64,000 bases of DNA from an uncultured virus (IMG/VR IMGVR_UViG_3300032893_002794). Lineage: Duplodnaviria > Heunggongvirae > Uroviricota > Caudoviricetes. The position numbers were made by a program, and so were the translations under genes. The stretch lies in the IMG/VR virus record IMGVR_UViG_3300032893_002794; one strand, written 5' to 3'. The notes under the pieces are model-generated. The model did not search any database. It was not told where the DNA came from and worked only from the letters and a program-made list of their open reading frames with translations. Positions 1-64,000 of the stretch are shown piece after piece (position 1 is the first letter of the stretch; each line of letters begins with the position of its first letter).

Positions 1-18
1 GTCGAGATGCGGGAGTTC

Positions 19-1587
19 GTCGCGAGGGCAGCGCAGGGGCCCGAACACTGCGAGGGGATCACGTCACCGGGATAGCTGGTCACAATGTCATTGTCGCGAG
101 GGCGGCGCGGGGGCCCGAACACTGCGAGCATGGGCCCAGACTAGGACAGAGATTTTCGATGCGAGGGTCGCGAGGGCTGCGCAGGGGCCTGAACACTGCG
201 AGGAGAAATGCGCTGGCCAAGTCAGCTGTGGAGCAAACGTTGCGAGGGCGGCGCGGCGGCCCGAACACTGCGAGTGGGTCCGTGTGAGCACACTTCAACG
301 TCCGCTCAGGTCGCGAGGGCTGCGCAGGGGCCTGAACACTGCGAACAAACGACGGTCGAAGGTTGCTTGGTCGCGAGGGCGGCGCGGGGGCCAGAGCACC
401 GCGAGGGGCGATGTCGTCGAGTCGCGAGGACCGGTTGTTGGTTCGAAGGTAACTTTGTTCAATCGTCGCGAGGGCGGCTCGGGGGCCAGAGCACCGCGAG
501 ACACTGAGTAGAGGAGATCAGTTCTTCTCTCAAAGAGTTGAGAGGGCGGCGCGAGGGAGGAACCATGGGAATTGATGTTTCGAGGGCAGCTCAGAGGCCC
601 GAACACTGCGAGTTGTAGTAGAGGATGTTGTTGCGAGGGCGGCGCGGGGGCCAGAACACCGCGAGGAGAAATGCGCTGGGCAAGTCAGCCGTGGAGCAAA
701 CGTCGCGAGGGCGGCGCGGCGGCCCGAACACCGCGAGGTGGCCATGTGTTTCCATTGAGTCTCTATGTGACGGGATTTGTATCAAGGAGTTGCGAGGGCG
801 GCGCGGCGGCCCGAATACCGTGAGGGAGGAACCATGGGAATTGATGTTGCGAGGGCGGCGCAGGAGCCCGAACACTGCGATCATCGAGATGATCAAGTTT
901 TTTTCGTTTTTTTTCGTCGATATCATGTCGCGAGGACAGCGCGGGGGCCCGAATACTGTGAGCTTGGGTCCTGACGAAGTTGCGAGGGCGGCGCGGGGGC
1001 CCGAACACCGTGAGGTACTCGGTTCGCGTCGGAGATTAGAAGTGATCGAGGTTGTGAGTATGGTGCGGGGGCCAGAACACCGTGAGCTGATCTCTTCCTA
1101 TTGATGCGAGGGTGTCGCGGGGGCCCGAACACCGCGAGTTGACCTCTTCCTGTTGATGCGAGGGCGTCGCGGGGGCCCGAACACTGCGAGAGAGCGCAGC
1201 TTCAGTACCTGAGGATATCGTGGACTAGTCGCGAGGGCGGCGCGGGGGCGCGAGATTCCGCACTGTCGCGAGGGCGGCGCAGGGGCCCGAACACTGCGAG
1301 GGCGACCTCGCTAGACACGAACGCGCTGTAAGAGTCGTCGCGAGGGCGGCGCAGGGGCCCGAACACTGCGAGTCTTCGGGAGGAGACGGTGATGTCCATC
1401 CCAGCCTTGTCGCGAGGGCGGCGCAGGGGCCCGAACACTGCGAGGGTCAGAATCCCCTCCCGGAACCCACCCAGTAGGAGCAGGTCGCGAGGGCGGCGCA
1501 GGGGCCCGAACACTGCGAGTACTTCATCGGGTTCTTGTCTGATCTCTCGAAGTAGTGAGGGCGGCGCGGCGGCCCGAATACCGCGAG
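19..1587 (+). CRISPR. CRISPR array 1 (atypical/degenerate; probably continues left of the window), 36-nt repeat GTCGCGAGGGCGGCGCAGGGGCCCGAACACTGCGAG
   Basis: 22 full-length repeat copies (starts 19,93,167,239,310,370,465,577,630,702,789,846,927,979,1051,1103,1155,1265,1337,1409,1484,1552) plus 3 internally deleted copies (421,537,1228); spacers 10-51 nt. Orientation inferred from a 3' stem CGCAG/CTGCG followed by 2 nt, as in Cas12m repeats. Confidence 0.95.
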
Positions 1588-1630
1588 ATCTGGAATCGGT
1601 GCTTGTGAGAGTCAGGTGTTAACTTGATTG

Positions 1631-1680
1631 TTGACATCTAATTCTGCAGGTGGTTAGATACATTTCCTCTGGACTGGAGG
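1631..1680 (+). promoter_or_regulatory. sigma70-like promoter and RBS of cas12m
   Basis: TTGACA at 1631-1636, 17-18 nt gap, TTAGAT/TAGATA at 1654-1660; GGAGG at 1676-1680, 7 nt before ATG 1688. Confidence 0.6.
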
Positions 1681-1687
1681 AAGGCTC

Positions 1688-3748
1688 ATGAAGCGGAAGA
1701 AGTCGAAGCTCCCATCTCGGGTATACAAGTATGCCCTGCGACCCCCGACGCTCAATGCCGAGCTCGTCGACGAGTCGCACTGTGAGTCGAGGCGATATTA
1801 CAACAAGCTCGTCACGATCGAGAATCGCCGGCGACACTTCTACCGTCTCTGCCGAGCCAAGTACTTCCCGGAGTATGCTCGCGCGGAGGAGGACGTCAGC
1901 GCGCTCGAGCTGAGGCTCGAGGAGGAGCGCACTTCCATCTTGAGCAAGAAGTCCGAGGGTAGGACGAGGCAGGTGAGTGACGCTGACCGGGGGAGCGTTG
2001 ATCAGATCCTGGCGGAGCTCAAGCTGGCGCGGAAGCGGGTCGTCGAGCTCGGGCTGCCGATACGGATAGTGGAGCACGAGCTGCGTGTGGTGAAGCTCGA
2101 AACCGAGCGAGCGGAGCTTGCTGGAGCAGGCGACGAGGACGGGGCTCGAGAAGTTGTCGAGAAGCTAGTGAAGCTGGTCAAGAAGCTCGCTAAGTTGCGC
2201 GAGAGGCTCGCGAAGATCTTGAACGAGACCGCGGTTGTCGAGCGGGTGCGCGAGGCTGTCGCGAGGATGCGCGAGGATGTGGAGGTCCACGACGAGGAGG
2301 CGCTCGAGGCCGTCAAGGCGCTGCGGTCTAGTCTCTACTGGGGCACTTACCTGCTTGTCGAGAAGGCGTTCGAGCAGGCCTCCGCGAAGTCGAAGTATGA
2401 CGTTGCGTACGATGATACGCCTTCGCATCTGCTCAAGAGCCGCATCGGTGTTCATTGGGTTGGAGGGACGTCTGTGGAGGAGGTGCTCTCGAACGATACG
2501 CTCATGCAGATAGTAGATCCGCCGGAATTCCGGCAGACGAAGAGTGGGATCTACAGGCCCAGGTACAAGAGGGACGAGCAGGGCAACATCATCTACTGCA
2601 TGCTGAGGTTCCGGGTTGGGTCGGTCGGCAAGAAGAAGGAGCCCCTCTGGGCGGAGCTTCCGCTCGCCTACGATCGGCCGCTGCCGGTTGACGGTCGCAT
2701 CAAGTTTGCCTATGTTACGAGGCGTCCGCTGCGGGAGCGCAATCCATGGCAGTACTACCTGTGCGTGTCGGTTGAGGCGGCGAGCTTCGAGCGCACGCTG
2801 CCCCACGTGACCCAGGAGGGGACGACAACGGTCAATTTTGGTTGGCGGCAGCTCGACAGCGGTAACATCAGGGTCGCGACGGTAAACCGTGACGGAGGGA
2901 AGGTGGAGTATGTCGAGATCCCGAAGTACTTCGTCGACGGCCACGTGAAGTGCAGGAAGCTGCAGGGTCTGCTCGACGAGAAGTTCGAGGCCGTCAAGAA
3001 GGAGATCGCCGGGTGGATCTCGTCGAGGGAGCGGCATTTGCCGGGGATGCTGCCGGAGCTGTTCGTCGAGAGCTTCGAGCACGTCACCATGTGGAAGTCG
3101 CAGCACAAGCTTTGCGAGCTCGTGCGCTACTGGGAGGAGCACAGGGTGGAGGGGGACGACGGCATCTGGTCGGTGGTCGACGAGTGGCGAGGGAGGTACT
3201 TGCACCTCCATGACTGGATGACTAACGCGAGGCGGAGACTGCTCGGCTGGCGCCGCGACTTCTATGCGAGGGTGGCCAAGGATCTGGTGATTACGTCGGC
3301 TCAGGTGGCGATAGATACTTTCAAGATCGCCGACGTGGCAGAGCGACCGGAGGCCGAAGCTGTCGAGGAGGGGGGCGAGAGGGCGAGGTGGAACCGGGTG
3401 GTCGCGGCGCCGAGCGAGCTCCGGAGGGCTATAGAGGTGGCGGCCAAGAAGTACCATTGCCTAGTGCTGGCTGCGCCCACTGTGGACGGCACCAGGAGGT
3501 GCAATGTCTGCGGGGAGATCTACGAGTGGGATCCTGCTCGGGAGTTCGTGCACGCGTGCCCTGGGAAAGATGGTTCTGGGTGCTCGGAGTGGGATCAGGA
3601 CGTCAACAACACCGACAACTTGGTCGATGCCGTTGCGAGCGGCGACGTGGTGCCGTTGGTTCGGCCGGCTGAGCACAGGGATGGCGAGGACTTGATCTCT
3701 AGTGAGCAGTTGCCCTATGGCATCGCTCGCAAGATGCTGGGCAAGTAG
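1688..3748 (+). CDS. cas12m: Type V-M (V-U1) CRISPR effector, Cas12m-like, non-canonical RuvC
   Basis: 686 aa between two arrays. Motifs collinear with Cas12m as I recall it: LYWGTY, LRFRVGS..PLWAELP..RPLP, VNFGWR (RuvC-I, N383), WKSQHKL, RRRLLGWRRDFYARVA, AIDTF (RuvC-II, D543), AAPSELRRAI, TRRCNVC..C..C zinc finger, WDQDVN (RuvC-III, D638). Confidence 0.85.
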   Translation: MKRKKSKLPSRVYKYALRPPTLNAELVDESHCESRRYYNKLVTIENRRRHFYRLCRAKYFPEYARAEEDVSALELRLEEERTSILSKKSEGRTRQVSDADRGSVDQILAELKLARKRVVELGLPIRIVEHELRVVKLETERAELAGAGDEDGAREVVEKLVKLVKKLAKLRERLAKILNETAVVERVREAVARMREDVEVHDEEALEAVKALRSSLYWGTYLLVEKAFEQASAKSKYDVAYDDTPSHLLKSRIGVHWVGGTSVEEVLSNDTLMQIVDPPEFRQTKSGIYRPRYKRDEQGNIIYCMLRFRVGSVGKKKEPLWAELPLAYDRPLPVDGRIKFAYVTRRPLRERNPWQYYLCVSVEAASFERTLPHVTQEGTTTVNFGWRQLDSGNIRVATVNRDGGKVEYVEIPKYFVDGHVKCRKLQGLLDEKFEAVKKEIAGWISSRERHLPGMLPELFVESFEHVTMWKSQHKLCELVRYWEEHRVEGDDGIWSVVDEWRGRYLHLHDWMTNARRRLLGWRRDFYARVAKDLVITSAQVAIDTFKIADVAERPEAEAVEEGGERARWNRVVAAPSELRRAIEVAAKKYHCLVLAAPTVDGTRRCNVCGEIYEWDPAREFVHACPGKDGSGCSEWDQDVNNTDNLVDAVASGDVVPLVRPAEHRDGEDLISSEQLPYGIARKMLGK

Positions 3749-3777
3749 CTGAAAACCTTATAGATTTTCGTGTAGCT

Positions 3778-5859
3778 GTCGCGAGGGCGGCGCAGGGGCC
3801 TGAACACTGCGAGCTCTCTATGGAACTCTCTGCTCTCGAAAGAAACGCCGGTCGCGAGGGCGGCGCAGGGGCCTGAACACTGCGAGGTCTTCTCGGGGCG
3901 GTCGATGATGGCGGCGGGAGTGCCGGTCGCGAGGGCGGCGCAGGGGCCTGAACACTGCGAGGTTCTTGTAGATCGGAATATCAATTTTTCCGAAACCGGT
4001 CGTGAGGGCGGCGCAGGGGCCTGAACACTGCGAGGTTCTTGTAGATCGGAATATCAATTTTTCCGAAACCGGTCGTGAGGGCGGCGCAGGGGCCTGAACA
4101 CTGCGAGGATTTCGCCGATCCGGAGCTCTTCACGAAATTCCTGGTCGTGAGGGCGGCGCAGGGGCCTGAACACTGCGAGCGTCCCCCACCGGCATCGGTT
4201 TCCAGAGACAGTCCACCTCGTCGTGAGGGCGGCGCAGGGGCCTGAACACTGCGAGGGCTAACCAGTCTGTCACCGTATCCGAGTCACGAGCCGGTCGTGA
4301 GGGCGGCGCAGGGGCCTGAACACTGCGAGGACGACCTTGTAGCACTCACGCCGGACGCAGACGGGAAGGTCGTGAGGGCGGCGCAGGGGCCTGAACACTG
4401 CGAGGTCGGGAGAGTGTTCTAGGAGCCTCTGAGCCTCTGACGAAGCACTAGTCGTGAGGGCGGCGCAGGGGCCTGAACACTGCGAGGGATCGTCCTTGGC
4501 GCGACTTGGGGAGAAGGCTCGAGTCGCGAGGGCGGCGCAGGGGCCTGAACACTGCGAGGTCTCACCCGAGGCCCTGAAGCTGGCTCGCAAGAAGGGGTCG
4601 CGAGGGCGGCGCAGGGGCCTGAACACTGCGAGAACGCAAAGGCCCTGCCTCCCGCAAACTCGAAGGAAAGTCGCGAGGGCGGCGCAGGGGCCTGAACACT
4701 GCGAGCCTTTCTCGCGCGTGCGGCCAGGCAGGCGACCAAGGGGTCGCGAGGGCGGCGCAGGGGCCCGAACACTGCGAGCGACTGTCCGACAGCGAAAATG
4801 GCGCTTTTTGTCGCGTCGCGAGGGCGGCGCAGGGGCCCGAACACTGCGAGGGCGACCTCGCTAGACACGAACGCGCTGTAAGAGTCGTCGCGAGGGCGGC
4901 GCAGGGGTCCGAACACTGCGAGTCTTCGGGAGGAGACGGTGATGTCCATCCCAGCCTTGTCGCGAGGGCGGCGCAGGGGCCTGAACACTGCGAGCCCCGC
5001 TTGAATTCCCCGGCCACGACGACCAAGAAGTCGCGAGGGCGGCGCAGGGGCCCGAACACTGCGAGAGAATCGCGCGGCTTGTGCAGGTGTCGATCGACGA
5101 GTCGCTAGGGCGGCGCAGGGGCCTGAACACTGTGAGGACAACGAAAGCTGATATTCGGCAGAGCTAAAGGACGTCGCGAGGGCAGCGCAGAGGCCTGAAT
5201 ACTGTGAGGAAAGGCGAGAAATTGAGCATCAGAGCAGTCGTCAAGTCGCGAGGGCGGCGCAGGGGCCTGAACACTGTGAGGAATGGTTGCCCGGGGTAGG
5301 ACAGCGGATCGGGAGAGTCGCGAGGGCGGCGCAGGGGCCCGAACACTGCGAGCGCATAGGGGCCGTGCAGAGGAGGCGGCCAAGATTTCGGTCGCGAGGG
5401 CGGCGCAGGGGCCCGAACACTGTGAGAGCAGAGTGCGAGAGAGGGCGACTAGGTCAAGCCAGGTCGCGAGGGCGGCGCAGGGGCCCGAACACTGCGAGTC
5501 GCGTGGCCCCTTCGAGCGCGGAGGAAGTATCACGTCGTGAGGGCGGTGCAGGGGCCCGAACACTGCGAGTTGATGCCCACCGTCTGTGGGTTGCTGACCT
5601 GGTCAGGTTGTGAGGGCGGCGCAGGGGCCCGAACACTGCGAGGAGACGCCAAGAAGAGGTTCGCGTACAGTACAGACCGTCGCGAGGGCGGCGCAGGGGC
5701 CCGAACACTGCGAGCACGGAAGTAGCCTTGCAACATCTGAAAATCATTGTGTGTCGCGAGGGCAGCGCAGGGGCCTGAACACTGCGAGCAGGCAACCAAT
5801 CGAGGACACAATGGCAGCAACACGTCGCGAGGGCGGCGCAGGGGCCCGAACACTGCGAG
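3778..5859 (+). CRISPR. CRISPR array 2 (canonical): 29 repeats, 28 spacers of 35-46 nt
   Basis: Same 36-nt repeat, first copy 29 nt after the cas12m stop; repeat starts run from 3778 to 5824; followed by a 15-nt spacer and a collapsed repeat GTCGTGAG (5875-5882). Confidence 0.98.
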
Positions 5860-6096
5860 GAGCGATGTCGTCGAGTCGTGAGGGAATTATCGATGCACGT
5901 CTGGGCATTGAATCATTCGGACGATCTCGTCTGCGTCTTCATAGTCGTAGTTTGGCGACAGTGAGATCACGAGGCGCAAGAACACCCACACCCAGGCTTC
6001 ACCGTTGAGTACGGCTGGGGCCAGTCGACCGCGGAATTGGGCTATGTTGTTTTTGTGCTTCACAGTTTCACAGTAAATTGACTGCGCAAGCGGGCA

Positions 6097-7107
6097 TTAT
6101 GGCTTCTTGGCCTTGTTTCTCATTGCCTTCCGGAGCCAGGATTTGTCAGCGTCTTCCCGGGCTATCACTTCCTTGAGGGCGCGCGAGTCGATCACCTCCT
6201 CGAAGGCCTCGCGTATCAGGCGACTCAAGACGTTGGGCGGCAGGGCGTCCACCTCCCACGAGGACTCGCCGTGCTTCCTCACGTAGTCGGATGCTCGGGG
6301 GTCGGTCATCTTGGCAGGGTTCGGTGGTGGGTCGTACTCCTCGACCTGCTCTGTGGTGAGAGCGATCTTCGAGACCTCGAGGTCGATGCTGTGGCGGCTG
6401 AACTCGAGGATCCGATCTCGGATGTCTCTGACCATGTCCTCTCCGGACGGGTCATGGTCCCCTAGGTAGAAGATGATCGCGGGCTTGGTCGTTGACCTGA
6501 AGTCTCTTATCTTAGACTCCAAGTACTGGTCTACTTGGTTGTCGGACCACTCGTGGGTGTCCATCTGTCTCTTTGTCTCGCGGACGATGGCAAAGTAGTC
6601 CTGGATGCTCCACCCGACGGCTGTCTGGATGCGCTCGGCGGACTCTCGCATGGCGCTCGCTGACGAGTAGCCCTTGTTCACCATGAGCGTCACGTGGAAC
6701 TCTCGAGCGAGCGGGGCTAGGACGCCAGCGAGGGCCTGCTTCTCAACCCACAGCTCGACGTACTTGGGCTGGTTGCTCCACCGCGGGAGCCGGTAGGCCC
6801 TGAGTGCCGACTCGACCAAGGAGGAGATGGAGGTCCACTCAGAGGGACGTTCAGGCACGCGGCCTCGGTCTTCGATCGCGTCCCAGTCGACGAGGCCGGC
6901 GTACCGCGCGTCGGTGAGGAGGGCGGTGAGCTGCTTGTACGCGGCCGGAGTGTTCGCGATGAGATCTCGAGCCACGAACTGGTAGTAGAGCTGGCGGGCC
7001 GTCAGTCGCAGTCCTTGGGACTGGTACTCCTCGACGATCTCCACTATCTTCGTGATCTTCGCCATTGATTCTGGTCGGAATTTGGTGCTTCGAATTTTAT
7101 CTATCAT
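6097..7107 (-). CDS. Topoisomerase VI-A/Spo11-like (JetD/Mini-A type) winged-helix + TOPRIM protein
   Basis: LTARQLYYQ (catalytic Tyr region), VELWVEKQAL (TOPRIM Glu), GYSS, FYLGDHDPSG (DxD), WEVDAL; AAAGGAGG RBS before ATG at 7107. Confidence 0.75.
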   Translation of the reverse strand: MIDKIRSTKFRPESMAKITKIVEIVEEYQSQGLRLTARQLYYQFVARDLIANTPAAYKQLTALLTDARYAGLVDWDAIEDRGRVPERPSEWTSISSLVESALRAYRLPRWSNQPKYVELWVEKQALAGVLAPLAREFHVTLMVNKGYSSASAMRESAERIQTAVGWSIQDYFAIVRETKRQMDTHEWSDNQVDQYLESKIRDFRSTTKPAIIFYLGDHDPSGEDMVRDIRDRILEFSRHSIDLEVSKIALTTEQVEEYDPPPNPAKMTDPRASDYVRKHGESSWEVDALPPNVLSRLIREAFEEVIDSRALKEVIAREDADKSWLRKAMRNKAKKP

Positions 7108-7170
7108 GACCTTGAAGCCTCCTTTAGTTATCATCTTATCACGATACAAGGACAGGTGATTAGTTTTTTA

Positions 7171-7201
7171 TTTTGACACTTGCTTCTTTATCGGCTATCT
7201 T
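7171..7201 (+). promoter_or_regulatory. sigma70-like promoter
   Basis: TTGACA(7173)-17 nt-TATCTT; 19 bp identical to 8091-8109. Confidence 0.65.
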
Positions 7202-7252
7202 GAAGGTCGGGTCTGACGAGCGACAAACCAGACAGAGGAAGGAGCGACTACG

Positions 7253-7777
7253 ATGAGCATCACCGACAGGGAGAGAGCGATCGGTCTAGTAGACGGAGTC
7301 AGGATAGGGGCGGTGGAGGAAGGATCTTCTTTCGAGTACCTGCTCGGCTTGCGGGACAGCGTGGACGCCTGGAGGGCCGAGCTCGATGCCGTGATATCGG
7401 CGAGGGTCCGGGAGACAGGACCGGTGGAGCTGCCGGGATGCGCGCTTTTTCTCGAGGAGTCGGTGGTGCATGACCAGGCGCCTGGGAGTCAGCACGACGC
7501 TGCAGAGGAGGTGCCCGGCCAGCCGTCGGGCGGAGGGCAAGATCTCGAGGGTCAGCGGGGATCTGCGGACACGAGGGAGGTGCCGGAGGTCGAGTGGCCT
7601 GGCGGCATGGTGCCGTCTCCCAACGGGGTCGGGTGGGTCAAGCGCGAGGGCACGCCTGGTCCGGTGTGTCTGGCAGCCGAGAGGGTGTGCCGAATGGCCG
7701 CGAGCCACTCGAGCCTCGTGGAGATAGGGCGGGCCTACCAGGCGATGATGCGCGGTCGGGCGGTCGGCGGTGCGTGA
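7253..7777 (+). CDS. hypothetical protein
   Basis: 174-aa ORF, AAGGAG RBS, downstream of a promoter. Confidence 0.6.
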   Translation: MSITDRERAIGLVDGVRIGAVEEGSSFEYLLGLRDSVDAWRAELDAVISARVRETGPVELPGCALFLEESVVHDQAPGSQHDAAEEVPGQPSGGGQDLEGQRGSADTREVPEVEWPGGMVPSPNGVGWVKREGTPGPVCLAAERVCRMAASHSSLVEIGRAYQAMMRGRAVGGA

Positions 7778-7787
7778 GGTGGCGGTG

Positions 7788-8048
7788 ATGACGAATACGG
7801 AGTGGGAGGCGCTCTACAAGACCGTGGTGGATGGGAAGATCCGCATAGTCGGCGGCCACCTCGTCGTGAGGCAAGACGCGGCCACGGTGCTTGCGCTCTA
7901 CGACAGTCCCGAGGTCACCCCCGTGCAGCGGCGCAACTTGAGGGAGCACACGTTCGACGAGGTCCTGGGGGTGGCCCGCCAGTGGCTCGGCGAGAGGGAG
8001 CTCTCGGTGGTAGTCGACCCTGAGGGGTTCAGTCTCGGAGGAGCCTAG
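7788..8048 (+). CDS. hypothetical protein
   Basis: GAGGT RBS, ATG 7788, follows the previous gene. Confidence 0.6.
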   Translation: MTNTEWEALYKTVVDGKIRIVGGHLVVRQDAATVLALYDSPEVTPVQRRNLREHTFDEVLGVARQWLGERELSVVVDPEGFSLGGA

Positions 8049-8090
8049 AGTCGCGAGATTTCTTAGATTTTTTCTCCAGCTACATTTTCT

Positions 8091-8121
8091 TTTTGACACT
8101 TGCTTCTTTCTGGTGGATAAT
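8091..8121 (+). promoter_or_regulatory. sigma70-like promoter
   Basis: TTGACA(8093)-17 nt-GATAAT. Confidence 0.65.
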
Positions 8122-8148
8122 CTTATCCAAGGAAGGAGATCAAAGAAC

Positions 8149-8394
8149 ATGATGACTGAGGCTCAGAAGAATGCGATGAGGCGGACGCAGCTCTTGCCGT
8201 TGCCCGACAAGATGAGCGAGTTCGAGCTCGGCTTCTACGCGTGGACCTGGCAGGTCGAGGCCGAGGTCGGCGCTGAGCTCGACGCCGCCTTCGGGACGGT
8301 CGTTGCTGGCAAGCTGCTCGCGGTCTCGGCGGACGGCGAGAACTTCGGCGAGGTGCTCGAGGGGCGGCGGGTGACCATGGTGGTGAGGGCCTGA
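8149..8394 (+). CDS. hypothetical protein
   Basis: AAGGAG RBS, ATG 8149. Confidence 0.6.
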   Translation: MMTEAQKNAMRRTQLLPLPDKMSEFELGFYAWTWQVEAEVGAELDAAFGTVVAGKLLAVSADGENFGEVLEGRRVTMVVRA

Positions 8395-8618
8395 TGTCTT
8401 TCATGACTAAGAGAATCGTCAGAGGTGCGGAGCCGGCGCGGGGAGAGCTCGAGGAGGTGGCCTTAGTTCTCGGCAGGGTCATCGAGGAGCAGCGCCTGAT
8501 GTCGGTCAGCAAGACGTGGGACGAGATGGCGGCGAAGATCGGAGAGGCGCAGCGGCACATCCTGCTTGAGCAGGCGCGCCAGATGATTGTCTTCTTCAAC
8601 TCGGTCGTGACCGGCTAG
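8394..8618 (+). CDS. hypothetical protein
   Basis: TGATG overlap with the upstream gene. Confidence 0.55.
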   Translation: MSFMTKRIVRGAEPARGELEEVALVLGRVIEEQRLMSVSKTWDEMAAKIGEAQRHILLEQARQMIVFFNSVVTG

Positions 8619-8742
8619 GGGAATACGTCGTGCTGAGCGATCTCTCGCCGATGTTCTTGGTGGCCTGGGTACTGACCCCCGTGACTCGCTGGCTGTACCG
8701 CTGCGTTCGTCGTCAGCAGGGAATAATCTAGGCTCGAGGCAC

Positions 8743-9762
8743 CTACTCGAGGTTTCCGATCCACACCACCTTCGGGGTCTCGCTCCGCATGGTCTCGTCT
8801 CTCAGCACCTCGGCGAAGCTCTGGTGCATGGGGTGGTCTCTGAGGTGTACGGCTCGAGCTCGGTACGAGGCGTCGTCGAACGTCCCCCAGTTGAGGAACT
8901 TCTGGAAGTGGATCTCGTCGGCGTGGAGGTCGGCGGCGAGCCTCACGAACGCCGGCATCTCGGCATAGTTGGCCGCCTGGACCACGAAGTTGAGCACCAC
9001 CCTGTCGACGAGCTCCTGCTCGCGCAGCGACTTGATGAAGTATAAGTTCGACCACGGCATCGCCAGGGGGCGGCTGCTCCCGTCCCGGCGGAGCTGGGCG
9101 TAGGTGGCGTCCGTGGCGGCGTCTAGCGACACCTGCAGCTCCCTGACGGTGGTCTGCCCGTCGGTCCAGCGGTTGGGTCCTACTAGGCGTTCCCACCTCT
9201 CCGGGTCGAGGAGGCGACCGTTCGTGCAGATCGCCAGTCTCAGGTTGGGGCACCTCGAGCGGTCGATGCTGTCCACGAGCGCCTGGTAGTGGCGGGAGGC
9301 CAGGGGCTCGCCGCCGCCGGCGAGGTACATGACGTCGACCAGCTCGAGCAGGGGCGACCTGGCCAGTCGAGCCGTGATCTCGGACATGGTGTAGGTCTCA
9401 TCTGGCGAGGGAGCGAACAGCTGTTGCCGGCAGGTGGGGCACGCCAGGTTGCAGGTGTGGTCGTAGGCGACGGCCAGCGCGTGGACGCGGAGATCTCGGG
9501 AGGGTGCGTACTCGCCTTGCACCTCGGTGATTGGTCCGGAGGGCGCCGGCAGGTAGGGGCACTGCCGGCAGCTCGAGAACGTCTTGTCGGCGACGTGGCG
9601 CCTCATCTCTGCTACCTTGTCGCCGCGCCACAGCTCCGAGGGGTCGGTGGTCAAGATGCTGCCCACGGGTCCGCAGGTCCACAGGGGGCAGCAGACGTAG
9701 ACGTCTCCACCTCGGTAGATCCCGAGGGTGTGGTCGGCCTGGGTGCAGTTGTAGTGGGTCAT
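8743..9762 (-). CDS. radical SAM protein with N-terminal SPASM/twitch-like Cys domain
   Basis: GDVYVCC..CRQCP then YDHTCNLACPTC, GGGEP, TNG, VSLDAA; ATGA overlap start at 9762. Confidence 0.85.
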   Translation of the reverse strand: MTHYNCTQADHTLGIYRGGDVYVCCPLWTCGPVGSILTTDPSELWRGDKVAEMRRHVADKTFSSCRQCPYLPAPSGPITEVQGEYAPSRDLRVHALAVAYDHTCNLACPTCRQQLFAPSPDETYTMSEITARLARSPLLELVDVMYLAGGGEPLASRHYQALVDSIDRSRCPNLRLAICTNGRLLDPERWERLVGPNRWTDGQTTVRELQVSLDAATDATYAQLRRDGSSRPLAMPWSNLYFIKSLREQELVDRVVLNFVVQAANYAEMPAFVRLAADLHADEIHFQKFLNWGTFDDASYRARAVHLRDHPMHQSFAEVLRDETMRSETPKVVWIGNLE

Positions 9763-10400
9763 CTCTTGTTCCACAGGCATGTGTACTTGCGCACCTCGTA
9801 CGATCCCGGCTCTAGGAGCTCGGCGATGGCCTGATCTTCTCCGGAGAATCCGATCTCGAAGTCGTGGATGCCGAGATGGCCTCCTACTTTTACTTTTGGC
9901 ATGTAGGCGAGGAGCTGTTCCCGAGTGTCTTCGTACGTGTGGATCGTGTCGATGAAGACGAAGTCGAGGCTCTCGTCCGCGTAGCACGAGGCCTGATCTT
10001 GGCCACGTCTGACTATCAGGTTGATGTAGTCAGAGAGCCCCGAGCGAGCAATGAAGCTCTCGGTGACGTTTCGCTGTCCTATCGGGGAGCTCAGTCGCAT
10101 CACCTCCTCGCGGGCGGCCTCCTCAGCTATTGGAGGGCACCACGAGCTCGGGGAGTGCACTGACGGAGAGTAGAACTCGACGATCTTGTGGTGGGGGATG
10201 AAGAGCGGGTCGACGGCGTCGAAGTATATGTGTTTTTTTGATCGGTGGATCTCCGAGGCCATGTAGACGGCTGACCTGCCGAACATGACCCCCACCTCGA
10301 CGAACCTTGCTCCACTAGCGGGAGCTCTCTCGACTGCCTCAGTGTAGACGTCCTCGAAGTCGAACCAGCCCGGGATGTCTCTCCACGTGATCTTGTCCAT
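9759..10400 (-). CDS. class I SAM-dependent methyltransferase (Methyltransf_24-like)
   Basis: FVEVGVMFGRS, FDAVD, LDFVFIDTIHTYE, GGHLGIHD. Confidence 0.85.
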   Translation of the reverse strand: MDKITWRDIPGWFDFEDVYTEAVERAPASGARFVEVGVMFGRSAVYMASEIHRSKKHIYFDAVDPLFIPHHKIVEFYSPSVHSPSSWCPPIAEEAAREEVMRLSSPIGQRNVTESFIARSGLSDYINLIVRRGQDQASCYADESLDFVFIDTIHTYEDTREQLLAYMPKVKVGGHLGIHDFEIGFSGEDQAIAELLEPGSYEVRKYTCLWNKR

Positions 10401-10409
10401 CTGACTCTC

Positions 10410-11441
10410 CTATGATATTTCTTTGAGTGTGGCGCTCTCGCGTCGGACGCTGTGGCTTATACCGCAGAGGGCGTAGCACTTGTTCATCTCTCTCCTCACG
10501 TCGTCAGCTCCCAGCCAGAATGACCTGAGGTCGCCTCTCCGCTCGAGCTTCTCGCCGCGGAAGCGGTCTGAGAAGCACAGTCGGGCGGTGCCGCGGAGGT
10601 CCACCATGACGTTGCGCTCGCCGCTGTTGCAGACGTGCTCACTCGTGGCGATCTTGTAGTACCAGTCCACGGCGTTCTCGAAGCTGCCCCTCATGAGCGA
10701 GTCGCAGTAGCTCTCCACCTGCTCTATCCAGACCGGGGAGAGGCGGAGGGAGTACTTCTGGTCGCACTCCCTGAGCTGCCTAGCGAGGTCTGCGCCGTCG
10801 ACGGAGTGGTGCTTGACGAAGAAGTGGTCGAACGTGCCCAGGCCGAAAGACGGCTGGAGCATGTTGATCTTGAGCTTGTCGGCGCCTACGTCTCGCAGCA
10901 CCAGGTGGTAGAGGGAGTCTAGATCTCGGCTGCTGTCGTCGTAGATGAGGGCCATGGCGAAGATGCGCCGGAAGGCGAGGGACCGGTCGCTCGACCTGGC
11001 AGACACCAGCAGCCGGAGGGCTCGCACGGCGGCCTGGAAGGCGCCCCTCGTCCCGCGGGAGGAGTCGTGCACGCTCTCGAGGTGGCTGTCGAGGGAGACA
11101 GTGATCTCGTCCGGGCCCTCGGACAGCACGTGGCGAGCCTCATCCATATTGTTGATGGTCGTGCCGTTGGTAACGGACAGAGAGCGAAGTCCGAGGGCTC
11201 GGCAGGCGGCGCACGCGCGGAAGTACGAGTCTCTCGCGAGCATGGGCTCACCGCCGCAGATGACGACCGACCCTCTCGGGGATAGATCGGCGAACTCGTC
11301 GATCACGTCGCACACGCGGTCGATCGACATTTTGGACTCTGGCGGCGGCTCTTTGGTCGTCCAGTAGTAGCAGTGCTGGCACCTGAGGTTGCACTCCGTG
11401 TTGATCGTGGTGAACAAGAATTTCGGCGGCGGCCTCGTCAT
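10410..11441 (-). CDS. radical SAM protein (C-terminal Cys cluster)
   Basis: CNLRCQHC, GGEP, TNG, VSLDS, HDSSRG; ATGA overlap start at 11441. Confidence 0.85.
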   Translation of the reverse strand: MTRPPPKFLFTTINTECNLRCQHCYYWTTKEPPPESKMSIDRVCDVIDEFADLSPRGSVVICGGEPMLARDSYFRACAACRALGLRSLSVTNGTTINNMDEARHVLSEGPDEITVSLDSHLESVHDSSRGTRGAFQAAVRALRLLVSARSSDRSLAFRRIFAMALIYDDSSRDLDSLYHLVLRDVGADKLKINMLQPSFGLGTFDHFFVKHHSVDGADLARQLRECDQKYSLRLSPVWIEQVESYCDSLMRGSFENAVDWYYKIATSEHVCNSGERNVMVDLRGTARLCFSDRFRGEKLERRGDLRSFWLGADDVRREMNKCYALCGISHSVRRESATLKEIS

Positions 11442-13174
11442 GGGAGCGGCTTCCGGTAGACGAACGAGCTCCACGGGGGCGGCACCTCGAAGGAGTCGCC
11501 CAGCACATCGCGCACGGCCAGCATGTGGCCCTCGTAGGGGGGGTAGAAGTCGTGCCCGGCTATCACACCGCCGGGTCGTAGCTTCGGGAGGTAGAGTCGC
11601 AGTATGGAGGCGGTGTCCTCGTAGGTGTGCGCGGTGTCGAAGAACACGAAGTCGAGGCTGCCGTCCTCGTAGTGCGAGGCCCGCTCCTGGCCGATCGACT
11701 TGACGAGGTTGACGTGAGATGTGAGCTCGGCCAGCTCCAAGAAGCGCTTCACGATCTGTTCGTGATCTTTGAGCTCTCGCACGGCTCGCCTCATGGCGAG
11801 CACGCCTGGCTTGGGAGCGGACCAGAGCCTCGTCGATGGCTCGAGCAGCTCGTACTGGTACTCGAGGTCGGAGGGATATGACAGGGCGAACTTGTCGACG
11901 GCGTCGAAGGCGATCTTCTTGCCGCTCTTGGCGATGGCTCTGGCCATGTAGGCCGTCGACCTGCCGTAGAGCACTCCTATCTCGACGAATCGGGCACCGT
12001 CGCTTGCCATATTGACGGCGTCGTCGTAGATCTGCTCGAAGTCGAAGTAGCCGGGCAGGTCCTGCCACGTGACGAGCGGGCGCTCTGTCTCGACGAGCTC
12101 GACTCTGGGAGTAGGTTCAGCGTCGAGGGGAGGTGTCACAGCGTCGGTCGGCTGGAAGCCAACCCAGAGGACGCGGTCCGGGTGCTCGGACTCGACCTGC
12201 GCCATGTTCTTCGCGAGCACGTCGCGCAGAGGGTGGGAGGGCAGGTGGACGGCCCGCTCGGCGTACTTGGTCCCGAGCCTCCAGGTTCCGTCTATGAGGC
12301 TACCGGTGTCCTCGTAGGTGCCTAGGTTGGCGAGCTCCACGAACTTGACGAGGTCAGCTTCGTAGTGTTGCGCGAGATCCATGAAGGCTGGTATCTCGCG
12401 CACGTTGTTGGCCTGCACGACGAAGCTGAGTCGCAGGGAATCGAGTCGGCCTCTCGTCCTCAGTCCCCGCAGGAAGCGCAGGTTCTCGCAGAGCATGTCC
12501 CAGTTGCCCCGGCGGTTCTCGCGGTACGTCTCGGGACAGGAGGCGTCGATGGACACCTCCACGGAGTCCACGTGGCGTGCGCCGTTGCCGATCTTGGTCC
12601 AGTTGTCGGGGGTGGCGAGGAGCCCGTTCGTGTAGAGGGATATCCGCAGTCCAGGGTAGCTCGAGGGAGTCAGGCCCCTGAGGAAGTCGAAGTATACGTC
12701 GGACGCGAATGGGTCGCCGCTGCCGGTGATGTGGAGGCGCCTCGTCGTCTCCAGCACCCTGCTCGACAGGACGCGCGAGTGTATGAGGTCTAGCCGCCTC
12801 TTGGTGAGGCCGCCGACACCGAAGTGGAATCTCTCCTTCCTGCAGGAGGGGCAGGCTAGGTTGCACCTCCGGTCGTACGACCAGTGGAGGTCAGTGACCG
12901 TGGTCGACGCGGGTGTCTCGCGTGGGTCGAGTGGTGGTTGAGGCACGACGATGCCGCCGTGCTTCGGCAGGAATGGGCACCTCCTGCAGTGGCGGTAGCT
13001 GCCGTCTCTGGCGCTCTCCCGCACGGACTCGGCCGCCTCGCTGTGGAGCACGGTGGGCAGGTCGTCGTCGATGAGGTTGCCGATCGGCACCGGCAGCCAG
13101 GTGGGGCAGCACAGCCACACGTCGCCGTTGAAGTCCACCTCGAGTCGCGAGAATGGTATCGTGCAGGCTCCCAT
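11438..13174 (-). CDS. SPASM-like + radical SAM + C-terminal methyltransferase fusion
   Basis: GDVWLCC, CNLACPSC, GSGDP; C-terminal FVEIGVLYGRS..DTAHTYE..GHDF paralogous to 9759-10400. Confidence 0.85.
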   Translation of the reverse strand: MGACTIPFSRLEVDFNGDVWLCCPTWLPVPIGNLIDDDLPTVLHSEAAESVRESARDGSYRHCRRCPFLPKHGGIVVPQPPLDPRETPASTTVTDLHWSYDRRCNLACPSCRKERFHFGVGGLTKRRLDLIHSRVLSSRVLETTRRLHITGSGDPFASDVYFDFLRGLTPSSYPGLRISLYTNGLLATPDNWTKIGNGARHVDSVEVSIDASCPETYRENRRGNWDMLCENLRFLRGLRTRGRLDSLRLSFVVQANNVREIPAFMDLAQHYEADLVKFVELANLGTYEDTGSLIDGTWRLGTKYAERAVHLPSHPLRDVLAKNMAQVESEHPDRVLWVGFQPTDAVTPPLDAEPTPRVELVETERPLVTWQDLPGYFDFEQIYDDAVNMASDGARFVEIGVLYGRSTAYMARAIAKSGKKIAFDAVDKFALSYPSDLEYQYELLEPSTRLWSAPKPGVLAMRRAVRELKDHEQIVKRFLELAELTSHVNLVKSIGQERASHYEDGSLDFVFFDTAHTYEDTASILRLYLPKLRPGGVIAGHDFYPPYEGHMLAVRDVLGDSFEVPPPWSSFVYRKPLP

Positions 13175-13182
13175 CTTTCCTC

Positions 13183-14202
13183 CTACGGTCGGTTGAAGCC
13201 CATCCAGTAGATCTTGACCTTCTCGTGGGGTTCGCGCTGTCTTATCTCCTCGAGCACAGACAGGAGCTCGGGGTGGCGCGGGTGCGACGCGAGCTGGACG
13301 GCCTTGCTGGAGTAGTCGGCCTCGTATTCTTGGTTCTTGAGATAGTTAAACCAGTCGCGTATCTCCATGAACGCCACGCAGTCGACGCCGTGGCTGGTCA
13401 TGAGGTCGAGAAACGCCGGCATCTCGTGGAAGTTGTTCTCCTGCACGACGAACATGGCGTGGAGCTCGAAGGGTCGCTGGCGGGATCGCTTCTCGCTGTT
13501 GATGAAGTCTAAGTTCGCGAGCAGGCGATTCCAGTCGCCTCCTCGGTTCTTCGCGTAGGTCTCCGCGCAGGCGGCGTCCACGGAGATCTGGATCTCGTGC
13601 AGGTTGAGGTGGTCGAGCGACAGGGAGCCCCACAGCTCGGGAGTGCAGAGCAGCCCGTTCGTGCAGAGTCCGACCCTGAGTCCGGAAAATCGCTCTGCTG
13701 ACAGTTGTCGCAGCAGCTCTCGCCCGTAGTGCGAGGCCAGGGGGTCGCCGCTGCCTGACAGGTGGAGTATGTTCACGCGCTCGAGCACGCCGCTCGCCAG
13801 CAGTTTCGACTGTATCGCGGCGACGGACCGGTGGTCGGCTTCTGAGAGTGAGAGGTGGCCCTTCCGGCAGGACGGGCACGCTAGGTTGCACGTCTTGTCG
13901 TAGGAGAGGTACAGGTGGTCGATCACGTCGGTGTCGGGCGCCGGCCCCCAGGGAACGACCGTCCCCTGCGGTCCGGGCAGGAAGGGGCAGCTCGTGCAGT
14001 GCCGGTAGCTGCCGTCCCTGACGCTCATCCTGATCTCCTGGGCTATCTTGCCGTGCCACAGGTCGAGCAGGTCATTGTCCATTATGTTTCCGATTTCGAG
14101 CGGCAGCCATGCCGGGCAGCACAGCCATACGGCTCCCTGGTAGCCGACCTCGAGTCGTATGAACGGGTTCCTGCAGTAGGTGTCTGGGTGGTTAAAATTC
14201 AT
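13183..14202 (-). CDS. radical SAM protein with N-terminal SPASM/twitch-like domain
   Basis: GAVWLCC, YDKTCNLACPSC, GSGDP, ISVDAA. Confidence 0.85.
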   Translation of the reverse strand: MNFNHPDTYCRNPFIRLEVGYQGAVWLCCPAWLPLEIGNIMDNDLLDLWHGKIAQEIRMSVRDGSYRHCTSCPFLPGPQGTVVPWGPAPDTDVIDHLYLSYDKTCNLACPSCRKGHLSLSEADHRSVAAIQSKLLASGVLERVNILHLSGSGDPLASHYGRELLRQLSAERFSGLRVGLCTNGLLCTPELWGSLSLDHLNLHEIQISVDAACAETYAKNRGGDWNRLLANLDFINSEKRSRQRPFELHAMFVVQENNFHEMPAFLDLMTSHGVDCVAFMEIRDWFNYLKNQEYEADYSSKAVQLASHPRHPELLSVLEEIRQREPHEKVKIYWMGFNRP

Positions 14203-14779
14203 AGTGGAATGTCTCCGCGTCTTTACTGAAGTGGTTCAAGAAGAGTCTCATAGTCTCGGCGTCGTAGTACGCGTGGTAGTCCGGTCTCTCCACCCTGCGG
14301 GCGTTGCACTTGGCCAGTGTGGAGCGCGGCTTCTTGATGAGGTCGCATACGCGGTCCCAGTCCTCCTGGATGCGCTCGAACTGCATGAGGAAGTCCACGG
14401 CCGGGGGGGAGTCGGGGCCCTCGCACAGTGTGTCTCGCTGGAGCCTCGTGAGGTGGGAGTAGGCGTGCTGCTCTCCCTCGGGGCGGGATCTGTCGAATTG
14501 AGGCAGATTGCGCAGCAGATCTCTGAAGGTCATGTCCTTGTCGATCCAGCCCATGTACTGGCAGTGGTGCCAGGCGGACACGAGTCGGTCCCACGGGTTC
14601 CTAACTATCGAGAAGCGGAAGTAGTCCCTGTAGCTGGTGAGGTACTCTGGGGTCTGGGTGCCGGAGCACATGTGGAGGGCGTCTCTGTCCAGCCATTCTA
14701 GTCCGAAGGCGCTCAAGATCGACGTGCTCGCCACCTTCAGCTGCTGGACGAAGATGCACTTGTGCTCGTGGGATATCAT
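14192..14779 (-). CDS. sulfotransferase family 2 protein
   Basis: MISHEHKCIFV..KVASTSI (5'-PSB-like), FSIVRNPWDRLVSAW (3'-PB), FERIQEDW, Y..YYD. Confidence 0.85.
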   Translation of the reverse strand: MISHEHKCIFVQQLKVASTSILSAFGLEWLDRDALHMCSGTQTPEYLTSYRDYFRFSIVRNPWDRLVSAWHHCQYMGWIDKDMTFRDLLRNLPQFDRSRPEGEQHAYSHLTRLQRDTLCEGPDSPPAVDFLMQFERIQEDWDRVCDLIKKPRSTLAKCNARRVERPDYHAYYDAETMRLFLNHFSKDAETFHYEF

Positions 14780-15552
14780 GTTATCTCATTGCACTTCCAG
14801 TAGCGCTCTGCTACTTCTCTGCATGACCACTCGGTCATGCGGTCGTCCATCGTCCACGGTCGCTCGACGATGATCTTCTTGCTCATGTCGATGAGGTCCG
14901 CTCTCGGATCTCGGCGGCTCGTCATGGCATCCCCTATCGACAGGTTCTCGTAGCGCTTCTTGTCCGAGTGTGAGATGTGCTCCAGGGCGACGACGTCGAC
15001 CTCTCTCCACACGAGCCCGTTGACCGACATGCGGAAGTAGAGATCGTCGTCCTCTCGGCCGTAGTGGACAAGTCTCTCGTTGTAGCCGTTGATCGCTAGT
15101 ACGTCTTTAGGGTCTACGAGCAGCGTGCCGCTCAGGTTGCGCTTGTCGCTGACGAGGGGAGGTACCGTGCGCCAGTTGCCGGCGTAGAAGTCGTCTCCCC
15201 GCAGGGGGTGTAGCCTCAGGAAGTCGGGCCGCACGAGCACGTCGTTGTCGAGGCGGAGCAGTATGACGTCATTGCATTGGAGTCCGAGAAGTCCACCTCC
15301 TGAGGCTATGCGCACCTCCAGGTTGTGGCACTTGGAGTTCTGCCAGTGCGACTGTCCCTCCGCGCGGTAGATGCGCACGCGAGGGTCGTCCAAGAAGTCC
15401 ACGGCATCTCGGATGGGGATCTTTGAGCCCCAGTCGACTATGATGACCATGTCTACTTCCTTGAGAGCCAGCCAGGTGGACAAGGCTCGGCACAGGGGCC
15501 ATAGCCGGTCGCGCGATCCTGTTGTAACGATGACTCTGCGGTCTCCTGTCAA
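14776..15552 (-). CDS. glycosyltransferase (GT2/GT7 galactosyltransferase-like)
   Basis: IIVDWGS, LRLDNDV, INGYNERLVHYGREDDDLYFR; TTGA overlap start with GAGGAG RBS. Confidence 0.8.
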   Translation of the reverse strand: MTGDRRVIVTTGSRDRLWPLCRALSTWLALKEVDMVIIVDWGSKIPIRDAVDFLDDPRVRIYRAEGQSHWQNSKCHNLEVRIASGGGLLGLQCNDVILLRLDNDVLVRPDFLRLHPLRGDDFYAGNWRTVPPLVSDKRNLSGTLLVDPKDVLAINGYNERLVHYGREDDDLYFRMSVNGLVWREVDVVALEHISHSDKKRYENLSIGDAMTSRRDPRADLIDMSKKIIVERPWTMDDRMTEWSCREVAERYWKCNEIT

Positions 15553-16556
15553 GGTATCTCCTCTCGTGCCAGAGCCAAGATCGTCGTGTGGGGGCGACAG
15601 TCGTGGGCGAAGAAACTGTCTGAGAGTTGGGCCGTGCGCACTCTCTCGTCGCGTAGAGATGGATCTCTCAATACCCGCACGAGCTCTGTGTGCAGTGGGT
15701 GGGAGGGGAACTGCACGGCCCGCTGCCTGTACTCGGCGTCGCTCCACGCTCCCCACTGGTTGACGGCGTCGAATCGCACGCAGCTCGCCTTCCACGACAG
15801 GGCGAGCTCGACGAACGCCGGCATCTCGCGGAAGTTGTTGGCCTGGACGACGAAGTTGACCCTCAGCGGGACGCCGCAGTCGACTATCCTCGACAGGTTG
15901 GCGCAGAGGCGCTCGAAGTCTCCACCCCTCCGGTTCTTGGCGTAGGTCTCGGCGGTGGCGGCGTCCACTGAGATCTCAGCTCCGTATATCGGCTTGCCGT
16001 ATCCGCGTATCTTGTCGACGACCTGGGGACTGAGCCAGAGGCCGTTCGAGCACAGTATGATGCCGAGCTGCGGGTGGCAGTCTATGTCTTTCCACCTCCT
16101 CATGAGGTCCCAGAACAGCTTCGAGGCCAGCGGCTCGCCGCTGCCGGATATTGACACTGATCTCGCGATCTTGTAGATGCCGGACTTGATGGTGGCCTCG
16201 TGCACTTCTCGCGACCTGGGGCTGTGCTTGACCAGATCTCTGCGACAGCTGGGGCAGGAGATGTTGCAGGTGTAGTCGTAGGCTAAGGCTAGGCAGTCTA
16301 TGGTCGAGAGGTCGATGCTCGCGGGTGGCGGCCGTCTCTCGATGAGCTCTGGGCACCTGCAGTCTGCGCAGTAGCGGAAGCTCTGGTCTAGGATGGACTG
16401 CCTCTTCTCAGCCGCGAGGGGTCCGGTCCATATCGCGGAGACGTCGTCGGTCAGTATGTTGCCCACGGGCAGGGTGTTCCAGGTGAACCCGTAGCACAGG
16501 CTCGCCTCACCGTTGGTGTAGATGTGCAGTCTCGAAAAGGGCGTGGGGCAGAACAT
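15549..16556 (-). CDS. radical SAM protein with N-terminal SPASM/twitch-like domain
   Basis: CPTPF..NGEASLC, YDYTCNISCPSC, GSGEP, ISVDAA. Confidence 0.85.
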   Translation of the reverse strand: MFCPTPFSRLHIYTNGEASLCYGFTWNTLPVGNILTDDVSAIWTGPLAAEKRQSILDQSFRYCADCRCPELIERRPPPASIDLSTIDCLALAYDYTCNISCPSCRRDLVKHSPRSREVHEATIKSGIYKIARSVSISGSGEPLASKLFWDLMRRWKDIDCHPQLGIILCSNGLWLSPQVVDKIRGYGKPIYGAEISVDAATAETYAKNRRGGDFERLCANLSRIVDCGVPLRVNFVVQANNFREMPAFVELALSWKASCVRFDAVNQWGAWSDAEYRQRAVQFPSHPLHTELVRVLRDPSLRDERVRTAQLSDSFFAHDCRPHTTILALAREEIP

Positions 16557-16563
16557 CTCTAGC

Positions 16564-17091
16564 TCACGGTTTTGGGTGCTTCCGCCAGGGGGCTCGGAGG
16601 ACGCGGAGGTAGTCCGAGGGGTGGGAGTCGAGCCAGGCCACCCGGTTGACCACGCAACGGAAAAATTCGACCAGCTCGGTTTTAGGGCTCTTCGCGGGCT
16701 CGTTCGCGCACACGAACGATCGCGGGTTGAAGCGGTCGCCGATGTTTCTTGACCCTCGGTAGATCGGTATGCTCAGGTCCATCATGGCCTCTACTACTCG
16801 AGGGGAGGCCAATGTCGAGGGGTCTTCGCAGGTGACGGTGAGCTTGTACGGTGACAGTGGTATAGTAGGATCTTCGATGGGGTGGACTACGTCGACTGGT
16901 GCGTATTTTGACAGCATCTCGACGAGGAGTATCGACTCGGGGGTGTCGAGGGGGTGGCGGACGCAGCAGCACCTCGTCTTCCAGCTGATAATCTCCTCGA
17001 GCACTTTGTCGGGGGGCTTGTCCATGGTTCTCATGGGGCACGACGGAGTCGCGCTGTGGATGAGATTGGTGTGGAGGGTGCTGGAGGTCAT
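16564..17091 (-). CDS. degenerate GT10 (alpha-1,3-fucosyltransferase)-like C-terminal domain protein
   Basis: YKLTVTCE..EAM..SIPIYRGS..FNPRSFV resembles GT10 YKF.LAFEN..IPIYWG..FNP.SFI but lacks the Y.TEK motif. Confidence 0.5.
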   Translation of the reverse strand: MTSSTLHTNLIHSATPSCPMRTMDKPPDKVLEEIISWKTRCCCVRHPLDTPESILLVEMLSKYAPVDVVHPIEDPTIPLSPYKLTVTCEDPSTLASPRVVEAMMDLSIPIYRGSRNIGDRFNPRSFVCANEPAKSPKTELVEFFRCVVNRVAWLDSHPSDYLRVLRAPWRKHPKP

Positions 17092-18095
17092 TTTGCAGGT
17101 AGTAGCTTGAGCAGGTCGCCGAGTCTCACGTGCTCTGCTCTAAGGTGGGGGGACGTCATCACGTCTAAGAGCTCGTCGTGGAGGGGGTGCGATGGGCTGC
17201 CGACGTCGAGATCGGCGAATTCTTCCCGAGACAGGTGGCCCCAGTCCTGGACGCGCAGGAAGTTGACCTTGACGCCGAGATCTCTCATCTCTAAGGCGAC
17301 GTCGGGCATCTCCCGGAAGTTGACGGCTGACACCACGAATATCGCTACGAGGTCGATATGGTCGGAGTCCTTGATCTCCTGGAGGGAGAGCAGGTTGGAC
17401 TTGACGACCTTGAAGTTGCCGCCTCGCACCTTGGCGTACGTCTCGGGGGTGGAGGCGTCCAGCGATCCACAGATCTGCGACACGCGGCCGCGCCACCCGA
17501 GGGCCTCCAGCTCGCGGGCACCGAAGGTCGTGAGGTTGGTCAGGAGCTCCAGCCTCAGCCTCGGGTGCTCCCGCAGTGCCTGGCTGGCGAACTGGCAGAG
17601 CTCCTCGCTCAGCGAGAACTCGCCCGAGCCGCAGAGCTTGAGCACGTCGGCCGCGGGCAGGGAGCGCCGCACGCTCGACAGGACGGTCGCGAGGCGAGGG
17701 TCAGATCCCCTGTAGTGAGTCTTGCGGCAGGAGGTGCAGGCGAGGTTGCACGATCTCTCGTTGGAGAGCGAGAGTCGCAGGGGGGCTCTGGGGTAGGGCA
17801 TCATCTCCGCGGGCTCCAGGGGTCGCAGGGCCATCGTGTGGCGCCACCAGTCGGCTGTGGGGACGATAGGCTGCTCCAGTATGGGGCATGTCGAGCGGCG
17901 GCAGTACTTGTAGTCGCCGACTAGGATGTCCTGCCGGATGCGGACTGCAGTGGGCGACCACCAGACGTCGATCACTTCCCGACCCACCAAGCTCCCGACG
18001 GAGGTCGGCAGGTGGCAGCACAGGTACACGCAGTGGTCGTGGCCCACCTCGCAGTGTTGCCACGGTACCGGGCACACGAGTCCCTTCATGTCCAT
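17088..18095 (-). CDS. radical SAM protein with N-terminal SPASM/twitch-like domain
   Basis: CPVPW..VYLCC, CNLACTSC, GSGE, SLDAST. Confidence 0.85.
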   Translation of the reverse strand: MDMKGLVCPVPWQHCEVGHDHCVYLCCHLPTSVGSLVGREVIDVWWSPTAVRIRQDILVGDYKYCRRSTCPILEQPIVPTADWWRHTMALRPLEPAEMMPYPRAPLRLSLSNERSCNLACTSCRKTHYRGSDPRLATVLSSVRRSLPAADVLKLCGSGEFSLSEELCQFASQALREHPRLRLELLTNLTTFGARELEALGWRGRVSQICGSLDASTPETYAKVRGGNFKVVKSNLLSLQEIKDSDHIDLVAIFVVSAVNFREMPDVALEMRDLGVKVNFLRVQDWGHLSREEFADLDVGSPSHPLHDELLDVMTSPHLRAEHVRLGDLLKLLPAK

Positions 18096-18138
18096 TTTAA
18101 GGCATCTTTCGGAGATTCGATCTTGTCGTCATGAATCC

Positions 18139-18435
18139 TCAGTTCGCGTATGGTTTGGAGGACGACCATACGATGTCGGCCACGTGCTCGGGATGGAGCT
18201 CGATTATGTCGTCCTTCTTGAGGTCGACGATGACGGGCACCTGCAGGACAGTGGCCCGGTAGTGATAGCAGGCGGCCTCGGTGATGAGCACCCACAGTCG
18301 CTCTCTGTCGTCGACTATCACCTTGGCCCAGTCGCCGGGCCGGAGCGACTGGCGCGAGGTGAGGTCGGGTATGACGAACGTCGACGGGCTCTCGCGGTGC
18401 CGGGCCTCGACGTCTGTCAGGTGGTACGAGGGCAT
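18139..18435 (-). CDS. hypothetical protein
   Basis: 98-aa ORF, LRPGDWAKV..ERLWV. Confidence 0.6.
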   Translation of the reverse strand: MPSYHLTDVEARHRESPSTFVIPDLTSRQSLRPGDWAKVIVDDRERLWVLITEAACYHYRATVLQVPVIVDLKKDDIIELHPEHVADIVWSSSKPYAN

Positions 18436-18438
18436 GGA

Positions 18439-18690
18439 CTAGTCAGCATCTTGTGAGGGGGGTCGTGCGCCGCGGAGCACGTCGCGCAGGGAGTCTGCGG
18501 CCTCCTGGCGCAGCAGCAGGGAGGCGACGGACGAGGCGATCTCGCAGGCCGAGCTCGTCATGCACTCGACGATGTCGCAGATGTCCTGCTTGGTGTAGCT
18601 CACGGTGATGGTCTTGGTTAATATCGGTTGGGGGTTTCCACCCCTGGCTGGCTGGTCCGTAGTCGGTTGCTGTCCGTCTCGTGTGCTCAT
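18439..18690 (-). CDS. hypothetical protein
   Basis: ATGA overlap with the upstream gene, GGAAGAGG RBS. Confidence 0.45.
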   Translation of the reverse strand: MSTRDGQQPTTDQPARGGNPQPILTKTITVSYTKQDICDIVECMTSSACEIASSVASLLLRQEAADSLRDVLRGARPPSQDAD

Positions 18691-19928
18691 GGGGTCACCT
18701 CTTCCAGTTCTTTGAGATCTGTGGCGTGCTCGACGACTCTCTGGAGCCGCCTCAATCTCTCGTGGTTTGGGTAGAGCTCGATCAGCCTCTGGCAGCACTC
18801 CTTGGCCTCGGACGAGCGCCCGAGCTCGTGCAGGGCTGCTACGATCAGTATGAGAGACTTCTCCGCGGTCTCGGGGCCGTCGTCGAGCAGGGTGGGGGCC
18901 GAGCGAGTCGCGGTCTCGTAGGATGCCAGGCATCCCGCGAAGTCTAGGTCTCGCAGGCGCGCGCAGGCCAGGCGGAGGGAGGCCTTCTGCCCCGGGTGCT
19001 CGATGACCGCCCTCTCGTGCCACCGCATCGCTTCTCTCAGCTGGCCGACCCTGTCCAGGTGATCGGCCATGATCGAGCAGGCCAGCGACCTCTCGGGAGT
19101 GCACGAGGACACGCGCATGTGGGCGCTCACCAGCGAGGGGATGAACGACTCCATGCTGGCGTGCCTGGCGGTCTTGGCCATGTGGAGGAGGTTCCGCGCG
19201 GGGATGTCCCAGCCCTTGAGGCGAGCGTCGGCGTAGAGCGCCTTCCACAGCTCGCGGCCGGTGACGGAGTCGTCGAGCCTCTCGTCCGAGGTGATCTGCA
19301 GGCAGTCCAAGATCGCGGGTGACTGGCTCGTCACGCGCTCGAAAGCGACCCCCTCAAAAGTGAGTCGAGGGTAGCTGCGACAGAGTCGGCAGAGCAGCTT
19401 CCGGCGACCGTCGGAGTACGAGGTCGTGGTGAGCGCCGACTCGAGGTTGGTTGACGCCAAGAGCTCGCAGGCGGTAGCTATGAGCTCTGGGTTGACGATC
19501 TTCTCGCGGTTCGTGAGGTGGAGCCTCCACTCGGACGTGCAGGCGCTCCAGCCGAGGGAGCGCACGGCTGCCCAGTCGCGAATGAATGGCATCCCTGTGA
19601 AGGGTCCGCAGTACACCTCACCGTCGAGAGGTCCACCTTGGTAGAATGTCTCGGGGATGTCGTCGGCGTAGAGGTGGGGGTGCGACGACGGGCTCACCCC
19701 CGTGCTCCGCCACCTCGCTCGTCTGGACTCGGGGTGCTCTTCGCACCACTTCTCGAAGCAGGTGTCGAGCAGGGAGGTGGAGACGAGGTTGTCCGTGGTG
19801 ATCACGACGATCTCGTCGACGAGGGGTGACAGGTCGCGGATGAGGTAGTTGACGAAGTCGGCAGTCGGCCTCGACGTGAGAGTCACGGCGAGAGAGACTG
19901 TCGGTCTTGGAGCTTTTGAGTCAGACAT
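18687..19928 (-). CDS. degenerate GT2-like domain with C-terminal TPR-like helices
   Basis: TVSLAV..LVDEIVVI..DWAAVRSLG..CTSEW resembles GT2 DFS.ARN.....ATG.WIL.LDADE with the DxD lost; TPR-like C-terminus (ALHELGRSSEAKECCQRLIELYP). Confidence 0.55.
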   Translation of the reverse strand: MSDSKAPRPTVSLAVTLTSRPTADFVNYLIRDLSPLVDEIVVITTDNLVSTSLLDTCFEKWCEEHPESRRARWRSTGVSPSSHPHLYADDIPETFYQGGPLDGEVYCGPFTGMPFIRDWAAVRSLGWSACTSEWRLHLTNREKIVNPELIATACELLASTNLESALTTTSYSDGRRKLLCRLCRSYPRLTFEGVAFERVTSQSPAILDCLQITSDERLDDSVTGRELWKALYADARLKGWDIPARNLLHMAKTARHASMESFIPSLVSAHMRVSSCTPERSLACSIMADHLDRVGQLREAMRWHERAVIEHPGQKASLRLACARLRDLDFAGCLASYETATRSAPTLLDDGPETAEKSLILIVAALHELGRSSEAKECCQRLIELYPNHERLRRLQRVVEHATDLKELEEVTP

Positions 19929-20098
19929 GTTTTTATGGTTTCTTGTCGCGCCTGTTTGGGACTATTGGGACTTGAGTAGGATGAGGCAGGTGCCAGCTGA
20001 TGTTGGCGCTGCTGTTGGGTTCAATGGGTGCGCAGAGGTCGTAGCAGGTCTTCTCGCTCGTCACGGCTACCTCGTGTTTTTCGGGTGAAATGTCCATG

Positions 20099-20455
20099 TC
20101 ATCCTCGGAAGGGTCTGGAGTACGCCCTCACTCCGGCAGCCCTGAGCATCTTGACCATCTTCTCTCTCATGGAGGTGTTGTGGGAGTGCACGTAGACCTT
20201 GAGGGGCCTGCGCCGCTCGGACATGTCGCGCGCGATGTGAACGGCCACGTCCATGCCGGTGCCTGACGTAGGACCTGAATGATTCAGGTCGTGGTCTAAG
20301 TAGGCCACGTCGTAGCGGGGGTTGTGCTCGAGGGATGCTATGGCGCCGCGGGCTGTCATGGCGAGGGTCAGTGAGTGGTCGTCGAGCATGGCCATGAATT
20401 TTTTCAGCCTGTCTTCGTCGTCGTCGAGCACCAGCGCGGTTGGAGTTTTGCTCAT
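20099..20455 (-). CDS. stand-alone receiver-like protein (cyclic-phosphate-processing receiver family)
   Basis: LVLDDD..R, YLDHDL, TGMDVA, VHSHN; ATGA overlap start. Confidence 0.7.
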   Translation of the reverse strand: MSKTPTALVLDDDEDRLKKFMAMLDDHSLTLAMTARGAIASLEHNPRYDVAYLDHDLNHSGPTSGTGMDVAVHIARDMSERRRPLKVYVHSHNTSMREKMVKMLRAAGVRAYSRPFRG

Positions 20456-21048
20456 GGTGATCTCCTCAGGTCGGACGTCAGGGCGATCCAGTCGATCTTG
20501 CTGCACTTGTTCTGGAGTTTCGCGGGTATGCCGTGCTTCTCCTGCTGCTCGACGAGCGGGCGGGTGGCAGCTAAGATCTCCTGCGCGGTCGCTGCTCGCT
20601 GGGAGAAGATCAACTTCAGGCACCGGTGCAGGATGGGGGCCTGGAAGTCCCTGAGGTTGCCGTCGTAGGACATCTCGCTGTACTGCTCGGCGGAGATCTC
20701 GAGTGTGGGCACGTCCTCGCGGTCTCTAGTGGGCTCGCTGCTGACCACGGCTTTTCGCACTCCGTTCTCGGTCCAGTAGGTCACGTGGTGGGGGTGGGAG
20801 TTCGTGGGGACGGTGTACGACGTGCGAGATCCTGAAGTCGTGGCGGTGCGGAGCAGTTGGATGGCGCGCTTGATCTGTATCGTGATCTCTTTTTGTCGTC
20901 CCGACAGGCAGTGGTGGCAGTCCCTGTGCCACGGGACCGGCATGGCAGCCCTGCGGGGGTCGTAGGCGACCCCGGCAGGGATCCCCGAGGCGGAGAGGAG
21001 GACGATCTCGTATCCGCTCGGGTGATCTGTGTAGATGACGGGTGTCAC
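20452..21048 (-). CDS. hypothetical protein
   Basis: GTGA overlap start, CHHC motif. Confidence 0.5.
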   Translation of the reverse strand: MTPVIYTDHPSGYEIVLLSASGIPAGVAYDPRRAAMPVPWHRDCHHCLSGRQKEITIQIKRAIQLLRTATTSGSRTSYTVPTNSHPHHVTYWTENGVRKAVVSSEPTRDREDVPTLEISAEQYSEMSYDGNLRDFQAPILHRCLKLIFSQRAATAQEILAATRPLVEQQEKHGIPAKLQNKCSKIDWIALTSDLRRSP

Positions 21049-21332
21049 GGTTGGGTGATGCAGTGGACGGACTTGCAGGCTCGGGCCTCTTCCTGAGAGG
21101 TGGCCTTGGCGAGGCAGTCGGGGTGGAAGTCGGTGATCTTGTCGCCCATGCCAGCTTCGCAGTCGGTCTTGCAGTCCTTGTGCAAACCCTCGGGGCATCC
21201 GATCTGGGCCAAGTTCGTGCAGGCCTTCTCGCAGGCCGTGGGCTCGGGCGTCGGGGCGGGGCCCGGGGGAGAGGTGTGGACGCAGGCGCACGGTGCGAGC
21301 ACCAAGATGAAGGTGGCGAGCAGTTTTCTCAT
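21045..21332 (-). CDS. Cys-rich putative lipoprotein/secreted protein
   Basis: MRKLLATFILVLAPCAC signal-like N-terminus, Pro linker, 8 further Cys. Confidence 0.7.
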   Translation of the reverse strand: MRKLLATFILVLAPCACVHTSPPGPAPTPEPTACEKACTNLAQIGCPEGLHKDCKTDCEAGMGDKITDFHPDCLAKATSQEEARACKSVHCITQP

Positions 21333-22192
21333 GGCTTGTTCTCCAGGTTGGCGACGAGGGATCCGAAGCACCCGCGCCGGACGAATTCAGACGTGACCCA
21401 GGCGCGGCCGCTGGGGGTCCAGAGCCCAGTGCCCCAGGAGTTCTGCAGGAGGAAGAGGACGCTCTTGTCGTCCTGCACTTGGTAGTCGAGAATGCACACG
21501 AAGTGGTCAGGGTCGTCGCCGCAGTAGTCGAGGGGATCACCACCTCGGTAGGACTGGAACTTGTCGCAGCCGGCGTCGACTGCGGCGCTGATGGCGTGGC
21601 CGCTCGCGAGAGCTGCCTGGTACAAGGTTATCTTGTTGTGGTCGTCATCCACAATGCTGTTGAAGCTTATGACTATCTGGTCGCGGCCGTGCTCGACCTC
21701 GTCGAGCGTCAGCTCGTCGTTGATGTGTGCTGCGAGGTAGTCGCTGTAGTCAGGAGAATCTGCCGTGCGATCACCGTCGTCCTCGCTCTCGAGGACGATC
21801 CCCCACTTGCTCAGGGCTGATGCTCCGGCCGCGGGCGAGGCGCCCGAGTCGACGAGGGGCGTGGACGGGTCAGATCGGGAGACTGACCGGCTGAGCGTGT
21901 AGATGGGTCTTGGCTCGGCAGGGCTCGGCAGGGGTCTTCCCAGGTTGGCGAGCGTGGTGGTGATCTGGCAAGCGAAGCCGTGGCCGACGCAGGAGCTGGT
22001 GCCGCCCTGGTTCCAGACGGCCGGAGCTCGGGTGACGTTGTTGGTCGTTGGGGGCAGGGGAGATCCCGAAGAGATCAGGACGTAGGACGGGTGATCTTCG
22101 ATCGCTCGAAAAGTTGTCCCGGGAGGGTTGGGCAGGAGGCCGAAGCCATATACCGGGTGTCCGATCGAGTTGCGGAACTGCTTCTTCTTCAC
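21329..22192 (-). CDS. papain-like C1A cysteine peptidase
   Basis: WNQGGTSSCVG (Q..C), DHFV (His), LQNSWG (Asn). Confidence 0.85.
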   Translation of the reverse strand: MKKKQFRNSIGHPVYGFGLLPNPPGTTFRAIEDHPSYVLISSGSPLPPTTNNVTRAPAVWNQGGTSSCVGHGFACQITTTLANLGRPLPSPAEPRPIYTLSRSVSRSDPSTPLVDSGASPAAGASALSKWGIVLESEDDGDRTADSPDYSDYLAAHINDELTLDEVEHGRDQIVISFNSIVDDDHNKITLYQAALASGHAISAAVDAGCDKFQSYRGGDPLDYCGDDPDHFVCILDYQVQDDKSVLFLLQNSWGTGLWTPSGRAWVTSEFVRRGCFGSLVANLENKP

Positions 22193-22704
22193 GGGGACAC
22201 CTCGCCAGGTTGAGAGGCTCGAGCAGCTCGCGCGCTTGAGAGTCGCGCTCTCATGGTCTGGCCGGTCAGCACGTCGAGGCTGGCGCCGAGCCCGAGCGTT
22301 ATCGCCTTTCCTATCGACCCGTCCATGAAGGAGAATTTCGCACCGACCTCGAAGTACTTGGCGATTACCAGGGTCGGTATGATCGCGAAGTAGCTGGGCT
22401 TCGACTGCGACCACTGTCCGGCAGCGTGCACTGCGAGTCCGGATGCCCAGGCTTCTGTCGAGTAGAACAAGAGCGCGTAGCCGACTCCGATTGTGGTGAT
22501 TCCCGCGTCCCACTTCTTGGCGCCGAGGTCGTAGTTGACGGTGTTCACGTTGAAGTCAGGCATCACGCAGTGGGTGGTCTGACCGATGCAGAAGGATATC
22601 GGCGGGGCGACCATGTTCGGGATGATGTCCTGGGCGACGCAGGTGCGCGGGGTGCTCACTGAGAGGAGGGTGAGGGCCACTATGAGAGCGAGTATGGTCT
22701 TCAT
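22189..22704 (-). CDS. secreted/membrane beta-rich protein
   Basis: MKTILALIVALTLLS signal peptide; alternating-hydrophobic strands. Confidence 0.65.
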   Translation of the reverse strand: MKTILALIVALTLLSVSTPRTCVAQDIIPNMVAPPISFCIGQTTHCVMPDFNVNTVNYDLGAKKWDAGITTIGVGYALLFYSTEAWASGLAVHAAGQWSQSKPSYFAIIPTLVIAKYFEVGAKFSFMDGSIGKAITLGLGASLDVLTGQTMRARLSSARAARASQPGEVSP

Positions 22705-22747
22705 TTTTTCTCCAGTTCTTGTTTGCAGAGTCGATTCTGGTCAGTTT

Positions 22748-22942
22748 TTAATGACCAACACAGTCAGCGCCTTGTTCTTGTAACCATTGAGTCACGATAT
22801 AGTGAAACGCGCGGTGTATGTCCGATACAGAAGCCGGATGTTCGGGGTCGGCGCGAATGATGTTCTTGTGCTTAAAGGCAGTGAGCTCTAGTTTGTCGAG
22901 CAGTGCCCTAGCATCTGAGTCGCTTATGATTATTGCTCTCAT
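22748..22942 (-). CDS. hypothetical protein
   Basis: ATGA overlap start, 64 aa. Confidence 0.55.
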   Translation of the reverse strand: MRAIIISDSDARALLDKLELTAFKHKNIIRADPEHPASVSDIHRAFHYIVTQWLQEQGADCVGH

Positions 22943-23727
22943 TTGTTTTCGTTTCCTGAGGTGAGGACGGGAGAGCCGAGCAGGGCGGCTCTGAATGTCT
23001 GCGGGATCTTGGTGAGGTTCTTGACGGTCAGCTCTACTTGCGTGTGTTGTAAGATCGGCAGGCCTCGCGTCAGGTCGACGCGACCGTCTCGGATGAGGCT
23101 CTCTGCCGAGAGCTGCGAGGCGGGTACGCCGTGTGGGGAGACGTCGTCGAGGTATCTCTCGGTCGAGAGTGACGAGACTTCGAAGCACTGGAGCATATCG
23201 GGAGGTACGTAGAGACAGAAGTCGGGCGCCATCGGCAGTTGGGGACAAGATGTGAGGAGAGCGACGCTCTCGGGGGTAATGATCGTACTGACGAAAGGCA
23301 GCACGACCTTGAGGGACTCGTTCTTGGGAGGGGGTTGACGGCGGACTAGCACTTGGCCCCTGAAGGTGATCTCTTCGTCGCTGGTGTTCAGCACGCCCAA
23401 GGTGATGCGCATATTTGGCAGCAGGGGGTCGAGGTGGAGTAGCATCGGGTCGGCCGAGCGCTCGAACAGCGTGCCGGGCAGGTTGCCTGTGCTGTAGATT
23501 TGGCTGTTGGCACCGATCTTGATGTCCCAGACGGTGAGGTGTCTTGCGATTTCAGGGTCGATGGACAGTCCGACCGGGTAGATCGGGCCCCTTGGGCTCG
23601 TGCGGCTGGAGGTGATGGTCGTGTTCTCATGTGCCAAGATCTTCACGGACGGCAGCTCGCACTCGATGGTCTCGTCAGCTGTGGTCGTGTTGGCTGTCAG
23701 CGACGATAGGTAATTGTCATTGGTCAT
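22939..23727 (-). CDS. protein of two tandem beta-sandwich (possibly jelly-roll) domains
   Basis: Two collinear halves ending ITLGVLNTSDEEITFRGQVLV and VELTVKNLTKIPQTFRAALLG. Confidence 0.5.
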   Translation of the reverse strand: MTNDNYLSSLTANTTTADETIECELPSVKILAHENTTITSSRTSPRGPIYPVGLSIDPEIARHLTVWDIKIGANSQIYSTGNLPGTLFERSADPMLLHLDPLLPNMRITLGVLNTSDEEITFRGQVLVRRQPPPKNESLKVVLPFVSTIITPESVALLTSCPQLPMAPDFCLYVPPDMLQCFEVSSLSTERYLDDVSPHGVPASQLSAESLIRDGRVDLTRGLPILQHTQVELTVKNLTKIPQTFRAALLGSPVLTSGNENK

Positions 23728-23935
23728 GTTGCGACTCTAGGTGAGGGAATATGAAGTTGGATTTCAGGGCGTTTTCGAGCTCCTCGAGCTCCGTGGGCGT
23801 GGCTTTCGAGATCGCGTCTTTGGCCCACTTTTCTAGGGAGGCGGGAACTATGACCGACAGCTCACCGTTACTAGATCGGGAGACGCCACCAGATCTGGCC
23901 GCATTGATCAAGATCTCCATGTCGTGGGAGATCAT
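23717..23935 (-). CDS. hypothetical protein
   Basis: ATGA overlap. Confidence 0.5.
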   Translation of the reverse strand: MISHDMEILINAARSGGVSRSSNGELSVIVPASLEKWAKDAISKATPTELEELENALKSNFIFPHLESQHDQ

Positions 23936-24189
23936 GGTCCGATCTCGTCCATGGCCAAGACCCACAGCACTGCCGCCTCGGGGTTGACCGCGAGGGTCCT
24001 CTCGTAGAGGTCCAGCTGCTCGGGCGAGAGCAGCTCGAGGACGTGGGCGTAAGCCTCGGGCGAGACGCCGAAGTGCCGGAAGAAGGACTCCTTGTCGGTT
24101 ATCCAGGTGGCTTGTAGCTCTGCGGGTGTGAAGATCTTTGCGGCTTCTCCGATGCCCTGAGCGGTCCTTAGCACACTTAGGAGGTCCAC
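23932..24189 (-). CDS. hypothetical protein
   Basis: AGGAG RBS, 85 aa. Confidence 0.6.
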   Translation of the reverse strand: MDLLSVLRTAQGIGEAAKIFTPAELQATWITDKESFFRHFGVSPEAYAHVLELLSPEQLDLYERTLAVNPEAAVLWVLAMDEIGP

Positions 24190-24198
24190 ATAGATCTC

Positions 24199-24900
24199 CT
24201 AGGCGGCAGGGACGTCCGGAGAGTCTGTCGCGGGGGGTGGCAGCGGTTCATCGTTCGACCGCGCGGCGAGCGCTGCCGCCAGGTCGGGGGGCATGGACCC
24301 TCCCCTCGGCAGGACGACCTGCGCGTATCCCTCGGGGGCGGGGGGAGGCACGGCCGGGACGTCGGAGGCGATCTCGAGGGTGACCGGAGCTCCGGGAGGC
24401 AGCCTCGACTGCGTGCCGCCCGGGGTGGTCACCATCGTGCCATTGGGAGTGATGATGACGTTGGTCACACCAGGCGTGATGGGGACGTCGGCCATGGGGC
24501 TCGGCGAGGCGACGGTGGGAGGAGCAGGTGGGGCCACGGGGGGCGGGAGGTAGGGTAGCGCGATCGGCATGCTCGTGGTTGCCGGCGGCGGAGCTGGTCG
24601 CGCCGGTGCGAGCTGAGGGGCTACGAGCACGGGAGCGCACACGTGGTCTTTAGGTCGGGCAGGTGGCGCAGGGGGTGGTGGCGCGGCGGGAGCCGCGACC
24701 CTCTGGGGAGGCTGAAGCGCGGTTGCGCCGCAGCGCTGGTAGTAGTCGTGGATGACGTGGTGGAGGATGTAGGTCACGTGCTGGCAGAGCTTGCCCGCAG
24801 CGAACATCATGGAGAGGGGATTTGAAGCGTGCTCGATCTCGTACTGCAGGGCGGGCATCTCGTTGGCGATTCTGACTAGGTCGGAGATGTACTGGCTCAT
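24199..24900 (-). CDS. proline-rich hypothetical protein
   Basis: 233 aa, ATGA overlap. Confidence 0.6.
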   Translation of the reverse strand: MSQYISDLVRIANEMPALQYEIEHASNPLSMMFAAGKLCQHVTYILHHVIHDYYQRCGATALQPPQRVAAPAAPPPPAPPARPKDHVCAPVLVAPQLAPARPAPPPATTSMPIALPYLPPPVAPPAPPTVASPSPMADVPITPGVTNVIITPNGTMVTTPGGTQSRLPPGAPVTLEIASDVPAVPPPAPEGYAQVVLPRGGSMPPDLAAALAARSNDEPLPPPATDSPDVPAA

Positions 24901-26039
24901 TGCTTTTCTCCTGGCGGCTTGTCTTTGGAAGGGCGGAGCATGTCTGCGAATCGTCCATGGAAGGCGGCAGCGTCGGCTTCGAGCTTTAGGATGGCAGGAT
25001 CTCTCGACGGTCCGCGCGTGAGCTCCATGCGCTCGGTGAGCTTCATGGTTCCAGGCAGCGGGGTGCTGGCGACGTCGACGATCTTTTCGCTCGGAGGGCT
25101 CTCTCGGGGAGGGGATGTCTGGACTACCTCGGCAGAGACGGGCAGATTTTTTCGCCTGAGGTTCGCTGCTAGGGTGTTCTCACTCGACAGCACCTTGCTC
25201 TTCTGCTTCTCGTAGTCCTCCAAGATCTCCGCGAGGACGATCAGCTGAGTGGGGTCGAGCAGGGATTTCAGCTGCTCCTGCTGCTCGGGGGACAGACCCT
25301 CGAGCAGTCCGGATATGAGCATGAAGGACTTGTTCGGCTCCGGCAGGACGGGCTTGCCGGCTATGCGGTTCACGATCACGGGCAGGAGGGTCTCGACCTT
25401 GGAGAGCGCGGACTCCTTCATAGCTATGTTGGCCTCCTCCGAGCGCTCGTGCAGTCGGCGGGAGTGCGAGCGGTCCATCAGGTCCTGGAGCAAGATCATG
25501 AAGTCGACCTGCTGAGCGGAGAACTTCTCGTTCATGGCGGCCAGGCGAGCGTTCTCGTTCTGCATGGTCGTGACTATCATGTTGTTCGTGATGGTCGTCG
25601 TGCGCATGACGGCCTCGAGGTGGCGCATCGTCTGGGCGACGAGTCCCTTCTCGTTGGCCGGCTCGGAGGGGACGGTGTCGCGCTCGATCTCGATGTCGGA
25701 GGGGGTCACGCGGAACACCTTCCGCGGCACGTAGTTCGTGTCTGACGGGAAGTAGGCGTAGATGGCGTACTGCTGCAGGCCTGCGGACAGGTCGTCGCAG
25801 TCCTTCTGGGCAGCGTCAGCGATCTGGAGCAGCAGCGGGTCGATCTCGGTCTCGGCCCCTTCTTCGAGCTTGACGGCGAAGGTGCGGACGTCCCCCTGGG
25901 GCTTCTTGTCGACAGAGAGGTGGGTGAGCCTCACCTTGTTGCACTTGCCGTGCAGCAGGGCGTCGGGGAAGGCGACGGTCGATCGGACCCACGGCTCGAT
26001 CTGCTTGATGATTAGGCCGTGGTCATCTTTGACGTCCAT
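24897..26039 (-). CDS. hypothetical protein (coiled-coil middle region)
   Basis: 380-aa ORF heading an operon-like run; TTGACA on the minus strand near 26073-26078. Confidence 0.7.
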   Translation of the reverse strand: MDVKDDHGLIIKQIEPWVRSTVAFPDALLHGKCNKVRLTHLSVDKKPQGDVRTFAVKLEEGAETEIDPLLLQIADAAQKDCDDLSAGLQQYAIYAYFPSDTNYVPRKVFRVTPSDIEIERDTVPSEPANEKGLVAQTMRHLEAVMRTTTITNNMIVTTMQNENARLAAMNEKFSAQQVDFMILLQDLMDRSHSRRLHERSEEANIAMKESALSKVETLLPVIVNRIAGKPVLPEPNKSFMLISGLLEGLSPEQQEQLKSLLDPTQLIVLAEILEDYEKQKSKVLSSENTLAANLRRKNLPVSAEVVQTSPPRESPPSEKIVDVASTPLPGTMKLTERMELTRGPSRDPAILKLEADAAAFHGRFADMLRPSKDKPPGEKQ

Positions 26040-26201
26040 CGAGGGAGGACGTTACTGCGATTGATGCAGGACTGTCAACGGCTACTCTGAGTGGGTACGT
26101 AAGCTGTCTTTTTCTTTCAGCTTACTAGCGGTGCGGAACCACCCGTCCCGCAGGCCGAGGAGGATGTCGTGGAAGTTGGCATGCCTATCCGGTTGACACC
26201 C

Positions 26202-26954
26202 CTAACGGCTGTATCCGGAGATTGGGGCTCGGTCAGAAGCGTTACCCAATCCCATGGCATAGATAGGGCCGCTCCAAACCAGCCTGGCTTTTTTGAGTGC
26301 AGCTTTTGCGTTTTTTGCTGTGATATCAGCAAGAAATGCGCCCTGTGGATTGGAAATTCGATACGTATTCTTGTAGGTCTTAGCTGGCATTTGTCTTACC
26401 TTTCTTTTCTCATCGAATTGGTGGAGTGTGTGAACCGGATAAGCAGGGAAGTTGGTCTTCACCATGTACGCGTGGGCCTCGTCGACGGTGAGGTCGGAGA
26501 GGAGCACGAGGCCAGCCAGGGCGCCAGTGCGGTCGTTGCCGTTCTTGCAGTGGAAGGCCACCACGACGTCGAGGTGATCGCGGATGAACTGAGCGGCTTT
26601 GGCCAGTGACCGCCACTGCTCCGCATCGGGACCCGCGAGCTCGTCGACGTAGTCGTCGAGTGTGTGAGGCCTTGTCGACGGTGGTATCGGTAGGTACGCG
26701 ACTTCGATGCCATATTTGGGGGCCCACCTGTCGGCGTCTCCCTCGTCCCAGCTGTCGAGCTTGTAGATCTTCTTGACGTGCAGGACTTCAGCGAGGTACC
26801 GCACCGAGGCCTCGTCGGGGGGCTGTCCCATGCGGTAGGCGTTAGGGTGCTCCCTCACCTGCAGGAGGTGCGGGATCCCGTGCGTGAGCACCGGGGCGCG
26901 GGCGCACGAGCAGGTGAGACAGCAGAGCGCTGCTGCCAGCCGCTTGTCGAGCAT
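26202..26954 (-). CDS. tyrosine/dual-specificity phosphatase with signal peptide; the last 62 aa (MPAKTY...) may be a separate in-frame gene
   Basis: HCKNGNDRTG P-loop (HCxxGxxR); YRMGQP; N-terminal hydrophobic+Cys segment. Confidence 0.8.
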   Translation of the reverse strand: MLDKRLAAALCCLTCSCARAPVLTHGIPHLLQVREHPNAYRMGQPPDEASVRYLAEVLHVKKIYKLDSWDEGDADRWAPKYGIEVAYLPIPPSTRPHTLDDYVDELAGPDAEQWRSLAKAAQFIRDHLDVVVAFHCKNGNDRTGALAGLVLLSDLTVDEAHAYMVKTNFPAYPVHTLHQFDEKRKVRQMPAKTYKNTYRISNPQGAFLADITAKNAKAALKKARLVWSGPIYAMGLGNASDRAPISGYSR

Positions 26955-26973
26955 GGTGTGGAGCCCGGCGCGG

Positions 26974-27180
26974 CTAGCGACGGGGCTTGCGGCCTGTCAG
27001 CTTGCCGAGGTGGCGGCCGACCCGGTTGCGCTCGCGCTTGACGGCGACGTAGTCGCGGTGGATCGCGGAGGTCTTGGGCTTGCCCATGGCCTTATCGCCG
27101 ATCTTGTGGTAGGCGCGGTCGAGCTCGTCGTACTCGCGCCTCGCCTTCTTGATGAGGGTCTGCTTGGACTGTCGGGGCAT
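26974..27180 (-). CDS. small basic protein
   Basis: 68 aa, K/R-rich, AGGAG RBS. Confidence 0.6.
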   Translation of the reverse strand: MPRQSKQTLIKKARREYDELDRAYHKIGDKAMGKPKTSAIHRDYVAVKRERNRVGRHLGKLTGRKPRR

Positions 27181-27243
27181 CTCGTCGTCTCCTAGTTGGG
27201 GTGGGCGTATGGGGGTGATCTTAGTGTTTTATTGGCGAGGGAT

Positions 27244-27648
27244 TCAGTCGTCGTGCAGGTCTTCACCGTTAGCCTGTCCAGGAGGCACGGTCCTCACCAG
27301 CACGTCCTCAGGGTCGTAGTGCATGCCGTGGTACCTCATCCAGTTGGCAGCGTCGGCGTTGGCGGCTTTCACCGAGGGGGCTAGGAAGCAGAAGCGTTCC
27401 TGCCAGATTGGTTTTGAATGGTCAGCTGACGCTTGAGTGATGAGGAGGTAGATGCTCTTGCCGCCGACGTTGGCAGGGGCTGAGAGTGATCCTGGGCACC
27501 GTCCGCGGAGGTCAATTGAGCCGTGCTCGGCGATCTGTCCGCGGGCGTTCAGGAAGACGTTCGGGTGGTTGCAGGCTGAGCACATGCCGTAGCCGTGAGG
27601 GGCTTTTCGGCTCGGGGAGACGATGGTTCCGTACTTGTCTTTTTTCAT
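27244..27648 (-). CDS. hypothetical protein with Cys/His motif
   Basis: CSAC..H..CPGS. Confidence 0.6.
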   Translation of the reverse strand: MKKDKYGTIVSPSRKAPHGYGMCSACNHPNVFLNARGQIAEHGSIDLRGRCPGSLSAPANVGGKSIYLLITQASADHSKPIWQERFCFLAPSVKAANADAANWMRYHGMHYDPEDVLVRTVPPGQANGEDLHDD

Positions 27649-27660
27649 TTGCTCGAGTCC

Positions 27661-27984
27661 TCAGAAGGGGAGAGTAGGGTCGGAGAGGGTGCGGTCCTGA
27701 CCCGCGGACAGTCTCGCGAGATCTCTCGGGGTGAGGGGCTCCCACGCGAGGGTGGTTAGCTTCGAGTCGAGCTTGCCGAGGCCGAGCTCGCGCACCTGCT
27801 TGGCGATCTTGTGCCAGGCCTCGTCCGACAGGAAGGTGTCGATGGTGGCTGCCCTCTGGTGCTCGGTGCAGTACCCGAGGCGCAGGAAGCGGAGGCGCCT
27901 CGGCTCGGACCTGGCACTTGTTCGCAGCTCGAGGGCGGGGCGCCACTCGGGCTCGTTTTGGCATTCGTCTTGAGAGCAGGGCAT
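27661..27984 (-). CDS. hypothetical Zn-binding-like protein
   Basis: CxxxxC..CxxH. Confidence 0.6.
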   Translation of the reverse strand: MPCSQDECQNEPEWRPALELRTSARSEPRRLRFLRLGYCTEHQRAATIDTFLSDEAWHKIAKQVRELGLGKLDSKLTTLAWEPLTPRDLARLSAGQDRTLSDPTLPF

Positions 27985-27995
27985 GGTGTTATCTC

Positions 27996-28676
27996 TTAGT
28001 CCCAGGCAGAGTCGGTCACGGCCTCGGCGACGAGCTCGTAGGGGTCGTACGATGCTGAGGTGGGGACAATGATGCTGTCGACTTTGGTGAAGCTCCCGTC
28101 GTCGTTGACGGCGGACCGCAGGAGGTAGGAGGCATCATTGTCTTTCTCGGCCACGAGGTAGATGCTCTCGGTGTCGAGAGCGACCGGGCGGGCCACCTTG
28201 AGCCCGAGCTCGTTCAGCAGTTTTCGCACGGCGAAGTACGGCATCTTCTTCCTGGGGTCCCAGGGGCCGAGGTGCTCGGCGGGCACGGCGTAGGGCTGCC
28301 AGACCTTGGCGAGGAGGCGGCCGACGAGCCGCTGGTGTGCGTCGGAGCTGACGAGGTCTGACTTGATCATCTGGACGAGCGTGAGGGCGCCGTCGGAGGT
28401 GAGTGGGTTGTCGAGGGGGCAGCCGATCTTGCGACCGTGAGGTGTCATGCCGAGGGCGTTTACGCACTCGCGGCCGCGGTCGCAGAACTGCGGTCCGTCG
28501 GCCTCGCCCCCGCCGTCTTGGAACGGCCCCTGGGGGAACGTGCCCGAGTCGCCGTCGTCCACGACGCCGTGTTCTTTGAGGTAGTTGACCATCGTCGTGC
28601 CGCAGTCTTCGCAGAGGAGGGCGGCCTGGAACGCGTAGACTGTCGTGGACACCGGTATCATGTCGAGCCAGCTCAT
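27996..28676 (-). CDS. hypothetical protein
   Basis: AGGAG RBS, ATG 28676; LCEDC..EADGPQFCD..C..LDNPLT. Confidence 0.65.
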   Translation of the reverse strand: MSWLDMIPVSTTVYAFQAALLCEDCGTTMVNYLKEHGVVDDGDSGTFPQGPFQDGGGEADGPQFCDRGRECVNALGMTPHGRKIGCPLDNPLTSDGALTLVQMIKSDLVSSDAHQRLVGRLLAKVWQPYAVPAEHLGPWDPRKKMPYFAVRKLLNELGLKVARPVALDTESIYLVAEKDNDASYLLRSAVNDDGSFTKVDSIIVPTSASYDPYELVAEAVTDSAWD

Positions 28677-28693
28677 TGTGGGGCTCCTGTTCT

Positions 28694-28951
28694 TCAATGT
28701 CGGTACGACGTGAAGAGGTCGTGAGCTCCGCACGAGTACCAGGTCTTGCCGTTGTCGGTGCTGGCCTCGAAGAGGACCTTGAATTCTGGGTTGGTGCGAG
28801 GATCCGTGAGGCGATCGTTGCGGATAAGCGATCCAGCGGGCAGAACACCTTCCGCCACGATTTGGCCGCTGTCGATGGAGCACACATGCACATCTTTTCC
28901 GAGCACGTATCGTCGGTTTTTTCGCTTGCTGGGGGAGATGATGGTAGACAT
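28694..28951 (-). CDS. hypothetical protein
   Basis: 85-aa ORF in the run. Confidence 0.55.
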   Translation of the reverse strand: MSTIISPSKRKNRRYVLGKDVHVCSIDSGQIVAEGVLPAGSLIRNDRLTDPRTNPEFKVLFEASTDNGKTWYSCGAHDLFTSYRH

Positions 28952-28973
28952 CGTTTGACCTTTCTTGGGGTTC

Positions 28974-29528
28974 TCAGCTGTAGCGGGCTGCTCGTTTTTC
29001 TGCCTGCGCCAGCTCGCGGGCGGCGAGCGGGCTCTTGCGGTACTGCCACAGCTCGAGGCCGGGGTGGTATTCGTAGTGGGCGAGGTCGAGCACCTTCTTG
29101 CCGGTGTTCGTGACGATGGGGGTGCGGCCGAGCCAGAGGCCGCCGCGCCGGTCGACCTCGTCGCCTACCTTCCGGTAGGCGTCGGTGTCGAGCTGGCCGC
29201 GTGAGTCTTTGATGACGAGGTGGAAGGCGCGGCCGACCTGGTGCCACGAGATCTGCCCCGGGGTGATGCCGGTCCGGCCGGCCGGGACGCTCGCCTGATC
29301 TTCCTTGCTCCGGTAGGTCTCGCCGAGCAGCGCGGGGACGCCGTTGGCACGCGCCCAGGTGAGGATGCTCTTGGCGAACTCCTTAGTTGACGGCTCGAGG
29401 AGGGCGAGGCTCCGCTTCTCCGCTGCCCTCTGGGCGGGAGTCATCTCCACGACGGGGGTCAGAGGCGGCACGGGGCTCTCGCCCGGGAGCCCTCGCAGCT
29501 TGTTGAGTAGCCTGAAGCCTAGGTCCAA
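28974..29528 (-). CDS. M15-family peptidoglycan peptidase (endolysin-like); start uncertain
   Basis: ETYRS..Q, SWHQVGRAFH, GGLWLG, DLAHYE. Confidence 0.75.
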   Translation of the reverse strand: MDLGFRLLNKLRGLPGESPVPPLTPVVEMTPAQRAAEKRSLALLEPSTKEFAKSILTWARANGVPALLGETYRSKEDQASVPAGRTGITPGQISWHQVGRAFHLVIKDSRGQLDTDAYRKVGDEVDRRGGLWLGRTPIVTNTGKKVLDLAHYEYHPGLELWQYRKSPLAARELAQAEKRAARYS

Positions 29529-29544
29529 GGTGTACCTCTCTTCG

Positions 29545-30219
29545 TCAGTTGCCTTCAGCGGCGTCGATGACTGCGATGATGGCCTGGTTGAATCCCGACG
29601 CATAGATCTGGAGGTTGCGCCGGTAGTGTTCACTCTGTGTCACCACGTCTCGTTTGGACACTCCCAGGTAGTATGCCTGGTTCTCGACGTCGTACTTCTT
29701 GGGAAACAGCTCGGCGGCGAGGCTCAGTGGCACGTCGTTCTTGATCACGTCGTGGTGGTTGCTGTACTCGATGCCGTCTCGGTAGCCCGACTGTCGGGCG
29801 TGCCGGTCGAAGTCGTGGGGCGATCGGCTCGTCGTCTTGGCCTTCTTCCTCGGTGCCTTCTTGGGCGGTGGGGATGGTTTCTGGTACTTTTTGGGCAGGA
29901 GGTGGTCGTAGTTGCCGAGCTTGGCCTCGACCTCGAACTCGTCTCGCCACTCGGCGGCGACCTGTCGGCGCACCTCGACGGGAAAGATGGCGTGCCACCT
30001 GCTCTCGTCGCGGTCGAACTCGCGGGCGTACTTGCGGGCTCCCGCCTCGGCTAAGTACATGAAGGCCTGGGCCGCGAGCTCGTGGTCGTACTTGCCCTGG
30101 GCCTGCTTGGTGACGAGGTTCTTGAGGATGGGAGTGGTCTTCTGGCGATATAGGTCACCGTCGTTCTCGGTGTACAGCTTCAGCTCCTGTGCTACAGACT
30201 CTGCGTTCTCGAAGCTCAT
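29545..30219 (-). CDS. phage-type hypothetical protein
   Basis: ELKLYTENDGDLY..KGKYD-like N-terminal domain. Confidence 0.7.
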   Translation of the reverse strand: MSFENAESVAQELKLYTENDGDLYRQKTTPILKNLVTKQAQGKYDHELAAQAFMYLAEAGARKYAREFDRDESRWHAIFPVEVRRQVAAEWRDEFEVEAKLGNYDHLLPKKYQKPSPPPKKAPRKKAKTTSRSPHDFDRHARQSGYRDGIEYSNHHDVIKNDVPLSLAAELFPKKYDVENQAYYLGVSKRDVVTQSEHYRRNLQIYASGFNQAIIAVIDAAEGN

Positions 30220-30234
30220 GGGGTGCCTTCCTTT

Positions 30235-30423
30235 CTACCTGTACTTGGCGATTATAGCCTTGATTCCCTCTCGCTTGGCCTCTCTTCTCGCTCGCGAGAT
30301 GCCGACGGCCACGGCCGTGGCGTGCGGGAAGCGGCCGTGCTCCTCCCTGATGAAGCGGGGGGCGAGCTCGCGCTCGCGCGGTGTGAGCTTCTTTGTATTT
30401 TTTTTGGTCTTCTTGGTTTTCAC
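30235..30423 (-). CDS. small basic protein
   Basis: 62 aa, AVAVGISRARR. Confidence 0.55.
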   Translation of the reverse strand: MKTKKTKKNTKKLTPRERELAPRFIREEHGRFPHATAVAVGISRARREAKREGIKAIIAKYR

Positions 30424-30779
30424 GGTGTACCTCCACGTCGGCGGAAGCGATCTTCGAGCAGCTTAGCGCGGTCGTGGGCCCTGCCGTAAGCCCAGCCGCG
30501 CCTGATGAGCTCGGACTCTCGGCACTCGTGGAACGCCACGTAGGGCCATTCGTCCTCGGGAATGGCAGCGTCGAGCCAGATCTCGTCTTTGGGGATGAAG
30601 GAGTAGCGGAAGCCGTTTCCGCCCTGCGAGAAGTCGGAGTCGTAGGCGTTCCGCACGTGCGTGCCGTCGACCAGCACGACGTGGAGCCCGTGGGGGCAGG
30701 CCTCGCCGAGGTAGCGCTTCCACGGCGGGACGGCCCGGGCGGGCGGGACTTGGGGTGACGTCTGCCAGTCGGCTGCCAT
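30420..30779 (-). CDS. hypothetical protein, HExxE..H zincin-like motif
   Basis: VDGTHVR..DF..GG..FIPKDEIW..FHECRE..AH. Confidence 0.65.
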   Translation of the reverse strand: MAADWQTSPQVPPARAVPPWKRYLGEACPHGLHVVLVDGTHVRNAYDSDFSQGGNGFRYSFIPKDEIWLDAAIPEDEWPYVAFHECRESELIRRGWAYGRAHDRAKLLEDRFRRRGGTP

Positions 30780-31138
30780 CAGCCGTACCTCCGGCCGTAC
30801 ACGCGCTCGACCTGCTCTCTGACGTCGACGGCCGGCAGCTCGCGGGTCTTTCTCATGTCGCCGCGGTACATGCGGGGGCTGTAGTCGAGGTCGGGCGACT
30901 TTTGCGACCTTGCCCTCAGCATCTCGCGCATCGGCACTACCGGCAACTCGAGGGTCGGGTGCGAACCGCGTCGGTAGGTCGTCCTGTAGAGTCTCCTCTC
31001 GATCGCCTGGGCGGCGCGGGGGGATAGCGCCAGGGCCAGCAGCGCGAGGAGCCCGATCGCCTCGGACGATCGGCTATGACCAGAGTCTCCGCGAGCGTAG
31101 CTCGAGGAGATATGACCCAGCAAGATGTCGAGCGCCAT
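30779..31138 (-). CDS. hypothetical membrane protein with MAxDxxLG leader
   Basis: MALDILLGH; one hydrophobic segment. Confidence 0.55.
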   Translation of the reverse strand: MALDILLGHISSSYARGDSGHSRSSEAIGLLALLALALSPRAAQAIERRLYRTTYRRGSHPTLELPVVPMREMLRARSQKSPDLDYSPRMYRGDMRKTRELPAVDVREQVERVYGRRYG

Positions 31139-31152
31139 TGTTACTTCTATGC

Positions 31153-31545
31153 CTATTCGGTTGTTCCCAAGATCGTGATGTTTTTCTGTCGGAGGGTATT
31201 CAGACAGTCGTCCATGTAATTCATGAATCTCGTCACGACTTTTTGGACAGCGCCAGGACCAGGCAGTTCTTTGAAGAGTCTCGTGATTGTTTCTTGAGGA
31301 GCGTTTTCTTTGGCTGCCATCTTGTACAGCCAGGCGATGTCTTTGTTGGTGAGTGGGTTCTTGAATGGTTTTCCGGTAGCAACGGAATCGTTGTAGGACA
31401 CGTCGAACGAACGGGCTAGGTCGAGGAAGTGGTTGTATTCCCCAACAGTCAGATAAGTGAGGGGCATGTGAGGATCTTCGCCTGACTGCACTTCATCATC
31501 GTCCAGCAGTTCATGATGCCCAAGACGGTCGGTTTTTACGTACAT
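31153..31545 (-). CDS. hypothetical protein with MxVKTDxLG leader (lower GC)
   Basis: N-terminus similar to 36664-37005; AAGGA RBS. Confidence 0.65.
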   Translation of the reverse strand: MYVKTDRLGHHELLDDDEVQSGEDPHMPLTYLTVGEYNHFLDLARSFDVSYNDSVATGKPFKNPLTNKDIAWLYKMAAKENAPQETITRLFKELPGPGAVQKVVTRFMNYMDDCLNTLRQKNITILGTTE

Positions 31546-31594
31546 TGCGTTGTTCCTTTTAGAAGGGTGGAGAGCGTGAGATGGACTAGTGTGG

Positions 31595-32158
31595 TTACTT
31601 TCTCTTGGGGATGTGGTCGAGGTACGAGATGAGCTCGGGGAACCGCACGTCGGCGTCCTCGACGAGACCCATCTGGCGGAGCCTCTGCTGGACCTCGCTG
31701 ACGGTGCAGGCGCCCCTCTCTAGGAGCTCGTGCACGTCGAGGATGTCCTTGATCTCTCCGCGGTCAGCCAAGAACTTGCACGCGACCAGCATGTCGGCCG
31801 GGAATACCGGGGTGTCGACTCCCCTGTACTTTCGAGTGACGGACATCTCGATGGCGCTCTTCTCTGGGTCGCCGGAGGCGAACAGGAGGTCTATCCGCTC
31901 GTCGGGGCTGTTACCCTCGGGGACGACGACGTAGTGTGAGCGGTCGAGCTTCTCTAAGACGAAGCTCTCAGGCAGGAGGGAGTGCAGGGAGCGCAGGACC
32001 GCGGCTCGGTCGCCCTCGTGGAAGAAGGCGTCGACGTCGGCCGTCTCGCGCCGGTACCCCCAGGCGCAGACGGCGAGACCACCGCCCACACCCACCCTGA
32101 CGCCGGCGTGGGCGGCGACGGCCAAGATCAGGCGGAGCAGCTCAACCTTCGACACCAT
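31595..32158 (-). CDS. nucleotidyltransferase (AbiEii-like, pol-beta superfamily)
   Basis: VGGGLAV..WG..RETADVD, IDLL, K....R...KD..D. Confidence 0.75.
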   Translation of the reverse strand: MVSKVELLRLILAVAAHAGVRVGVGGGLAVCAWGYRRETADVDAFFHEGDRAAVLRSLHSLLPESFVLEKLDRSHYVVVPEGNSPDERIDLLFASGDPEKSAIEMSVTRKYRGVDTPVFPADMLVACKFLADRGEIKDILDVHELLERGACTVSEVQQRLRQMGLVEDADVRFPELISYLDHIPKRK

Positions 32159-32162
32159 GGGG

Positions 32163-32561
32163 TCAGGTGCTCCTCATGGTGCCGGTCTCGAAGTAGTGGA
32201 CCCAGTCGAGGGGGCGCCCGTTGGGCATGGTATCTTTCTCGAAGAAGCCTTTCCACCACCAGTACCAGTCATCTTGGCTGTCTTCGGCCAGTGTAGCTCC
32301 GAGCACTGTGAGGGATACCTCGGTGTCCGACACGATCGTGAGGTATCCGAGGTCGATCATCTCGCGCACCTTGTCTTCGGTGAGCAGGAGTGGGTTGGCA
32401 TTGACGTCCCACACGGGTCCGGTGGGAGCCATGAAGTCGAGGGTCCAGAAGATCTTCTTACCGTACTGGTAGGGGTGTAGGCTCTTGCCCGACAGCAGGA
32501 GGGCGCCGAGCACTGCCTTGTGGACCTTCCGCACGCCACTGAACATTTTTCGAGTCGGCAT
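32163..32561 (-). CDS. hypothetical protein
   Basis: TGATG overlap start. Confidence 0.55.
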   Translation of the reverse strand: MPTRKMFSGVRKVHKAVLGALLLSGKSLHPYQYGKKIFWTLDFMAPTGPVWDVNANPLLLTEDKVREMIDLGYLTIVSDTEVSLTVLGATLAEDSQDDWYWWWKGFFEKDTMPNGRPLDWVHYFETGTMRST

Positions 32562-32812
32562 CAGAGTCCTCCTAAGAGCAGGTGGGTGAGCGCTCCCGAG
32601 ACGACGCCCACGGCGACGTCTCGGTGGACGGAGGTGGAGCCCGGCTGCAGCTTGTCGAGCATGAGGAGCCGCAGCTCGTTGTTGCAGCCGGCTAGCTCCG
32701 GCAGGCACGACAGGTCGTAGGCCCGGGCGAGCTCGGTGAGCGTGGCCCTCCCGGCGCGCCCGCGGTCGAGCGCCCGTCTTATGGTGTCTGCCCTCTCCGA
32801 CGGAGTGATCAT
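32561..32812 (-). CDS. hypothetical protein with C-terminal hydrophobic helix
   Basis: ATGA overlap. Confidence 0.5.
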   Translation of the reverse strand: MITPSERADTIRRALDRGRAGRATLTELARAYDLSCLPELAGCNNELRLLMLDKLQPGSTSVHRDVAVGVVSGALTHLLLGGL

Positions 32813-33576
32813 GATGATTTTTTCCTATGAGGTCCGTACCTCAGCTGGGGCACGCTGATCGCGAGGGGATGGTCAGCGTTTAGGTTTTCATCCCAGCTGA
32901 TGGGGCTGCCCATGTAGTCGAGGCTTGCCGCCTGCATCCCGAGCTGCCAGCCCCAGGACTCTCCGTCCTCTGGCTGGCCGTGCTGGACGCACACCTCGAA
33001 GAGGGTGCTGAGCTCGAGGTGGTCGTTCGAGGACACGATCTCGTGGGCGATCCGCCTCCCCCACGACTCGGCCCACTTAGGAGGTGGAGGGCAGAAATCG
33101 TAGCAGTTGTTCTCGCCCGCGCGTCGACCCTCGGGGGTGTTGCGGGCCCACCAGACGGACCAGGGGCCCCTGGTGATGCCTCTCAAGATCGTCGAGCTCG
33201 AGGACTTCCGCTCGTAAACGTTTCGGCGTTCCAAGTGGTGCCCGAATATCTTGAGCCACACTAGTAGCTGTGCTTCGGATCGTTCGACGGGGGTTCCCAG
33301 CTCCAGGGACGACATGAGACTGCACACTCGAGAGTAGAATTCGGCGGCCTCTGGAAGGTATCGTCTCAGGCTGTCACGCATAACGCTCGTGTAGCGAGGA
33401 TCGACGGGTCCTGACCGGTGCGGGTGATCGTCGCCCAGCAGCTCTTGGGAGAAGAGATCACCGTCTAGTCCGGCGGCTAGCTTGACAGCGTGGCTCGCCA
33501 GCTCTCTCACGTATCTGCTCCACTTGGCAGGTTTGGGGATGTCTGGTGGAGGCGGTATTGAATATTTGTCGTGCAT
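32809..33576 (-). CDS. hypothetical protein; C-terminal domain paralogous to 41514-41948
   Basis: GITRGPWSVWWA..YD..PKWAESW..LGMQA. Confidence 0.6.
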   Translation of the reverse strand: MHDKYSIPPPPDIPKPAKWSRYVRELASHAVKLAAGLDGDLFSQELLGDDHPHRSGPVDPRYTSVMRDSLRRYLPEAAEFYSRVCSLMSSLELGTPVERSEAQLLVWLKIFGHHLERRNVYERKSSSSTILRGITRGPWSVWWARNTPEGRRAGENNCYDFCPPPPKWAESWGRRIAHEIVSSNDHLELSTLFEVCVQHGQPEDGESWGWQLGMQAASLDYMGSPISWDENLNADHPLAISVPQLRYGPHRKKSS

Positions 33577-33584
33577 GAGATCTC

Positions 33585-34322
33585 TCAGAAGCCGAACCCT
33601 GCCTGCCTCGGGTCTACGGGAGGTCCCTTGAGCCTGCCGTCTACCCACCAGACGTGCCCGTCGTTCGCGACTGCCGCTTGCCGTGAGGCCGCCTCGATGA
33701 CGACGACCGGGAGGAGGTAGCGGAAATTGAGCTCGACGGTGAACCGCCGCAGCCGGTCCGACGCGAATTCGACCGCCTCCTCGAGGGACGTGAACGGACG
33801 CTCGTGGTCCGCGATGCGGTTGCTCGACATCAGTAGTCCACCGCCGAGGTAGTTGTTGGTCACGTAGAAGCCGGGGCCGTCGCTCACCCGGGCACGCTCG
33901 GCTCGGTCGGTGGCCGACTTCGCGCGGGACTTCTTGAGGCGCTCGGTGCGGCGGGCGGCGGCCGCCTCATCGATGAGGGGATCGCTCGAGAGGCCCTCGA
34001 TGGAGTCGCCTGACACTCGGAAGTAGGAGGGTGAGGCCTCCACGAGCTGCCAGCCGGCCTCGAGGTACGGCTTGAGCAGCTGCTCGACGCTGCGGCCCGC
34101 CTTGGCTCGGCCCCTGACCTTCCAGCCGTAGTCGTGCGACCCCTTGCCGTAGTTTTTCTCCTTCTCTGCGGGCGTGTAGCGGATCACCATGCGCTCGAGC
34201 ACGCTGCCGTCGCTGGCGAGAGCTCTGTAGTGCGTGACCTCGGCGACGCCCTCTCTGCTACCGGGCACAGTTTCCGAGACCCTGAAGATCTCCTCTCGTC
34301 CTCTCGCCTTGAGCTTTGCCAT
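33585..34322 (-). CDS. hypothetical protein
   Basis: 245 aa, AAGGA RBS. Confidence 0.7.
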   Translation of the reverse strand: MAKLKARGREEIFRVSETVPGSREGVAEVTHYRALASDGSVLERMVIRYTPAEKEKNYGKGSHDYGWKVRGRAKAGRSVEQLLKPYLEAGWQLVEASPSYFRVSGDSIEGLSSDPLIDEAAAARRTERLKKSRAKSATDRAERARVSDGPGFYVTNNYLGGGLLMSSNRIADHERPFTSLEEAVEFASDRLRRFTVELNFRYLLPVVVIEAASRQAAVANDGHVWWVDGRLKGPPVDPRQAGFGF

Positions 34323-34331
34323 TTTTGTCCT

Positions 34332-34760
34332 TTACTCGTGCGTGAATTGTGGCGCGAAGGTGGCGGCCACGTCGTTGATGTAGTTGGCTAGGTAGGTGGC
34401 TACCTTGTCGGGGTCGGCCGTCTTCTTGCGCATCTTCTTGGCGCCGCTGCCTGGGTGGCCAACGTTGCAGACCAGCTGCTCGGCTTCCACGCGAGCTGAC
34501 GGATCGGCGTCGTGCGGGGGGTCGTTGAACCCCCGCACCATGAACAGCATGCGGTTGTTCTCGGACTCGGCGCCTCCTCCCCTGCGCTCCCGGACCCGCG
34601 ACTCGGGGAGGTTAACGAACGTGACGGTGACGCTGGCGCGACCTGGTCCAGGGGGTCCGAGTCTTGGAGTGAGGTCGGCCACGACGAATCTATCCTCGTG
34701 CACGAGCAGCGACAGTCGCTCGCGCAGGACCTCTATGAACATCTCGGCAGTTAGCGGCAT
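34332..34760 (-). CDS. hypothetical protein
   Basis: AGGAG RBS, directly downstream of a promoter. Confidence 0.65.
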   Translation of the reverse strand: MPLTAEMFIEVLRERLSLLVHEDRFVVADLTPRLGPPGPGRASVTVTFVNLPESRVRERRGGGAESENNRMLFMVRGFNDPPHDADPSARVEAEQLVCNVGHPGSGAKKMRKKTADPDKVATYLANYINDVAATFAPQFTHE

Positions 34761-34786
34761 GGTTGACGTTTTCTCCTGAGGTCTTA

Positions 34787-34815
34787 ATCTTAAGCTAGTA
34801 AGAACTAAGTGTCAA
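34787..34815 (-). promoter_or_regulatory. sigma70-like promoter
   Basis: minus strand TTGACA-cttagttcttactagct(17)-TAAGAT. Confidence 0.6.
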
Positions 34816-34824
34816 ATCTAAGAA

Positions 34825-35676
34825 TTAGAACCCGAGGTTGCCGAGTATGTCGCGCGCGAGGTCGCGGGCTGCCTGGGCGTCGTCATCGACCATGGATCTG
34901 ACCTGCTCGTCCTTGTCCTCCTGGTCGAGCTCGTAGTGGGCCTCGTAGCCTCGGCGTAGGAGAGGGAGGTATGCGACGGCGCCCTTGCTGTCGGGCGCCT
35001 TGATGAGGGCCGCGAGGAGGTCGGCGAGCGTCTGAGCGCCGTCGACCTTCACGGCGTTCTCGAGCTTGACCTTCGAGAAGTCGGGCACTCCCCTGGCCAC
35101 GGCGAGCGCGTAGCGGAGGGCTTCGGCCTCGTCGTCGTCGAGCTGGAGATCGAGCGGCTCGTCGCCGAGGGCGAGCTCCAAGGCCTCGAGCTCGGGCACC
35201 TTGCGGGCGGAGTGGCCGCCGTAGAGCTTGGAGACAACCTCGCGGCGCATGCTCTTGTTGATCTCTGGGACTTCGGAGGCCGGCACCTTGCCGGCGTAGA
35301 ATTTGACCTCCTCGATGGGGCACGGCAGGGCCTCGGCAAAGTCGTTAGTCGAGGTCGAGTCCTCGTATCCCTCGTGGTTGGCGAGCACCACGGCTTTGTA
35401 CTCGGGACCGAGCTTCTTGTACTCGTCCTCGTCGAGCCCGCTGGTGCGCATAGCCGACTGGACGTCCTCGCGGTCGACGCCGAGGTCTTCGTAGTCGACG
35501 GTCTTGCTGGATACGTCCCAGAAGCCGTAGCCATTCTGGAGGGCGGAGGAGTCCATCTCGAGCCATGGGGTGATGCGCACGAGCTCGACCTGGCGCGATC
35601 TCTTGTCGACTTTGGCCAGCGTGCAGCCGCTGCCGCTGAAGTCTCGGTCGCCGTCTACTTGCTTCCACTTGCTCAT
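34825..35676 (-). CDS. acidic hypothetical protein
   Basis: 283 aa, GAGGAG RBS. Confidence 0.7.
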   Translation of the reverse strand: MSKWKQVDGDRDFSGSGCTLAKVDKRSRQVELVRITPWLEMDSSALQNGYGFWDVSSKTVDYEDLGVDREDVQSAMRTSGLDEDEYKKLGPEYKAVVLANHEGYEDSTSTNDFAEALPCPIEEVKFYAGKVPASEVPEINKSMRREVVSKLYGGHSARKVPELEALELALGDEPLDLQLDDDEAEALRYALAVARGVPDFSKVKLENAVKVDGAQTLADLLAALIKAPDSKGAVAYLPLLRRGYEAHYELDQEDKDEQVRSMVDDDAQAARDLARDILGNLGF

Positions 35677-35689
35677 TGGGATCTCCTCT

Positions 35690-36151
35690 TCACATGATGC
35701 CCTGGCGCCGCATCTCGGCGGCCCAGGCCTCGGTGAACACCTGCCTTCGGGTGTCTATGGTGTGGTTCCAGTCGACCTTGCCCTCCTGGTGCAGGCCCGC
35801 GATCGTCTGTCCCAGCAGCACGGACAGGTCGTCGCCGCCGAGAGGTAGTGGCACGCCGGACTCGTTCGCCTGAGCCTTGATGACGGGGGCGTAGCGGAGG
35901 GCGCTCTCTCTTCCTAAGTCGTCCAGGTAGGAGGCGTCGGTGACTCCGACGGTGGTGTCTCGCCAGCCCTGCTTGAGCGCCCACGCGACGGCGGGAGCCA
36001 CGTTGTTCTGCTCGGGGCCGACCTGTCGTCCGCTGCTGCGGTAGAACCTTACTTTCTGTCCTCGGCGGCACATCCACACGACGTGCCCACGGGAGTCGCG
36101 GAACTGGGCGCTGCCCCCGTACACTTCGCCCCAGGGTGCCTTGAACTTCAT
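35690..36151 (-). CDS. hypothetical protein
   Basis: ATGA overlap. Confidence 0.6.
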   Translation of the reverse strand: MKFKAPWGEVYGGSAQFRDSRGHVVWMCRRGQKVRFYRSSGRQVGPEQNNVAPAVAWALKQGWRDTTVGVTDASYLDDLGRESALRYAPVIKAQANESGVPLPLGGDDLSVLLGQTIAGLHQEGKVDWNHTIDTRRQVFTEAWAAEMRRQGIM

Positions 36152-36660
36152 GGTGTCGTCCTCCTTGGTACGATCAGGAGCTTGGCAGCGCGGCGGGAGA
36201 CGAGGTAGCTCGCTCCCAGCAGGGCGCCGAGGCCGAGTACCTTCAAGCCGAGCGGCGTGTTCCTCGAGCAGTCTCGGCAGGTGGCTCGGTCATGTTCACT
36301 TGTCGTAGCAACCCCGCGCTCGAGCGCCGCGATCTCCGCGCGGCGGCGCCTCACCTCGTCGCGGAAGTCGGTGAGCTCGACGTAGTCACGGCCCTCGTAC
36401 CTGCCCTGGCGGGACTCCTTGAAGGAGTGCCACTTCCTCATGAGGGCGCCGAGCGACTTCCGGCGGTCGGCGGGCATCTTCCCGGCGGCGTGGAGCCTCG
36501 CGACCTCCCTGAAGCACTGCTGGAGCTCGCGCTCGACGAGGTCGGCGAGCGGCCCGACCTCCATCTGGGCGAGGACATCTTGGGCGGCCTGCTGGCGGCT
36601 CTCGATGCTGCCGCAGCTCCAGTCGCGGGACGTTCGGCCGAGTATGAGGTCCTTGGCCAT
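36148..36660 (-). CDS. membrane-anchored protein with MAKDLILGRTSRDWSCG leader
   Basis: shared leader; C-terminal TM helix. Confidence 0.7.
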   Translation of the reverse strand: MAKDLILGRTSRDWSCGSIESRQQAAQDVLAQMEVGPLADLVERELQQCFREVARLHAAGKMPADRRKSLGALMRKWHSFKESRQGRYEGRDYVELTDFRDEVRRRRAEIAALERGVATTSEHDRATCRDCSRNTPLGLKVLGLGALLGASYLVSRRAAKLLIVPRRTTP

Positions 36661-36663
36661 GAT

Positions 36664-37005
36664 CTATTCGAAGGTGACGCGGGCGTTTGACAGTTCGTTG
36701 AAGAGCTTGTCTTCAATGGTTTTTCGGTTGGCAGTGGGGTTTACTCTTATGTATAGATCGACCAGTTCTTTGAATTTTTTCCTGGAGATATGTCCGGTTT
36801 TGGTACTGTCGTCGAGCATCTTCTGGATCTGGTCGCGACGGATTCCTTCTTTGGTATCTTTGCTAGTTGTTGGAGATGCTAGTAGCAGGCTGTCAATGAA
36901 CCAGTCAGGCCACGGACCGTAGGTACCTCCAGTTGTGACCAGATGGTTTATGTCCTCGTCGTCGAGTATTTCAGACCTTCCTAGGTTGTCAGTTTTTACG
37001 AACAT
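36664..37005 (-). CDS. hypothetical protein with MxVKTDxLG leader (lower GC)
   Basis: AAGGAG RBS. Confidence 0.65.
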   Translation of the reverse strand: MFVKTDNLGRSEILDDEDINHLVTTGGTYGPWPDWFIDSLLLASPTTSKDTKEGIRRDQIQKMLDDSTKTGHISRKKFKELVDLYIRVNPTANRKTIEDKLFNELSNARVTFE

Positions 37006-37016
37006 TTGATCTCCTT

Positions 37017-37106
37017 CTACTTGGTGTGATCATGAGCTTGGCGGCTCTCGATGTTGCCGCAGCTCCAGTCGCGGGACGTCCTGCCGAGTATGAGGTCGCG
37101 TGACAT
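37017..37106 (-). pseudogene. 29-aa leader-only ORF MSRDLILGRTSRDWSCGNIESRQAHDHTK (truncated copy of the 36660 gene start)
   Basis: 37040-37097 matches 36594-36651 at 55/58 nt; too short for the ORF track. Confidence 0.65.
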
Positions 37107-37112
37107 CGTCGT

Positions 37113-37598
37113 TTATGAGAAGAGGGGTGATCGAGTCTTGCTCAGGTACCGGTGCAGTCGGGCAGCGTCTCCTGCCATTGTCTTACCGTGTGCAAGGAAG
37201 CGCAGGCGATTCTGGGCCTGAACGGGGAAGTGGTCCCTGTAGATCCCGGAAACGAGCGGCCCGTGGTCGCCGAACAGCGAGCGGCAGCGCGTGACGAGGT
37301 CCTGCCAGGCGTCGTCGAGTCGCCGGGCGAGCTCGTCGAAGTAGTCGGCGCGCTGGGCGTGGGCCGACTTCGACGTCGGGATGCCGAGCTGGTGGGCGTA
37401 GCGGACTGCGGCCTGCGGCACCCGCAGGATGGTGACAGGATTGTTGTACTTCGGCATGTGCAGGCGGCGAGCGTAGGACAAGTCGCCGAGCAGCACAGAC
37501 GCGAAGGCGTCCAGCTCGTCTCCCGAGCTGAAGTTGCGGAACTGCTTGTAGTGTCTCTCCAGCTCGTCGTCGAATGCAAGTTGGCTCTCGCTGAACAT
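37113..37598 (-). CDS. hypothetical protein
   Basis: GGAGGAG RBS. Confidence 0.65.
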   Translation of the reverse strand: MFSESQLAFDDELERHYKQFRNFSSGDELDAFASVLLGDLSYARRLHMPKYNNPVTILRVPQAAVRYAHQLGIPTSKSAHAQRADYFDELARRLDDAWQDLVTRCRSLFGDHGPLVSGIYRDHFPVQAQNRLRFLAHGKTMAGDAARLHRYLSKTRSPLFS

Positions 37599-37611
37599 GT
37601 GATCTCCTCCT

Positions 37612-38427
37612 CTAAGCGACGAGGCCCGCGGCCCGAGCGAACGGTGCCAAGGTCTCGTTGTGGCTCATGGTCTCGACTGCGATGATTGCCGTCTGGTTAG
37701 AGTCGGCGAGCTCGGCGATCATCTTGTCTATGAACTCGAGCTTGGAGTCCAAGATCTCAGCAGCACTTGACCACGCCTCGAGGCGCTGGGTGATCTCGTT
37801 GGTGGTCAGCGGCTCTCCGCTCAGGCCGGCGGCGCCGAGCAGCGTTTGCCGCAGTTTCGTCTCGAGCTCGAGCTGGTCTCGGCTCTTGGCGGCCTTCATG
37901 GCGAGCTCGGACACCTTTTTCCTGCTTTGCTCGAGGTCGCGCGCGGCAGCCTGGGCACTGTTCTCAGCGACCTTGACGGTAGCGTCCACCACCTTTGGCG
38001 CGTTCTCGGCGACGAATGCGTCGTACTTCTTGCTCCCGCGCCTGATCTTGAGTCTCTTCAGTGCCTGCTGCACTTCCCGTGCGATTCCACCCAAGTCGAC
38101 CGCGCGGTAGCCGCCAGAGACGTATACGCTGTGGGCGTTGTCGAACGGGTAGGGGAGGGGATGGAAGTACCCGGTCCCGAGTCCGAACCACATCTTGTCC
38201 CACATGCGCACGAGCTCCTCGAAGGAGATCGTCTCCTTGTCGAAGATGTCGGCGAGCGAGGCGAGCGGGTCGTGGTGCTTGTCGCTGAAGTACTGCCAGG
38301 GCAGGTCGAAGCCGAGCTCGCGAGCGACGGCGGAGAGCCCGCGCACGAGGCCCGTGTAGGCGTGCACTTCTTTGTTCTGCCTGTAGGCCTCGTGGGCGGC
38401 GTCGTACATGAGCCTGGTGTAGTTCAT
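37612..38427 (-). CDS. hypothetical protein (coiled-coil C-terminus)
   Basis: 271 aa, GAGGAG RBS. Confidence 0.7.
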   Translation of the reverse strand: MNYTRLMYDAAHEAYRQNKEVHAYTGLVRGLSAVARELGFDLPWQYFSDKHHDPLASLADIFDKETISFEELVRMWDKMWFGLGTGYFHPLPYPFDNAHSVYVSGGYRAVDLGGIAREVQQALKRLKIRRGSKKYDAFVAENAPKVVDATVKVAENSAQAAARDLEQSRKKVSELAMKAAKSRDQLELETKLRQTLLGAAGLSGEPLTTNEITQRLEAWSSAAEILDSKLEFIDKMIAELADSNQTAIIAVETMSHNETLAPFARAAGLVA

Positions 38428-38434
38428 GATCTCC

Positions 38435-38740
38435 TCACATCCTTCCGATTTGCTCCCCGAGCAGAGCGGCTATCTTCTTACCGTCGCGGAGACGCGTATT
38501 GAAACGTATTAGTTTGGGGACGGCCTCGAGGGGAGGCGTGCCCATCGGCTGCAGCGGCGAGCCGTCGGAGGAGATCTCGACTAGGATGTTGACTGCGTCG
38601 TCTACGAGAACTCGAACCAGTGAGTCGGTTCGCGTGAGGACGATCATCCAGGAGGGAAGATCTCCTGACAACGTCCATGCACCGGGCAGGTGCTCTCCGA
38701 TCTGAGATCCTAGCTCTTGAAGTTTTTTCCAGCTGGGCAT
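38435..38740 (-). CDS. hypothetical protein
   Basis: GAGGA RBS. Confidence 0.55.
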   Translation of the reverse strand: MPSWKKLQELGSQIGEHLPGAWTLSGDLPSWMIVLTRTDSLVRVLVDDAVNILVEISSDGSPLQPMGTPPLEAVPKLIRFNTRLRDGKKIAALLGEQIGRM

Positions 38741-38753
38741 CGGTCGGTGGTCC

Positions 38754-39689
38754 TCATTTGGGGTAGGCGTCCGGCACTGCGATTACGACGCTCGGGGCCC
38801 TCGGGCTCGCGAGCCAGGCGATGCCGAGGTAGGCCGCGCCGGCGGCTGCGAGCAGCCACAGTGACAGCCCCGCGGCGTCCCGGGGCAGGTTGCGGGCGTC
38901 GTCCTTGAGCTCGGCTCTGGCGGTGGCCGCGACCTCGCGGACGCCGGCCAGGCCGGCGGCCTCGACCAAAATCTTGGACAGGCGGCGCATGAACTCGTCG
39001 TACGCCGGGTCGCCCGGCGAGTAGGTCCTCGAGGAGAGGCGCGAGCGTCCGTAGATGTCGGCCGCCCGGCGGGCGTCCTCTACGGCTGCTTCGAGGGCGC
39101 GGTGGTCCTTGGAGAGCAGCCAGTCGGACCACGTCATGTTAGCGTCGAGCATCTTCTCGCCGCAGCGGGTGCCAGCCAGGAGGCGCGACTGCATCTCGGA
39201 GGCCGTGAGCTTCTTGGGGGTGCTGCGCAACACCTCGAGTAGCTCGCCTGCATAGGGCACGGGAACGGGTGACATGCCCCGCCTGGCGAAGTGGTCGTAG
39301 AGGCGCTTCGACTCATTGAGGAGGTCGTCGAAGGTCCGCTTGTTCAACTTCAGCATGGTGTTGAAGTGTCCTGGCATCACCATGTCTCCGTAGAAGGGGC
39401 GCCACCTCGACATGAAGTCTTCCCAGGCGCGCTGGTCGGCGGCCGACAAGATCTTGTCGCCGTGCAGCCGCCTGGCGGTGAGCACGCTGCGGTCGATTCC
39501 GTCGACCCACCTCTTCGCGGCGTCGAGCTCGGAGTAGGAGATCTCGTAGACCTGGAATCCGGACGCGGACGGCGGCTCCGGGTAGAACATGTCGCCCACG
39601 GCGACCCACTCGATCGACCCGCGGGGCGGCGGCGACCCGCGGCCGAAGTCGCGGCCGGACCTGCTCCAGCTCGAGAGGTTGAACGCCAT
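38754..39689 (-). CDS. membrane-anchored hypothetical protein
   Basis: TGATG overlap start; C-terminal TM helix (LWLLAAAGAAYLGIAWL). Confidence 0.65.
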   Translation of the reverse strand: MAFNLSSWSRSGRDFGRGSPPPRGSIEWVAVGDMFYPEPPSASGFQVYEISYSELDAAKRWVDGIDRSVLTARRLHGDKILSAADQRAWEDFMSRWRPFYGDMVMPGHFNTMLKLNKRTFDDLLNESKRLYDHFARRGMSPVPVPYAGELLEVLRSTPKKLTASEMQSRLLAGTRCGEKMLDANMTWSDWLLSKDHRALEAAVEDARRAADIYGRSRLSSRTYSPGDPAYDEFMRRLSKILVEAAGLAGVREVAATARAELKDDARNLPRDAAGLSLWLLAAAGAAYLGIAWLASPRAPSVVIAVPDAYPK

Positions 39690-40129
39690 CACCTGATACC
39701 TGTGAAGCTGGACGCCTGGAGCCGGCGCATGATTGTGGGGTCGTTCCGGGTGGCTTCTGCTACCATGGACAAGAGCCACGCGTGCATGTGGGATGCTACG
39801 TATTCTCGCCTCTCGGTGATCGTGCGCTTCGCTGATGTGGAGTGCGCGCGGAACTTCGCGCTGCTCTCGAGTTTTTCGTCGAGTCGTCCGACTAGGTAGG
39901 AGGCCAGTCGGTCGGTGGGAGGCTCATACAAGCATTCGTTCAGGTGGCGTCTTGTCATGGTCGTGAGGCCGTCTGCTGGATACTGGAGCAGCTGCTCGCG
40001 GACCAGTTCTACGACGTAGGATGCTAACTTGGGTGCTTGCAGCAGCCACATCGAGCTCTCTATCGATTTGCGGGGAGGAGGCCTCTTGCTGAAGTCGAGG
40101 GCCTTTTGGTTGTTGAAGTAGACTGGCAT
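39689..40129 (-). CDS. hypothetical protein
   Basis: GGAGG RBS. Confidence 0.6.
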   Translation of the reverse strand: MPVYFNNQKALDFSKRPPPRKSIESSMWLLQAPKLASYVVELVREQLLQYPADGLTTMTRRHLNECLYEPPTDRLASYLVGRLDEKLESSAKFRAHSTSAKRTITERREYVASHMHAWLLSMVAEATRNDPTIMRRLQASSFTGIR

Positions 40130-40130
40130 T

Positions 40131-40928
40131 TTACCTCCCGTGAGATCTCCCGGTGAGCTCAGCCTTCCGAGCGAGGCCGCGACGGTTAACGATGTCCTGC
40201 ATCAGGTATAGGCGATGACCGCCACGTCCGGGGGGAACGGCCCTGAAGTACAGGTAGTAGTCGTCGGGGTCCAGTCCAGCAGCGGAGAGGTCGTCGGGGG
40301 TGGCGGCGACAGCGTCGGTCACTACGACAGTGGAGCTGTCGTCGCGGACGGTTAGGGAGTCTGGAGGGTCTGCGAAGTTGAAGACGAGGTCTCCGGACTC
40401 GTCGCGCTCGACGGAGCCGGAGCGCTCGAGCTCCTCCCACTCGCGGTAGGTGCCGGGGTCCCGCAGCAGGGACAGGAGCTCGCGGCTCGACGCCTCCGGG
40501 TTGAGCGTGGCCACGACCTGGGCGAATTTTCGGGCTCGGAGCAGCTCGTCGACGTCGAAGTGGGACGGCTGCACGTACTCGAGCTCCCAACGTCCGCGCG
40601 GGTGCGACAGCACCTCTTCGTCAGCCCACAGTATCGAGCGCTCGGTGTCGTCAGGGTTGAGCTCGAACAGATCTAGGTCGGAGGCTTTCGCCCTGCGCTG
40701 GAGCTCTCGGCGGGTTCCGGAAAGGTACCGGTCGATGAGCTCGGCTTCAGGTAGGGACGAGATCGGGACGAGGGAGGTGCCGCTGCCTCCCTCCCTATAC
40801 AGGACGTACCTCTTCCCGTCGATGGTCGACCGGTAGTCAGCGTGAGTCCCGCGCCAGGCGCCCTTGAGGAGCTGGTCGCGGGTGAGCAGGTCCAGTCGGT
40901 ACCTGAGCAGCGGGGTGGTGCGCATCAT
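40131..40928 (-). CDS. hypothetical protein
   Basis: ATGA overlap start. Confidence 0.6.
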   Translation of the reverse strand: MMRTTPLLRYRLDLLTRDQLLKGAWRGTHADYRSTIDGKRYVLYREGGSGTSLVPISSLPEAELIDRYLSGTRRELQRRAKASDLDLFELNPDDTERSILWADEEVLSHPRGRWELEYVQPSHFDVDELLRARKFAQVVATLNPEASSRELLSLLRDPGTYREWEELERSGSVERDESGDLVFNFADPPDSLTVRDDSSTVVVTDAVAATPDDLSAAGLDPDDYYLYFRAVPPGRGGHRLYLMQDIVNRRGLARKAELTGRSHGR

Positions 40929-41275
40929 CTCTTCCTTCGGTGCTGAGCCTTCGGGGTGAATGGATGGCGGCCGCCCCATAGGAGGTCGTGGTAGTAGGGC
41001 TTCACGATGAAGTCCGATAGGAAGATCCTGACGGCTCCGGCGTTTTCGGAGGCGGTATACAGGTACTCCATGGCCCTCTTGATGTTGAACACGATATGGT
41101 GCTCGTCTTCGGATAGTTTCATGGTCTTCTTGTCCTCATCGAGCAGGGCTCCGCACTCTCTCCAGAGGTCAGCGCCGCCGAGATCGACGTAGATGGCCTC
41201 GAGGCGCTTCCGCATCTCGACAGTCTCGTCGATCGCTCTTCGGACCGTTGCTTCGCTTGGTATCTTGGCTGGCAT
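40925..41275 (-). CDS. hypothetical protein
   Basis: AGGAG RBS. Confidence 0.6.
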   Translation of the reverse strand: MPAKIPSEATVRRAIDETVEMRKRLEAIYVDLGGADLWRECGALLDEDKKTMKLSEDEHHIVFNIKRAMEYLYTASENAGAVRIFLSDFIVKPYYHDLLWGGRHPFTPKAQHRRKR

Positions 41276-41276
41276 C

Positions 41277-41501
41277 TCATTCTCCTGTTTTCGAGATTCG
41301 GTACATCTGTGCGACGAACACGAGACCTATGGCGGTCGACAGCAGCCCGAGCCCGGCGAGGGCGCGGCTGCCGGCCCGGCGTACGTCGTAGCGGACGTCG
41401 TCGACCTTGTCGAGGAGGCGCCTCTCCTGGCTCCGCGGTAGGACGACCGAGCCGCAGCTCCAGTCGCGCCTCGTCCTGCCGAGTATGATGTCTCTGGCCA
41501 C
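41277..41501 (-). CDS. small membrane protein with MARDIILGRTRRDWSCG leader
   Basis: shared leader; C-terminal TM helix; AAGGAG RBS. Confidence 0.7.
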   Translation of the reverse strand: MARDIILGRTRRDWSCGSVVLPRSQERRLLDKVDDVRYDVRRAGSRALAGLGLLSTAIGLVFVAQMYRISKTGE

Positions 41502-41513
41502 CTGAGCTCCTTT

Positions 41514-41948
41514 TTACTTGACGAACCTGGTGTCCGGCTCCGAGCGCTCGCAGCCCGGACCCCAGAGCTCGTAGTCAGGAACCTTGATCGTGAGATCTCG
41601 TCCGCTCACGTCGTCGTCCCACCGCAGTCCTGACCCGATCGCCTCCATCCCCAGGTGGACCCCGAAGGCCTCGCGGTCCCTGGGGTAGCCCACTTGGACG
41701 GCAGCTTCGTAGAGGTCGGAGAGGCTCGCGCCGTTGAGCGCGACGATCGAGCCGGCCAGCTTTTTCGCCCACCTCCTCGCCCAGGAGGGGGTCTCGGGGG
41801 CGGCGTCGTAGTTGTCCTGACCCGAGAGGTTCCTGTCTTCACCATTTTCCGTCGCCCACCAGTTGGCGAAGGGACCGCGCGCCATCCCCTCCGAGATCTC
41901 GGGGTCGTGCTCGACTCGTCTCGTCTTTTTTGCTCGCGATCTCGGCAT
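41514..41948 (-). CDS. hypothetical protein (paralog of the 32809-33576 C-terminus)
   Basis: GMARGPFANWWA..YD..PSWARRW..LGMEA. Confidence 0.65.
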   Translation of the reverse strand: MPRSRAKKTRRVEHDPEISEGMARGPFANWWATENGEDRNLSGQDNYDAAPETPSWARRWAKKLAGSIVALNGASLSDLYEAAVQVGYPRDREAFGVHLGMEAIGSGLRWDDDVSGRDLTIKVPDYELWGPGCERSEPDTRFVK

Positions 41949-41973
41949 CTTACCCTCTCCGAAAAAATGTGTT

Positions 41974-42001
41974 TTGACTGCTGCTTCCTCAGTGGTACAA
42001 T
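41974..42001 (+). promoter_or_regulatory. sigma70-like promoter for the lone plus-strand gene
   Basis: TTGACT followed 16 nt later by TACAAT, preceded by TGG; AAGGAGG RBS downstream. Confidence 0.55.
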
Positions 42002-42030
42002 TTTATCACAATCGAAGGAGGACAGCGGCT

Positions 42031-42639
42031 GTGAAAAAGATGCTCTTCTTGGAACTAGGCAGGGGTCGCGCGAAATTCGAGCTCGGGCTCTTCGTCGTCG
42101 CGCTCTTCTTGGCTCTCGTCGGTGTCATGGTCTCGGGGTGCGATGGCAGATCGGCGGGGCCGGGCGACTCGGGAGACGCCGTGGTCGCTGACGTCGGCAG
42201 GCCCGTGTCGTGCTCGGTGCCGTCGCCTACTGGGGACCAGCCGTCTGGGTACGGCACAGCGCGCGACCTGCCGGCTACGAACCACGTGCTCGTCTCGAAC
42301 GACGTCAAGTCAGCGTGCGAGGCGTGGAAGGCTGCGTACCCTGCGTCGTATGCTTCGGGATCTGCGGGCCCCGACCCAAAGATCGTGGCGGGAGTCGACT
42401 GCTCGGACGTCTCGCACGACTTCCAGGGCAGCTCGGGGGTGCCCTGGAGCGTGGTGGCCGCCGACCCGAGCGGGGCGCCGTGCAGCGCGACTGCCGACTT
42501 CGGCAGCTGCGCGGCCGCTGGCATGGCGGAGATGCCCAGGTACCAGTCGAGTGACCCGCAGGAGAGGCTGTATGTGCGCTCGTGGGCGCTGTGCACGCCG
42601 TCTCGGGTGTTCGCTGGCTGGATGTACACGGCTAGTTGA
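42031..42639 (+). CDS. Cys-containing membrane/lipoprotein
   Basis: GTG start with AAGGAGG; hydrophobic stretch ending VSGC. Confidence 0.65.
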   Translation: MKKMLFLELGRGRAKFELGLFVVALFLALVGVMVSGCDGRSAGPGDSGDAVVADVGRPVSCSVPSPTGDQPSGYGTARDLPATNHVLVSNDVKSACEAWKAAYPASYASGSAGPDPKIVAGVDCSDVSHDFQGSSGVPWSVVAADPSGAPCSATADFGSCAAAGMAEMPRYQSSDPQERLYVRSWALCTPSRVFAGWMYTAS

Positions 42640-42645
42640 CTCTCC

Positions 42646-43560
42646 TCAGATCCCGACCTCGCAGACGAGGGCTAGGAAGGTGACTTTGTCGCCGGCTCCG
42701 TTCGACGATATCGAGACGATGCTCTCGGTGCCGACCACGTCGACGACGGGGGACGAGCTGCCGGCAGGTATCGCCACGGTGTCGAGCAGGTTGACGTTGT
42801 CGTAGAGCGTGAGGGTGAGGGCGGACGATACGGGCTGCCTCAGCACCTTGACGGACTTGGCGAAGGCTGGCAGGCAGTAGGTGGCGCCTGTCACCTGGAT
42901 GGCTACCGGAGCGCCAACTGGTGAGACGTAGAGGTAGAGGGTCTTGTACGCCTTCTGTCTTGGCTTGGTGAAGTAGGCGGCCATGGCCTTGACCAAGATC
43001 GGCTCGGGGGGGAGCTGCACGAACCCGCTCACTATGGGACCGCCTGGCCCCACGAACGCGACGCCGGCGTGCTGGGCTAGCGACTGCGGAGTGTTGCCGA
43101 GCATGGGCGTGATGTAGAGGTTGTCGTAGCGGGCGAAGGCTATGACTACTCCGGTGGGCACCGTGATGATGGTTCCGCCGTCCTGGGGCTGGGCAGCAGA
43201 TGTGGCACCCGAGAACGTCCCCGTGTATGGTCCTATGGGGACGTCGAACTCGACTCTCGTAGATCGGCCGCCGTTCCCGAACTCGACGATGCCCGTGATC
43301 GGTCCTGGCAGTCCCGGGTTCGGGTTGTCGGGCGTCCCGCCTATGATGCGCGATGCGGTCATGACGACGGAGACGGTCTGCCCGCGGGTCGAGCCGCCCT
43401 CGAGAATGATGATGCGAGGTGGGTTCGTCTGTGCTTGCGTCGTGCCGACGTTGGGCGGCGGGTTTTGGGACTGCTGCGGGACGACCGTCGCAGAGTTGCC
43501 GATGTTCTGGTCGGCGTCGTCGAGCAGCAGGCCCTTGCTGGCTGTCACGTCTCGTCCCAT
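42646..43560 (-). CDS. beta-rich putative virion structural protein
   Basis: 304 aa, G/T/V/P-rich, in the structural block. Confidence 0.6.
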   Translation of the reverse strand: MGRDVTASKGLLLDDADQNIGNSATVVPQQSQNPPPNVGTTQAQTNPPRIIILEGGSTRGQTVSVVMTASRIIGGTPDNPNPGLPGPITGIVEFGNGGRSTRVEFDVPIGPYTGTFSGATSAAQPQDGGTIITVPTGVVIAFARYDNLYITPMLGNTPQSLAQHAGVAFVGPGGPIVSGFVQLPPEPILVKAMAAYFTKPRQKAYKTLYLYVSPVGAPVAIQVTGATYCLPAFAKSVKVLRQPVSSALTLTLYDNVNLLDTVAIPAGSSSPVVDVVGTESIVSISSNGAGDKVTFLALVCEVGI

Positions 43561-43562
43561 GG

Positions 43563-43937
43563 TCAGTCTCCGTTCTCGTTAGGTCTCTCGTCTACCACGA
43601 GGCTCACTCCGACCCTGGCGGCCACGTCGCTCGACACCAAGACCCTCACGGGCTCAGTCCGCGTGACTGTGAGGTGGAGCTTGATGCCTCCCCTGTAGCG
43701 GTCGGCTGTGTCGCGGCCTGTAAGCACCGCGACCTGGCCGTGGTAGACGGTCTCGACCTCGACCCTGATCGCCGCGTGTTCGGGGTCGGTGGACAGGTAG
43801 AGGGTGGGGTCTCGCATGGGCGACGCCGGCTCGACCACGATCTCGGCCCGCTCGCCCGGCTCCACGTCGGCGTCCTGGTACTCCGCCCGGGTGCCGTCCT
43901 TGGGCACTACCCTGGGGGTGTCGTCGTCTCTCCTCAC
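43563..43937 (-). CDS. hypothetical beta-rich protein
   Basis: GGAGG RBS. Confidence 0.55.
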   Translation of the reverse strand: MRRDDDTPRVVPKDGTRAEYQDADVEPGERAEIVVEPASPMRDPTLYLSTDPEHAAIRVEVETVYHGQVAVLTGRDTADRYRGGIKLHLTVTRTEPVRVLVSSDVAARVGVSLVVDERPNENGD

Positions 43938-43941
43938 GCCG

Positions 43942-44409
43942 TCACCTCCGCCTCGGGGGCGCCTCCCTCAGGGTCTTGACCTCGGCGGACAGGGAGTCCA
44001 CGGCGATCTCCAGTCTCTTGAGTGAGGAGCTCACCTCCGCCATCGAGCTCGTGATGGAGTTGAGACGGTTCAAGCTCTCGATCTTGTCCTGCGTGTAGGC
44101 GTCCTTCTCGACGTAGAAGGCCCTGCCGAGACCTCCGACGATGGCCGACACCCCGAGGCAGATCCCCACCAAGATCGAGAGCAGCGCGAGGTAGTGGAGC
44201 CTCGGGGCCGCGGGCTCCCTCGGCGGGGCGGGAGCATCTGCGGCCACGAACCTCGCCGACTGTGGTATGGGGGTCTCGATGAGGTAGGCGCGCGACCCCG
44301 TCATGGGCTGCTCGGTGAGCGGCACGGGCGTGGCGTACGCTCCTCCCTGCTGTTCGTACGGGAGGTCGACTATCGGTATGTTCGGGACGGTCGGTTTCTT
44401 GGGGGGCAT
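43942..44409 (-). CDS. single-TM coiled-coil protein
   Basis: LALLSILVGICLGVSAIVGGL followed by heptads. Confidence 0.65.
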   Translation of the reverse strand: MPPKKPTVPNIPIVDLPYEQQGGAYATPVPLTEQPMTGSRAYLIETPIPQSARFVAADAPAPPREPAAPRLHYLALLSILVGICLGVSAIVGGLGRAFYVEKDAYTQDKIESLNRLNSITSSMAEVSSSLKRLEIAVDSLSAEVKTLREAPPRRR

Positions 44410-44423
44410 CGCTTGCCATCCTA

Positions 44424-44672
44424 CTAGACCTTTTTGTCTCTGTTGAGGGTTGCCTCAGCCTCGCGGAATCGCCTCTCCAGATCTTTTTTACCGTGCCGGC
44501 GAGCCAGCACGGAGCCGTCGGCCGCCTGGTCGTGCAGTAGGTCACCAGCATCGAGGCGGGCGGCGAGGTAACAGAGGTACCTCGCCTCCCGGCGCGCTCG
44601 TCTCGCGGGGGTGCCCGCGGCCGCCCACACGAGGCCGCTCACCGCTGCTATTCCCGCGAGGACGGCCAGCAC
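44424..44672 (-). CDS. small N-terminal TM protein
   Basis: GGAGGA RBS; hydrophobic N-terminus. Confidence 0.55.
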   Translation of the reverse strand: MLAVLAGIAAVSGLVWAAAGTPARRARREARYLCYLAARLDAGDLLHDQAADGSVLARRHGKKDLERRFREAEATLNRDKKV

Positions 44673-44684
44673 GGCGGCGTCCTC

Positions 44685-47600
44685 CTAGGACTCGACCTCG
44701 ACGCCCCGCTTGGACAAGAACTCGATCACCTTCTTGCCGACTGCCTGCCTGGTCTGCGGGGTGGCTCCTGGTCCTGCCTGCAGGTCGACGGCGCGGCCGA
44801 AGTCGCGCTTCGACATCTTCTTCTGCCCGAGGGCCTCGGAGACGTAGTCCTTGAACGTCTTGTCGGCTCCGACCGCGCTCGACGGGTCAGACAGCTTGAC
44901 CCCCTTCTCGGACAGGTACTGGTAGAGCATCTTGCCGAGGGCGATCTTCTCGTCCTTCGTGGAGGCGTCGCATGCTCGCTCCGCGACGACCTTGTTGAAG
45001 TCGGTGCGGCTCATCCGCTTCGACCGGACGGCCGACCTGAGGAGGTCGCTCGAGCTCTCGCCCGATCCAGACGAGTCGGCGTCGGCGTACGGCGAGGGCT
45101 TCGGCTCGGTCTCCGCGTACGGCGAGGGCTTCGAGGCCTTGGCCGGGGCGGCGGGAGCCGCCGGGGCAGCGGGAGCTGCCGGCGCTGCCGGCTTCGGCTG
45201 CTTCTGGGCCGAGACGGCCGACAAGAGCGACGTGGCCGAGGCGGCGAAGGCAGTGGCCGGGGCCACGAGCGGGTGTCGCCTGAACCAGTCGAACGGGGAC
45301 CACCCGAGGGTGGTCGTGACAGGCTTGACCTGTGACCGCGAGTCGATGCCCTCGCGGTAGTTGGCGAGCGGGTCTCGCGTCGAGAGCGTGAGGGCGCGGA
45401 GCGACTCCCTGACGAGCGAGACCGCTCCCGTGATCGGGGGCTGTGCCATGTCGGGCAGCGACGACAGGGGGGTGTCGCGGTCGATGGGCGGGGCCTTGGA
45501 GGCGATGTCGGCCGCCACCTTCGGCTTGCCGAGCCTCTCGGCGAGCTTGACGGCCCTCTGACCCTCGTCGGCCGTGATGGTGCCGTCGTCGGCCTTCTTC
45601 TCGAGCAGGGCGAGCTCTGACTCGGCGGCTGGTCGGTCGGCCGCGGGCATCTCGTTCACTTGCTGCAGGAGCTCCTCGCGCGCCTTGGGCTTGGAGGCGA
45701 GCGCCTTCGCGGTGACGGCCGCGGCGGCGAGGGTGACGGCTGCGGCGGTGGCCTCGGGCGAGGGGTCGGGCGAGGTGGCCGCGGTGGTGATGCGGTCGAT
45801 CTCACCCCGGGCCGTGGGATCGCCCTCGGCGGCCCTGGCCTGCAGGTTTATTGCGTCTCGCATGGCGGGCGAGACCGGTCGACCGTGCTGGATGTCGTCG
45901 ATGGTGTTCGCGGCGACGACGTTACCGGTTCTCGTGATGGCCGCGGGATCGCCCGTCTTGGCGGCCTCGAGGTCGGAGGTCAGCACCTCCTTGGCCTTCG
46001 CGTTGCCCGACTGCTTGGCGGACACGACGGCCGCGGCAGATCTGATCTGCTCGGTAGCCGCGGGTGCGCTCGCTGCGGCCATGGCCATCTCGCCGGCGGT
46101 GCGCTCGTCTCCTATCGCCTTGGCGGCGCGGGCTCCGGCCGCGAGCTCCTCGCGGGACGCCGTGCCGGCTCGCATCTTCGTCTTCACCCGCGCGACGGTG
46201 CGCCTGTCCTCCTTTTTCTGCTTTCTGCTCTTGGCGACGGCGACGGTCGTGACTATCGCCCCGGTGGCGACTGCCGCCTCGACGGCCTTGGCGATCTTGA
46301 GCCTCTTTACGGCCCGCTTGGCGTTGGGGTCGCCGTGCTTTGCCGCCACCTCGAAGACTCGAATTTGGCGGCGTGCTCTGGGATCGCCCTTCTGAGCGCG
46401 GGAGTAGAGCCGGCCGGCTTGTACCAAGTTTCGGCGCTCGCGCTTCGACGGGGCCGCGAGCCGCACCTGGCGGGCCAAAGTCATCTTCTCCACTCTGGAC
46501 TTCGCGCGCTTGTCGCCTCGCTTGGCGAGCGCGACCTGGGAGGCGACGAAGGCTCTCGATCGTTTGTCGCCCGACGCGGCCCTGCGCTCGACTTTGGCGA
46601 GCTTGCGCAGCTCGTGCTTGCGCTCCATGCGAGCGAGCTTGTTCGCCGCGCGAGCCTCGAGGCGCCGCTGGGCGGCGATCACCTTCTTCTTGCGGGCGAC
46701 GGCCGCGAGCTTTCTCGCCTCGGCCCTGCGCGCTTTTTCCCTGGCGACGACGGCGCGCCTGCCGACCTTGACGGCGGCGAGATCGGCCTTGGCCTGCGGA
46801 TCGCCCCGCTTGGACTTCGCGGTCATGACGGCGATGGCCCGCGTGGCGCGCTTGTCGCCTCCGCGAGCTCTCACGTAGAGGGAAGCGCCAGCCCGGAGCT
46901 TCTGACCGGTGGGCGAGCTCTCGGCGGCCTTCTTGATCACCTTCTCGTGCTCCTTGCCCACGAAGGCCTCCCAGCTGCCCACGAAAGATCCGGAGGTGTC
47001 GTCGCTGGTGTCGCCGGCGTCCGGGTCGGCCTCCTTCTCGGCGGTCCGCATGGCGGCCTCCTTGGCGAGGGCCTCCGCGTCGGCGGCGTCGGCCTCGGCG
47101 TCTGCGGCGGATGCGATCGACTGCTGGGCGCGCAGCTCGGCCTCGGTCTGGGCGTCGGCAGCGCGAGCTCTGGCGGCGGCTGCCGCTCTCCGCTTCGAGG
47201 CGGCGCGCATCCGGGCGAGCCTGACCTGCTCGGGAGAGGCACTCCCCCTGGAGACGATGCCCATCTTCTGGCCGGTCCACTTGAGCCCCTTGCCGATCGC
47301 CTTGGCGGGCAGCACGACTGGGGCGGCCGCGTACTTGAATGCCTCGGCGAAAGACATTCCGACGTGGTCCCCTCCCACGATCTGGCCGGACGCCCTGAGC
47401 ATCTCGAGGCTCTTCTTGGCGCGCGGGTTGCCGGCGGCGGCGAGCTTCTGGATGGCCACGAGCATCTGCTTTTCTGCGGGAGTCATGGCGGCGGACGCGG
47501 CACCGAGCACGACGGCAGATCGCAGGCTCTTCTCGCGGTCGAGACCCGTGAAGGCGCCGCGCTTGGCGCACGACCTCACGACGCCCTGGAGGTCGGCGGT

Positions 47601-49538
47601 CCGCCTGACGAGGGCGGCGACGATTTTCTTGTGGTCGGCAGTAAGGGGGCTCCCCGAGGCGACCTTCTTGGCGAGGGCGTCGGCCACTCGCTGGTTCGCG
47701 GTGTTCTTCTTGCGGGCGGAGGCGATCTTGCCGGCTAGGCATGCGCCCACGAAGGCTCCGTGCATGACGGATAGTCCTGCCGGGGTCTTCTCGTAGAGGT
47801 CGCCGTGCACGACCTTGACCTGGTGGAGGATCTGAGCGACGTGCTTGACGTCGCGGAGCTCCTCCTTGGAGAGGGACTCTCCGTTGGCGATCTTGTCGTA
47901 GAGGCCGGAGGCCCTGCGCAGGAGCCCCGCCTTGTCGAGGGCGTTCCGCACCACGGTAGCGACGGGGGTGGGCTTCTCGTGCCCCATGAGGGACTCGCAG
48001 GCGCCCGCTTGGTCGGCCTTCGGGTAGAGCTCGCCCCTGATCGATGCTTCGATGGCCGCGAGCTGGGCCTCGGTGGCGGCCGCCTGGGCCTGGGCGGCGG
48101 AGACTGCCTCGGCGGCGGACTTGGTCTTCTGCGCCTGGGCGAGCACCTCCTGGCGCCTGGCGAGCTTTTTCTGGAGCTCAGCGTTCTGCTTCCAGCGATC
48201 GACCTCCTCGTCCTTGAGCTTGCGCTCCTCGTTCGTCTTGAACCAGTACGCGGGGTTGAGCTTGTGCACCCACGCCCCGGAGTCGTCGCCTGAGACGGCG
48301 GCGCCCTGGCGGAGCAGCACGGCGTACACTTTCTTCGCGCGCGGGTGGCCGCCCTTGGCGAGGGTGGCGAGCACGGCCACCTCGCCGGCGGACAGTGGCT
48401 TCCCCGTCCGCATCTTGATCGCGGCGACCTCGACGAGCTCGTCCTCCTTGGTTGGCTTCGGCGGGCCGCCCGACAAGATCTCCGTCGCGAAGGCCCCTAG
48501 GGAGTCCTCGCCGCCGATGCCGCTTGCGGCGTCACCCTGGGAGTAGTCGGGCGGATAGGCGTCCGGCGGGTAGGCGTCGGGCGCGGCGGCCGCCTGCGAG
48601 GGGTCGTACTGCATGCTGTCGGCCGCGTAGCTCGCGAGCGACTGGTCGTACGCCGACGGCGCTGTGGGGATGCCGTCGGGACCGACGTCCGATCGCTCGG
48701 GGGCGGTCTCCTTGATGATGGTCTGCGATCGGCCGAAAAACCAGGACATCGGGTTCCACCAGGAGCCGCACACGTCCGATCCCAAGATCTCGGCACCGAG
48801 CACGTCCGCTCCGCTCACGATCGTGCTCGTGGGCAGACCTCCGGCGGCGATCTGCTGCTTTGCCCACGGCTTCGACGCCTCCACGTAGGAGCTCATCGCT
48901 TGCACGGGTCGGCCGGCGTTCTTGTCACTGATCGCGAGGAAATTTGCGTGCTCTCTCGTGAGCTTGCCGTAGAGGGAGCGCACGAGCTTGGCCTTGCCGC
49001 GGTCGCGGCCCGGCACGAAGCGCATGGCAGCGCCGCCGATCTTCTTGGCGACCGACAGCGGGGCCGTGGCCCCTCGCTTGGCGAGGCGGCCAGCTCGGCG
49101 GGCGGCTCGCTTGAGGCTGCCGAAACCGAAGCCGATGTCTGAGTCTCTTCCCATGCGCTCCATCTTCTCTTCGTGGTCCATGTCGTCTCCGTAGACTGCG
49201 TCGTCCAGTACTTCGTCCATTGCCTTGTAACCCTGTCTCGAGTGGTCGATGAGGTCGGCCTGGTGCTCGGCCTCGTCGACGCGAGTGAGACCTTCGAGGG
49301 GGATCTCCTCCAAGATCTGCCGCTCATTAGCCGACAGCGGCCGCATCGTCTCCACGACGGCCGAGGCCTCTCCGGGGGACATGTCGTCCCGGAGGGCCTC
49401 GAAGGCGGCGTCGTCGTCGGTGTCGTCCGGCAGGTCGGCGTCAGCCGGCGTGAGGAGAGCGTCCGTGCCGTACCTGTTCTGGTCGATCTCCGGGTCGTCC
49501 TCCACGAGGGAGGTGACCTCGTATTCGTCTCTTGCCAT
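44685..49538 (-). CDS. very large Ala/Lys/Arg-rich helical protein, putative internal virion protein or polyprotein
   Basis: 1617 aa; acidic N-terminus, repeated AxxGDxxA helices, two C-terminal ~55-aa repeats. Confidence 0.75.
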   Translation of the reverse strand: MARDEYEVTSLVEDDPEIDQNRYGTDALLTPADADLPDDTDDDAAFEALRDDMSPGEASAVVETMRPLSANERQILEEIPLEGLTRVDEAEHQADLIDHSRQGYKAMDEVLDDAVYGDDMDHEEKMERMGRDSDIGFGFGSLKRAARRAGRLAKRGATAPLSVAKKIGGAAMRFVPGRDRGKAKLVRSLYGKLTREHANFLAISDKNAGRPVQAMSSYVEASKPWAKQQIAAGGLPTSTIVSGADVLGAEILGSDVCGSWWNPMSWFFGRSQTIIKETAPERSDVGPDGIPTAPSAYDQSLASYAADSMQYDPSQAAAAPDAYPPDAYPPDYSQGDAASGIGGEDSLGAFATEILSGGPPKPTKEDELVEVAAIKMRTGKPLSAGEVAVLATLAKGGHPRAKKVYAVLLRQGAAVSGDDSGAWVHKLNPAYWFKTNEERKLKDEEVDRWKQNAELQKKLARRQEVLAQAQKTKSAAEAVSAAQAQAAATEAQLAAIEASIRGELYPKADQAGACESLMGHEKPTPVATVVRNALDKAGLLRRASGLYDKIANGESLSKEELRDVKHVAQILHQVKVVHGDLYEKTPAGLSVMHGAFVGACLAGKIASARKKNTANQRVADALAKKVASGSPLTADHKKIVAALVRRTADLQGVVRSCAKRGAFTGLDREKSLRSAVVLGAASAAMTPAEKQMLVAIQKLAAAGNPRAKKSLEMLRASGQIVGGDHVGMSFAEAFKYAAAPVVLPAKAIGKGLKWTGQKMGIVSRGSASPEQVRLARMRAASKRRAAAAARARAADAQTEAELRAQQSIASAADAEADAADAEALAKEAAMRTAEKEADPDAGDTSDDTSGSFVGSWEAFVGKEHEKVIKKAAESSPTGQKLRAGASLYVRARGGDKRATRAIAVMTAKSKRGDPQAKADLAAVKVGRRAVVAREKARRAEARKLAAVARKKKVIAAQRRLEARAANKLARMERKHELRKLAKVERRAASGDKRSRAFVASQVALAKRGDKRAKSRVEKMTLARQVRLAAPSKRERRNLVQAGRLYSRAQKGDPRARRQIRVFEVAAKHGDPNAKRAVKRLKIAKAVEAAVATGAIVTTVAVAKSRKQKKEDRRTVARVKTKMRAGTASREELAAGARAAKAIGDERTAGEMAMAAASAPAATEQIRSAAAVVSAKQSGNAKAKEVLTSDLEAAKTGDPAAITRTGNVVAANTIDDIQHGRPVSPAMRDAINLQARAAEGDPTARGEIDRITTAATSPDPSPEATAAAVTLAAAAVTAKALASKPKAREELLQQVNEMPAADRPAAESELALLEKKADDGTITADEGQRAVKLAERLGKPKVAADIASKAPPIDRDTPLSSLPDMAQPPITGAVSLVRESLRALTLSTRDPLANYREGIDSRSQVKPVTTTLGWSPFDWFRRHPLVAPATAFAASATSLLSAVSAQKQPKPAAPAAPAAPAAPAAPAKASKPSPYAETEPKPSPYADADSSGSGESSSDLLRSAVRSKRMSRTDFNKVVAERACDASTKDEKIALGKMLYQYLSEKGVKLSDPSSAVGADKTFKDYVSEALGQKKMSKRDFGRAVDLQAGPGATPQTRQAVGKKVIEFLSKRGVEVES

Positions 49539-49557
49539 TTTTCTCTTCCTCTTCGAG

Positions 49558-50085
49558 CTATATGGTCAGCCGGGACGGTCTCGACCCCGGCAGGTAGAGC
49601 GAGATGCCGTGCTCCGCCATGGTGTCGTCGACGGCCTTCTTCGCGAGGTAGAAGTGCTTGGTGGTGGGCCGGCTCGCGCCGGACATCTTGGCGAGTCGGT
49701 TCGCCTGGCGCAGGACTGCCACGCGGTAGTCGTCGTGGGCGATCTCGGTCTGGATGGGCATCTCGTAGCCGAGCGAGAATGATTGCGACCGGTTGAAGAC
49801 TCCGGATTGTTTGAGGACCTCGAGGGTGCGCCTGGCCTGGGGGTCGCCCCGCCGGGCGAGCCTCTCGAGCAGGGCGACCTTCTTCTTGATCTCACCGAGC
49901 TTGCGCCTCGCGCGAGGGTCGCCGGCGTCGGCGCTCACCTTGGTGGCGGCGACGTCAGAGACCATCTTCATCTCGTCGGCCGTGAGGCGGAAGTCCACCT
50001 CGTCCGAGAGGGCGATCTTGGGCCTCGTGGCCGCGCCGCGGGCCCAGTTCCGCCTGGTGGTGCCGAATATGAGGTCGCGGGCCAC
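49558..50085 (-). CDS. protein with MARDLIFGTTRRNW leader and AxxGDPxA repeats
   Basis: shared leader and helical repeats. Confidence 0.7.
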   Translation of the reverse strand: MARDLIFGTTRRNWARGAATRPKIALSDEVDFRLTADEMKMVSDVAATKVSADAGDPRARRKLGEIKKKVALLERLARRGDPQARRTLEVLKQSGVFNRSQSFSLGYEMPIQTEIAHDDYRVAVLRQANRLAKMSGASRPTTKHFYLAKKAVDDTMAEHGISLYLPGSRPSRLTI

Positions 50086-50087
50086 GG

Positions 50088-51221
50088 CTACGCCTCGCTC
50101 GCCTTTAGGGTGCGGCCGAAGGCTCCGATATCCTCCAAGATTTGCAGGTTGCGGCGGGCTTTCTCGTTGCCGCTCTTGGCTTGCTCGATCAGGTGGGGCA
50201 CCTCCCTGCGGAGCTCGCGCATCTTCCGCTGGGCAGCCACGTCACCCGCCTCGGCAGCCTGCTTGGTCGCCAAGATCTTGTTGACCATGGATCGCTCGTC
50301 CCGCGTGAGGGCGGGCTTCGGACCGGAGGCGCGGGCCTCCTGGAGGTCGCCGCTTGAGCCGGACCTGCGCAGCTTCGCGAGCGCGGCGGCCGCGCGGGCG
50401 TCGCCTGCCTTGGCCCTCTCCTTGAGCTCCTCGAGGGCCTCGCCGGTGGGAGCGTCCCCGCTGACGTGGGACCAGTGCGAGTTGTAGCCGCTCGTCGAGG
50501 CCGGGAGCCTCCGGCGCAGCGCCTGACGGTCGGAGCGGCTGCCCTCGCGGGCGGCGCATACCTCGTCGTCGCCAACGAAGGAGCCCAAGATCTCGTCGCG
50601 GCCGACGAAGGCGTGGGCGAGCGGCCTGGTCGTGGCGGAGAACACCCGCTCTGTCAGGTCGATGGGGAGGGTGACCAGCTTCTTGGCCACCTTGGAGGTC
50701 GTGCTGAGTGCGGAGCTGGCGACTGACCCGAGCTGGTCGTCACCCATGATGGTGACACCCATGTATTTGAAGCTGTTGACCAAGTTGCGAGCAGCCATCT
50801 CCCGATCGCCAGGTCGCAGGGTGTTGAGATATTTCACCATGTCGGCTTTGGTGATCTGCTTGGTCTTGAAGGCGGGTACGATGTACTTGTCCGCGGCAGC
50901 ACTCGTTTTTTGGATGTGGGCTGGAGACTGAACATCCGTGCTGTCGTCCGGAAAGACATCGTCGCCCATGATCTCCTCGAGGCCGAGTATCTCGTCTCGT
51001 CCCATGATCTCCTCGCGCCCGAGCACGTCACCGTGTTGCAGCACGCTCGCGAAGTTGGACTTCGACAGGGCCTCGGGGACGACGGAGGCTGCCCGGCGGA
51101 GACCGCGTCCCGTCGCCCTCGCTCCCCGCTTGATGCCCCGGTAGGCAGATCGGAGGGGGTTCCACCCGATCTCCTCGAGTCCCAAGATCTCGTCTCGTCC
51201 CATTATCTCTGTTCTCGGCAT
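50088..51221 (-). CDS. protein with repeated (E)I(M/L)G motifs and AxxGDxxA helices
   Basis: EIMGRDEILGLEEI occurs twice, RDEILG three times. Confidence 0.7.
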   Translation of the reverse strand: MPRTEIMGRDEILGLEEIGWNPLRSAYRGIKRGARATGRGLRRAASVVPEALSKSNFASVLQHGDVLGREEIMGRDEILGLEEIMGDDVFPDDSTDVQSPAHIQKTSAAADKYIVPAFKTKQITKADMVKYLNTLRPGDREMAARNLVNSFKYMGVTIMGDDQLGSVASSALSTTSKVAKKLVTLPIDLTERVFSATTRPLAHAFVGRDEILGSFVGDDEVCAAREGSRSDRQALRRRLPASTSGYNSHWSHVSGDAPTGEALEELKERAKAGDARAAAALAKLRRSGSSGDLQEARASGPKPALTRDERSMVNKILATKQAAEAGDVAAQRKMRELRREVPHLIEQAKSGNEKARRNLQILEDIGAFGRTLKASEA

Positions 51222-51230
51222 TGTGGTCTC

Positions 51231-51473
51231 CTAGCTGTCGGTTCTGATCGCCACCTCGGCTTGCGAGGGGGCCGTCTTCTCTTCTCTGTTGGCGGGCGAC
51301 ACGAGCGCCCGGAGCGCCCGGGCGAGGCTGCGCCACCTCCCCGGGGGGTTGTCGACGTGGCACCTCGACTGGCACTTCCGCAGGGAGTCCTTGATCGTGG
51401 TCACCGTCCTGGCGATGCCTGCCACCATGTCCTTGAGCTCTCGTATTTCCTGCTCGATGTTTATTGAGGCCAC
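51231..51473 (-). CDS. hypothetical protein
   Basis: GAGGAG RBS, coiled-coil, CQSRC. Confidence 0.55.
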   Translation of the reverse strand: MASINIEQEIRELKDMVAGIARTVTTIKDSLRKCQSRCHVDNPPGRWRSLARALRALVSPANREEKTAPSQAEVAIRTDS

Positions 51474-51483
51474 GTACTGCTCC

Positions 51484-52056
51484 TCAGAAGATGTGGTTCG
51501 ACCTGCGGAAGTTGGCGGTGGTCGCCGCGAATTTTTGCCTTACCTTGGGGTCAGCCGCCCACGAGGCGACGCCGGCATCGCCGGCGAGGTGACCCGCGGC
51601 GAGGAGTCCCGATAGCGTCGCCTTCTCGCCGTCGATGTCGGAGCCCACGAGCCGAGACACCTTCGGGGCGAGCCTGCGCATCGACCGCGAGAAGGCCTCG
51701 TACTGAGCGGGGGTGCTCGCCAAGAACTTGTCCCTGTCGAGGGGAGCTGTCCACTCGCCCACCCACACGCCGGACTCTCCGCAGACGGACTCCTTGTGGG
51801 CGCCCCTCATGAACCCGACGTCGGCGAGGCGGCGGGCGTCCATGCCGAAGTGACCCATGCGCCCGCGCGGGGTGACGGTGCCTCGGGGTAGCACGACTAT
51901 GGTCGCGACGAACTTCTCCCACGCGAGCGAGGGGACGCCGGGCAGGGGCGACTTCTTCTCGGGCGGCAGCATCGAGAGGCCGCGCCGGGAGCTGCTGAAG
52001 GCCGCTCCCAGCAGGAACGAGAAGACGGCTGACGGTATGAGTATGACGGGGTGCAT
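51484..52056 (-). CDS. membrane-anchored lysozyme-fold (transglycosylase-like) protein
   Basis: GHFGM...L.DVG, FLASTPAQYEAF, IDG..ATLSGLLAAGHLAG..GV; N-terminal TM; the usual catalytic Glu is not evident. Confidence 0.55.
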   Translation of the reverse strand: MHPVILIPSAVFSFLLGAAFSSSRRGLSMLPPEKKSPLPGVPSLAWEKFVATIVVLPRGTVTPRGRMGHFGMDARRLADVGFMRGAHKESVCGESGVWVGEWTAPLDRDKFLASTPAQYEAFSRSMRRLAPKVSRLVGSDIDGEKATLSGLLAAGHLAGDAGVASWAADPKVRQKFAATTANFRRSNHIF

Positions 52057-52331
52057 CAGATCGCGCTCGGCGGGTAGAGCCCCTCGTACTTGAGAGCTGT
52101 CATGATCTGGACTATCTGGGAGTTGTCCGGGTACTTCCTCTCCAGGTCGGCGACCAGCGAGTCTAGGCTCTTGAGCTTGAGGAGGGCCTCGCGGTCGCCC
52201 TTCTTGGCCTTTTCACGGAGGCCCAAGATCTTGCTCCTGAGCTCGACGATGGCCCTGCTCGTGGTCAACTGCCGGTAGACGAGCACCTTGTATGCCAGCA
52301 GGGCTCCTAGACCTCCGATTATCCACCACAT
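52056..52331 (-). CDS. small N-terminal TM protein
   Basis: MWWIIGGLGALLAY; AKKGDREA; AAGGAG RBS. Confidence 0.65.
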   Translation of the reverse strand: MWWIIGGLGALLAYKVLVYRQLTTSRAIVELRSKILGLREKAKKGDREALLKLKSLDSLVADLERKYPDNSQIVQIMTALKYEGLYPPSAI

Positions 52332-52342
52332 GATCTTCTCCT

Positions 52343-52660
52343 TTACACGAAGACTTCGACCGGTGTGCCCTGACCGTAGACCTGCCCCACCACGGTGTTG
52401 GAGGTGACGTCGTCCGTGCGGGGGCTCGTGGGCGAGCCGCCGCCGGCGCTCACGTCGAGACCGGCTACCTGCGTTGGTCCGACGGTGACGGGCTGGTCGA
52501 CGGAGAGCTGGCCGTCGCCCTGGTCGGCGGCGTCCACGAGCTGTCCCGCGTTCGACGAGGGGGAGGTCGTGACGGGTTGGTCGACGGTGAGAAGACCGTC
52601 GCCCTGGTCGGCCACGTTGACGAGGCCCGGGTTCGTGACGTCTGCTGGGTTCTGCGGCAT
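52343..52660 (-). CDS. low-complexity repeat protein related to 62690-63652
   Basis: two LVxxADQGDGxLxVDQPVT repeats; DVTNPGLV shared; promoter-like TTGACA near 52806-52811 on the minus strand. Confidence 0.6.
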   Translation of the reverse strand: MPQNPADVTNPGLVNVADQGDGLLTVDQPVTTSPSSNAGQLVDAADQGDGQLSVDQPVTVGPTQVAGLDVSAGGGSPTSPRTDDVTSNTVVGQVYGQGTPVEVFV

Positions 52661-52826
52661 GCGGACACTCCTCTGCGAGGGGGTACTGTGGAGGGGGCGT
52701 CTCGGCGTGAGAGCCTCGCGGTGTCCACCCGGTAGAAGCGAAGGTTCGGGGAGACCGCTCGGGCCGCAGAGCTAATGCAAGTAGACTACAGCCGCTCGGG
52801 GAGGGTGTCAACTACCGATCGAGCTC

Positions 52827-53264
52827 TCACACGGCTCGCAGCGGAGGCTGCTCGTCTCTGGTGCCCGCGGGGAGCGTGTAGAAGGGCTTCAAGGCGACGA
52901 GGTCGTCCACGGTTAAGGCCCTCTCGATCACGCCGAGGGGCAGGGGCACGACAGGGATCTCGACCTCCACCTTGTGGAGATCGGCGATCTTGCTGTTGTA
53001 CTCAGCGAGGCGATCGGGAGGGACGACGGTTATCGCGGGATTGTCCTTGTGTCGCTTCCCGTCGCAGTCTTCGAGCACCGACCTCAGGCACTTCTCGTAG
53101 TCGGCGACGGCGGCGTCGAGCGCCTCCACGAGGCGGGCGATCTGGAGCCGGTCGACGATGGGAGAGTCAGGTCCGACCAGCCGCAAGTGGGTGAGAGCGC
53201 TGCCCGTGGTATCGCAGCGAGACATCCGCAGGCGATCTACGTCCCCGAGAGTGATCTTGACCAT
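52827..53264 (-). CDS. phage-type protein typically adjacent to fibre genes (DUF1617-like)
   Basis: EYNSKIADLHKVEVEI...LTVDDLVALKPF. Confidence 0.55.
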   Translation of the reverse strand: MVKITLGDVDRLRMSRCDTTGSALTHLRLVGPDSPIVDRLQIARLVEALDAAVADYEKCLRSVLEDCDGKRHKDNPAITVVPPDRLAEYNSKIADLHKVEVEIPVVPLPLGVIERALTVDDLVALKPFYTLPAGTRDEQPPLRAV

Positions 53265-53321
53265 AGACCGGTAAGCTACACGCGCCGTCAGCGGCTAGTC
53301 AATACTATTTGGGGCAGCGTC

Positions 53322-53750
53322 TTAAGGTCCGTCAATCTCGTAGAAAAACGAGATCCTGATGGTGCGAGTCGTAGTGTTGTTCTGATCGGATCCCGTGGCA
53401 GCCGACGTCTGAGTAGCAGATGTCTGCTGGTAGAGTGCGCCCGCGGTAGCGCTCGGATCGATCTGGATGAATATCTGGGTCTCCTGCGTGCCGTTGTGGA
53501 AGTGTCCACCCGGCTTGAAGTCCGTGATCATGTTTGCACCGGCGGCGATCGGCAGAGCGACGTTCAAGTTTCCGGTGCCGGCTCCGTTGTTGCCAGTGGG
53601 GCCGTTGCACCAGACCTCGACGAATACGATGTTGCCGCTGCGGCAGTACCTGCCGACGTTGGTCGCGTATTGCGGGACCACGTTGCCGGTGCCGCCCACG
53701 AGCGTTATCGTCGGTGCGAACACCAACCACTGTGGATTCAAGTACGACAT
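53322..53750 (-). CDS. fibre-tip-like beta protein
   Basis: FAPTIT..GRYCRSGNIVFV..LPIAA..ISFFYEI. Confidence 0.6.
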   Translation of the reverse strand: MSYLNPQWLVFAPTITLVGGTGNVVPQYATNVGRYCRSGNIVFVEVWCNGPTGNNGAGTGNLNVALPIAAGANMITDFKPGGHFHNGTQETQIFIQIDPSATAGALYQQTSATQTSAATGSDQNNTTTRTIRISFFYEIDGP

Positions 53751-53771
53751 CGAACGTCCTCCCTATCTTCC

Positions 53772-54218
53772 TCACAACAGTTCTTGGAGCGTGGCCTCGA
53801 TGTTGCCAGCCCCCACGGACGTGTTGCCCGAGTTGCGGGCAGCCTGCAAGTCGAACCAGTAGGAGACACCAACAGTTAGTCCCGTCACGATGACGGTGCG
53901 GTAGATCGCCGCAGGTGTCGAGCTAGCTGCCACCACCGAGCCTCCCGCGTAGGTCCCGCCGACTACAGTGCCTGCGGCTGCAGCTCCGTTACTGGGTGCT
54001 GTCCCCGATCCGTAGCACAGCTTGAAGTTGTTCGTGCCTGCCGATCCGACACCACTCGGGTAGAAGCAGATCGTGAGCTGGACCTTGCCGCTTTTCACGG
54101 GGGTGATAGAGATCGAGCTCCCGAGCCCGAACATCGTGTACGAAGTAGATGTCAAATTTGCGGGACTCGATGGCGTCAGGTACTTGGGGGCTGCACCTCC
54201 AGGAAAGTACGACATCAC
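53772..54218 (-). CDS. beta-rich virion/fibre-associated protein
   Basis: S/T/G-rich; VTGLTVGVSYWFDLQ. Confidence 0.6.
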   Translation of the reverse strand: MMSYFPGGAAPKYLTPSSPANLTSTSYTMFGLGSSISITPVKSGKVQLTICFYPSGVGSAGTNNFKLCYGSGTAPSNGAAAAGTVVGGTYAGGSVVAASSTPAAIYRTVIVTGLTVGVSYWFDLQAARNSGNTSVGAGNIEATLQELL

Positions 54219-54577
54219 GTCAGTCCTGTGCCGAACACTCCGAGGGTGGCGCAGGCTGACTCGGCGGCGCTGCGCTTGGCCGACCCGTGCAGGGTGCCGA
54301 CCGCCGCGACGAGTGCCGTGTAGGCACCGGACAGCACGACCTGCGCCACAGTCACCTTGTCGGAAGACTTGAGAGGAGTTGCTTTGAGGATGAGGACGTC
54401 GCTAGCGATGTTGTCGTAGATCTGCAAGGTAGCTGCGTAGTACAGCAATCCGTCATTGTCCTCGAGGTGGACGTCCAATTGAGCGCGAGGTGGAGTGTCG
54501 TCCTCGCAGTTCGTGAGCTTGTCGACTGCTATCTTGGTGACGTTTTTCAATTGTATGGGAGCGGCGAGAGTTCTCAT
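54215..54577 (-). CDS. hypothetical protein
   Basis: ATGA-type overlaps on both sides. Confidence 0.55.
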   Translation of the reverse strand: MRTLAAPIQLKNVTKIAVDKLTNCEDDTPPRAQLDVHLEDNDGLLYYAATLQIYDNIASDVLILKATPLKSSDKVTVAQVVLSGAYTALVAAVGTLHGSAKRSAAESACATLGVFGTGLT

Positions 54578-57500
54578 AAGATCTCCCAGTTCGACGTTGT
54601 GGTGTTGGCCTTGAGCCAGATTGCCGAGCCGTTGACGTTCTGGACGTAGTTGGCAGCGACGTTGTTGATCTTGTCCGATCCGCTGCGCACGAGGGTGATG
54701 TTGTTGGCGGCGCAGTTGTAGCCGCTGTCGATGGAGATGAGCACTCTTGGGTTTCCCGCTGCCATGCCAGAGATGGCGGGCAGGTTGATGGATATCGATC
54801 CAGTCGCCGTGTAGTGGACCTCGAGCGCGTAGTCCGTGTCGAGAACGGTGTAGGGGCCGGCCGAGTTGACGTACGTCGCATTGATGGCCTGGCCACCTGC
54901 CAGCCTCGTGTTTCCCTGCACGTCGAGCGCCCAGTTGCGAGTGGCCGAGGCGAGGGTGTCGAAGGTGGCAGCTCGAATGAGCACGTTCGAGTAGTCTGCG
55001 ATCACGCAGGTGTTGGCTGCCGAGATGTTGGGAGAGTCAAACTCGGCCATTCGCAGATTCGTGGGGTTTGACGAGCCCGTGAGCTGTAGAGTAGATCCGA
55101 CGACGTAAAATCCCTGCCAGCTCAGCGATGGACTGGCATTCAGAGTCTCGCCCGGGTCGACCGTGAAGACGTGTCCTATAGTCGGCACTGTACCGCTGCT
55201 GCCCGAGTTGCTGCGCGAGATCCCTACTCCGTACTGGTTTGCCGCCAGGACGGTGCCACCGTTGGCGATGATTCCGAGCTTTCCGGTAGATCCCGTCCCG
55301 GTGTGGTAGATGCCGGTGGCGGCGTCGCTGAAAAAGGATAGGGAGGGAGCGGCCACTGTGCCGTTCACGAGCGAGACGACCCCGACCCGATCAACCCTGA
55401 AGCGCTCGGCGGCCCCGAGCTGCATGTCTAGTAGATAGTGACTGCCGACGAGGGCCGTCTCGGTCGCGCTGACCATGATCCCCGTCACGGTGCCGTTGGC
55501 TCCGCCCGTCTGGTTGATGGTGTACGCGAACGTGCACTCGGTGTACGGCGTGCTGCCCGACGTGGGAGCGACAGTAGAGTTGACGGTGAGGGAGCCGGGC
55601 ACTCCCGACCCGTGGCCTGCTCCGAGATTGACTGTGACAGATCCTCCGGTGTGGTTACCGGCGCCGCCCGATCCGCCAGCGTCGCTGGCTATTATGATCC
55701 CGACGCCGTCGGCGTCGGCAGTGCCCTGCGTGGGGACCGAGATCGTGAGCAAGTTGTTCTTGGTCCCCGTGATAGCCGTCGTGACGCCCACGATGGTGCC
55801 CGCCATGGTAAATCCGGCGGTGAACGCGGGTCCGTTCGCGAGCACGATGGCTCCGCTGCCCGTCGTACCGGCTCCGGACAGAGTGCCGAGCGCCGTGAAT
55901 TGAGTCGACGTAAACGACGTCCCGGCGAGCACGATGTTGCCCGCAGCTCCCGAGCCGTGCCCTGCCCCGGGGGTCAAAGTGATGTTTCCGCCGGCGTGGT
56001 TGCCCGTGCCGCCGCTCCCGCCGGCGTCGCCTGCGATAGTGATCCCGACCCCGTCGCCGTCGTCGGTCCCACGCGTCGGCACCGAGATGGTGAGAGCTGT
56101 CGCCTTTGTGCCGGTGATCGCCGACGTGACGCCTGTCAAGGTGCCGCCGATCTGTACGCTCCCCTGGGCTATGATGGAGCCCGCGTGCCCGGTCCCGTGG
56201 CCGGCGCCCGGAGTGAGGTAGACGCTGCCTCCGTTGTGGTTGCCGGTGCCGCCGCTGCCGGCGTCACCGGACCGCAGCGTGATGCTCGCGCCGTCTATGT
56301 CGTACGTGCCGGCGCTGGGGTTCTCGATCGTGAAACCGAGAGTGGCACTGCCATATATGTGGAACACGCCCGTGAGGTCGCCGGACAAGTTGAGGTTGCC
56401 GAGTATCTGCGCGTCGCCTTCGATCGTGACTTTACCGTTGTTTCCGGAACCGGAGGCGCTGCCTGGATTGATCGAGATGCTCCCGCCGTCGTGGTTCCCG
56501 GTCCCACCGCTCCCGCCGTTTCCGGCGTAGAGATCTAGGCCGCCACCGTCGGCGTCGGCGCCGCCGCTGTCGGGTACCGAGATCGCCAGCTCGACGGTGG
56601 CAGTGCCCGTGATGTCAGTCGTCACTCCCGAGATGGTGCCGCCCAAGAAGGAGTTGCCCCTGACGGCGAGCGCGTAAGCGCCCGTGAACGAGGGACTCGT
56701 GCCGTCGACGACGAGGCCCCCGCCCTTCGCGTCGAGAAGCGCGAGCGTCTGGTCGGCGGCGACTGACCCTGCCGCATAGGACTGGGCGAGCGTGGGGGTG
56801 ACGGGCGCAGCGTCGTCGAGCTGGAGCCTCGCGCCCGCGGCGTTCGTCCAGTAGAGATGGGAAGCGTCCGCCTCGACGGCGCCCGGTTCTGGCACCGTTA
56901 AGACGACGCCCGAGGGGACCTTGAGTGGTGCTGTGCCGGCTGCCGCCGTGCCCGCGGCCGCGTGTACCCTGGCAGTAGCTGTCACGACCCCCGCGGCAAT
57001 GGACCCCGTGACCTGCTCGCTGCCCTTGACCGTGAGAGCGTAAGCGCCGGTGAAGGACACGCTCGTGCCGTCGACGACGAGGCCCCCGCCCTTCGCGTCG
57101 AGAAGCGCGAGCGTCTGGTCGGCGGCGACTGACCCTGCCGCATAGGACTGGGCGAGCGTGGGGGTGACGGGCGCAGCGTCGTCGAGCTGGAGCCTCGCGC
57201 CCGCGGCGTTCGTCCAGTAGAGATGGGAAGCGTCCGCCTCGACGGCGCCCGGTTCTGGCACCGTTAAGACGACGCCCGAGGGGACCTTGAGTGGTGCTGT
57301 GCCGGCTGCCGCCGTGCCCGCGGCCGCGTGTACCCTGGCAGTAGCTGTCACGACCCCCGCGGCAATGGACCCCGTGACCTGCTCGCTGCCCTTGACCGTG
57401 AGAGCGTAAGCGCCGGTGAAGGACACGCTCGTGCCGTCGACGACTAGACCCCCGCCCTTCGCGTCGAGAAGCGCGAGCGTCTGGTCGGCGGCGACTGACC

Positions 57501-59289
57501 CTGCCGCATAGGACTGGGCGAGCGTGGGGGTGACGGGCGCAGCGTCGTCGAGCTGGAGCCTCGCGCCCGTGGCGTTCGTCCAGTAGAGGTGGGAGGCGTC
57601 CGCCTCGACGGCGCCCGGCTCTGGGACCGTCAGGACGACGCCCGAGGGGACCTTGAGTGGTGCTGTGCCGGCTGCCGCCGTGCCCGCGGCCGCGTGTACC
57701 CTGGCAGTAGCTGTCACGACCCCCGCGGCAATGGACCCCGTGACCTGCTCGGAGCCCTTCACGGTGAGCGCGTACGCGCCGGTGAAGGATACGCTAGTGC
57801 CGTCGACGACGAGCCCTCCGCCCTTCGCGTCGAGGAGCGCGAGCGTCTGGTCGGCTGCGACTGACCCGGCGGCGTAGGCCTGGGCGAGCGTCGGCACTAC
57901 TGGCGCGGAGTTGTCGAGCTGGAGCCTGGCGCCAGCGGCGCTCGTCCAGTAGAGGTGGGAGGCGTCTGCCTCGACGGCTCCTGGCTCGGGAGTCGTCAGG
58001 ACGACGCCTGACGGTACCTTGAGCGGCGCCGTCCCGGCCGTCGCAGTGCCGGCTGCCGCGTGCACCCTGGCGGTCGCCGTGACTACACCCACCGCGAGCG
58101 ACTTCGTGACCTGCTCGGAGCCCTTCACGGTGAGCGCGTACGCGCCGGTGAAGGACGCGCTCGTGCCGTCGACGACGAGGCCCCCGCCCTTCGCGTCGAG
58201 GAGCGCGAGCGTCTGGTCGGCTGCGACTGACCCAGCGGCGTAGGCCTGGGCCAAAGTCAGCACCGCGAAAGCTGGATTGTCGAGCTGGAGCCTCGCGCCC
58301 GCGGCATTCGTCCAGTAGAGGTGGGACGCGTCCGCCTCGACGGCTCCCGGCTCTGGCACTGTCAAGACCACACCCGAGGGGATCTTGAGCGGGGACGTGC
58401 CGACTGCCGCCGTGCCGGCAGCGGCGTGTATCCTAGCCGTCGCCGTGACTACCCCCACGGCGAGCGACCCCGTGATCTGCTCGCTGCCTTCCACGGCGAA
58501 CGCGTATGCTCCAGTGAACGAGGGGCTAGTGCCATCGACGACTACGGTTCCGCCCTTCGAGTCGAGCAAGACCATCGTCTGGTCTGCGGCCGCAGCGCCT
58601 GCTGCGTAAGTCTCGGCGAGCGTGGAGGTAGTGGGCCCGGGAGAAGAGCTCGGCACGCGACCTCCTACTGTTACGACAGTGGGAGCCGTGATGATGTTAA
58701 CCACGTCGAGCCGCAGGTACCTGACGTTGTTTGGCGTGGAGAGGGGCCCGAGCTCGAGCACCGCGGGGGCGTTGTCGGGGAGGGCGTCGATCCTGAAGGT
58801 GCCGATCGGATTGAATCTCGTGCCGTCCATGCTGCCGAGCACGACTACGGGACCGCGGAAGCCGCCGCGGCAGAGAAAACACACCTCCTCCTCGATGCCA
58901 GTCGGCGGGAAGAGAGCCCAGGTGTCCACGATCGGAGTGAGACCCGTAAAGCCCGCCCCGAGGCTCGCCACCGTCGCGAAGTCGTTCTCGCCGGGGGCGC
59001 TGACCGCGGTGACCTCGCAAGCGACAGCAGTCAGCGGTGTGGCGCTGACGTTCCGCAGTCGGAACGACTTGAACGCTCCCGAGACGGTTTGCTTGAGTCC
59101 CTCGGGATCGCCGGTGCTGAAGCTGACGATGGGGACGAACGTCAGGTCGTCTTGGCTCGCCAGGAGGTCGTAGCTGCCCTCGAAGGTGCCCGACAGCTGG
59201 ACTGTCTTCTCGCCGACCAGGTCGGCCGCGCTCGATACCGGGCCGAGTCCGGAGGCTGGGACAACTATGCTGACGGTAGCGTTGCCCAA
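54574..59289 (-). CDS. long fibre/spike protein with tandem repeats
   Basis: TTG start with AGGAG RBS aligns with the paralog start; AGTAxxGTAPLK.PSG..LT.PEPGAVEAD repeats; GTVAAPSLSF.SD..TGIY fibre motif; C-terminal NNITLVRSGSDKIN domain. Confidence 0.8.
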   Translation of the reverse strand: MGNATVSIVVPASGLGPVSSAADLVGEKTVQLSGTFEGSYDLLASQDDLTFVPIVSFSTGDPEGLKQTVSGAFKSFRLRNVSATPLTAVACEVTAVSAPGENDFATVASLGAGFTGLTPIVDTWALFPPTGIEEEVCFLCRGGFRGPVVVLGSMDGTRFNPIGTFRIDALPDNAPAVLELGPLSTPNNVRYLRLDVVNIITAPTVVTVGGRVPSSSPGPTTSTLAETYAAGAAAADQTMVLLDSKGGTVVVDGTSPSFTGAYAFAVEGSEQITGSLAVGVVTATARIHAAAGTAAVGTSPLKIPSGVVLTVPEPGAVEADASHLYWTNAAGARLQLDNPAFAVLTLAQAYAAGSVAADQTLALLDAKGGGLVVDGTSASFTGAYALTVKGSEQVTKSLAVGVVTATARVHAAAGTATAGTAPLKVPSGVVLTTPEPGAVEADASHLYWTSAAGARLQLDNSAPVVPTLAQAYAAGSVAADQTLALLDAKGGGLVVDGTSVSFTGAYALTVKGSEQVTGSIAAGVVTATARVHAAAGTAAAGTAPLKVPSGVVLTVPEPGAVEADASHLYWTNATGARLQLDDAAPVTPTLAQSYAAGSVAADQTLALLDAKGGGLVVDGTSVSFTGAYALTVKGSEQVTGSIAAGVVTATARVHAAAGTAAAGTAPLKVPSGVVLTVPEPGAVEADASHLYWTNAAGARLQLDDAAPVTPTLAQSYAAGSVAADQTLALLDAKGGGLVVDGTSVSFTGAYALTVKGSEQVTGSIAAGVVTATARVHAAAGTAAAGTAPLKVPSGVVLTVPEPGAVEADASHLYWTNAAGARLQLDDAAPVTPTLAQSYAAGSVAADQTLALLDAKGGGLVVDGTSPSFTGAYALAVRGNSFLGGTISGVTTDITGTATVELAISVPDSGGADADGGGLDLYAGNGGSGGTGNHDGGSISINPGSASGSGNNGKVTIEGDAQILGNLNLSGDLTGVFHIYGSATLGFTIENPSAGTYDIDGASITLRSGDAGSGGTGNHNGGSVYLTPGAGHGTGHAGSIIAQGSVQIGGTLTGVTSAITGTKATALTISVPTRGTDDGDGVGITIAGDAGGSGGTGNHAGGNITLTPGAGHGSGAAGNIVLAGTSFTSTQFTALGTLSGAGTTGSGAIVLANGPAFTAGFTMAGTIVGVTTAITGTKNNLLTISVPTQGTADADGVGIIIASDAGGSGGAGNHTGGSVTVNLGAGHGSGVPGSLTVNSTVAPTSGSTPYTECTFAYTINQTGGANGTVTGIMVSATETALVGSHYLLDMQLGAAERFRVDRVGVVSLVNGTVAAPSLSFFSDAATGIYHTGTGSTGKLGIIANGGTVLAANQYGVGISRSNSGSSGTVPTIGHVFTVDPGETLNASPSLSWQGFYVVGSTLQLTGSSNPTNLRMAEFDSPNISAANTCVIADYSNVLIRAATFDTLASATRNWALDVQGNTRLAGGQAINATYVNSAGPYTVLDTDYALEVHYTATGSISINLPAISGMAAGNPRVLISIDSGYNCAANNITLVRSGSDKINNVAANYVQNVNGSAIWLKANTTTSNWEIL
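56660..58625 (-). repeat. coding tandem repeat, 366-bp (122-aa) unit, 5 full copies plus 1 partial (ends approximate)
   Basis: anchor GTCGAG recurs at 56731, 57097, 57463, 57829, 58195, 58561. Confidence 0.95.
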
Positions 59290-59300
59290 CAGGACATCTC

Positions 59301-62300
59301 CTAGACTTCCTCGACCGTGATGTAGGACCCTCGTATCCCGAGGCTCGTGGGGACAGCGTTCGCCACCTGCTGGGCGAACTGCACCTGCAGTCCGTCGTCG
59401 AACGTCTCGCAGTCGATCACCCCCTCGAGGTCGACCCACCCTGCTGTGGGGCCGACCGCGTAGAAGGGAGACGCTCCTATCACGGCCTGGAATGGAGTCA
59501 CGGAGGCGGTCGGGGTCTGCCCGACGATGACTGCGGTAAAGAACCTGGACGACGACGACAGCAGCCACTGGACCTTGATGCCTGCGGCTGCGTCAGCGCT
59601 GAACGTCAGGTGCGCCTTGACCTTGTACTTGTGGCCGGCCAGGAGGGGGACCGAGTACATCGTGACGAAGTCGGTGTTCGGAGCGTCGACGGTGCCCGAG
59701 TCTGTGCCGGCAACGGCCCTGCGGGTCCCGTCGCCTGGTTGGAAGGAGATCTCCCTGTAGACCCCGCTCCAGTTTGTCGACAGGGGAGTGACGTTGCCGA
59801 CTATCACCGAGATGGTGGGATCTGGTAGCGGGGACACGAGCCCGTCGGTGCCGACGAGGTACATCGACACGCCGCCGCCGGTCAGGGGTACGGAGTCTGC
59901 CTGCTGGACCAGCATGATCCCGTCCGACCCGAACACGACGTACGGGTTCGCGGGATCCATGTTGGACAGCGTGACGCCCACGATCTTCCCAGTTTGAGTG
60001 AAGACTCCCTGCGCGGTCGCCTTAGAGAGTCGGTAGTCTGTGGGAGTGTCCTCGCTCAAGTGGCCGAACACGACTACGCCCGGGTCTAGGGGAGACGATG
60101 ACTCGTCGGTGTAGAAAATTCCCACGCGCCCCCTCGGGCACAGCAGCTTCCCCTGCGGGTAGTTGGTCGACGCTTTCGCGCATATGATCTTGATCCCTCC
60201 CTCGAGCTCGAAGCCCGTCTGGGCCAGGGAGTCGTACGTGACGAGCACGTACTTAGTGTCGTCGGTGTCGTCGAACCCCACTTGGACGCCGGTGCCGACG
60301 TGGTTGGTGTTCATGTCGAAGCTCGCCGTGTACACTCCAGATCTGAGGACGATCCCGGGATCTGTCAGGGGGTCGGACCCGTAGAGGTACTGGCAGAGGC
60401 CGACGTGCACTTCGATCTCGTGGGTGGGCTGGTTCTGCGGACCGCGGGGCGTGAAGGTGGCAGTCCCCGCTCCCCAGTAGGGGACGTACTTGAGCTGCGA
60501 CACCGTGCTGTACCCGCAGCTGTCTATCTTGACGGGGCCGCAGATCACGCTGTCGAGCGTGAAGCTGTTAGGAGTGTCGTCTCGGACGTCGGCCACCACG
60601 CGCTGGACGGACGTGCGCCGCAGGCTCACCGTGCCTCCGCTGAAGGTGGTGCCGTAGTTGGCCTGAGACGAGGTCGCGGCGAACGTGCTCGAGTCGATGC
60701 TGAGGCTGCCGTCAGAGCCGCACGCCACGACACCGTCGTCGCCGCTGTAGGCGAGCCCCAGGCTCGAGAACAGCCCCGTGGTGCCGGTCTCGTCCGTGAA
60801 GCTACCCGAGAAGTCGACGCTGCCGCAGAAGCTCGGCTGCAGGGTTCCGCCGACGGCTTTGTCGACGAAGATGCCCGAGTACTTGACTGCCGACCCGTCG
60901 GTGCTGGCGCCGAAGCCGAACACCCCCGTGATCCGGAACCCCACGGCGCTCGAGGGGCCGTAGAAGTCTGGATCGCGCGAGAAGTCCTGGGCCTCGGCGG
61001 AGTCGTGCAGCGTGACTCCGGGGGTCTCGATCCACACCTTATCTCCGGGAGATACGGCTCCCGGAACGAAGTAGGCGACCACCTTGGTGGGGTCGGGCGT
61101 CGCGGAAGGGTCTCCCCAGGCCACGGGTGCGTAGAGGGTGCCGGAGATCGCGGACGCGATCCGGAGCCTGTAGCGGGCGAGGACGTATCCGGCTGGCAGG
61201 GACGCCCCGGTGAGCTGCAGGACCACTCCCAGCAGGGTGTAGCTCGCGCCGGCGACCGTGAAAGAGCCGTCGACGTTCGGTCCCGGGATGGCCGTGACGA
61301 AGCCGATTTGCTTCCGGTCCGCGGCCGTGTTGGTGAGGTCGCTGCCCCGCGAGATCATGAGGGCGTAGCCTGAGGTCCCTGACCTGTCGTCCGAGCCGAG
61401 CCCGTCGCCCGGGGTCGCGTAGTCGTAGGGGGCGTTCCCGTCCCGCGGCTCGAACAGCACGACGACTCGTCGCGAGTCGCCGAGGGGCGGGCGCAGCTCC
61501 GCGATGCGGTGGGTGGTCCGCAGGGCGATCGACCGGGCGTACGCGACGGTGAAGGTGGTCCCGGCCGGGGCGTCGACGTAGCCGACGTTGGCGTCGTCGC
61601 CGTGGTCGCCGGAGAGTAATATGTATCTCACGGCGTTCTCGGACCAGTCGGCGACGGGCAGAGCCTCGTTGTCGAGGCGGAGCCTAGCTCCTCCAGCGTC
61701 GGTCCAGAAGATGTGGTCATGGTCCGCCTCGACGGCTCCAGGCTCCGGCGTCGTCAGGACCACGCCCGACGGGATCTTGAGCGGGGCCGTGCCGGCAGCC
61801 GCGGTTCCCGCTGCGACATCGACCCTCGCGGTGGGGGTCGCGGGGCCCACGGCGAGCGACGTGGAGATCTGCTCGCTGCCCCGCACGACGAGCGCGCAGG
61901 CGCCCGTGAAGGAGGGGCTCGTGCCGTCGACGACGACGGCTCCCCCTCGGGCGTCGGTGAGAGACATCGTCTGGTCGGCAGCTGCGGCGCCGTTGTCGTA
62001 GGTCTCGGCCAAGGTCTCGCCGGTCGGACCGGGCGAGCTGCTCGGGACGCGCCCGCCGACTGTGACGACGGTGGGAGCTGTCGTGACTCCGGCGACATCG
62101 AGCCGCAGGTACCTGACGTTGTCCTGCGTGGGCAGGGGACCGAGCTCGAGCACTGCGGGTGCGTTGTCGGGGAGAGCGTCGATCCTGAAGGTGCCTATGG
62201 GGTTGAAGGCAGCACCGTCCATGCTGCCGAGCACGACGACGGGACCGCGGAAGCCGCCGCGGCACAGGTAGCAGATCTCCACCTCGACGCCGGTGGGTGG

Positions 62301-62681
62301 AAAGAGCGACCAGGTGTCGACGATCGGAGTGAGACCCGTGAAGCCTGCCCCGAGGCTAGCTACCGTCGTGAAGTGGTTCTCGCCGGCGGCGCTTTGGGCG
62401 GTGACCTCGCACGCGACCACCGTCGCGGGGGTGGCGTTCACGTTGCGCAGCTTGAACGCGCTGAAGGCTCCCGACACGGTCTGCTTGAGGCCTTCGGGGT
62501 CGCCGGTGTTGAAGCTGACGATGGGATCGTAGGTGATGCCGTCCTGGGTCGCCAGGAGGTCGTAGCTGCCCTCGAAGGTACCCGACAGCTGGACCGTCTT
62601 CGGACCGACGAGGTGGGAGACGTCGGCCGCGGCGCCTGTGCCCGTCGCTGGTACTGGTACTTGCACTGTGGCGTTGCTCAT
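59301..62681 (-). CDS. second fibre/spike protein (paralogous N-terminus, different C-terminus)
   Basis: first ~340 aa highly similar to 54574-59289, including one repeat unit. Confidence 0.8.
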   Translation of the reverse strand: MSNATVQVPVPATGTGAAADVSHLVGPKTVQLSGTFEGSYDLLATQDGITYDPIVSFNTGDPEGLKQTVSGAFSAFKLRNVNATPATVVACEVTAQSAAGENHFTTVASLGAGFTGLTPIVDTWSLFPPTGVEVEICYLCRGGFRGPVVVLGSMDGAAFNPIGTFRIDALPDNAPAVLELGPLPTQDNVRYLRLDVAGVTTAPTVVTVGGRVPSSSPGPTGETLAETYDNGAAAADQTMSLTDARGGAVVVDGTSPSFTGACALVVRGSEQISTSLAVGPATPTARVDVAAGTAAAGTAPLKIPSGVVLTTPEPGAVEADHDHIFWTDAGGARLRLDNEALPVADWSENAVRYILLSGDHGDDANVGYVDAPAGTTFTVAYARSIALRTTHRIAELRPPLGDSRRVVVLFEPRDGNAPYDYATPGDGLGSDDRSGTSGYALMISRGSDLTNTAADRKQIGFVTAIPGPNVDGSFTVAGASYTLLGVVLQLTGASLPAGYVLARYRLRIASAISGTLYAPVAWGDPSATPDPTKVVAYFVPGAVSPGDKVWIETPGVTLHDSAEAQDFSRDPDFYGPSSAVGFRITGVFGFGASTDGSAVKYSGIFVDKAVGGTLQPSFCGSVDFSGSFTDETGTTGLFSSLGLAYSGDDGVVACGSDGSLSIDSSTFAATSSQANYGTTFSGGTVSLRRTSVQRVVADVRDDTPNSFTLDSVICGPVKIDSCGYSTVSQLKYVPYWGAGTATFTPRGPQNQPTHEIEVHVGLCQYLYGSDPLTDPGIVLRSGVYTASFDMNTNHVGTGVQVGFDDTDDTKYVLVTYDSLAQTGFELEGGIKIICAKASTNYPQGKLLCPRGRVGIFYTDESSSPLDPGVVVFGHLSEDTPTDYRLSKATAQGVFTQTGKIVGVTLSNMDPANPYVVFGSDGIMLVQQADSVPLTGGGVSMYLVGTDGLVSPLPDPTISVIVGNVTPLSTNWSGVYREISFQPGDGTRRAVAGTDSGTVDAPNTDFVTMYSVPLLAGHKYKVKAHLTFSADAAAGIKVQWLLSSSSRFFTAVIVGQTPTASVTPFQAVIGASPFYAVGPTAGWVDLEGVIDCETFDDGLQVQFAQQVANAVPTSLGIRGSYITVEEV

Positions 62682-62689
62682 GGTTTCTC

Positions 62690-63652
62690 CTACACGTAGA
62701 TCTCGGAAGGCAGTCCCGGTCCGACGCTCGGTGGCTGGTCGGGCACGTTAACATTTATTGCGGTCGGCACCGCGACCCCGGACGTGATGACGACCTCGCC
62801 GGGCTGCGGCCCGGTGGAGACGTCCGCGTCGACCGTGGCGGCCGCGGGCGGCGCCGCGGCCGGGACGAAATTAGGCGGCGGCGGGGAGATGAAGACGTCG
62901 ACTGTGCCGCCCTCCGTGTTGACCTGCTCGGAGCCCTGCCGGTTGACCGCCACCTCGAAGGTGTCGCCCGACTGGGGGGTCGTGAGGGTCGGCACGTCAC
63001 CGTTGTTGACGGTGGTGTCGTCGCGATTGATGACGACGAAGCTCGAACCGTAGTTCTGTATGGAGCGCGAGGCCCCCTGGTCGGCAGCGGTCAGCGTGTC
63101 GTCGCTGAACGTGATCTGCCTGCCCAGGAGCGAGACCGGGTAGGACGTCAGGCGGGGGGGCGAAGTGACGAGGTAGTACCGAGTGGTGGAGGGGGACGGC
63201 GGGTGGGGCAGGTTGTCGGCGTCGAGCACAATAGTGACCGTCACGGTGACGATCTCGTCCTCGACCAAGTTGGTCTGGAAGGACTCGGCCGGCCCCACCA
63301 CGGTGAAGTCGGACGGCTCGACGAACGTCTTGCCCTTGGCGTGGTCGGCCGGGTCGACCCACACCCACGTGCCCTGCCCGATCACCTGGGAGTCCACGTC
63401 GAACTCCGCTGCCCGCGGCGCGGGGGTGCTCGACGACGGCGCTAGGACGGGGAGCTCGTCGACGAGGAGGTTGCCGAACGTCGGGAAGACCCTCGACTGG
63501 ACGTCGTTTCGCGGCTTCGGGTAGCCCTCGTCGGCCGCGGCCACCAGGTCGTCTGTCTCGAGCGGGACGTCCTCTACCGTGCCGCCGTTGGGCGACGGGT
63601 TGCCGTAGGTCTCGGACTCGACGCTGACTAGACCGGGGTTCGTGACGTCCAT
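62690..63652 (-). CDS. acidic V/T/P-rich putative structural protein
   Basis: 320 aa; MDVTNPGLV. Confidence 0.65.
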   Translation of the reverse strand: MDVTNPGLVSVESETYGNPSPNGGTVEDVPLETDDLVAAADEGYPKPRNDVQSRVFPTFGNLLVDELPVLAPSSSTPAPRAAEFDVDSQVIGQGTWVWVDPADHAKGKTFVEPSDFTVVGPAESFQTNLVEDEIVTVTVTIVLDADNLPHPPSPSTTRYYLVTSPPRLTSYPVSLLGRQITFSDDTLTAADQGASRSIQNYGSSFVVINRDDTTVNNGDVPTLTTPQSGDTFEVAVNRQGSEQVNTEGGTVDVFISPPPPNFVPAAAPPAAATVDADVSTGPQPGEVVITSGVAVPTAINVNVPDQPPSVGPGLPSEIYV

Positions 63653-63660
63653 GCAGATCC

Positions 63661-63885
63661 TTAGAAGAGGTGTTTTTCTTTGCGGTTGAGCCAGACCCAG
63701 GCGATCAGGAACCCGAGACCTGGCAAGATGAATGGATGGTGGTCCAGCCAGGTATCATGTTGCTTGAGCTGGGCTTCGAGCTGGTCACGCGTCTCTTTTT
63801 GCGACTTCAATATCTCGTCGCCGGTGGGACTCGGGCCCGTGGCCCAGTTGCGAATCGTCTTGCCGAAAATTAGGTCGTGTGCCAT
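63661..63885 (-). CDS. small membrane protein with MAHDLIFGKTIRNW leader
   Basis: shared leader, C-terminal TM. Confidence 0.7.
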   Translation of the reverse strand: MAHDLIFGKTIRNWATGPSPTGDEILKSQKETRDQLEAQLKQHDTWLDHHPFILPGLGFLIAWVWLNRKEKHLF

Positions 63886-63886
63886 G

Positions 63887-64000
63887 TCATCCTTCCTTGT
63901 GCCCCGAGTACCCGAGCATGCGGCGCAGCTCCGCCGACTGCGAGCGGGGCAAGAACTTCTTCTCCTCGCGCGACCACCCGATCGCGGCGTCGACGTCGAA
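63887..64000 (-). CDS. 3' end of a gene truncated by the window edge
   Basis: open frame ...FDVDAAIGWSREEKKFLP...GHKEG, stop TGA at 63887-63889. Confidence 0.5.
   Translation of the reverse strand, partial: FDVDAAIGWSREEKKFLPRSQSAELRRMLGYSGHKEG

Follow-up and report, generated by a model that had tools for sequence, protein, structure and literature searches.

The window analysed here, a stretch of 64 kb, makes up approximately 42% of a contig of ~151 kb; the element is at least 151 kb long. The cas12m locus lies at one end. As described in the initial annotation, it consists of one effector gene with an array on either side, both arrays sharing a 36-nt repeat, and all features of the locus are on the plus strand.

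The cas12m gene (1688-3748) encodes an effector of 686 aa that belongs to Cas12m (type V-M, previously V-U1). The PADLOC profile Cas12u1 aligns with residues 11-649 (E 2e-72), and comparison with PDB sequences yields the Cas12m entries 23vw (4.6e-45), 23vu (3.9e-12), 8hio/8hhl (1.8e-11) and 8pm4 (1.2e-5). The AlphaFold model (pLDDT 90.9, pTM 0.84) has the bilobed Cas12m fold with coiled-coil insertions in the REC lobe, a RuvC domain and a zinc-finger TNB. In Foldseek all first four ranks are occupied by Cas12m (E 2.5e-25 to 2.9e-20, TM 0.52-0.73), whereas the best Cas12f and TnpB structures have E 7e-10 and 1e-8, respectively. The Cas12m/V-U1 profile and the solved Cas12m sequences outscore other Cas12 proteins and TnpB. 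The assignment as Cas12m-like in the initial annotation is thus upheld by both profile search and structure prediction, which place the effector with Cas12m and not with TnpB. Matches to NCBIfam TnpB (0.35) and Pfam TNB (0.074) are both below the cut-off. An IS200/IS605 TnpB was considered separately and rejected: the score with NCBIfam guided_TnpB is 10.1 bits, below the required 100, and transposase families are absent among the neighbouring genes (Pfam).

The RuvC triad had been read as N383/D543/D638 instead of D/E/D, and the same positions are obtained in the alignment to the solved Cas12m sequences and in the alignment to 31 homologues (codons 2834-2836, 3314-3316 and 3599-3601). Asparagine at RuvC-I occurs in 28 of the 32 family rows, and in a quick tree of the 32 rows a branch with SH-aLRT 95 separates these from the others. 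Nearly all members of this N-D-D clade are metagenomic. The locus also shows that a whole metagenomic clade with asparagine at RuvC-I is found largely on viral contigs. Three triad forms of Cas12m, D-E-D, H-D-D and N-D-D, are described in (PMC11013384), and according to the same source the proteins of these forms that were tested bound DNA without cutting it. PmCas12m, with the triad N372/D494/D581, was also tested and showed DNA binding without cleavage. Asparagine at RuvC-I is therefore already in print and not new to this protein, since N-D-D variants were tested in (PMC11013384) and PmCas12m has the same residues. By analogy with these relatives, which are at most 30% identical to it, the effector would bind DNA without cleavage.

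A promoter-like pair of hexamers, TTGACA (1631-1636) and TAGATA (1655-1660), separated by 18 nt, can be read directly ahead of cas12m. It is below the stricter rule of the promoter scan, and thus this candidate is rather weak. It is followed by a Shine-Dalgarno box GGAGG (1676-1680), also read directly. The stop codon is separated from the first repeat of array 2 by 29 nt (3749-3777). In the relatives L022, L023 and L041 a repeat is situated no more than ~30-40 nt past the cas12m stop codon, and in 12 related loci an array begins soon downstream of the gene. The gene and array 2 are probably co-transcribed.

Array 2 (3778-5859) contains 29 repeats and 28 spacers, 27 of them distinct. The spacers are 35-40 nt long, with one of 46 nt, and one spacer is present twice (3962-3998 and 4035-4071). 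The array terminus (5860-5884) is formed by a 15-nt pseudo-spacer and a 10-nt truncated repeat (5875-5884, 7.6 bits). The first units of array 2 are polymorphic among three otherwise identical wetland assemblies, in which the spacers read S1-S2-S3-S3, S2-S3 and S2-S1-S2. These differences provide a concrete test site for renewal in trans of phage arrays that lack adaptation genes.

Array 1 (1-1587) is of a different kind. Of its repeats, 22 are full-length and deviate from the consensus at 0-10 positions, two are truncated (537-555 and 1228-1254), and the intervals vary from 16 to 88 nt. The window starts within this array: contigs from two public runs add at least one repeat-spacer unit leftward, and a contig of 173 nt consists of a repeat end, 16 letters and positions 1-127 of the window. 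The distal part (1-1260) has 17 full-length variant repeats (1-10 mismatches), both truncated repeats, the full range of intervals and internal duplications with 90-94% identity. It also contains a copy of the array 2 terminus (408-430), that is, the 15-nt pseudo-spacer and the start of a truncated repeat; positions 408-429 and 5862-5883 (22 nt) differ by one mismatch. A terminator-like short hairpin followed by two T-runs (879-915) is a weak candidate: it is the only hairpin kept in the centroid fold, and it was not called by the consensus scan.

The proximal block (1265-1587) consists of four perfect repeats and a degenerate terminal repeat (1552-1587, six mismatches) with four spacers. Two of the four are identical to spacers of array 2 (1301-1336 to 4851-4886, and 1373-1408 to 4923-4958), and the 180-nt block 1265-1444 has 99% identity to positions 4815-4994. 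The truncated repeats, the embedded array terminus and the duplicated units point to rearrangement debris. Array 1 appears to be mostly that, with an older distal patchwork and a recently copied four-repeat block, although some of its units may still give usable guides. Two contig joints, 1264 to 5824 and 129 to 4892, run through identical repeats and could be artefacts of the graph; for this reason they were left out of the evidence. Separately, the depth in X1 was 126.6 for the piece with cas12m and 209.2 for the flank.

The repeat can be folded into a pseudoknot with two stems, resembling that of PmCas12m. Counted across 29 distinct variants of the repeat, the share of paired cells is 96.6%, and none of 500 shuffles reached this level. 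The pair 17:31 is intact throughout, with A-U in 16 variants, G-C in nine and G-U in four. Despite their wear, the repeats of array 1 retain the crRNA fold, and one of the pairs is compensatory. The minimum free energy of a single repeat is no more stable than that of shuffled sequences (z -0.52). In line with the tracrRNA-independent type proposed initially, no anti-repeat or tracrRNA signal was found: there is no reverse complement of the repeat at up to eight mismatches, and the minus strand has no match to the repeat model above 11.5 bits. The Rfam scan yielded no families and ARAGORN no tRNAs.

In the initial annotation one non-cutting effector was given two jobs, the exclusion of competitors with full-length guides from array 2 and regulation with short guides from array 1. 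Indeed, six intervals of array 1 are short (16, 16, 16, 17, 21 and 24 nt), the minimum being 16 nt. Kept pairing in the variant repeats, including the compensatory pair, together with this lower limit is a better match to retained function than to pure decay. Moreover, in the relative L023 (52% identical) one solitary repeat-like element lies 48 nt ahead of the cas12m start codon, with 0.02 expected in shuffles. However, in ten other related loci the regions of up to 1.5 kb upstream contain no such element in nine cases and a weak one in the tenth. The mature crRNA of PmCas12m is described as a ~33-nt handle with a ~17-nt guide, forming a 17-bp heteroduplex, and the guide is ~17 nt whatever the spacer length (bioRxiv 10.64898/2026.03.26.714355). 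If this holds for N-D-D proteins such as the one considered here, spacers of 16-17 nt and of 36 nt would produce approximately equal guides, and spacer length cannot separate the two modes; nor would a binding-only effector have a cut-versus-bind switch. Within the 64 kb, the short spacers have no further seed match of at least 12 nt (there is a single 11-mer match), and no match of 9 nt exists for the pseudo-guides behind the two terminal repeats. Given also the two truncated repeats, the embedded terminus and the duplicated units, the division of jobs between the arrays is unlikely and the claim is not sustained.

It is equally doubtful that array 1 holds selected, hard-wired minimal guides, with 16-17-nt spacers and fold-preserving repeat changes, which would form a natural phage CRISPRi programme on fixed host or rival targets, array 2 being renewed gene-proximally by adaptation machinery acting in trans. 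The 16-17-nt intervals are a natural test of minimal guide length.

The retained fold is also what one would expect if array 1 were a sponge or a feedback element, that is, if its repeat-like RNAs bound the phage's own Cas12m or that of a rival phage and thus titrated or autoregulated the effector. We presume that such an arrangement would resemble autorepression by CreR or crRNA-like RNAs, or the phage RNA anti-CRISPRs (Racr). The position of array 1 directly upstream of the cas12m promoter region is consistent with this possibility, as is the G-C form of pair 17:31, which is common to the repeat of the co-occurring relative L023. On the other hand, no partial complementarity of guides to the cas promoter or to another site of the own genome was found in the window. 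Neither are there convincing solitary repeats elsewhere in it; the best match outside the arrays has 13.7 bits (E 0.02). This makes regulation of that kind quite improbable, and we prefer to consider array 1 as rearrangement debris.

No Cas1, Cas2 or Cas4 genes were found in the window among the ORFs as called rather than in a full six-frame translation (73 ORFs in the Pfam search, 74 in PADLOC; 64 kb of the ~151-kb contig), as had been noted initially. The same is true for 137 ORFs flanking 11 related loci, and Cas1 is absent from genome G001 (88% completeness). According to (PMC11013384), V-U1 to V-U5 loci typically lack acquisition genes. Their absence here is an already described trait of V-U1.

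Spacer targets were sought at several levels. None of the 49 intervals has a match of 18 nt or longer in the window outside the arrays, and none has a protospacer in 27 related loci. The spacers of array 2 have no protospacers in 36 genomes of the order Conexivisphaerales, 50,697 phage records and 72,556 plasmids, and the first 20 nt of three spacers have none in IMG/VR. In the opposite direction, the genomes of the order were searched in three ways for spacers against the element, with weak non-array matches only. One candidate host spacer, a 34-nt match in contig C81 of G001, was rejected, as it lies outside any array. A host array with a similar repeat, suggested in the initial annotation, did not materialize: the 25-nt repeat core with four degenerate positions retrieved a single near-identical contig from 185,579 species genomes and nothing from IMG/VR.

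The element is most likely a large tailed phage of a bacterium. The ORF next to the locus (6097-7149) belongs to phrog_6247 (1.3e-91); its homologues come from 78 phage records, where the listed organisms and hosts are all bacterial. Two paralogous proteins rich in G, T, V and A (54574-59568 and 59301-62681) have a common N-terminal domain. Homologues of this fibre domain carry Pectate_lyase_3, BNR, YadA-head or Peptidase_S74, and such swapping of receptor-binding-type domains supports the fibre proposed earlier. The effector has relatives encoded on 15 IMG/VR viral contigs of 5-194 kb, and in one of them, L011, cas12m directly follows the terminase and portal genes. Together with phrog_6247 and the fibre family, this bears out the virus-like neighbourhood. 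The M15 peptidase proposed for ORF 28974-29633 was not recovered: the product is endolysin-like and matches two PHROG endolysin families only (5.2e-7 and 9e-4), with no match in Pfam or PDB.

On the other hand, no terminase, portal or major capsid genes were found in the 64 kb with PHROG and Pfam. At E 1e-5 no PHROG family was assigned to 64 of the 73 ORFs, and a rescan of 54 at E 0.01 produced nothing structural. No Pfam family was assigned to any of the three largest proteins (E 1), two of these, of 1617 and 1126 aa, have no tblastn match in the 50,697 phage records, and comparison of a 377-aa ORF with the ESM Atlas gave nothing usable (model pLDDT 0.46).

The near-identical contig (L012/L013) is filed in a public archaeal MAG of Conexivisphaerales, which might suggest a chromosomal or plasmid CRISPR locus of such an archaeon, that is, an archaeal type V-M system. 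The G+C content is similar, 0.64 in the window and 0.58-0.62 in the other contigs of the MAG. However, cas12m is present in one of the 36 genomes of the order, and the array 2 spacers match none of them. Shine-Dalgarno motifs precede 28 of 55 genes in the window (51%), as compared to 24 of 95 (25%) on six further contigs from this MAG; the background is 19%. There are five sigma-70-like sites against 0.9 expected, one of them matching at 11 of 12 positions. Of this element, the MAG contains just the 27-kb contig together with two 1-2-kb fragments, and none is joined to other DNA. Taking into account the bacterial hosts of the phages carrying the adjacent gene family and the effector relatives on viral contigs, we consider an archaeal locus very unlikely. 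The near-identical contig is probably a mis-binned bacterial phage, and a claim of archaeal Cas12m should not rest on this MAG.

Overall, we are fairly confident that this is a genuine N-D-D type V-M locus at the end of a ~151-kb contig of a large tailed bacterial phage, with array 1 being mostly debris. In this scheme cas12m would be expressed with a promoter and a Shine-Dalgarno box of its own, and array 2, starting 29 nt past the stop codon, would be transcribed together with it. By analogy with characterized relatives, Cas12m may itself trim the transcript to a pseudoknotted repeat-derived handle and a ~17-nt guide, with no need for tracrRNA. The resulting complex would bind PAM-flanked double-stranded DNA and block transcription or replication without cutting; its most likely targets would be rival phages or other mobile elements of the same host. 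Array 1 would have arisen by recent copying of the four-repeat block beside the gene, and further out by older duplications, deletions and exchange of repeat variants. The known mechanism of Cas12m is left unchanged by this locus, which is a real but fairly ordinary example.

The closest known systems are PmCas12m and the two N-D-D variants of Bigelyte et al. 2024, which belong to the same family by profile, sequence and fold. In these, as here, N-D-D replaces D-E-D, the 36-nt repeat has a pseudoknot-type handle, and there are no tracrRNA signals and no adaptation genes nearby. However, the present effector is longer (686 aa as compared to ~600) and at most 30% identical to the solved members. 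In contrast to them, its gene is flanked by an array on either side, and the protein belongs to a nearly all-metagenomic clade and is known from sequence. The best structural matches, MmCas12m2 and GoCas12m (8hhl and 8pm4, TM 0.64-0.73), are H-D-D proteins; the aspartates of RuvC-II and RuvC-III align, whereas RuvC-I has histidine instead of asparagine, and these proteins are bacterial (Mycolicibacterium, Gordonia) and not phage-borne. IS200/IS605 TnpB has the RuvC/TNB core in common with the effector, but here CRISPR arrays replace the omega-RNA and IS ends, and the protein has REC insertions.

The N-D-D triad, the missing adaptation genes and virus-borne Cas12m-like effectors are all already in print. 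The latter were reported in 2025 and 2026 (PMC12607003; bioRxiv 10.64898/2026.09.14.751636), and 24 landfill viral nucleases are described as grouping with Cas12m (PMC12607003). The landfill nucleases and MvCas12m of myxophage MV-1 are, as described in these reports, similar to the present case in that a phage-borne effector and array occur without cas1, cas2 and cas4, and the spacers have no identifiable target. MvCas12m is described as a D-E-D protein with one array of eight spacers (bioRxiv 10.64898/2026.09.14.751636). Compared with that description, the present locus has an N-D-D effector, two arrays with 28 and at least 21 intervals, and a much larger element. It is a well-anchored addition to the growing set of phage-encoded Cas12m, in which an effector with the N-D-D triad is found on a large element together with an array of unusual length.

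One large ORF (1688-3748, + strand, 686 aa), the only one within the window's initial 5.9 kb, encodes a Cas12m effector, as the initial annotation had proposed. The PADLOC Cas12u1 model matches residues 11-649 (2e-72), and a phmmer search against PDB sequences retrieves the Cas12m entries 23vw (4.6e-45), 23vu (3.9e-12), 8hio/8hhl (Cas12m2, 1.8e-11) and 8pm4 (1.2e-5), the last titled Cas12m-crRNA-DNA complex in the fold library. The Pfam Cas12f1-like TNB domain scores below threshold (0.074), and the NCBIfam guided TnpB model yields 10.1 bits at a cut-off of 100. For an AlphaFold model computed with 32 input sequences (pLDDT 90.9, pTM 0.84), Foldseek puts Cas12m structures in all of the first four places (E 2.5e-25 to 2.9e-20, TM 0.52-0.73), followed by Cas12f (7e-10) and TnpB (1e-8). 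In the phmmer alignments N383 is aligned with Asp in 23vw and His in Cas12m2, D543 with Glu in 23vw and Asp in Cas12m2, and D638 lies opposite the last Asp of WDQD; therefore, the RuvC triad N383/D543/D638 had been assigned correctly. Copies of a single 36-nt repeat flank the gene on both sides and on the same strand. The locus is a real type V-M system (formerly V-U1) and adds a member to a kind already described.

A homologue search in 5.8 billion proteins returned 32 sequences, one of them the window's own product with a start three residues later. The remaining 31, one from NCBI and none bearing any name beyond "hypothetical protein", are 27-59% identical to the effector. RuvC-I has Asn in 28 of the 32 aligned rows, the window included, and Asp in the four most distant ones. 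RuvC-II in the Asn rows is Asp (24), Glu (3) or missing (1), and in a quick maximum-likelihood tree a branch with SH-aLRT 95 separates these rows from the others.

Twenty-seven cas12m loci were considered besides the window, 26 from metagenomes plus L011. Arrays were detected in 12, always 3' of the gene and on the same strand, with 36-nt repeats in most; three further related contigs stop just past a first repeat. Of all loci examined, the window alone carries an array immediately 5' of cas12m. Short intervals of 20-24 nt occur occasionally in L024, L025 and L046; further downstream in L025 there is another array, more degenerate than the first. No Cas1, Cas2 or Cas4 was found among 137 ORFs flanking 11 related loci; these ORFs include a CasE-like gene at L039. 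Against 50,697 reference phage records the window Cas12m has a single match, in KX853510.1 (H16, 112477-113733), the record of a virus of 197 kb obtained from an enrichment culture; the match is annotated as transposase-like and has 28.7% identity over 64% of the query.

Downstream of the gene, array 2 (3778-5859, + strand) is regular, with 29 repeats carrying 0-5 mismatches to the consensus and 28 spacers; spacer length is 35-40 nt, apart from one spacer of 46 nt. One spacer is doubled in tandem (3962-3998 equals 4035-4071), and mean spacer G+C is 0.58 versus 0.64 for the window. Array 1 (1-1587, + strand) is irregular: it contains 22 repeats of full length, which carry 0-10 mismatches, as well as two truncated ones, at 537-555 and at 1228-1254 (+ strand), inside long "intervals". 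The successive intervals are 38, 38, 36, 35, 24, 59, 76, 17, 36, 51, 21, 45, 16, 36, 16, 16, 74, 36, 36, 39 and 32 nt. The left end of the window falls within this array. A 173-nt contig of the wetland run X1 consists of a repeat end, 16 letters and window positions 1-127, and the same joint is present in a 572-nt contig of the wetland run X2, so array 1 extends at least one unit leftward.

The repeat can fold into two crossing stems, formed by columns 8-11 with 21-24 and 14-18 with 30-34. Stem II is in the register described for PmCas12m, whereas stem I is shifted by one or two positions. Pairing is kept in 96.6% of cells over the 29 distinct variants among 51 repeats; none of 500 shuffles attains this level, and slid controls give 15-53%. 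All 29 variants keep pair 17:31 intact, 16 of them as A-U, nine as G-C and four as G-U. All nine G-C variants are in array 1, and the first repeat of L023, the locus of a 52%-identical relative, likewise has G-C. Because just one pair covaries, and among related copies, this is suggestive and falls short of proof. The window contains no reverse-strand copy of the repeat, which argues against a tracrRNA anti-repeat.

It had been proposed that one non-cutting effector does two jobs, with full-length spacers in array 2 and short regulatory guides in array 1. This mechanism found no support: for none of the six short array-1 spacers does a 12-nt seed occur elsewhere in the window on either strand, nor is there a 9-nt match to the sequence 3' of either terminal repeat. 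An 11-mer match of one short spacer in the window is at chance level. No spacer matches of at least 18 nt were observed in the window outside the arrays, where a covariance model of the repeat also produced nothing convincing (best 13.7 bits, E 0.02). A repeat-like element upstream of cas12m is clear in L023 only and weak in one of ten other related loci. In L023 (1117-1139) this single element is situated 48 nt before the cas12m ATG, with 3 edits in 22 (0.02 expected), and the ribosome-binding site occupies the guide position behind it. The element could serve as a feedback device, one not seen in this form in the window.

Array 1 shows several signs of rearrangement. Three repeats and two spacers at 1265-1444 recur in array 2 at 4815-4994 with 99% identity. 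Duplicates within array 1 are 167-274 and 630-737 (92%) and 550-611 and 819-880 (90%), and there is a 52-nt tandem at 1065-1190. Array 2 terminates in a 15-nt pseudo-spacer and a truncated repeat start (5860-5884, + strand), and a copy of this terminus is embedded in array 1 at 406-430. Together with the truncated repeats, these features mark array 1 as a product of rearrangement. In the pair 167-274/630-737 the leading repeats differ at 6/36 positions, the trailing repeats at 2/36 and the spacer at 2/36; the repeats diverge more than the spacer, pointing to exchange of repeat variants over simple point decay. On the other hand, the shortest interval is 16 nt, about the length of a mature guide, and the kept fold, together with intervals never below 16 nt, points away from rearrangement debris. 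For the distal part of array 1 we somewhat favour the view that most of it is debris, although some function may persist.

Over array 1 and cas12m, the window has the same letters throughout as contig C78 of the public archaeal MAG G001 and as L021, a metagenome locus (0 differences, with 3,719 and 3,666 positions compared), and downstream C78 and the window are 99.9% identical over 23 kb. The differences are concentrated at the gene-proximal end of array 2, where the first units, named by the first spacers S1-S4, read S1-S2-S3-S3-S4 in the window, S2-S3-S4 in C78 and S2-S1-S2 in L021. This fits polarised turnover, and equally repeat-mediated duplication and deletion or assembly error; the three assemblies may have reads in common. 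Mean depth in X1 is 126.6 for the cas12m contig (window 1490-3807) versus 209.2 for the 50.9-kb flanking contig (5831 onward), by crude contig depths, and the gap is absent in the other two runs; one possible cause is a co-occurring strain whose CRISPR cassette differs.

The near-identical 27-kb contig C78 is filed in a MAG labelled Conexivisphaerales archaeon. The gene occurs in only one of 36 genomes of that order and no junction of the contig to other DNA is present in the MAG. The window contains five sigma-70-like promoters versus 0.9 expected, one being TTGACA-17-GATAAT, and 28 of its 55 genes have an upstream Shine-Dalgarno motif, compared with 24 of the 95 from six further contigs of the MAG (background 19%). 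All this argues against an archaeal host, and a bacterial host with a binning error is much the likelier explanation; the translation signals are unlike those of the rest of the MAG, and the phage-like contig was probably mis-binned. The MAG also holds two small divergent fragments, C32 and C51, with 84% and 95-98% identity, and the element seems to be represented by several coexisting strains.

The product of 6097-7149 matches PHROG 6247 "DNA topoisomerase" (1.3e-91); homologues occur in 78 phage records, whose listed organisms and hosts are all bacterial. An ORF at 28974-29633 is weakly similar to endolysin PHROGs. The region 54574-62681 (- strand) encodes two tandem fibre-like paralogues, one of 1126 aa and the other of about 1560 aa, that are rich in G/T/V/A and contain repeats of ~110 aa, several in the longer one, whose listed start is about 105 codons too early. 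They have in common an N-terminal domain of about 330 aa, homologues of which bear Pectate_lyase_3, BNR, YadA-head or Peptidase_S74 domains; such swapping behind a common N-terminus is the modular pattern of tail fibres. Judging by composition alone, a 1617-aa Ala/Lys/Arg-rich protein may be the tape measure. No terminase, portal or capsid genes were found in the 64-kb window. The longest contig in the cluster records of its proteins has 150,998 nt, so the window is less than half of the element. Homologues of cas12m are encoded on 15 IMG/VR contigs of 5-194 kb, and in L011 the gene directly follows terminase and portal genes. No protospacers were found in the window, related loci, genomes of the order, reference phages, plasmids or IMG/VR (three spacers, exact 20-mers).

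Six contexts that cannot otherwise be aligned have an invariant 27-nt box in common: window 26421-26445 (- strand), L026:889-925, G001:C81:3274-3307 (L050), L058, L059 and L060. The box occurs once in the window versus 0 expected by chance, each time lies ~10-25 nt 5' of a Shine-Dalgarno box and ATG, and in L058 and L059 is downstream of a TTGACA/TATACC pair. Rfam has no entry at this box, which may be conserved in this phage group as an operator or a 5'-leader. Two 25-nt elements containing TTGACA (7165-7189 and 8085-8109, + strand, 92% identity) are followed 17 nt further on by TATCTT or GATAAT and precede a group of small + strand genes, cas12m being the only other gene on that strand. The region 8743-18095 (- strand) is a modification cluster, unusual for a phage, with six radical-SAM/SPASM proteins, a sulfotransferase and a glycosyltransferase-like ORF; in two of the six, Methyltransf_24 domains are fused to the protein or lie next to it. 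Among the small ORFs, the one at 20099-20623 encodes a protein with a cREC_REC domain (cyclic-phosphate processing receiver) and the one at 31595-32158 a nucleotidyltransferase resembling AbiEii (both - strand).

Cas12m proteins with D-E-D, H-D-D and N-D-D triads were all reported to be PAM-dependent dsDNA binders, none of which cut (Bigelyte et al. 2024, PMC11013384), and the loss of cleavage in an H-D-D enzyme was attributed to an absent second magnesium ion (Omura et al. 2023, PMC10442227). A cryo-EM structure describes PmCas12m with the triad N372/D494/D581, a mature crRNA of a ~33-nt handle and a ~17-nt guide, and a heteroduplex optimum of 17 bp (2026 preprint 10.64898/2026.03.26.714355). 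Spacer-acquisition genes are described as missing from typical V-U1 to V-U5 systems (PMC11013384). In a landfill virome study 24 virally encoded nucleases group with Cas12m on the tree (PMC12607003), and a myxophage Cas12m is reported with an 8-spacer array and without cas1/2/4 (2026 preprint 10.64898/2026.09.14.751636). Thus Asn at RuvC-I, the lack of adaptation genes and viral carriage, which the initial annotation had offered as novel, are each already in print. What interest remains attaches to the variant repeats that keep the fold, to the intervals of 16-17 nt and to the array polymorphism close to the gene.

Follow-up and report, generated by a model that had tools for sequence, protein, structure and literature searches.

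A probable phage locus of the Cas12m type with degenerate upstream repeats and a modest signal of stem conservation

Organization of the CRISPR locus

The window, i.e. the complete stretch of 64,000 nucleotides analysed here (IMG/VR record IMGVR_UViG_3300032893_002794), harbors a cas12m-like gene between two CRISPR arrays. A scan of the whole window and both strands with the 36-nt consensus repeat retrieved 52 copies, all of which lie on the plus strand within 19-1587 and 3778-5859; the minus strand and the rest of the window contain none. The features of the locus are the following.

19-1587, plus strand: array 1 (upstream, degenerate), with 22 full 36-nt repeats in 19 haplotypes
537-555, plus strand: internally deleted repeat of 19 nt, seen in the sequence (repeat family D5)
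613-1154, plus strand: stretch with guide-length spacers at 613-629 (17 nt) and at 963-978, 1087-1102 and 1139-1154 (16 nt each)
825-845, plus strand: 21-nt spacer within the 613-1154 stretch
1228-1254, plus strand: internally deleted repeat of 27 nt, followed by a 10-nt spacer
1265-1300, plus strand: consensus repeat copy, the reference for the position numbering of the fold
1265-1444, plus strand: two repeat-spacer units with a second copy at 4815-4994 in array 2, 99% identical (family D8)
1552-1587, plus strand: final repeat ahead of cas12m (100 nt from its ATG), with an intact fold; it corresponds to the repeats 19-69 nt ahead of cas12m in five of 13 relatives
1688-3748, plus strand: cas12m-like effector gene (686 aa), between the two arrays
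3778-5859, plus strand: array 2 (downstream), with 29 repeats and spacers of 35-46 nt
5860-5884, plus strand: trailer of a 15-nt spacer and a 5' repeat fragment, a near-copy of 406-429 in array 1
6097-7149: gene matching PHROG 6247 (DNA topoisomerase label, E 1e-91), the next gene after array 2, present in 76 phage records

Besides the 22 full copies of array 1, the consensus scan counted one broken copy at 1228. The array is truncated by the start of the window, and the public contig X1 adds one further repeat and spacer upstream. Its sequence recurs with 0 mismatches in two other assemblies (over 95-1690 and 148-1690), which may share reads with the window, and contigs of the runs X2 and X3 match parts of it without differences, thus indicating that the variants of array 1 are not assembly noise. 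The assemblies disagree at the 3778 end of array 2. Leader polarity as deduced from genome G001, which lacks the first array 2 spacer, was downgraded because locus L013 shows a different order. The degenerate ends of the relatives' downstream arrays are distal to the gene.

Degenerate repeats outside the main array and beside the effector gene, as found here, recur in five of 13 relatives, each of which is represented by more than 1 kb of upstream sequence; in these five, two of which are sisters, a repeat ends 19-69 nt before the cas12m ATG. The upstream repeat series of L023 (1111-3207) is, by eye, broken up by an IS200/IS605-like element (tnpA and tnpB). A long inverted repeat, likewise seen by eye, lies just 5' of the Cas12m homologue on the viral contig L012 (2913-2986).

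Effector and host element

The effector is by sequence closest to Cas12m (PDB 23vw, E 4.6e-45; profile E 3e-101), and the top four Foldseek matches of its predicted fold (pLDDT 87.6) are Cas12m structures. It thereby corresponds in sequence and fold to the TnpB-derived effector of about 600 aa that is typical of type V-M. The RuvC triad reads N383-D543-D638, i.e. N-D-D, which is one of the three types (D-E-D, H-D-D or N-D-D) described for the family in the Cas12m literature, where N-D-D is reported among non-cutting members. The protein also has a zinc finger and a long REC coiled coil, about 70 residues longer than in many relatives. Adaptation genes, which type V-M lacks, were not found at the locus of this incomplete element: none of the 38 window ORFs scanned against Pfam matched a Cas family, and no Cas1 was found in any of the five genomes or records G001-G005. 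The promoter scan called none before cas12m. Judged from its sequence, the locus represents a small variant of type V-M (Cas12m). For window positions 1714-1813 and 2327-2473, run X2 contains diverged cas12m alleles or close paralogues from the same habitat, whose changes are mostly three bases apart.

The element is probably a large phage. Five relatives sit in IMG/VR records, and the gene downstream of array 2 is shared with phages; none of the 63 window ORFs scanned against PHROGs matched a capsid or terminase. The same locus is carried by L041, recorded as an archaeal MAG, an assignment that is probably due to mis-binning. A near-identical pair of sigma-70-type promoters (7165-7201 and 8085-8121; around 7173 and 8093) drives short plus-strand genes. 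Further downstream, the minus strand of 8743-18095 encodes five radical SAM/SPASM genes, a sulfotransferase and a glycosyltransferase as well as two class-24 methyltransferase domains, one of them fused to radical SAM. Three very large proteins (1617, 1664 and 1126 aa), one with a 366-bp repeat period, are located at 44685-62681; they have no match in Pfam, PHROG or NCBIfam, and an Atlas search with two large window proteins gave no usable match.

Fold of the repeat and its variation in array 1

Positions 8-11 of the 36-nt repeat pair with 21-24 in a pseudoknot that leaves position 12 unpaired, and positions 14-20 pair with 28-34 in a stem with an internal G19.A29 mismatch and a 3-nt loop. A G13.A35 pair caps the scaffold, and the last base of the repeat is G. 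An earlier note on this DNA had parsed the consensus into a CGCAG/CTGCG stem and a GGGC/GCCC pairing, which is right for the 36-nt repeat; absent from that parse were G20-C28, which lengthens the stem across G19.A29, and G13.A35. Single-sequence folding, whose model does not cover pseudoknots, gives no preference for this structure (z -0.52), and Rfam contains no match.

Pair 17-31 is A-T in nine, G-T in four and G-C in nine of the 22 copies and never A-C. The double change claimed for copies 370, 630, 702, 1103 and 1552 is indeed present as G17-C31, and it also occurs in copies 465, 789, 979 and 1051. All tolerated changes at other pairs of array 1 are one-sided G-U changes. Taken over the 19 haplotypes, 94.7% of the cells are paired, and a strict fold descriptor is passed by 15 of the 22 copies. 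Pair breakers had been named at 465, 577, 927 and 1051; these four are borne out, but the full count is seven of 22 (370, 465, 577, 630, 846, 927 and 1051). Among the additional ones, copies 370 and 630, which had served as good examples, break a pair by G8.A24, and copy 846 does so by A20.C28. Two-sided change is confined to one of ten pairs (17-31; shuffled mean 0.5, with 232 of 500 shuffles equally high), and none of the four pseudoknot pairs shows it.

Pairing was compared with chance by permuting columns among positions that carry an identical base, either stratified by CpG class or not, a procedure that keeps both ancestry and mutation spectrum. The stem of array 1 has two broken states where 5.2-5.4 are expected (P 0.03-0.05), and its share of tolerated states is 0.71 versus 0.4 (P 0.012); without pair 17-31 the signal weakens to P 0.09-0.10. 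The pseudoknot has three broken states against 3.6 expected (P 0.5-0.7; 0.49 in the permutation), and the number of two-sided states in the array, one versus 0.7-0.8, is at chance level (P 0.5-0.6). The proposal that stem and pseudoknot are kept by compensatory changes is thus overstated for array 1. The stem is broken less often than in the permuted controls (P 0.01-0.05) and the pseudoknot gives no signal, frequent compensation finds no support, and neither does a pseudoknot kept by compensation. Evidence within the array is modest and limited to the stem.

Pairing in related loci and the transcribed strand

A readable array is available for 13 related loci, which together with the window provide 14 consensuses. 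All of them fit a stem and a pseudoknot on the strand of the gene, with many pair types in both helices. The window repeat accordingly has, when read along the strand of the gene, the three marks of a type V-M scaffold, namely a 3' stem, a pseudoknot and a G.A cap. Covariation was assessed in five loci of the same register plus one window variant, selected visually among the 19 loci that have a repeat and excluding L015 due to its ambiguous register; nine of 11 pairs, including three of four in the pseudoknot, are two-sided, and 0 of 500 shuffles reached this value. The degenerate copies of eight relatives, some of which are close kin so that their independence is incomplete, exhibit 12 two-sided states versus 3.8 expected (0 of 4000 permutations), with 11 versus 2.6 expected in the stem and, for the downstream arrays alone, six versus 2.1 (P 0.008). 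The idea that the repeats are under selection as RNA fares differently in the two data sets: it is moderately supported for the stem of array 1 and strongly for the degenerate repeats of the relatives.

Single changes at Watson-Crick pairs lead in the pooled set to G-U 24 times and to A-C eight times (P 0.0035; 7:2 in the window alone). Unpaired sites lack such a bias (12 C>T changes over 25 C positions, 20 G>A changes over 45 G positions), and tolerated states of array 1 are not in excess if they are scored by minus-strand rules (P 0.47). The 24:8 ratio and the location of the stem on the gene's strand agree with the earlier suggestion of a plus-strand reading, and we infer that both arrays are transcribed on the plus strand.

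The last base of the scaffold

The last scaffold base of MmCas12m, C(-1), is read by His269 and Arg270 (Omura 2023, PMC10442227). The corresponding position of the window protein is occupied by Asp329-Arg330 and the repeat ends in G(-1), with the contact between Asp329 and the base being derived from the alignment with MmCas12m. The His-Arg reading of C(-1), a conserved yet not strictly defining trait of V-M, is accordingly not found in the window. Asp329/G(-1) is treated here as a variant of V-M because ApCas12m, by eye, likewise lacks the His; the residue is seen in the other seven of the eight characterised proteins (PMC11013384), and all eight repeats end in GAC (Table S5 there).

Among 19 loci, a G-ending repeat is accompanied by Asp in five of five cases and a C-ending repeat by His in 13 of 14; the remaining C-ending locus, L017, has an unreadable residue, so that His is found in 13 of 13 readable ones. 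Five further annotated loci all have His, and the three with a readable array all end in C. Combined, Asp is found in 5/5 G-ending and His in 16/16 readable C-ending loci. The tree needs two changes for the Asp/G pattern, with L029 on a long branch, and in the closest relatives, whose plus-strand repeat has a GAG end, the reading residue is Asp. It appears that the last repeat base and the protein residue by which, judged from the alignment, it is read have changed in concert. If so, a swap from His-C to Asp-G with at least two origins would provide a simple specificity switch for orthogonal compact Cas12m repressors.

Spacer lengths and targets

The short spacers between intact repeats of array 1 measure 16, 16, 16, 17, 21 and 24 nt. 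Spacers below 32 nt between intact repeats number 18 in the 14 loci, or 17 after merging one near-duplicate; the shortest of the 17 has 14 nt and six fall at 14-17 nt (P ~0.015). The P value of this floor is 1e-4 under a uniform and 0.024 under a triangular distribution, for a count that leaves out the array 1 spacers beside broken repeats (15, 21 and 10 nt), of which the 10-nt spacer is below the floor. According to the literature, the mature Cas12m guide measures about 17 nt, with the processing cut placed 2-3 nt inside the repeat, so that the shortened units would still yield full guides. Old spacers have a lower GC content than new ones (0.51 versus 0.59, P 0.001). Near-duplicate spacers differ within their first 17 nt, namely at position 15 in the pair 203/666 and at position 2 in the pair 406/5860.

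A search of the window for targets, with all spacers and on both strands, yielded none that is convincing, and the same holds for a set of 50,697 phage records, where E was 0.1-0.2 at best. In G001-G005 the best non-self match (E 0.01) falls in G003; it covers a 15-nt seed and lacks a known PAM. Two of about 48 distinct spacers were scanned against IMG/VR; one had no match and the other a 20-nt exact match that does not extend any further and is without a T- or C-rich PAM. Self-targeting was not found in two related phage records. The spacers have no match to a cas promoter at the cas12m leader, and the longest 5' seed match in the window has 11 nt; the hallmark of regulatory mini-arrays (crlRNA, Cre or scaRNA), i.e. 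a spacer matching a cas promoter beside a PAM, is accordingly not seen in the window. A preference of old spacers for ribosome-binding sites or start codons was rejected (eight of 61 old versus 16 of 116 new spacers, P 0.63). In L039 (6242-6258), a spacer agrees with the cas12m gene of its own locus in 16 of 17 bases, preceded by TTC, and it may target the cas12m of a rival phage or its own.

Origin and maintenance of the degenerate array

Starting from the sequence, the pair counts, homology and covariation, we propose, with a probability of roughly 0.6, that the locus produces V-M guides from plus-strand arrays whose old units erode under residual selection. Both arrays would be read on the plus strand, which is the strand of the gene, and Cas12m would trim the transcript into single guides, each repeat folding into the 3' stem, the 5'-arm pseudoknot and the G.A cap. 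By analogy with known members, the guides would direct the putatively non-cutting N-D-D effector to DNA, where its binding would obstruct the transcription or replication of rival elements. Array 1 would consist of old units that are eroding by C-to-T change, gene conversion and deletion. Units still able to load would be favoured, with stem pairs drifting via G-U and not A-C and spacers shrinking to about guide length, and the outer pseudoknot pair would be under weaker constraint. The last scaffold base is G rather than C, with Asp in the place of His on the protein side.

The main rival, which we regard as possible, holds that the variants were once leader-end consensuses, selected at that time and copied forward. 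Array 1 would today be a mosaic in decay, on which selection acts weakly if at all, and the conserved look of the fold would be a legacy of its history. This rival agrees with the two states of pair 17-31, since G17-C31 is the repeat of the sister locus L014 and A17-T31 that of L015, and with the block-wise change of the consensus along the array of L033. On the best parsimony trees, 1-2 changes suffice for position 17 and 2-3 for position 31, the broken copies at 537, 1228 and 1051 have persisted, and the lower GC content of the old spacers fits as well. However, private single changes also lean to G-U, a spacer-length floor near guide length is unexpected without present use, and A.C is missing at 17-31 despite the mosaicism of the copies (four-gamete test failed by 18 of 55 site pairs). 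With both 17-31 states being the repeat of a sister locus, selection may act at present or may have acted in the past, at the time when the variants were the array consensus.

A predominant role of array 1 at the DNA level is doubtful. The flanking repeats would then allow excision, gain or rearrangement of a cas12m cassette, as proposed for repeats 5' of cas12a, and Shmakov et al. (10.1101/2023.03.03.530964) describe such remnants for V-A. Both arrays have 180 bp in common, one X2 contig joins 1264 to 5824 and skips cas12m and array 2, and the X1 depth is 127 for the cas12m contig versus 209 downstream. The X2 joint, however, runs through the repeat itself, where 37 letters match both flanks, and may have arisen during assembly; the depth of a contig does not measure copy number, and the G-U bias would stay unexplained. 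Recombination can coexist with the proposed erosion under residual selection. Taken on their own, the X2 joint and the X1 depth may reflect a cas12m-less subpopulation or an assembly join.

Mutation without selection is a still less probable cause of the pattern. Plus-strand C-to-T change at CpG would generate G-U-compatible variants, and C>T is in fact seen at all six CpG cytosines of the repeat, with G>A at just one of the six CpG guanines; the duplicated spacers differ at CpG too, and mutation may account for some of the G-U excess. Nevertheless, the stem signal survives the CpG-stratified permutation (P 0.012-0.05), C>T and G>A rates are equal at unpaired sites, CpG is not depleted in the window (o/e 1.11), and the excess of two-sided stem states in the relatives is left over. 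Minus-strand transcription, by which the repeat would end in GAC like 8/8 characterised repeats in Table S5, is hardly credible given that this strand lacks a Cas12m stem (0/14 consensuses pass a descriptor built from plus readings), that the G-U bias speaks for the plus strand and that the closest relatives have GAG on the plus strand together with Asp.

On a more speculative reading, the old array in this Cas12m clade of phages may tentatively be seen as a fixed cassette of inherited silencers, the leader repeat as a feedback element of cas12m, and Asp-G(-1)/His-C(-1) as an orthogonal code. A fixed cassette would contain spacers pre-trimmed to guide length and scaffolds held in fold, silencing constant sites of the host or of rival phages; feedback would make the repeat 5' of cas12m a site for Cas12m binding and cutting in the gene's own leader; and the code would render these scaffolds orthogonal to other Cas12m by a one-residue swap. 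Should spacers be maintained at guide length, phages could make fixed regulators out of old CRISPR units. The fold itself was already known, and the natural variants mainly confirm it and bear on the strand; they also represent a ready mutational scan of the scaffold.

Comparison with known systems

Type V-M, its scaffold and its carriage in prophages and phages are already in print (see also PMC12607003, PMC10691335 and PMC11656645). Type V-M is further characterised by self-processing of its pre-crRNA, for which no tracrRNA is needed, and by PAM-dependent, non-cleaving binding of DNA, both of which are predicted here by analogy. The members compared here are MmCas12m (PDB 8hhl; Omura 2023, PMC10442227) and GoCas12m (8pm4; Bigelyte 2024, PMC11013384); the sequence of PDB 23vw is, by eye, that of TfCas12m in Table S3 of PMC11013384, and the N-D-D triad of the window is shared with PmCas12m (bioRxiv 10.64898/2026.03.26.714355). 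The window resembles the characterised V-M systems in its lone effector, 36-nt repeat, stem with pseudoknot and G.A cap, variable 5' seven bases, altered RuvC triad and REC coiled coil, and in that no cas1 was found. The fold matches the scaffold described for MmCas12m in PMC10442227, a likeness that the earlier note had pointed out, and the remark that the pseudoknot order is reversed relative to MmCas12m is confirmed by Table S5 of PMC11013384. In contrast to the V-M set, the window scaffold ends in G and goes with Asp, whereas all eight repeats in Table S5 end in C; the 7-bp stem register with the G.A mismatch and the long arrays that flank the gene on both sides are also unlike the characterised systems. 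A literature survey that covered few subscription journals yielded no account of degenerate Cas12m repeats that drift in a compensatory manner, and none of spacers at guide length, V-M upstream repeats or the Asp-G swap; preprint supplements may list G-ending repeats.

Two virus-borne loci are the nearest counterparts in setting. For MvCas12m of myxophage MV-1, no adaptation genes are reported and no spacer targets were found (bioRxiv 10.64898/2026.09.14.751636). In the GenBank phage Virus Rctr197k (KX853510), the trailer of the array is degenerate, its changes falling mainly in the loop, and some of the spacers are short. Unlike the window, both carry the D-E-D form of the triad and their only array is downstream, and Rctr197k combines His with a C-ending repeat. 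Its locus (L047, 3515-6931) comprises a Cas12m-like gene that is annotated as transposase-like, together with a CRISPR array; it bears on the preprint's claim of the first phage Cas12m.

Another comparison is offered by the CRISPR repeat-like RNAs, i.e. single repeat units 5' of cas12a and mini-arrays (Shmakov 2023, the preprint cited above). The window differs from these units in having more than 22 repeats versus 1-3 and no cas promoter match, and V-M is not described in the accessible part of that study. It shares with them degenerate repeats 5' of the effector gene, short spacers and a possible regulatory or recombination role.

What the first reader, a model, noticed from the sequence alone, without database searches (positions are those of the whole stretch)
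556..845. Duplicated 21-nt spacer is a Shine-Dalgarno plus start codon (GGAGGAACCATGGGAATTGAT)
Seen: identical at 556-576 and 825-845 although the flanking repeats differ. Two more spacers also hold SD+start in sense orientation: GGAGGAGACGGTGATG (1373-1408, repeated at 4923-4958) and GAGGACACAATG (5789-5823). Inference A: guides are selected to park the effector at gene starts; a sense-orientation crRNA pairs with the template strand, the orientation reported effective for dCas12a repression. Inference B: the array transcript is itself translated, giving a 17-aa peptide (565-618, MGIDVSRAAQRPEHCEL) and a 46-aa peptide (834-974), or acts as an SD-bearing CreT-like RNA.
Basis: partly seen in the sequence, partly recalled or inferred. 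Interest (0 to 1): 0.7.

Follow-up and report, generated by a model that had tools for sequence, protein, structure and literature searches.

The report
Phage guide aimed at host gene
A large wetland phage carries a non-cutting CRISPR protein and a shortened guide that matches the start of a gene in the bacteria this phage group infects, so the phage probably uses CRISPR to turn down a host gene.

Summary
The duplicated 21-nt spacer is real (556-576 = 825-845). It lies in a degenerate array beside a phage-borne Cas12m (N-D-D RuvC). It reads SD+ATG because it matches the start of a conserved 102-aa gene (MGIDV...) in one myxobacterial family. Six of 8 hits of a 596-Gb scan are this gene; in 10 family genomes the first 17 nt are identical (5' flank TTG in 7, TCG in 3; 21/21 in G041). 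That match alone could be chance (about 0.1-0.2). The separate link: a type I-E spacer of G041 matches this phage at 30/32 with an AAC flank, in a motif shared with related Cas12m phages. Best reading: a host-derived minimal guide that lets Cas12m block transcription of that gene; no expression or repression was shown. A general rule that guides are selected for gene starts is weak: 3/47 strict (P 0.003-0.02), no excess with loose patterns, 1/128 in related arrays, and the other two SD spacers have no target found. The peptides are probably by-products; CreT features are missing. The scan's index showed no earlier report of this on other DNA.

The parts
825..845 (+). 21-nt spacer, likely the working guide; matches SD + first four codons of a conserved 102-aa myxobacterial gene
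789..824 (+). variant repeat (crRNA scaffold) before the guide; 6 changes from consensus, both predicted stems kept (G-C replaces A-U at 17-31, one G-U)
556..576 (+). identical second copy of the spacer
537..555 (+). truncated repeat (19 nt; 17 internal nt lost) before the 556 copy; predicted unable to form the scaffold
   Evidence: sequence; function inferred
1..1587 (+). array 1: degenerate repeats, spacers of 15-24 nt mixed with full-length ones; continues upstream of position 1
1688..3748 (+). cas12m, 686 aa, RuvC N383-D543-D638
3749..3777 (+). presumed leader of array 2
   Evidence: spacer 3814-3850 absent in L001; inferred
3778..5859 (+). array 2: 29 repeats, 35-46-nt spacers; two spacers shared with array 1
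1373..1408 (+). SD+ATG spacer, repeated at 4923-4958; no target found
5789..5823 (+). SD+ATG spacer at the far end of array 2; no target found
565..618 (+). 17-codon ORF, read-through from spacer into repeat; likely by-product
834..974 (+). 46-codon ORF across two repeats; likely by-product
26419..26450 (-). site matched 30/32 (5' flank AAC) by a type I-E spacer of G041; a motif shared with related phages, upstream of gene starts

Best explanation
The spacer was captured from the host chromosome, at the start of a conserved 102-aa gene of a myxobacterial family, and later shortened to 21 nt. Processed with repeat 789-824, it gives a guide just over the 17 bp that Cas12m needs. The non-cutting phage Cas12m binds behind a TTG PAM about 24-33 nt downstream of a -10-like hexamer, pairs with the template strand over the SD and start codon, and blocks early transcription without breaking the host DNA. 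Shown: the sequence match, the flank, the Cas12m type and a CRISPR link between this family and this phage group. Inferred: expression, processing, PAM use, repression and benefit to the phage. Odds: host origin of the spacer about 0.85; working repression about 0.6.
For: TTN + first 18 nt in 596 Gb of genomes: 8 hits, 6 of them orthologues of one gene, each 20/21 (47, 49). 9 of 89 family genomes match with up to 2 mismatches, reversed control 0. In 10 genomes the first 17 nt are identical; flank TTG 7, TCG 3. G041 matches 24/24 over 824-847; the site is the best hit of the whole array 1 in 8 of 10 genomes. All 10 continue GT..., as the next repeat does, which fits shortening at a short shared sequence (post hoc). 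TTN PAM seen separately: contigs of run X3 end in TTC before spacers 4180 and 4559. Host link: 1 of 132 G041 spacers matches the window at 2 mismatches, next best 8; uniform expectation 4e-9; its AAC flank ends in the same base as the repeat. Cas12m with N-D-D binds but does not cut dsDNA and GoCas12m silences in promoter or coding region (PMC11013384, passages); 17-bp heteroduplex (PMC10442227, passages). GC 64% phage, 67% family loci.
Against: A TTN+20 match somewhere in the collection has a chance of about 0.1-0.2 (2 unrelated TTN+18 hits; my estimate), and MGID starts are common in this protein family (1030 clusters, 98, 101). The G041 spacer also matches phage G004 at 30/32 and G002 at 26/32 (137), so it links the phage group, not this phage alone; G041 was one of five genomes that I picked, partly for its 21/21 match. 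G041 has TCG, not TTN. The PAM rests on two loose ends. Of 8 other spacer patterns tested in the family only one gave a conserved site (15/16, 7 genomes, 61, 65), which could be chance. The 556 copy has a broken scaffold yet is unchanged, which selection on guide function does not explain. The function of the target is unknown.
Confidence: 0.6

Rival explanations
1. Tolerated self-spacer: captured from the host gene start by accident, harmless because Cas12m does not cut, then shortened and duplicated by recombination between repeats, with no benefit and perhaps no expression.
For: Array 1 is full of duplications, truncated repeats and odd-length spacers; short spacers occur in 6 of 13 related loci, often among decayed repeats; gene starts are conserved, so this may be only the one host spacer still recognisable; other duplicated spacers differ by only 0-3 nt, so identity of two copies is weak evidence of selection.
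Against: Variant repeats keep their stems with a compensatory pair in 9 of 22 array-1 repeats and 0 of 29 array-2 repeats; the guide keeps 20-21 of 21 identity although it lies among old repeats; shortened spacers stop at 15-24 nt, near the length Cas12m uses.
Confidence: 0.22
2. The host match is chance; the spacer came from the start of another gene (phage, plasmid or other bacterium) not in the collections.
For: SD+ATG strings are over-represented; 2 unrelated genomes match TTN+18; 28 viral contigs match TTN+14.
Against: The family singled out by the match also carries a spacer against this phage group; no viral contig matches beyond 18 of 21.
Confidence: 0.12
3. The unit works as RNA: the SD and ATG start translation of repeat-derived peptides or tie up ribosomes (CreT-like), gated by Cas12m binding the repeat upstream.
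For: The SD is predicted mostly unpaired (0.6-0.8); both copies keep SD+ATG, also the one with a broken repeat; related phage G002 has two SD-ATG units in its decayed array; in L014 and L023 a repeat lies just before the cas12m ribosome site.
Against: MGIDV equals the host protein's start; the two ORFs differ in length and sequence; no tandem rare codons after the start (CreT features in PMC8501985, passages); no peptide conservation in G002.
Confidence: 0.06

Closest known systems
Type V-M CRISPR-Cas12m (MmCas12m, GoCas12m; PMC11013384, PMC10442227)
   Same: Compact effector, non-canonical RuvC (N-D-D), 36-nt two-stem repeat, TTN-type flank, silencing by binding.
   Different: Phage-borne, two arrays, guides cut down to 15-24 nt, and a guide pointing at a host chromosomal gene instead of a mobile element.
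Prophage TldR repressing host fliC (10.1101/2023.11.30.569447, passages)
   Same: Phage-encoded, nuclease-dead, RNA-guided repressor of a host gene.
   Different: TldR is TnpB-derived with one fixed guide at the -10 element and a replacement gene; here a CRISPR array holds many guides, the site covers SD and start codon, and no phage copy of the target was looked for beyond the window.
Host-targeting arrays of huge phages, 'dCas14' (PMC7162821, passages)
   Same: Phage spacers matching host genes, with an effector lacking a catalytic residue; repression proposed.
   Different: Different effector; that screen needed matches over 24 bp, so a 21-nt guide would be missed.
MvCas12m of myxophage MV-1 (10.64898/2026.09.14.751636, passages)
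   Same: Cas12m with array in a phage of myxobacteria, no adaptation genes beside it.
   Different: D-E-D triad, eight spacers, no targets found.
CreTA / regulatory mini-arrays (PMC8501985; 10.1101/2023.03.03.530964, passages)
   Same: Degenerate repeats used for regulation.
   Different: Those target promoters in their own locus by partial pairing; no self-target with a TTN flank was found here.

Membership tests
Type V-M Cas12m | Sequence homology to Cas12m over WED, RuvC and zinc finger | tested here: met
   best PDB hits are all Cas12m, E 4.6e-45 to 1.8e-11
Type V-M Cas12m | RuvC triad of a Cas12m kind (D-E-D, H-D-D or N-D-D) | tested here: met
   N383 and D638 invariant, D543 nearly invariant in 25 homologues; N-D-D described in PMC11013384
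Type V-M Cas12m | Adjacent array of 36-nt repeats with two stems | tested here: met
   pairing assigned by analogy with Cas12m2 (20)
Type V-M Cas12m | 5' PAM-dependent target recognition | tested here: inconclusive
   TTC before two putative protospacers; TTG 7 and TCG 3 at the host site (142)
Type V-M Cas12m | Binds but does not cut dsDNA; processes pre-crRNA | not testable with these tools
   needs biochemistry
CreT RNA toxin | Strong SD and start codon | tested here: met
   sequence
CreT RNA toxin | Mini-ORF with two consecutive rare codons and a downstream stem-loop | tested here: not met
   codons after ATG are GGA ATT GAT GTT; ORFs of 17 and 46 codons; features from PMC8501985
CreT RNA toxin | Own promoter repressed by a CreA guide | tested here: inconclusive
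   no promoter found by consensus scan in array 1 (11); the array start lies outside the window
Autoregulatory mini-array (CreR, cr-like RNA) | Partial target with PAM in the cas promoter or locus | tested here: not met
   best window matches 13 of 16 with a GTA flank; the phage genome beyond the window is not held
TldR-type phage repressor | TnpB-derived protein with a single long guide RNA, no CRISPR array | tested here: not met
   CRISPR arrays present; works like TldR, not a member

The most novel reading that the evidence does not exclude
A group of large myxobacterial phages keeps decayed Cas12m arrays of minimal 15-25-nt guides as a standing host-control cassette, natural phage CRISPRi aimed at host gene starts; this guide silences a small acidic protein of YfbM/DMP12-like fold that hinders infection.
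Probability: 0.3. Interest if true: 0.82.

Novelty: new variant of a known kind. Interest (0 to 1): 0.66.

Why it matters
It would give a concrete, testable case of a phage using a naturally non-cutting CRISPR effector against a host chromosomal gene, an idea so far proposed from spacer matches (PMC7162821) and shown for TldR. It points to a host family for an uncultured phage group, flags an unstudied 102-aa protein family as worth a phage's silencing, and shows that screens needing over 24-bp spacer matches can miss such guides. Literature searches listed no paper reporting a phage Cas12m guide with a host target; the library lacks most subscription journals.

Tried and rejected
Self-target in the window: best 13 of 16, no TTN. 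G001 as host: the 21-mer occurs only in the array at up to 3 mismatches; its genes look archaeal to me (68, my reading), so the contig is probably mis-binned. Viral contigs: no exact 21-mer; 28 TTN+14 hits, none over 18 of 21; none for spacers 1373, 5789 or the L018 short spacer; the L024 short spacer found only itself. GenBank phages and plasmids: chance-level hits only. Other spacers in the 89 family genomes, sites against reversed control: 963, 13 vs 1, in different genes; 203/666, 3 vs 3; 613, 17 vs 17; 406/5860, 32 vs 5, loci not examined; 1373, 0; 5789, 0; 346, 3 vs 6. Cas12m of this clade in the family: 0 of 89; 3 of 401 genomes of the phylum hold Cas12m-like genes of another clade, so no host evidence. 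Phage DNA against family genomes: window 6000-25900 in 89 genomes with only 3 candidates scored each and in 5 genomes, 44000-63900 in 5, 24000-43900 in 5; only the G041 spacer stood out; the repeated G040 hit was a low-complexity linker. Taxon labels of phage-protein homologues: none given. Self-targets of spacers in G002-G004: none convincing for short spacers. No RNA holder listed; no run covered the 556 copy well. Target protein: no Pfam, NCBIfam or PHROGs family, no Foldseek match at E 0.001. No tRNA or Rfam hit in the window.

Full report
Setting. The window looks like part of a large phage: 64% GC, genes mostly on the minus strand, few family hits, and one protein whose nearest Atlas clusters are 95-100% viral. 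It shares many proteins with the 194-kb viral record G002 (139). Three wetland metagenome runs hold the locus (29). A 686-aa gene at 1688-3748 is a Cas12m: its best solved relatives are all Cas12m, and the RuvC triad is N383-D543-D638 (24), a type reported to bind but not cut dsDNA (PMC11013384, passages). It lies between array 1 (1-1587, variant repeats, several 15-24-nt spacers) and array 2 (3778-5859).

Observation. The 21-mer is identical at 556-576 and 825-845, and both ORFs are as stated. The first copy follows a repeat missing 17 internal nt; the second follows a repeat that keeps both predicted stems. The + strand is the guide strand: a near-identical contig in G001 lacks the spacer next to the presumed leader (a deletion or assembly variant is possible), and the repeat fits the Cas12m2 scaffold (PMC10442227, passages, 20). 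SD+ATG frequency depends on the pattern: 3 of 47 unique spacers with a strict pattern (P 0.002-0.023), no excess with two looser ones, and 1 of 128 spacers from 13 related loci against 0.74 expected.

PAM. Two contigs of run X3 match spacers 4180-4219 and 4559 onward and both have TTC just 5' of the match (the second is read from the loose-end table only). I used TTN as the working PAM.

Target. TTN plus the first 18 nt was scanned in 596 Gb of genomes: 8 hits. Six are the start of the same 102-aa gene, MGIDVRVE..., at 20 of 21; five of the six records are titled Myxococcales or delta proteobacterium and one Proteobacteria; two other hits are unrelated. All lie in one family of 89 genomes, 9 of which match at up to 2 mismatches, reversed control 0 (56). 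In 10 genomes the first 17 nt are identical, 7 with TTG and 3 with TCG; a -35/-10-like pair lies upstream in all 10, the -10 ending 24-33 nt before the site (pattern drawn from these sequences; the consensus scan found none in L137). G041 matches 24 of 24 including the next GT. The spacer has the sense sequence, so the guide would pair with the template strand. On its own this match has roughly a 0.1-0.2 chance of arising somewhere in the collection (my estimate from 47).

Host link. Searching phage DNA against five family genomes gave a 31-nt hit in G041 (129), which is a spacer of a type I-E-like array with cas genes beside it (type named from recall of repeat and gene pattern). Of 132 spacers it alone matches the window, at 2 mismatches (next best 8), behind AAC (uniform expectation 4e-9). 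The site is a motif before gene starts with 2 copies in the window, 8 in G002, 2 in G004 and none in G003; the spacer also matches G004 at 30 of 32. So the family is infected by this phage group; that this phage infects G041 itself is not shown. Because the family was chosen from the 21-mer and then passed this separate test, chance becomes unlikely; I put host origin at about 0.85.

Results against a wider rule. Eight other spacer patterns were tested in the 89 genomes. Only 1139-1154 gave a conserved site: 15 of 16 behind TTC inside one gene in 7 genomes of the same subgroup (it looks like skp/OmpH, recalled), which could be chance. The two other SD spacers have no target in the family or in viral contigs.

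Target protein. No Pfam or curated family; homologues labelled Polyangia; 1030 clusters at 50% identity. The model (pLDDT 84) resembles YfbM (Z 8.0, rmsd 3.1, 97 aligned), the DNA mimic DMP12 (Z 7.1, 3.3, 89) and a CdiI immunity protein (Z 6.5, 2.9, 85); these scores are middling and give no function. DMP12 binding HU is from a search listing only (PMC3643605, 109). In G006, G007, G009 and G040 the gene faces a sigma-70-family gene (fliA-flgM by recall).

Mechanism. Most likely (0.6): the guide, just longer than the 17-bp duplex of Cas12m2, parks the non-cutting effector on the early transcribed region and lowers expression. GoCas12m silences from promoter or coding sites; for a helicase-dead type IV-A3 complex, template-strand guides repressed and coding-strand guides did not (10.1101/2023.06.23.546257, passages). 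Rivals: a tolerated self-spacer without benefit (0.22), chance (0.12), a translated or CreT-like RNA (0.06). The unchanged copy behind a broken repeat is unexplained by the guide model; a recent duplication or deletion would account for it.

Comparison. It is a member of type V-M by sequence, triad and repeat; activity is untested. It works like prophage TldR (10.1101/2023.11.30.569447, passages) and the 'dCas14' case of huge phages (PMC7162821, passages). A myxophage Cas12m was described without targets (10.64898/2026.09.14.751636, passages, 45, 86; its supplements were not seen and may list phages of this group). It fails the CreT codon test (PMC8501985, passages, 119) and shows no self-target as regulatory mini-arrays do (10.1101/2023.03.03.530964, passages, 36). 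Also read in passages, without bearing: PMC12607003, 10.64898/2026.10.26.761838 (107). Searches listed no report of a phage Cas12m guide with a host target.

Verdict. Observation confirmed; inference A holds for this spacer, not as a rule; inference B unsupported. New variant of a known kind, interest 0.66.

Noticed in passing
window 1264 to 5824, run X2: One contig joins 1264 directly to 5824 through a repeat, which would delete cas12m and array 2; may be a misassembly.
   Followed up: no
window 26177-26205 (+) and 26419-26450 (-); G002, G004: Conserved promoter-like motif before gene starts: 2 copies in the window, 8 in G002, 2 in G004, 0 in G003; possibly a phage-specific promoter.
   Followed up: partly
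L014 1108-1160; L023 3174-3230: A repeat-like unit sits about 20 nt before the cas12m start codon, so the ribosome site itself is the 'spacer': possible feedback control of cas12m translation.
   Followed up: no
L024 9891-10080: Decayed second array of G002 has two SD-ATG units just before repeats; no target found in its own record or viral contigs.
   Followed up: partly
L018 5900-5920: A 21-nt end spacer reads like the start of a cas12m gene (MKRTK), perhaps aimed at a rival phage's effector; no exact viral match.
   Followed up: partly
window 613-629: 17-nt spacer matches 17 of 17 at four places in G078 and one in G027, near the end of what looks like a transposase gene, but with a GTG flank.
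   Followed up: partly
G003, 30 nt after the third upstream repeat (L033 about 5441-5470): 15 of 15 and 14 of 15 matches to two other places in the same phage; possible self-regulation or a repeated leader.
   Followed up: no
window 8743-18095: Cluster of at least five SPASM/radical SAM genes with methyltransferases, a sulfotransferase and a glycosyltransferase.
   Followed up: no
window 1301-1408 and 4851-4958: Two consecutive spacers are shared, unchanged, by both arrays; 406-420 also resembles 5860-5874, suggesting the arrays arose from one another.
   Followed up: partly
L001 / G001:C78: The phage contig is binned in a genome whose genes look archaeal; probably mis-binned.
   Followed up: partly
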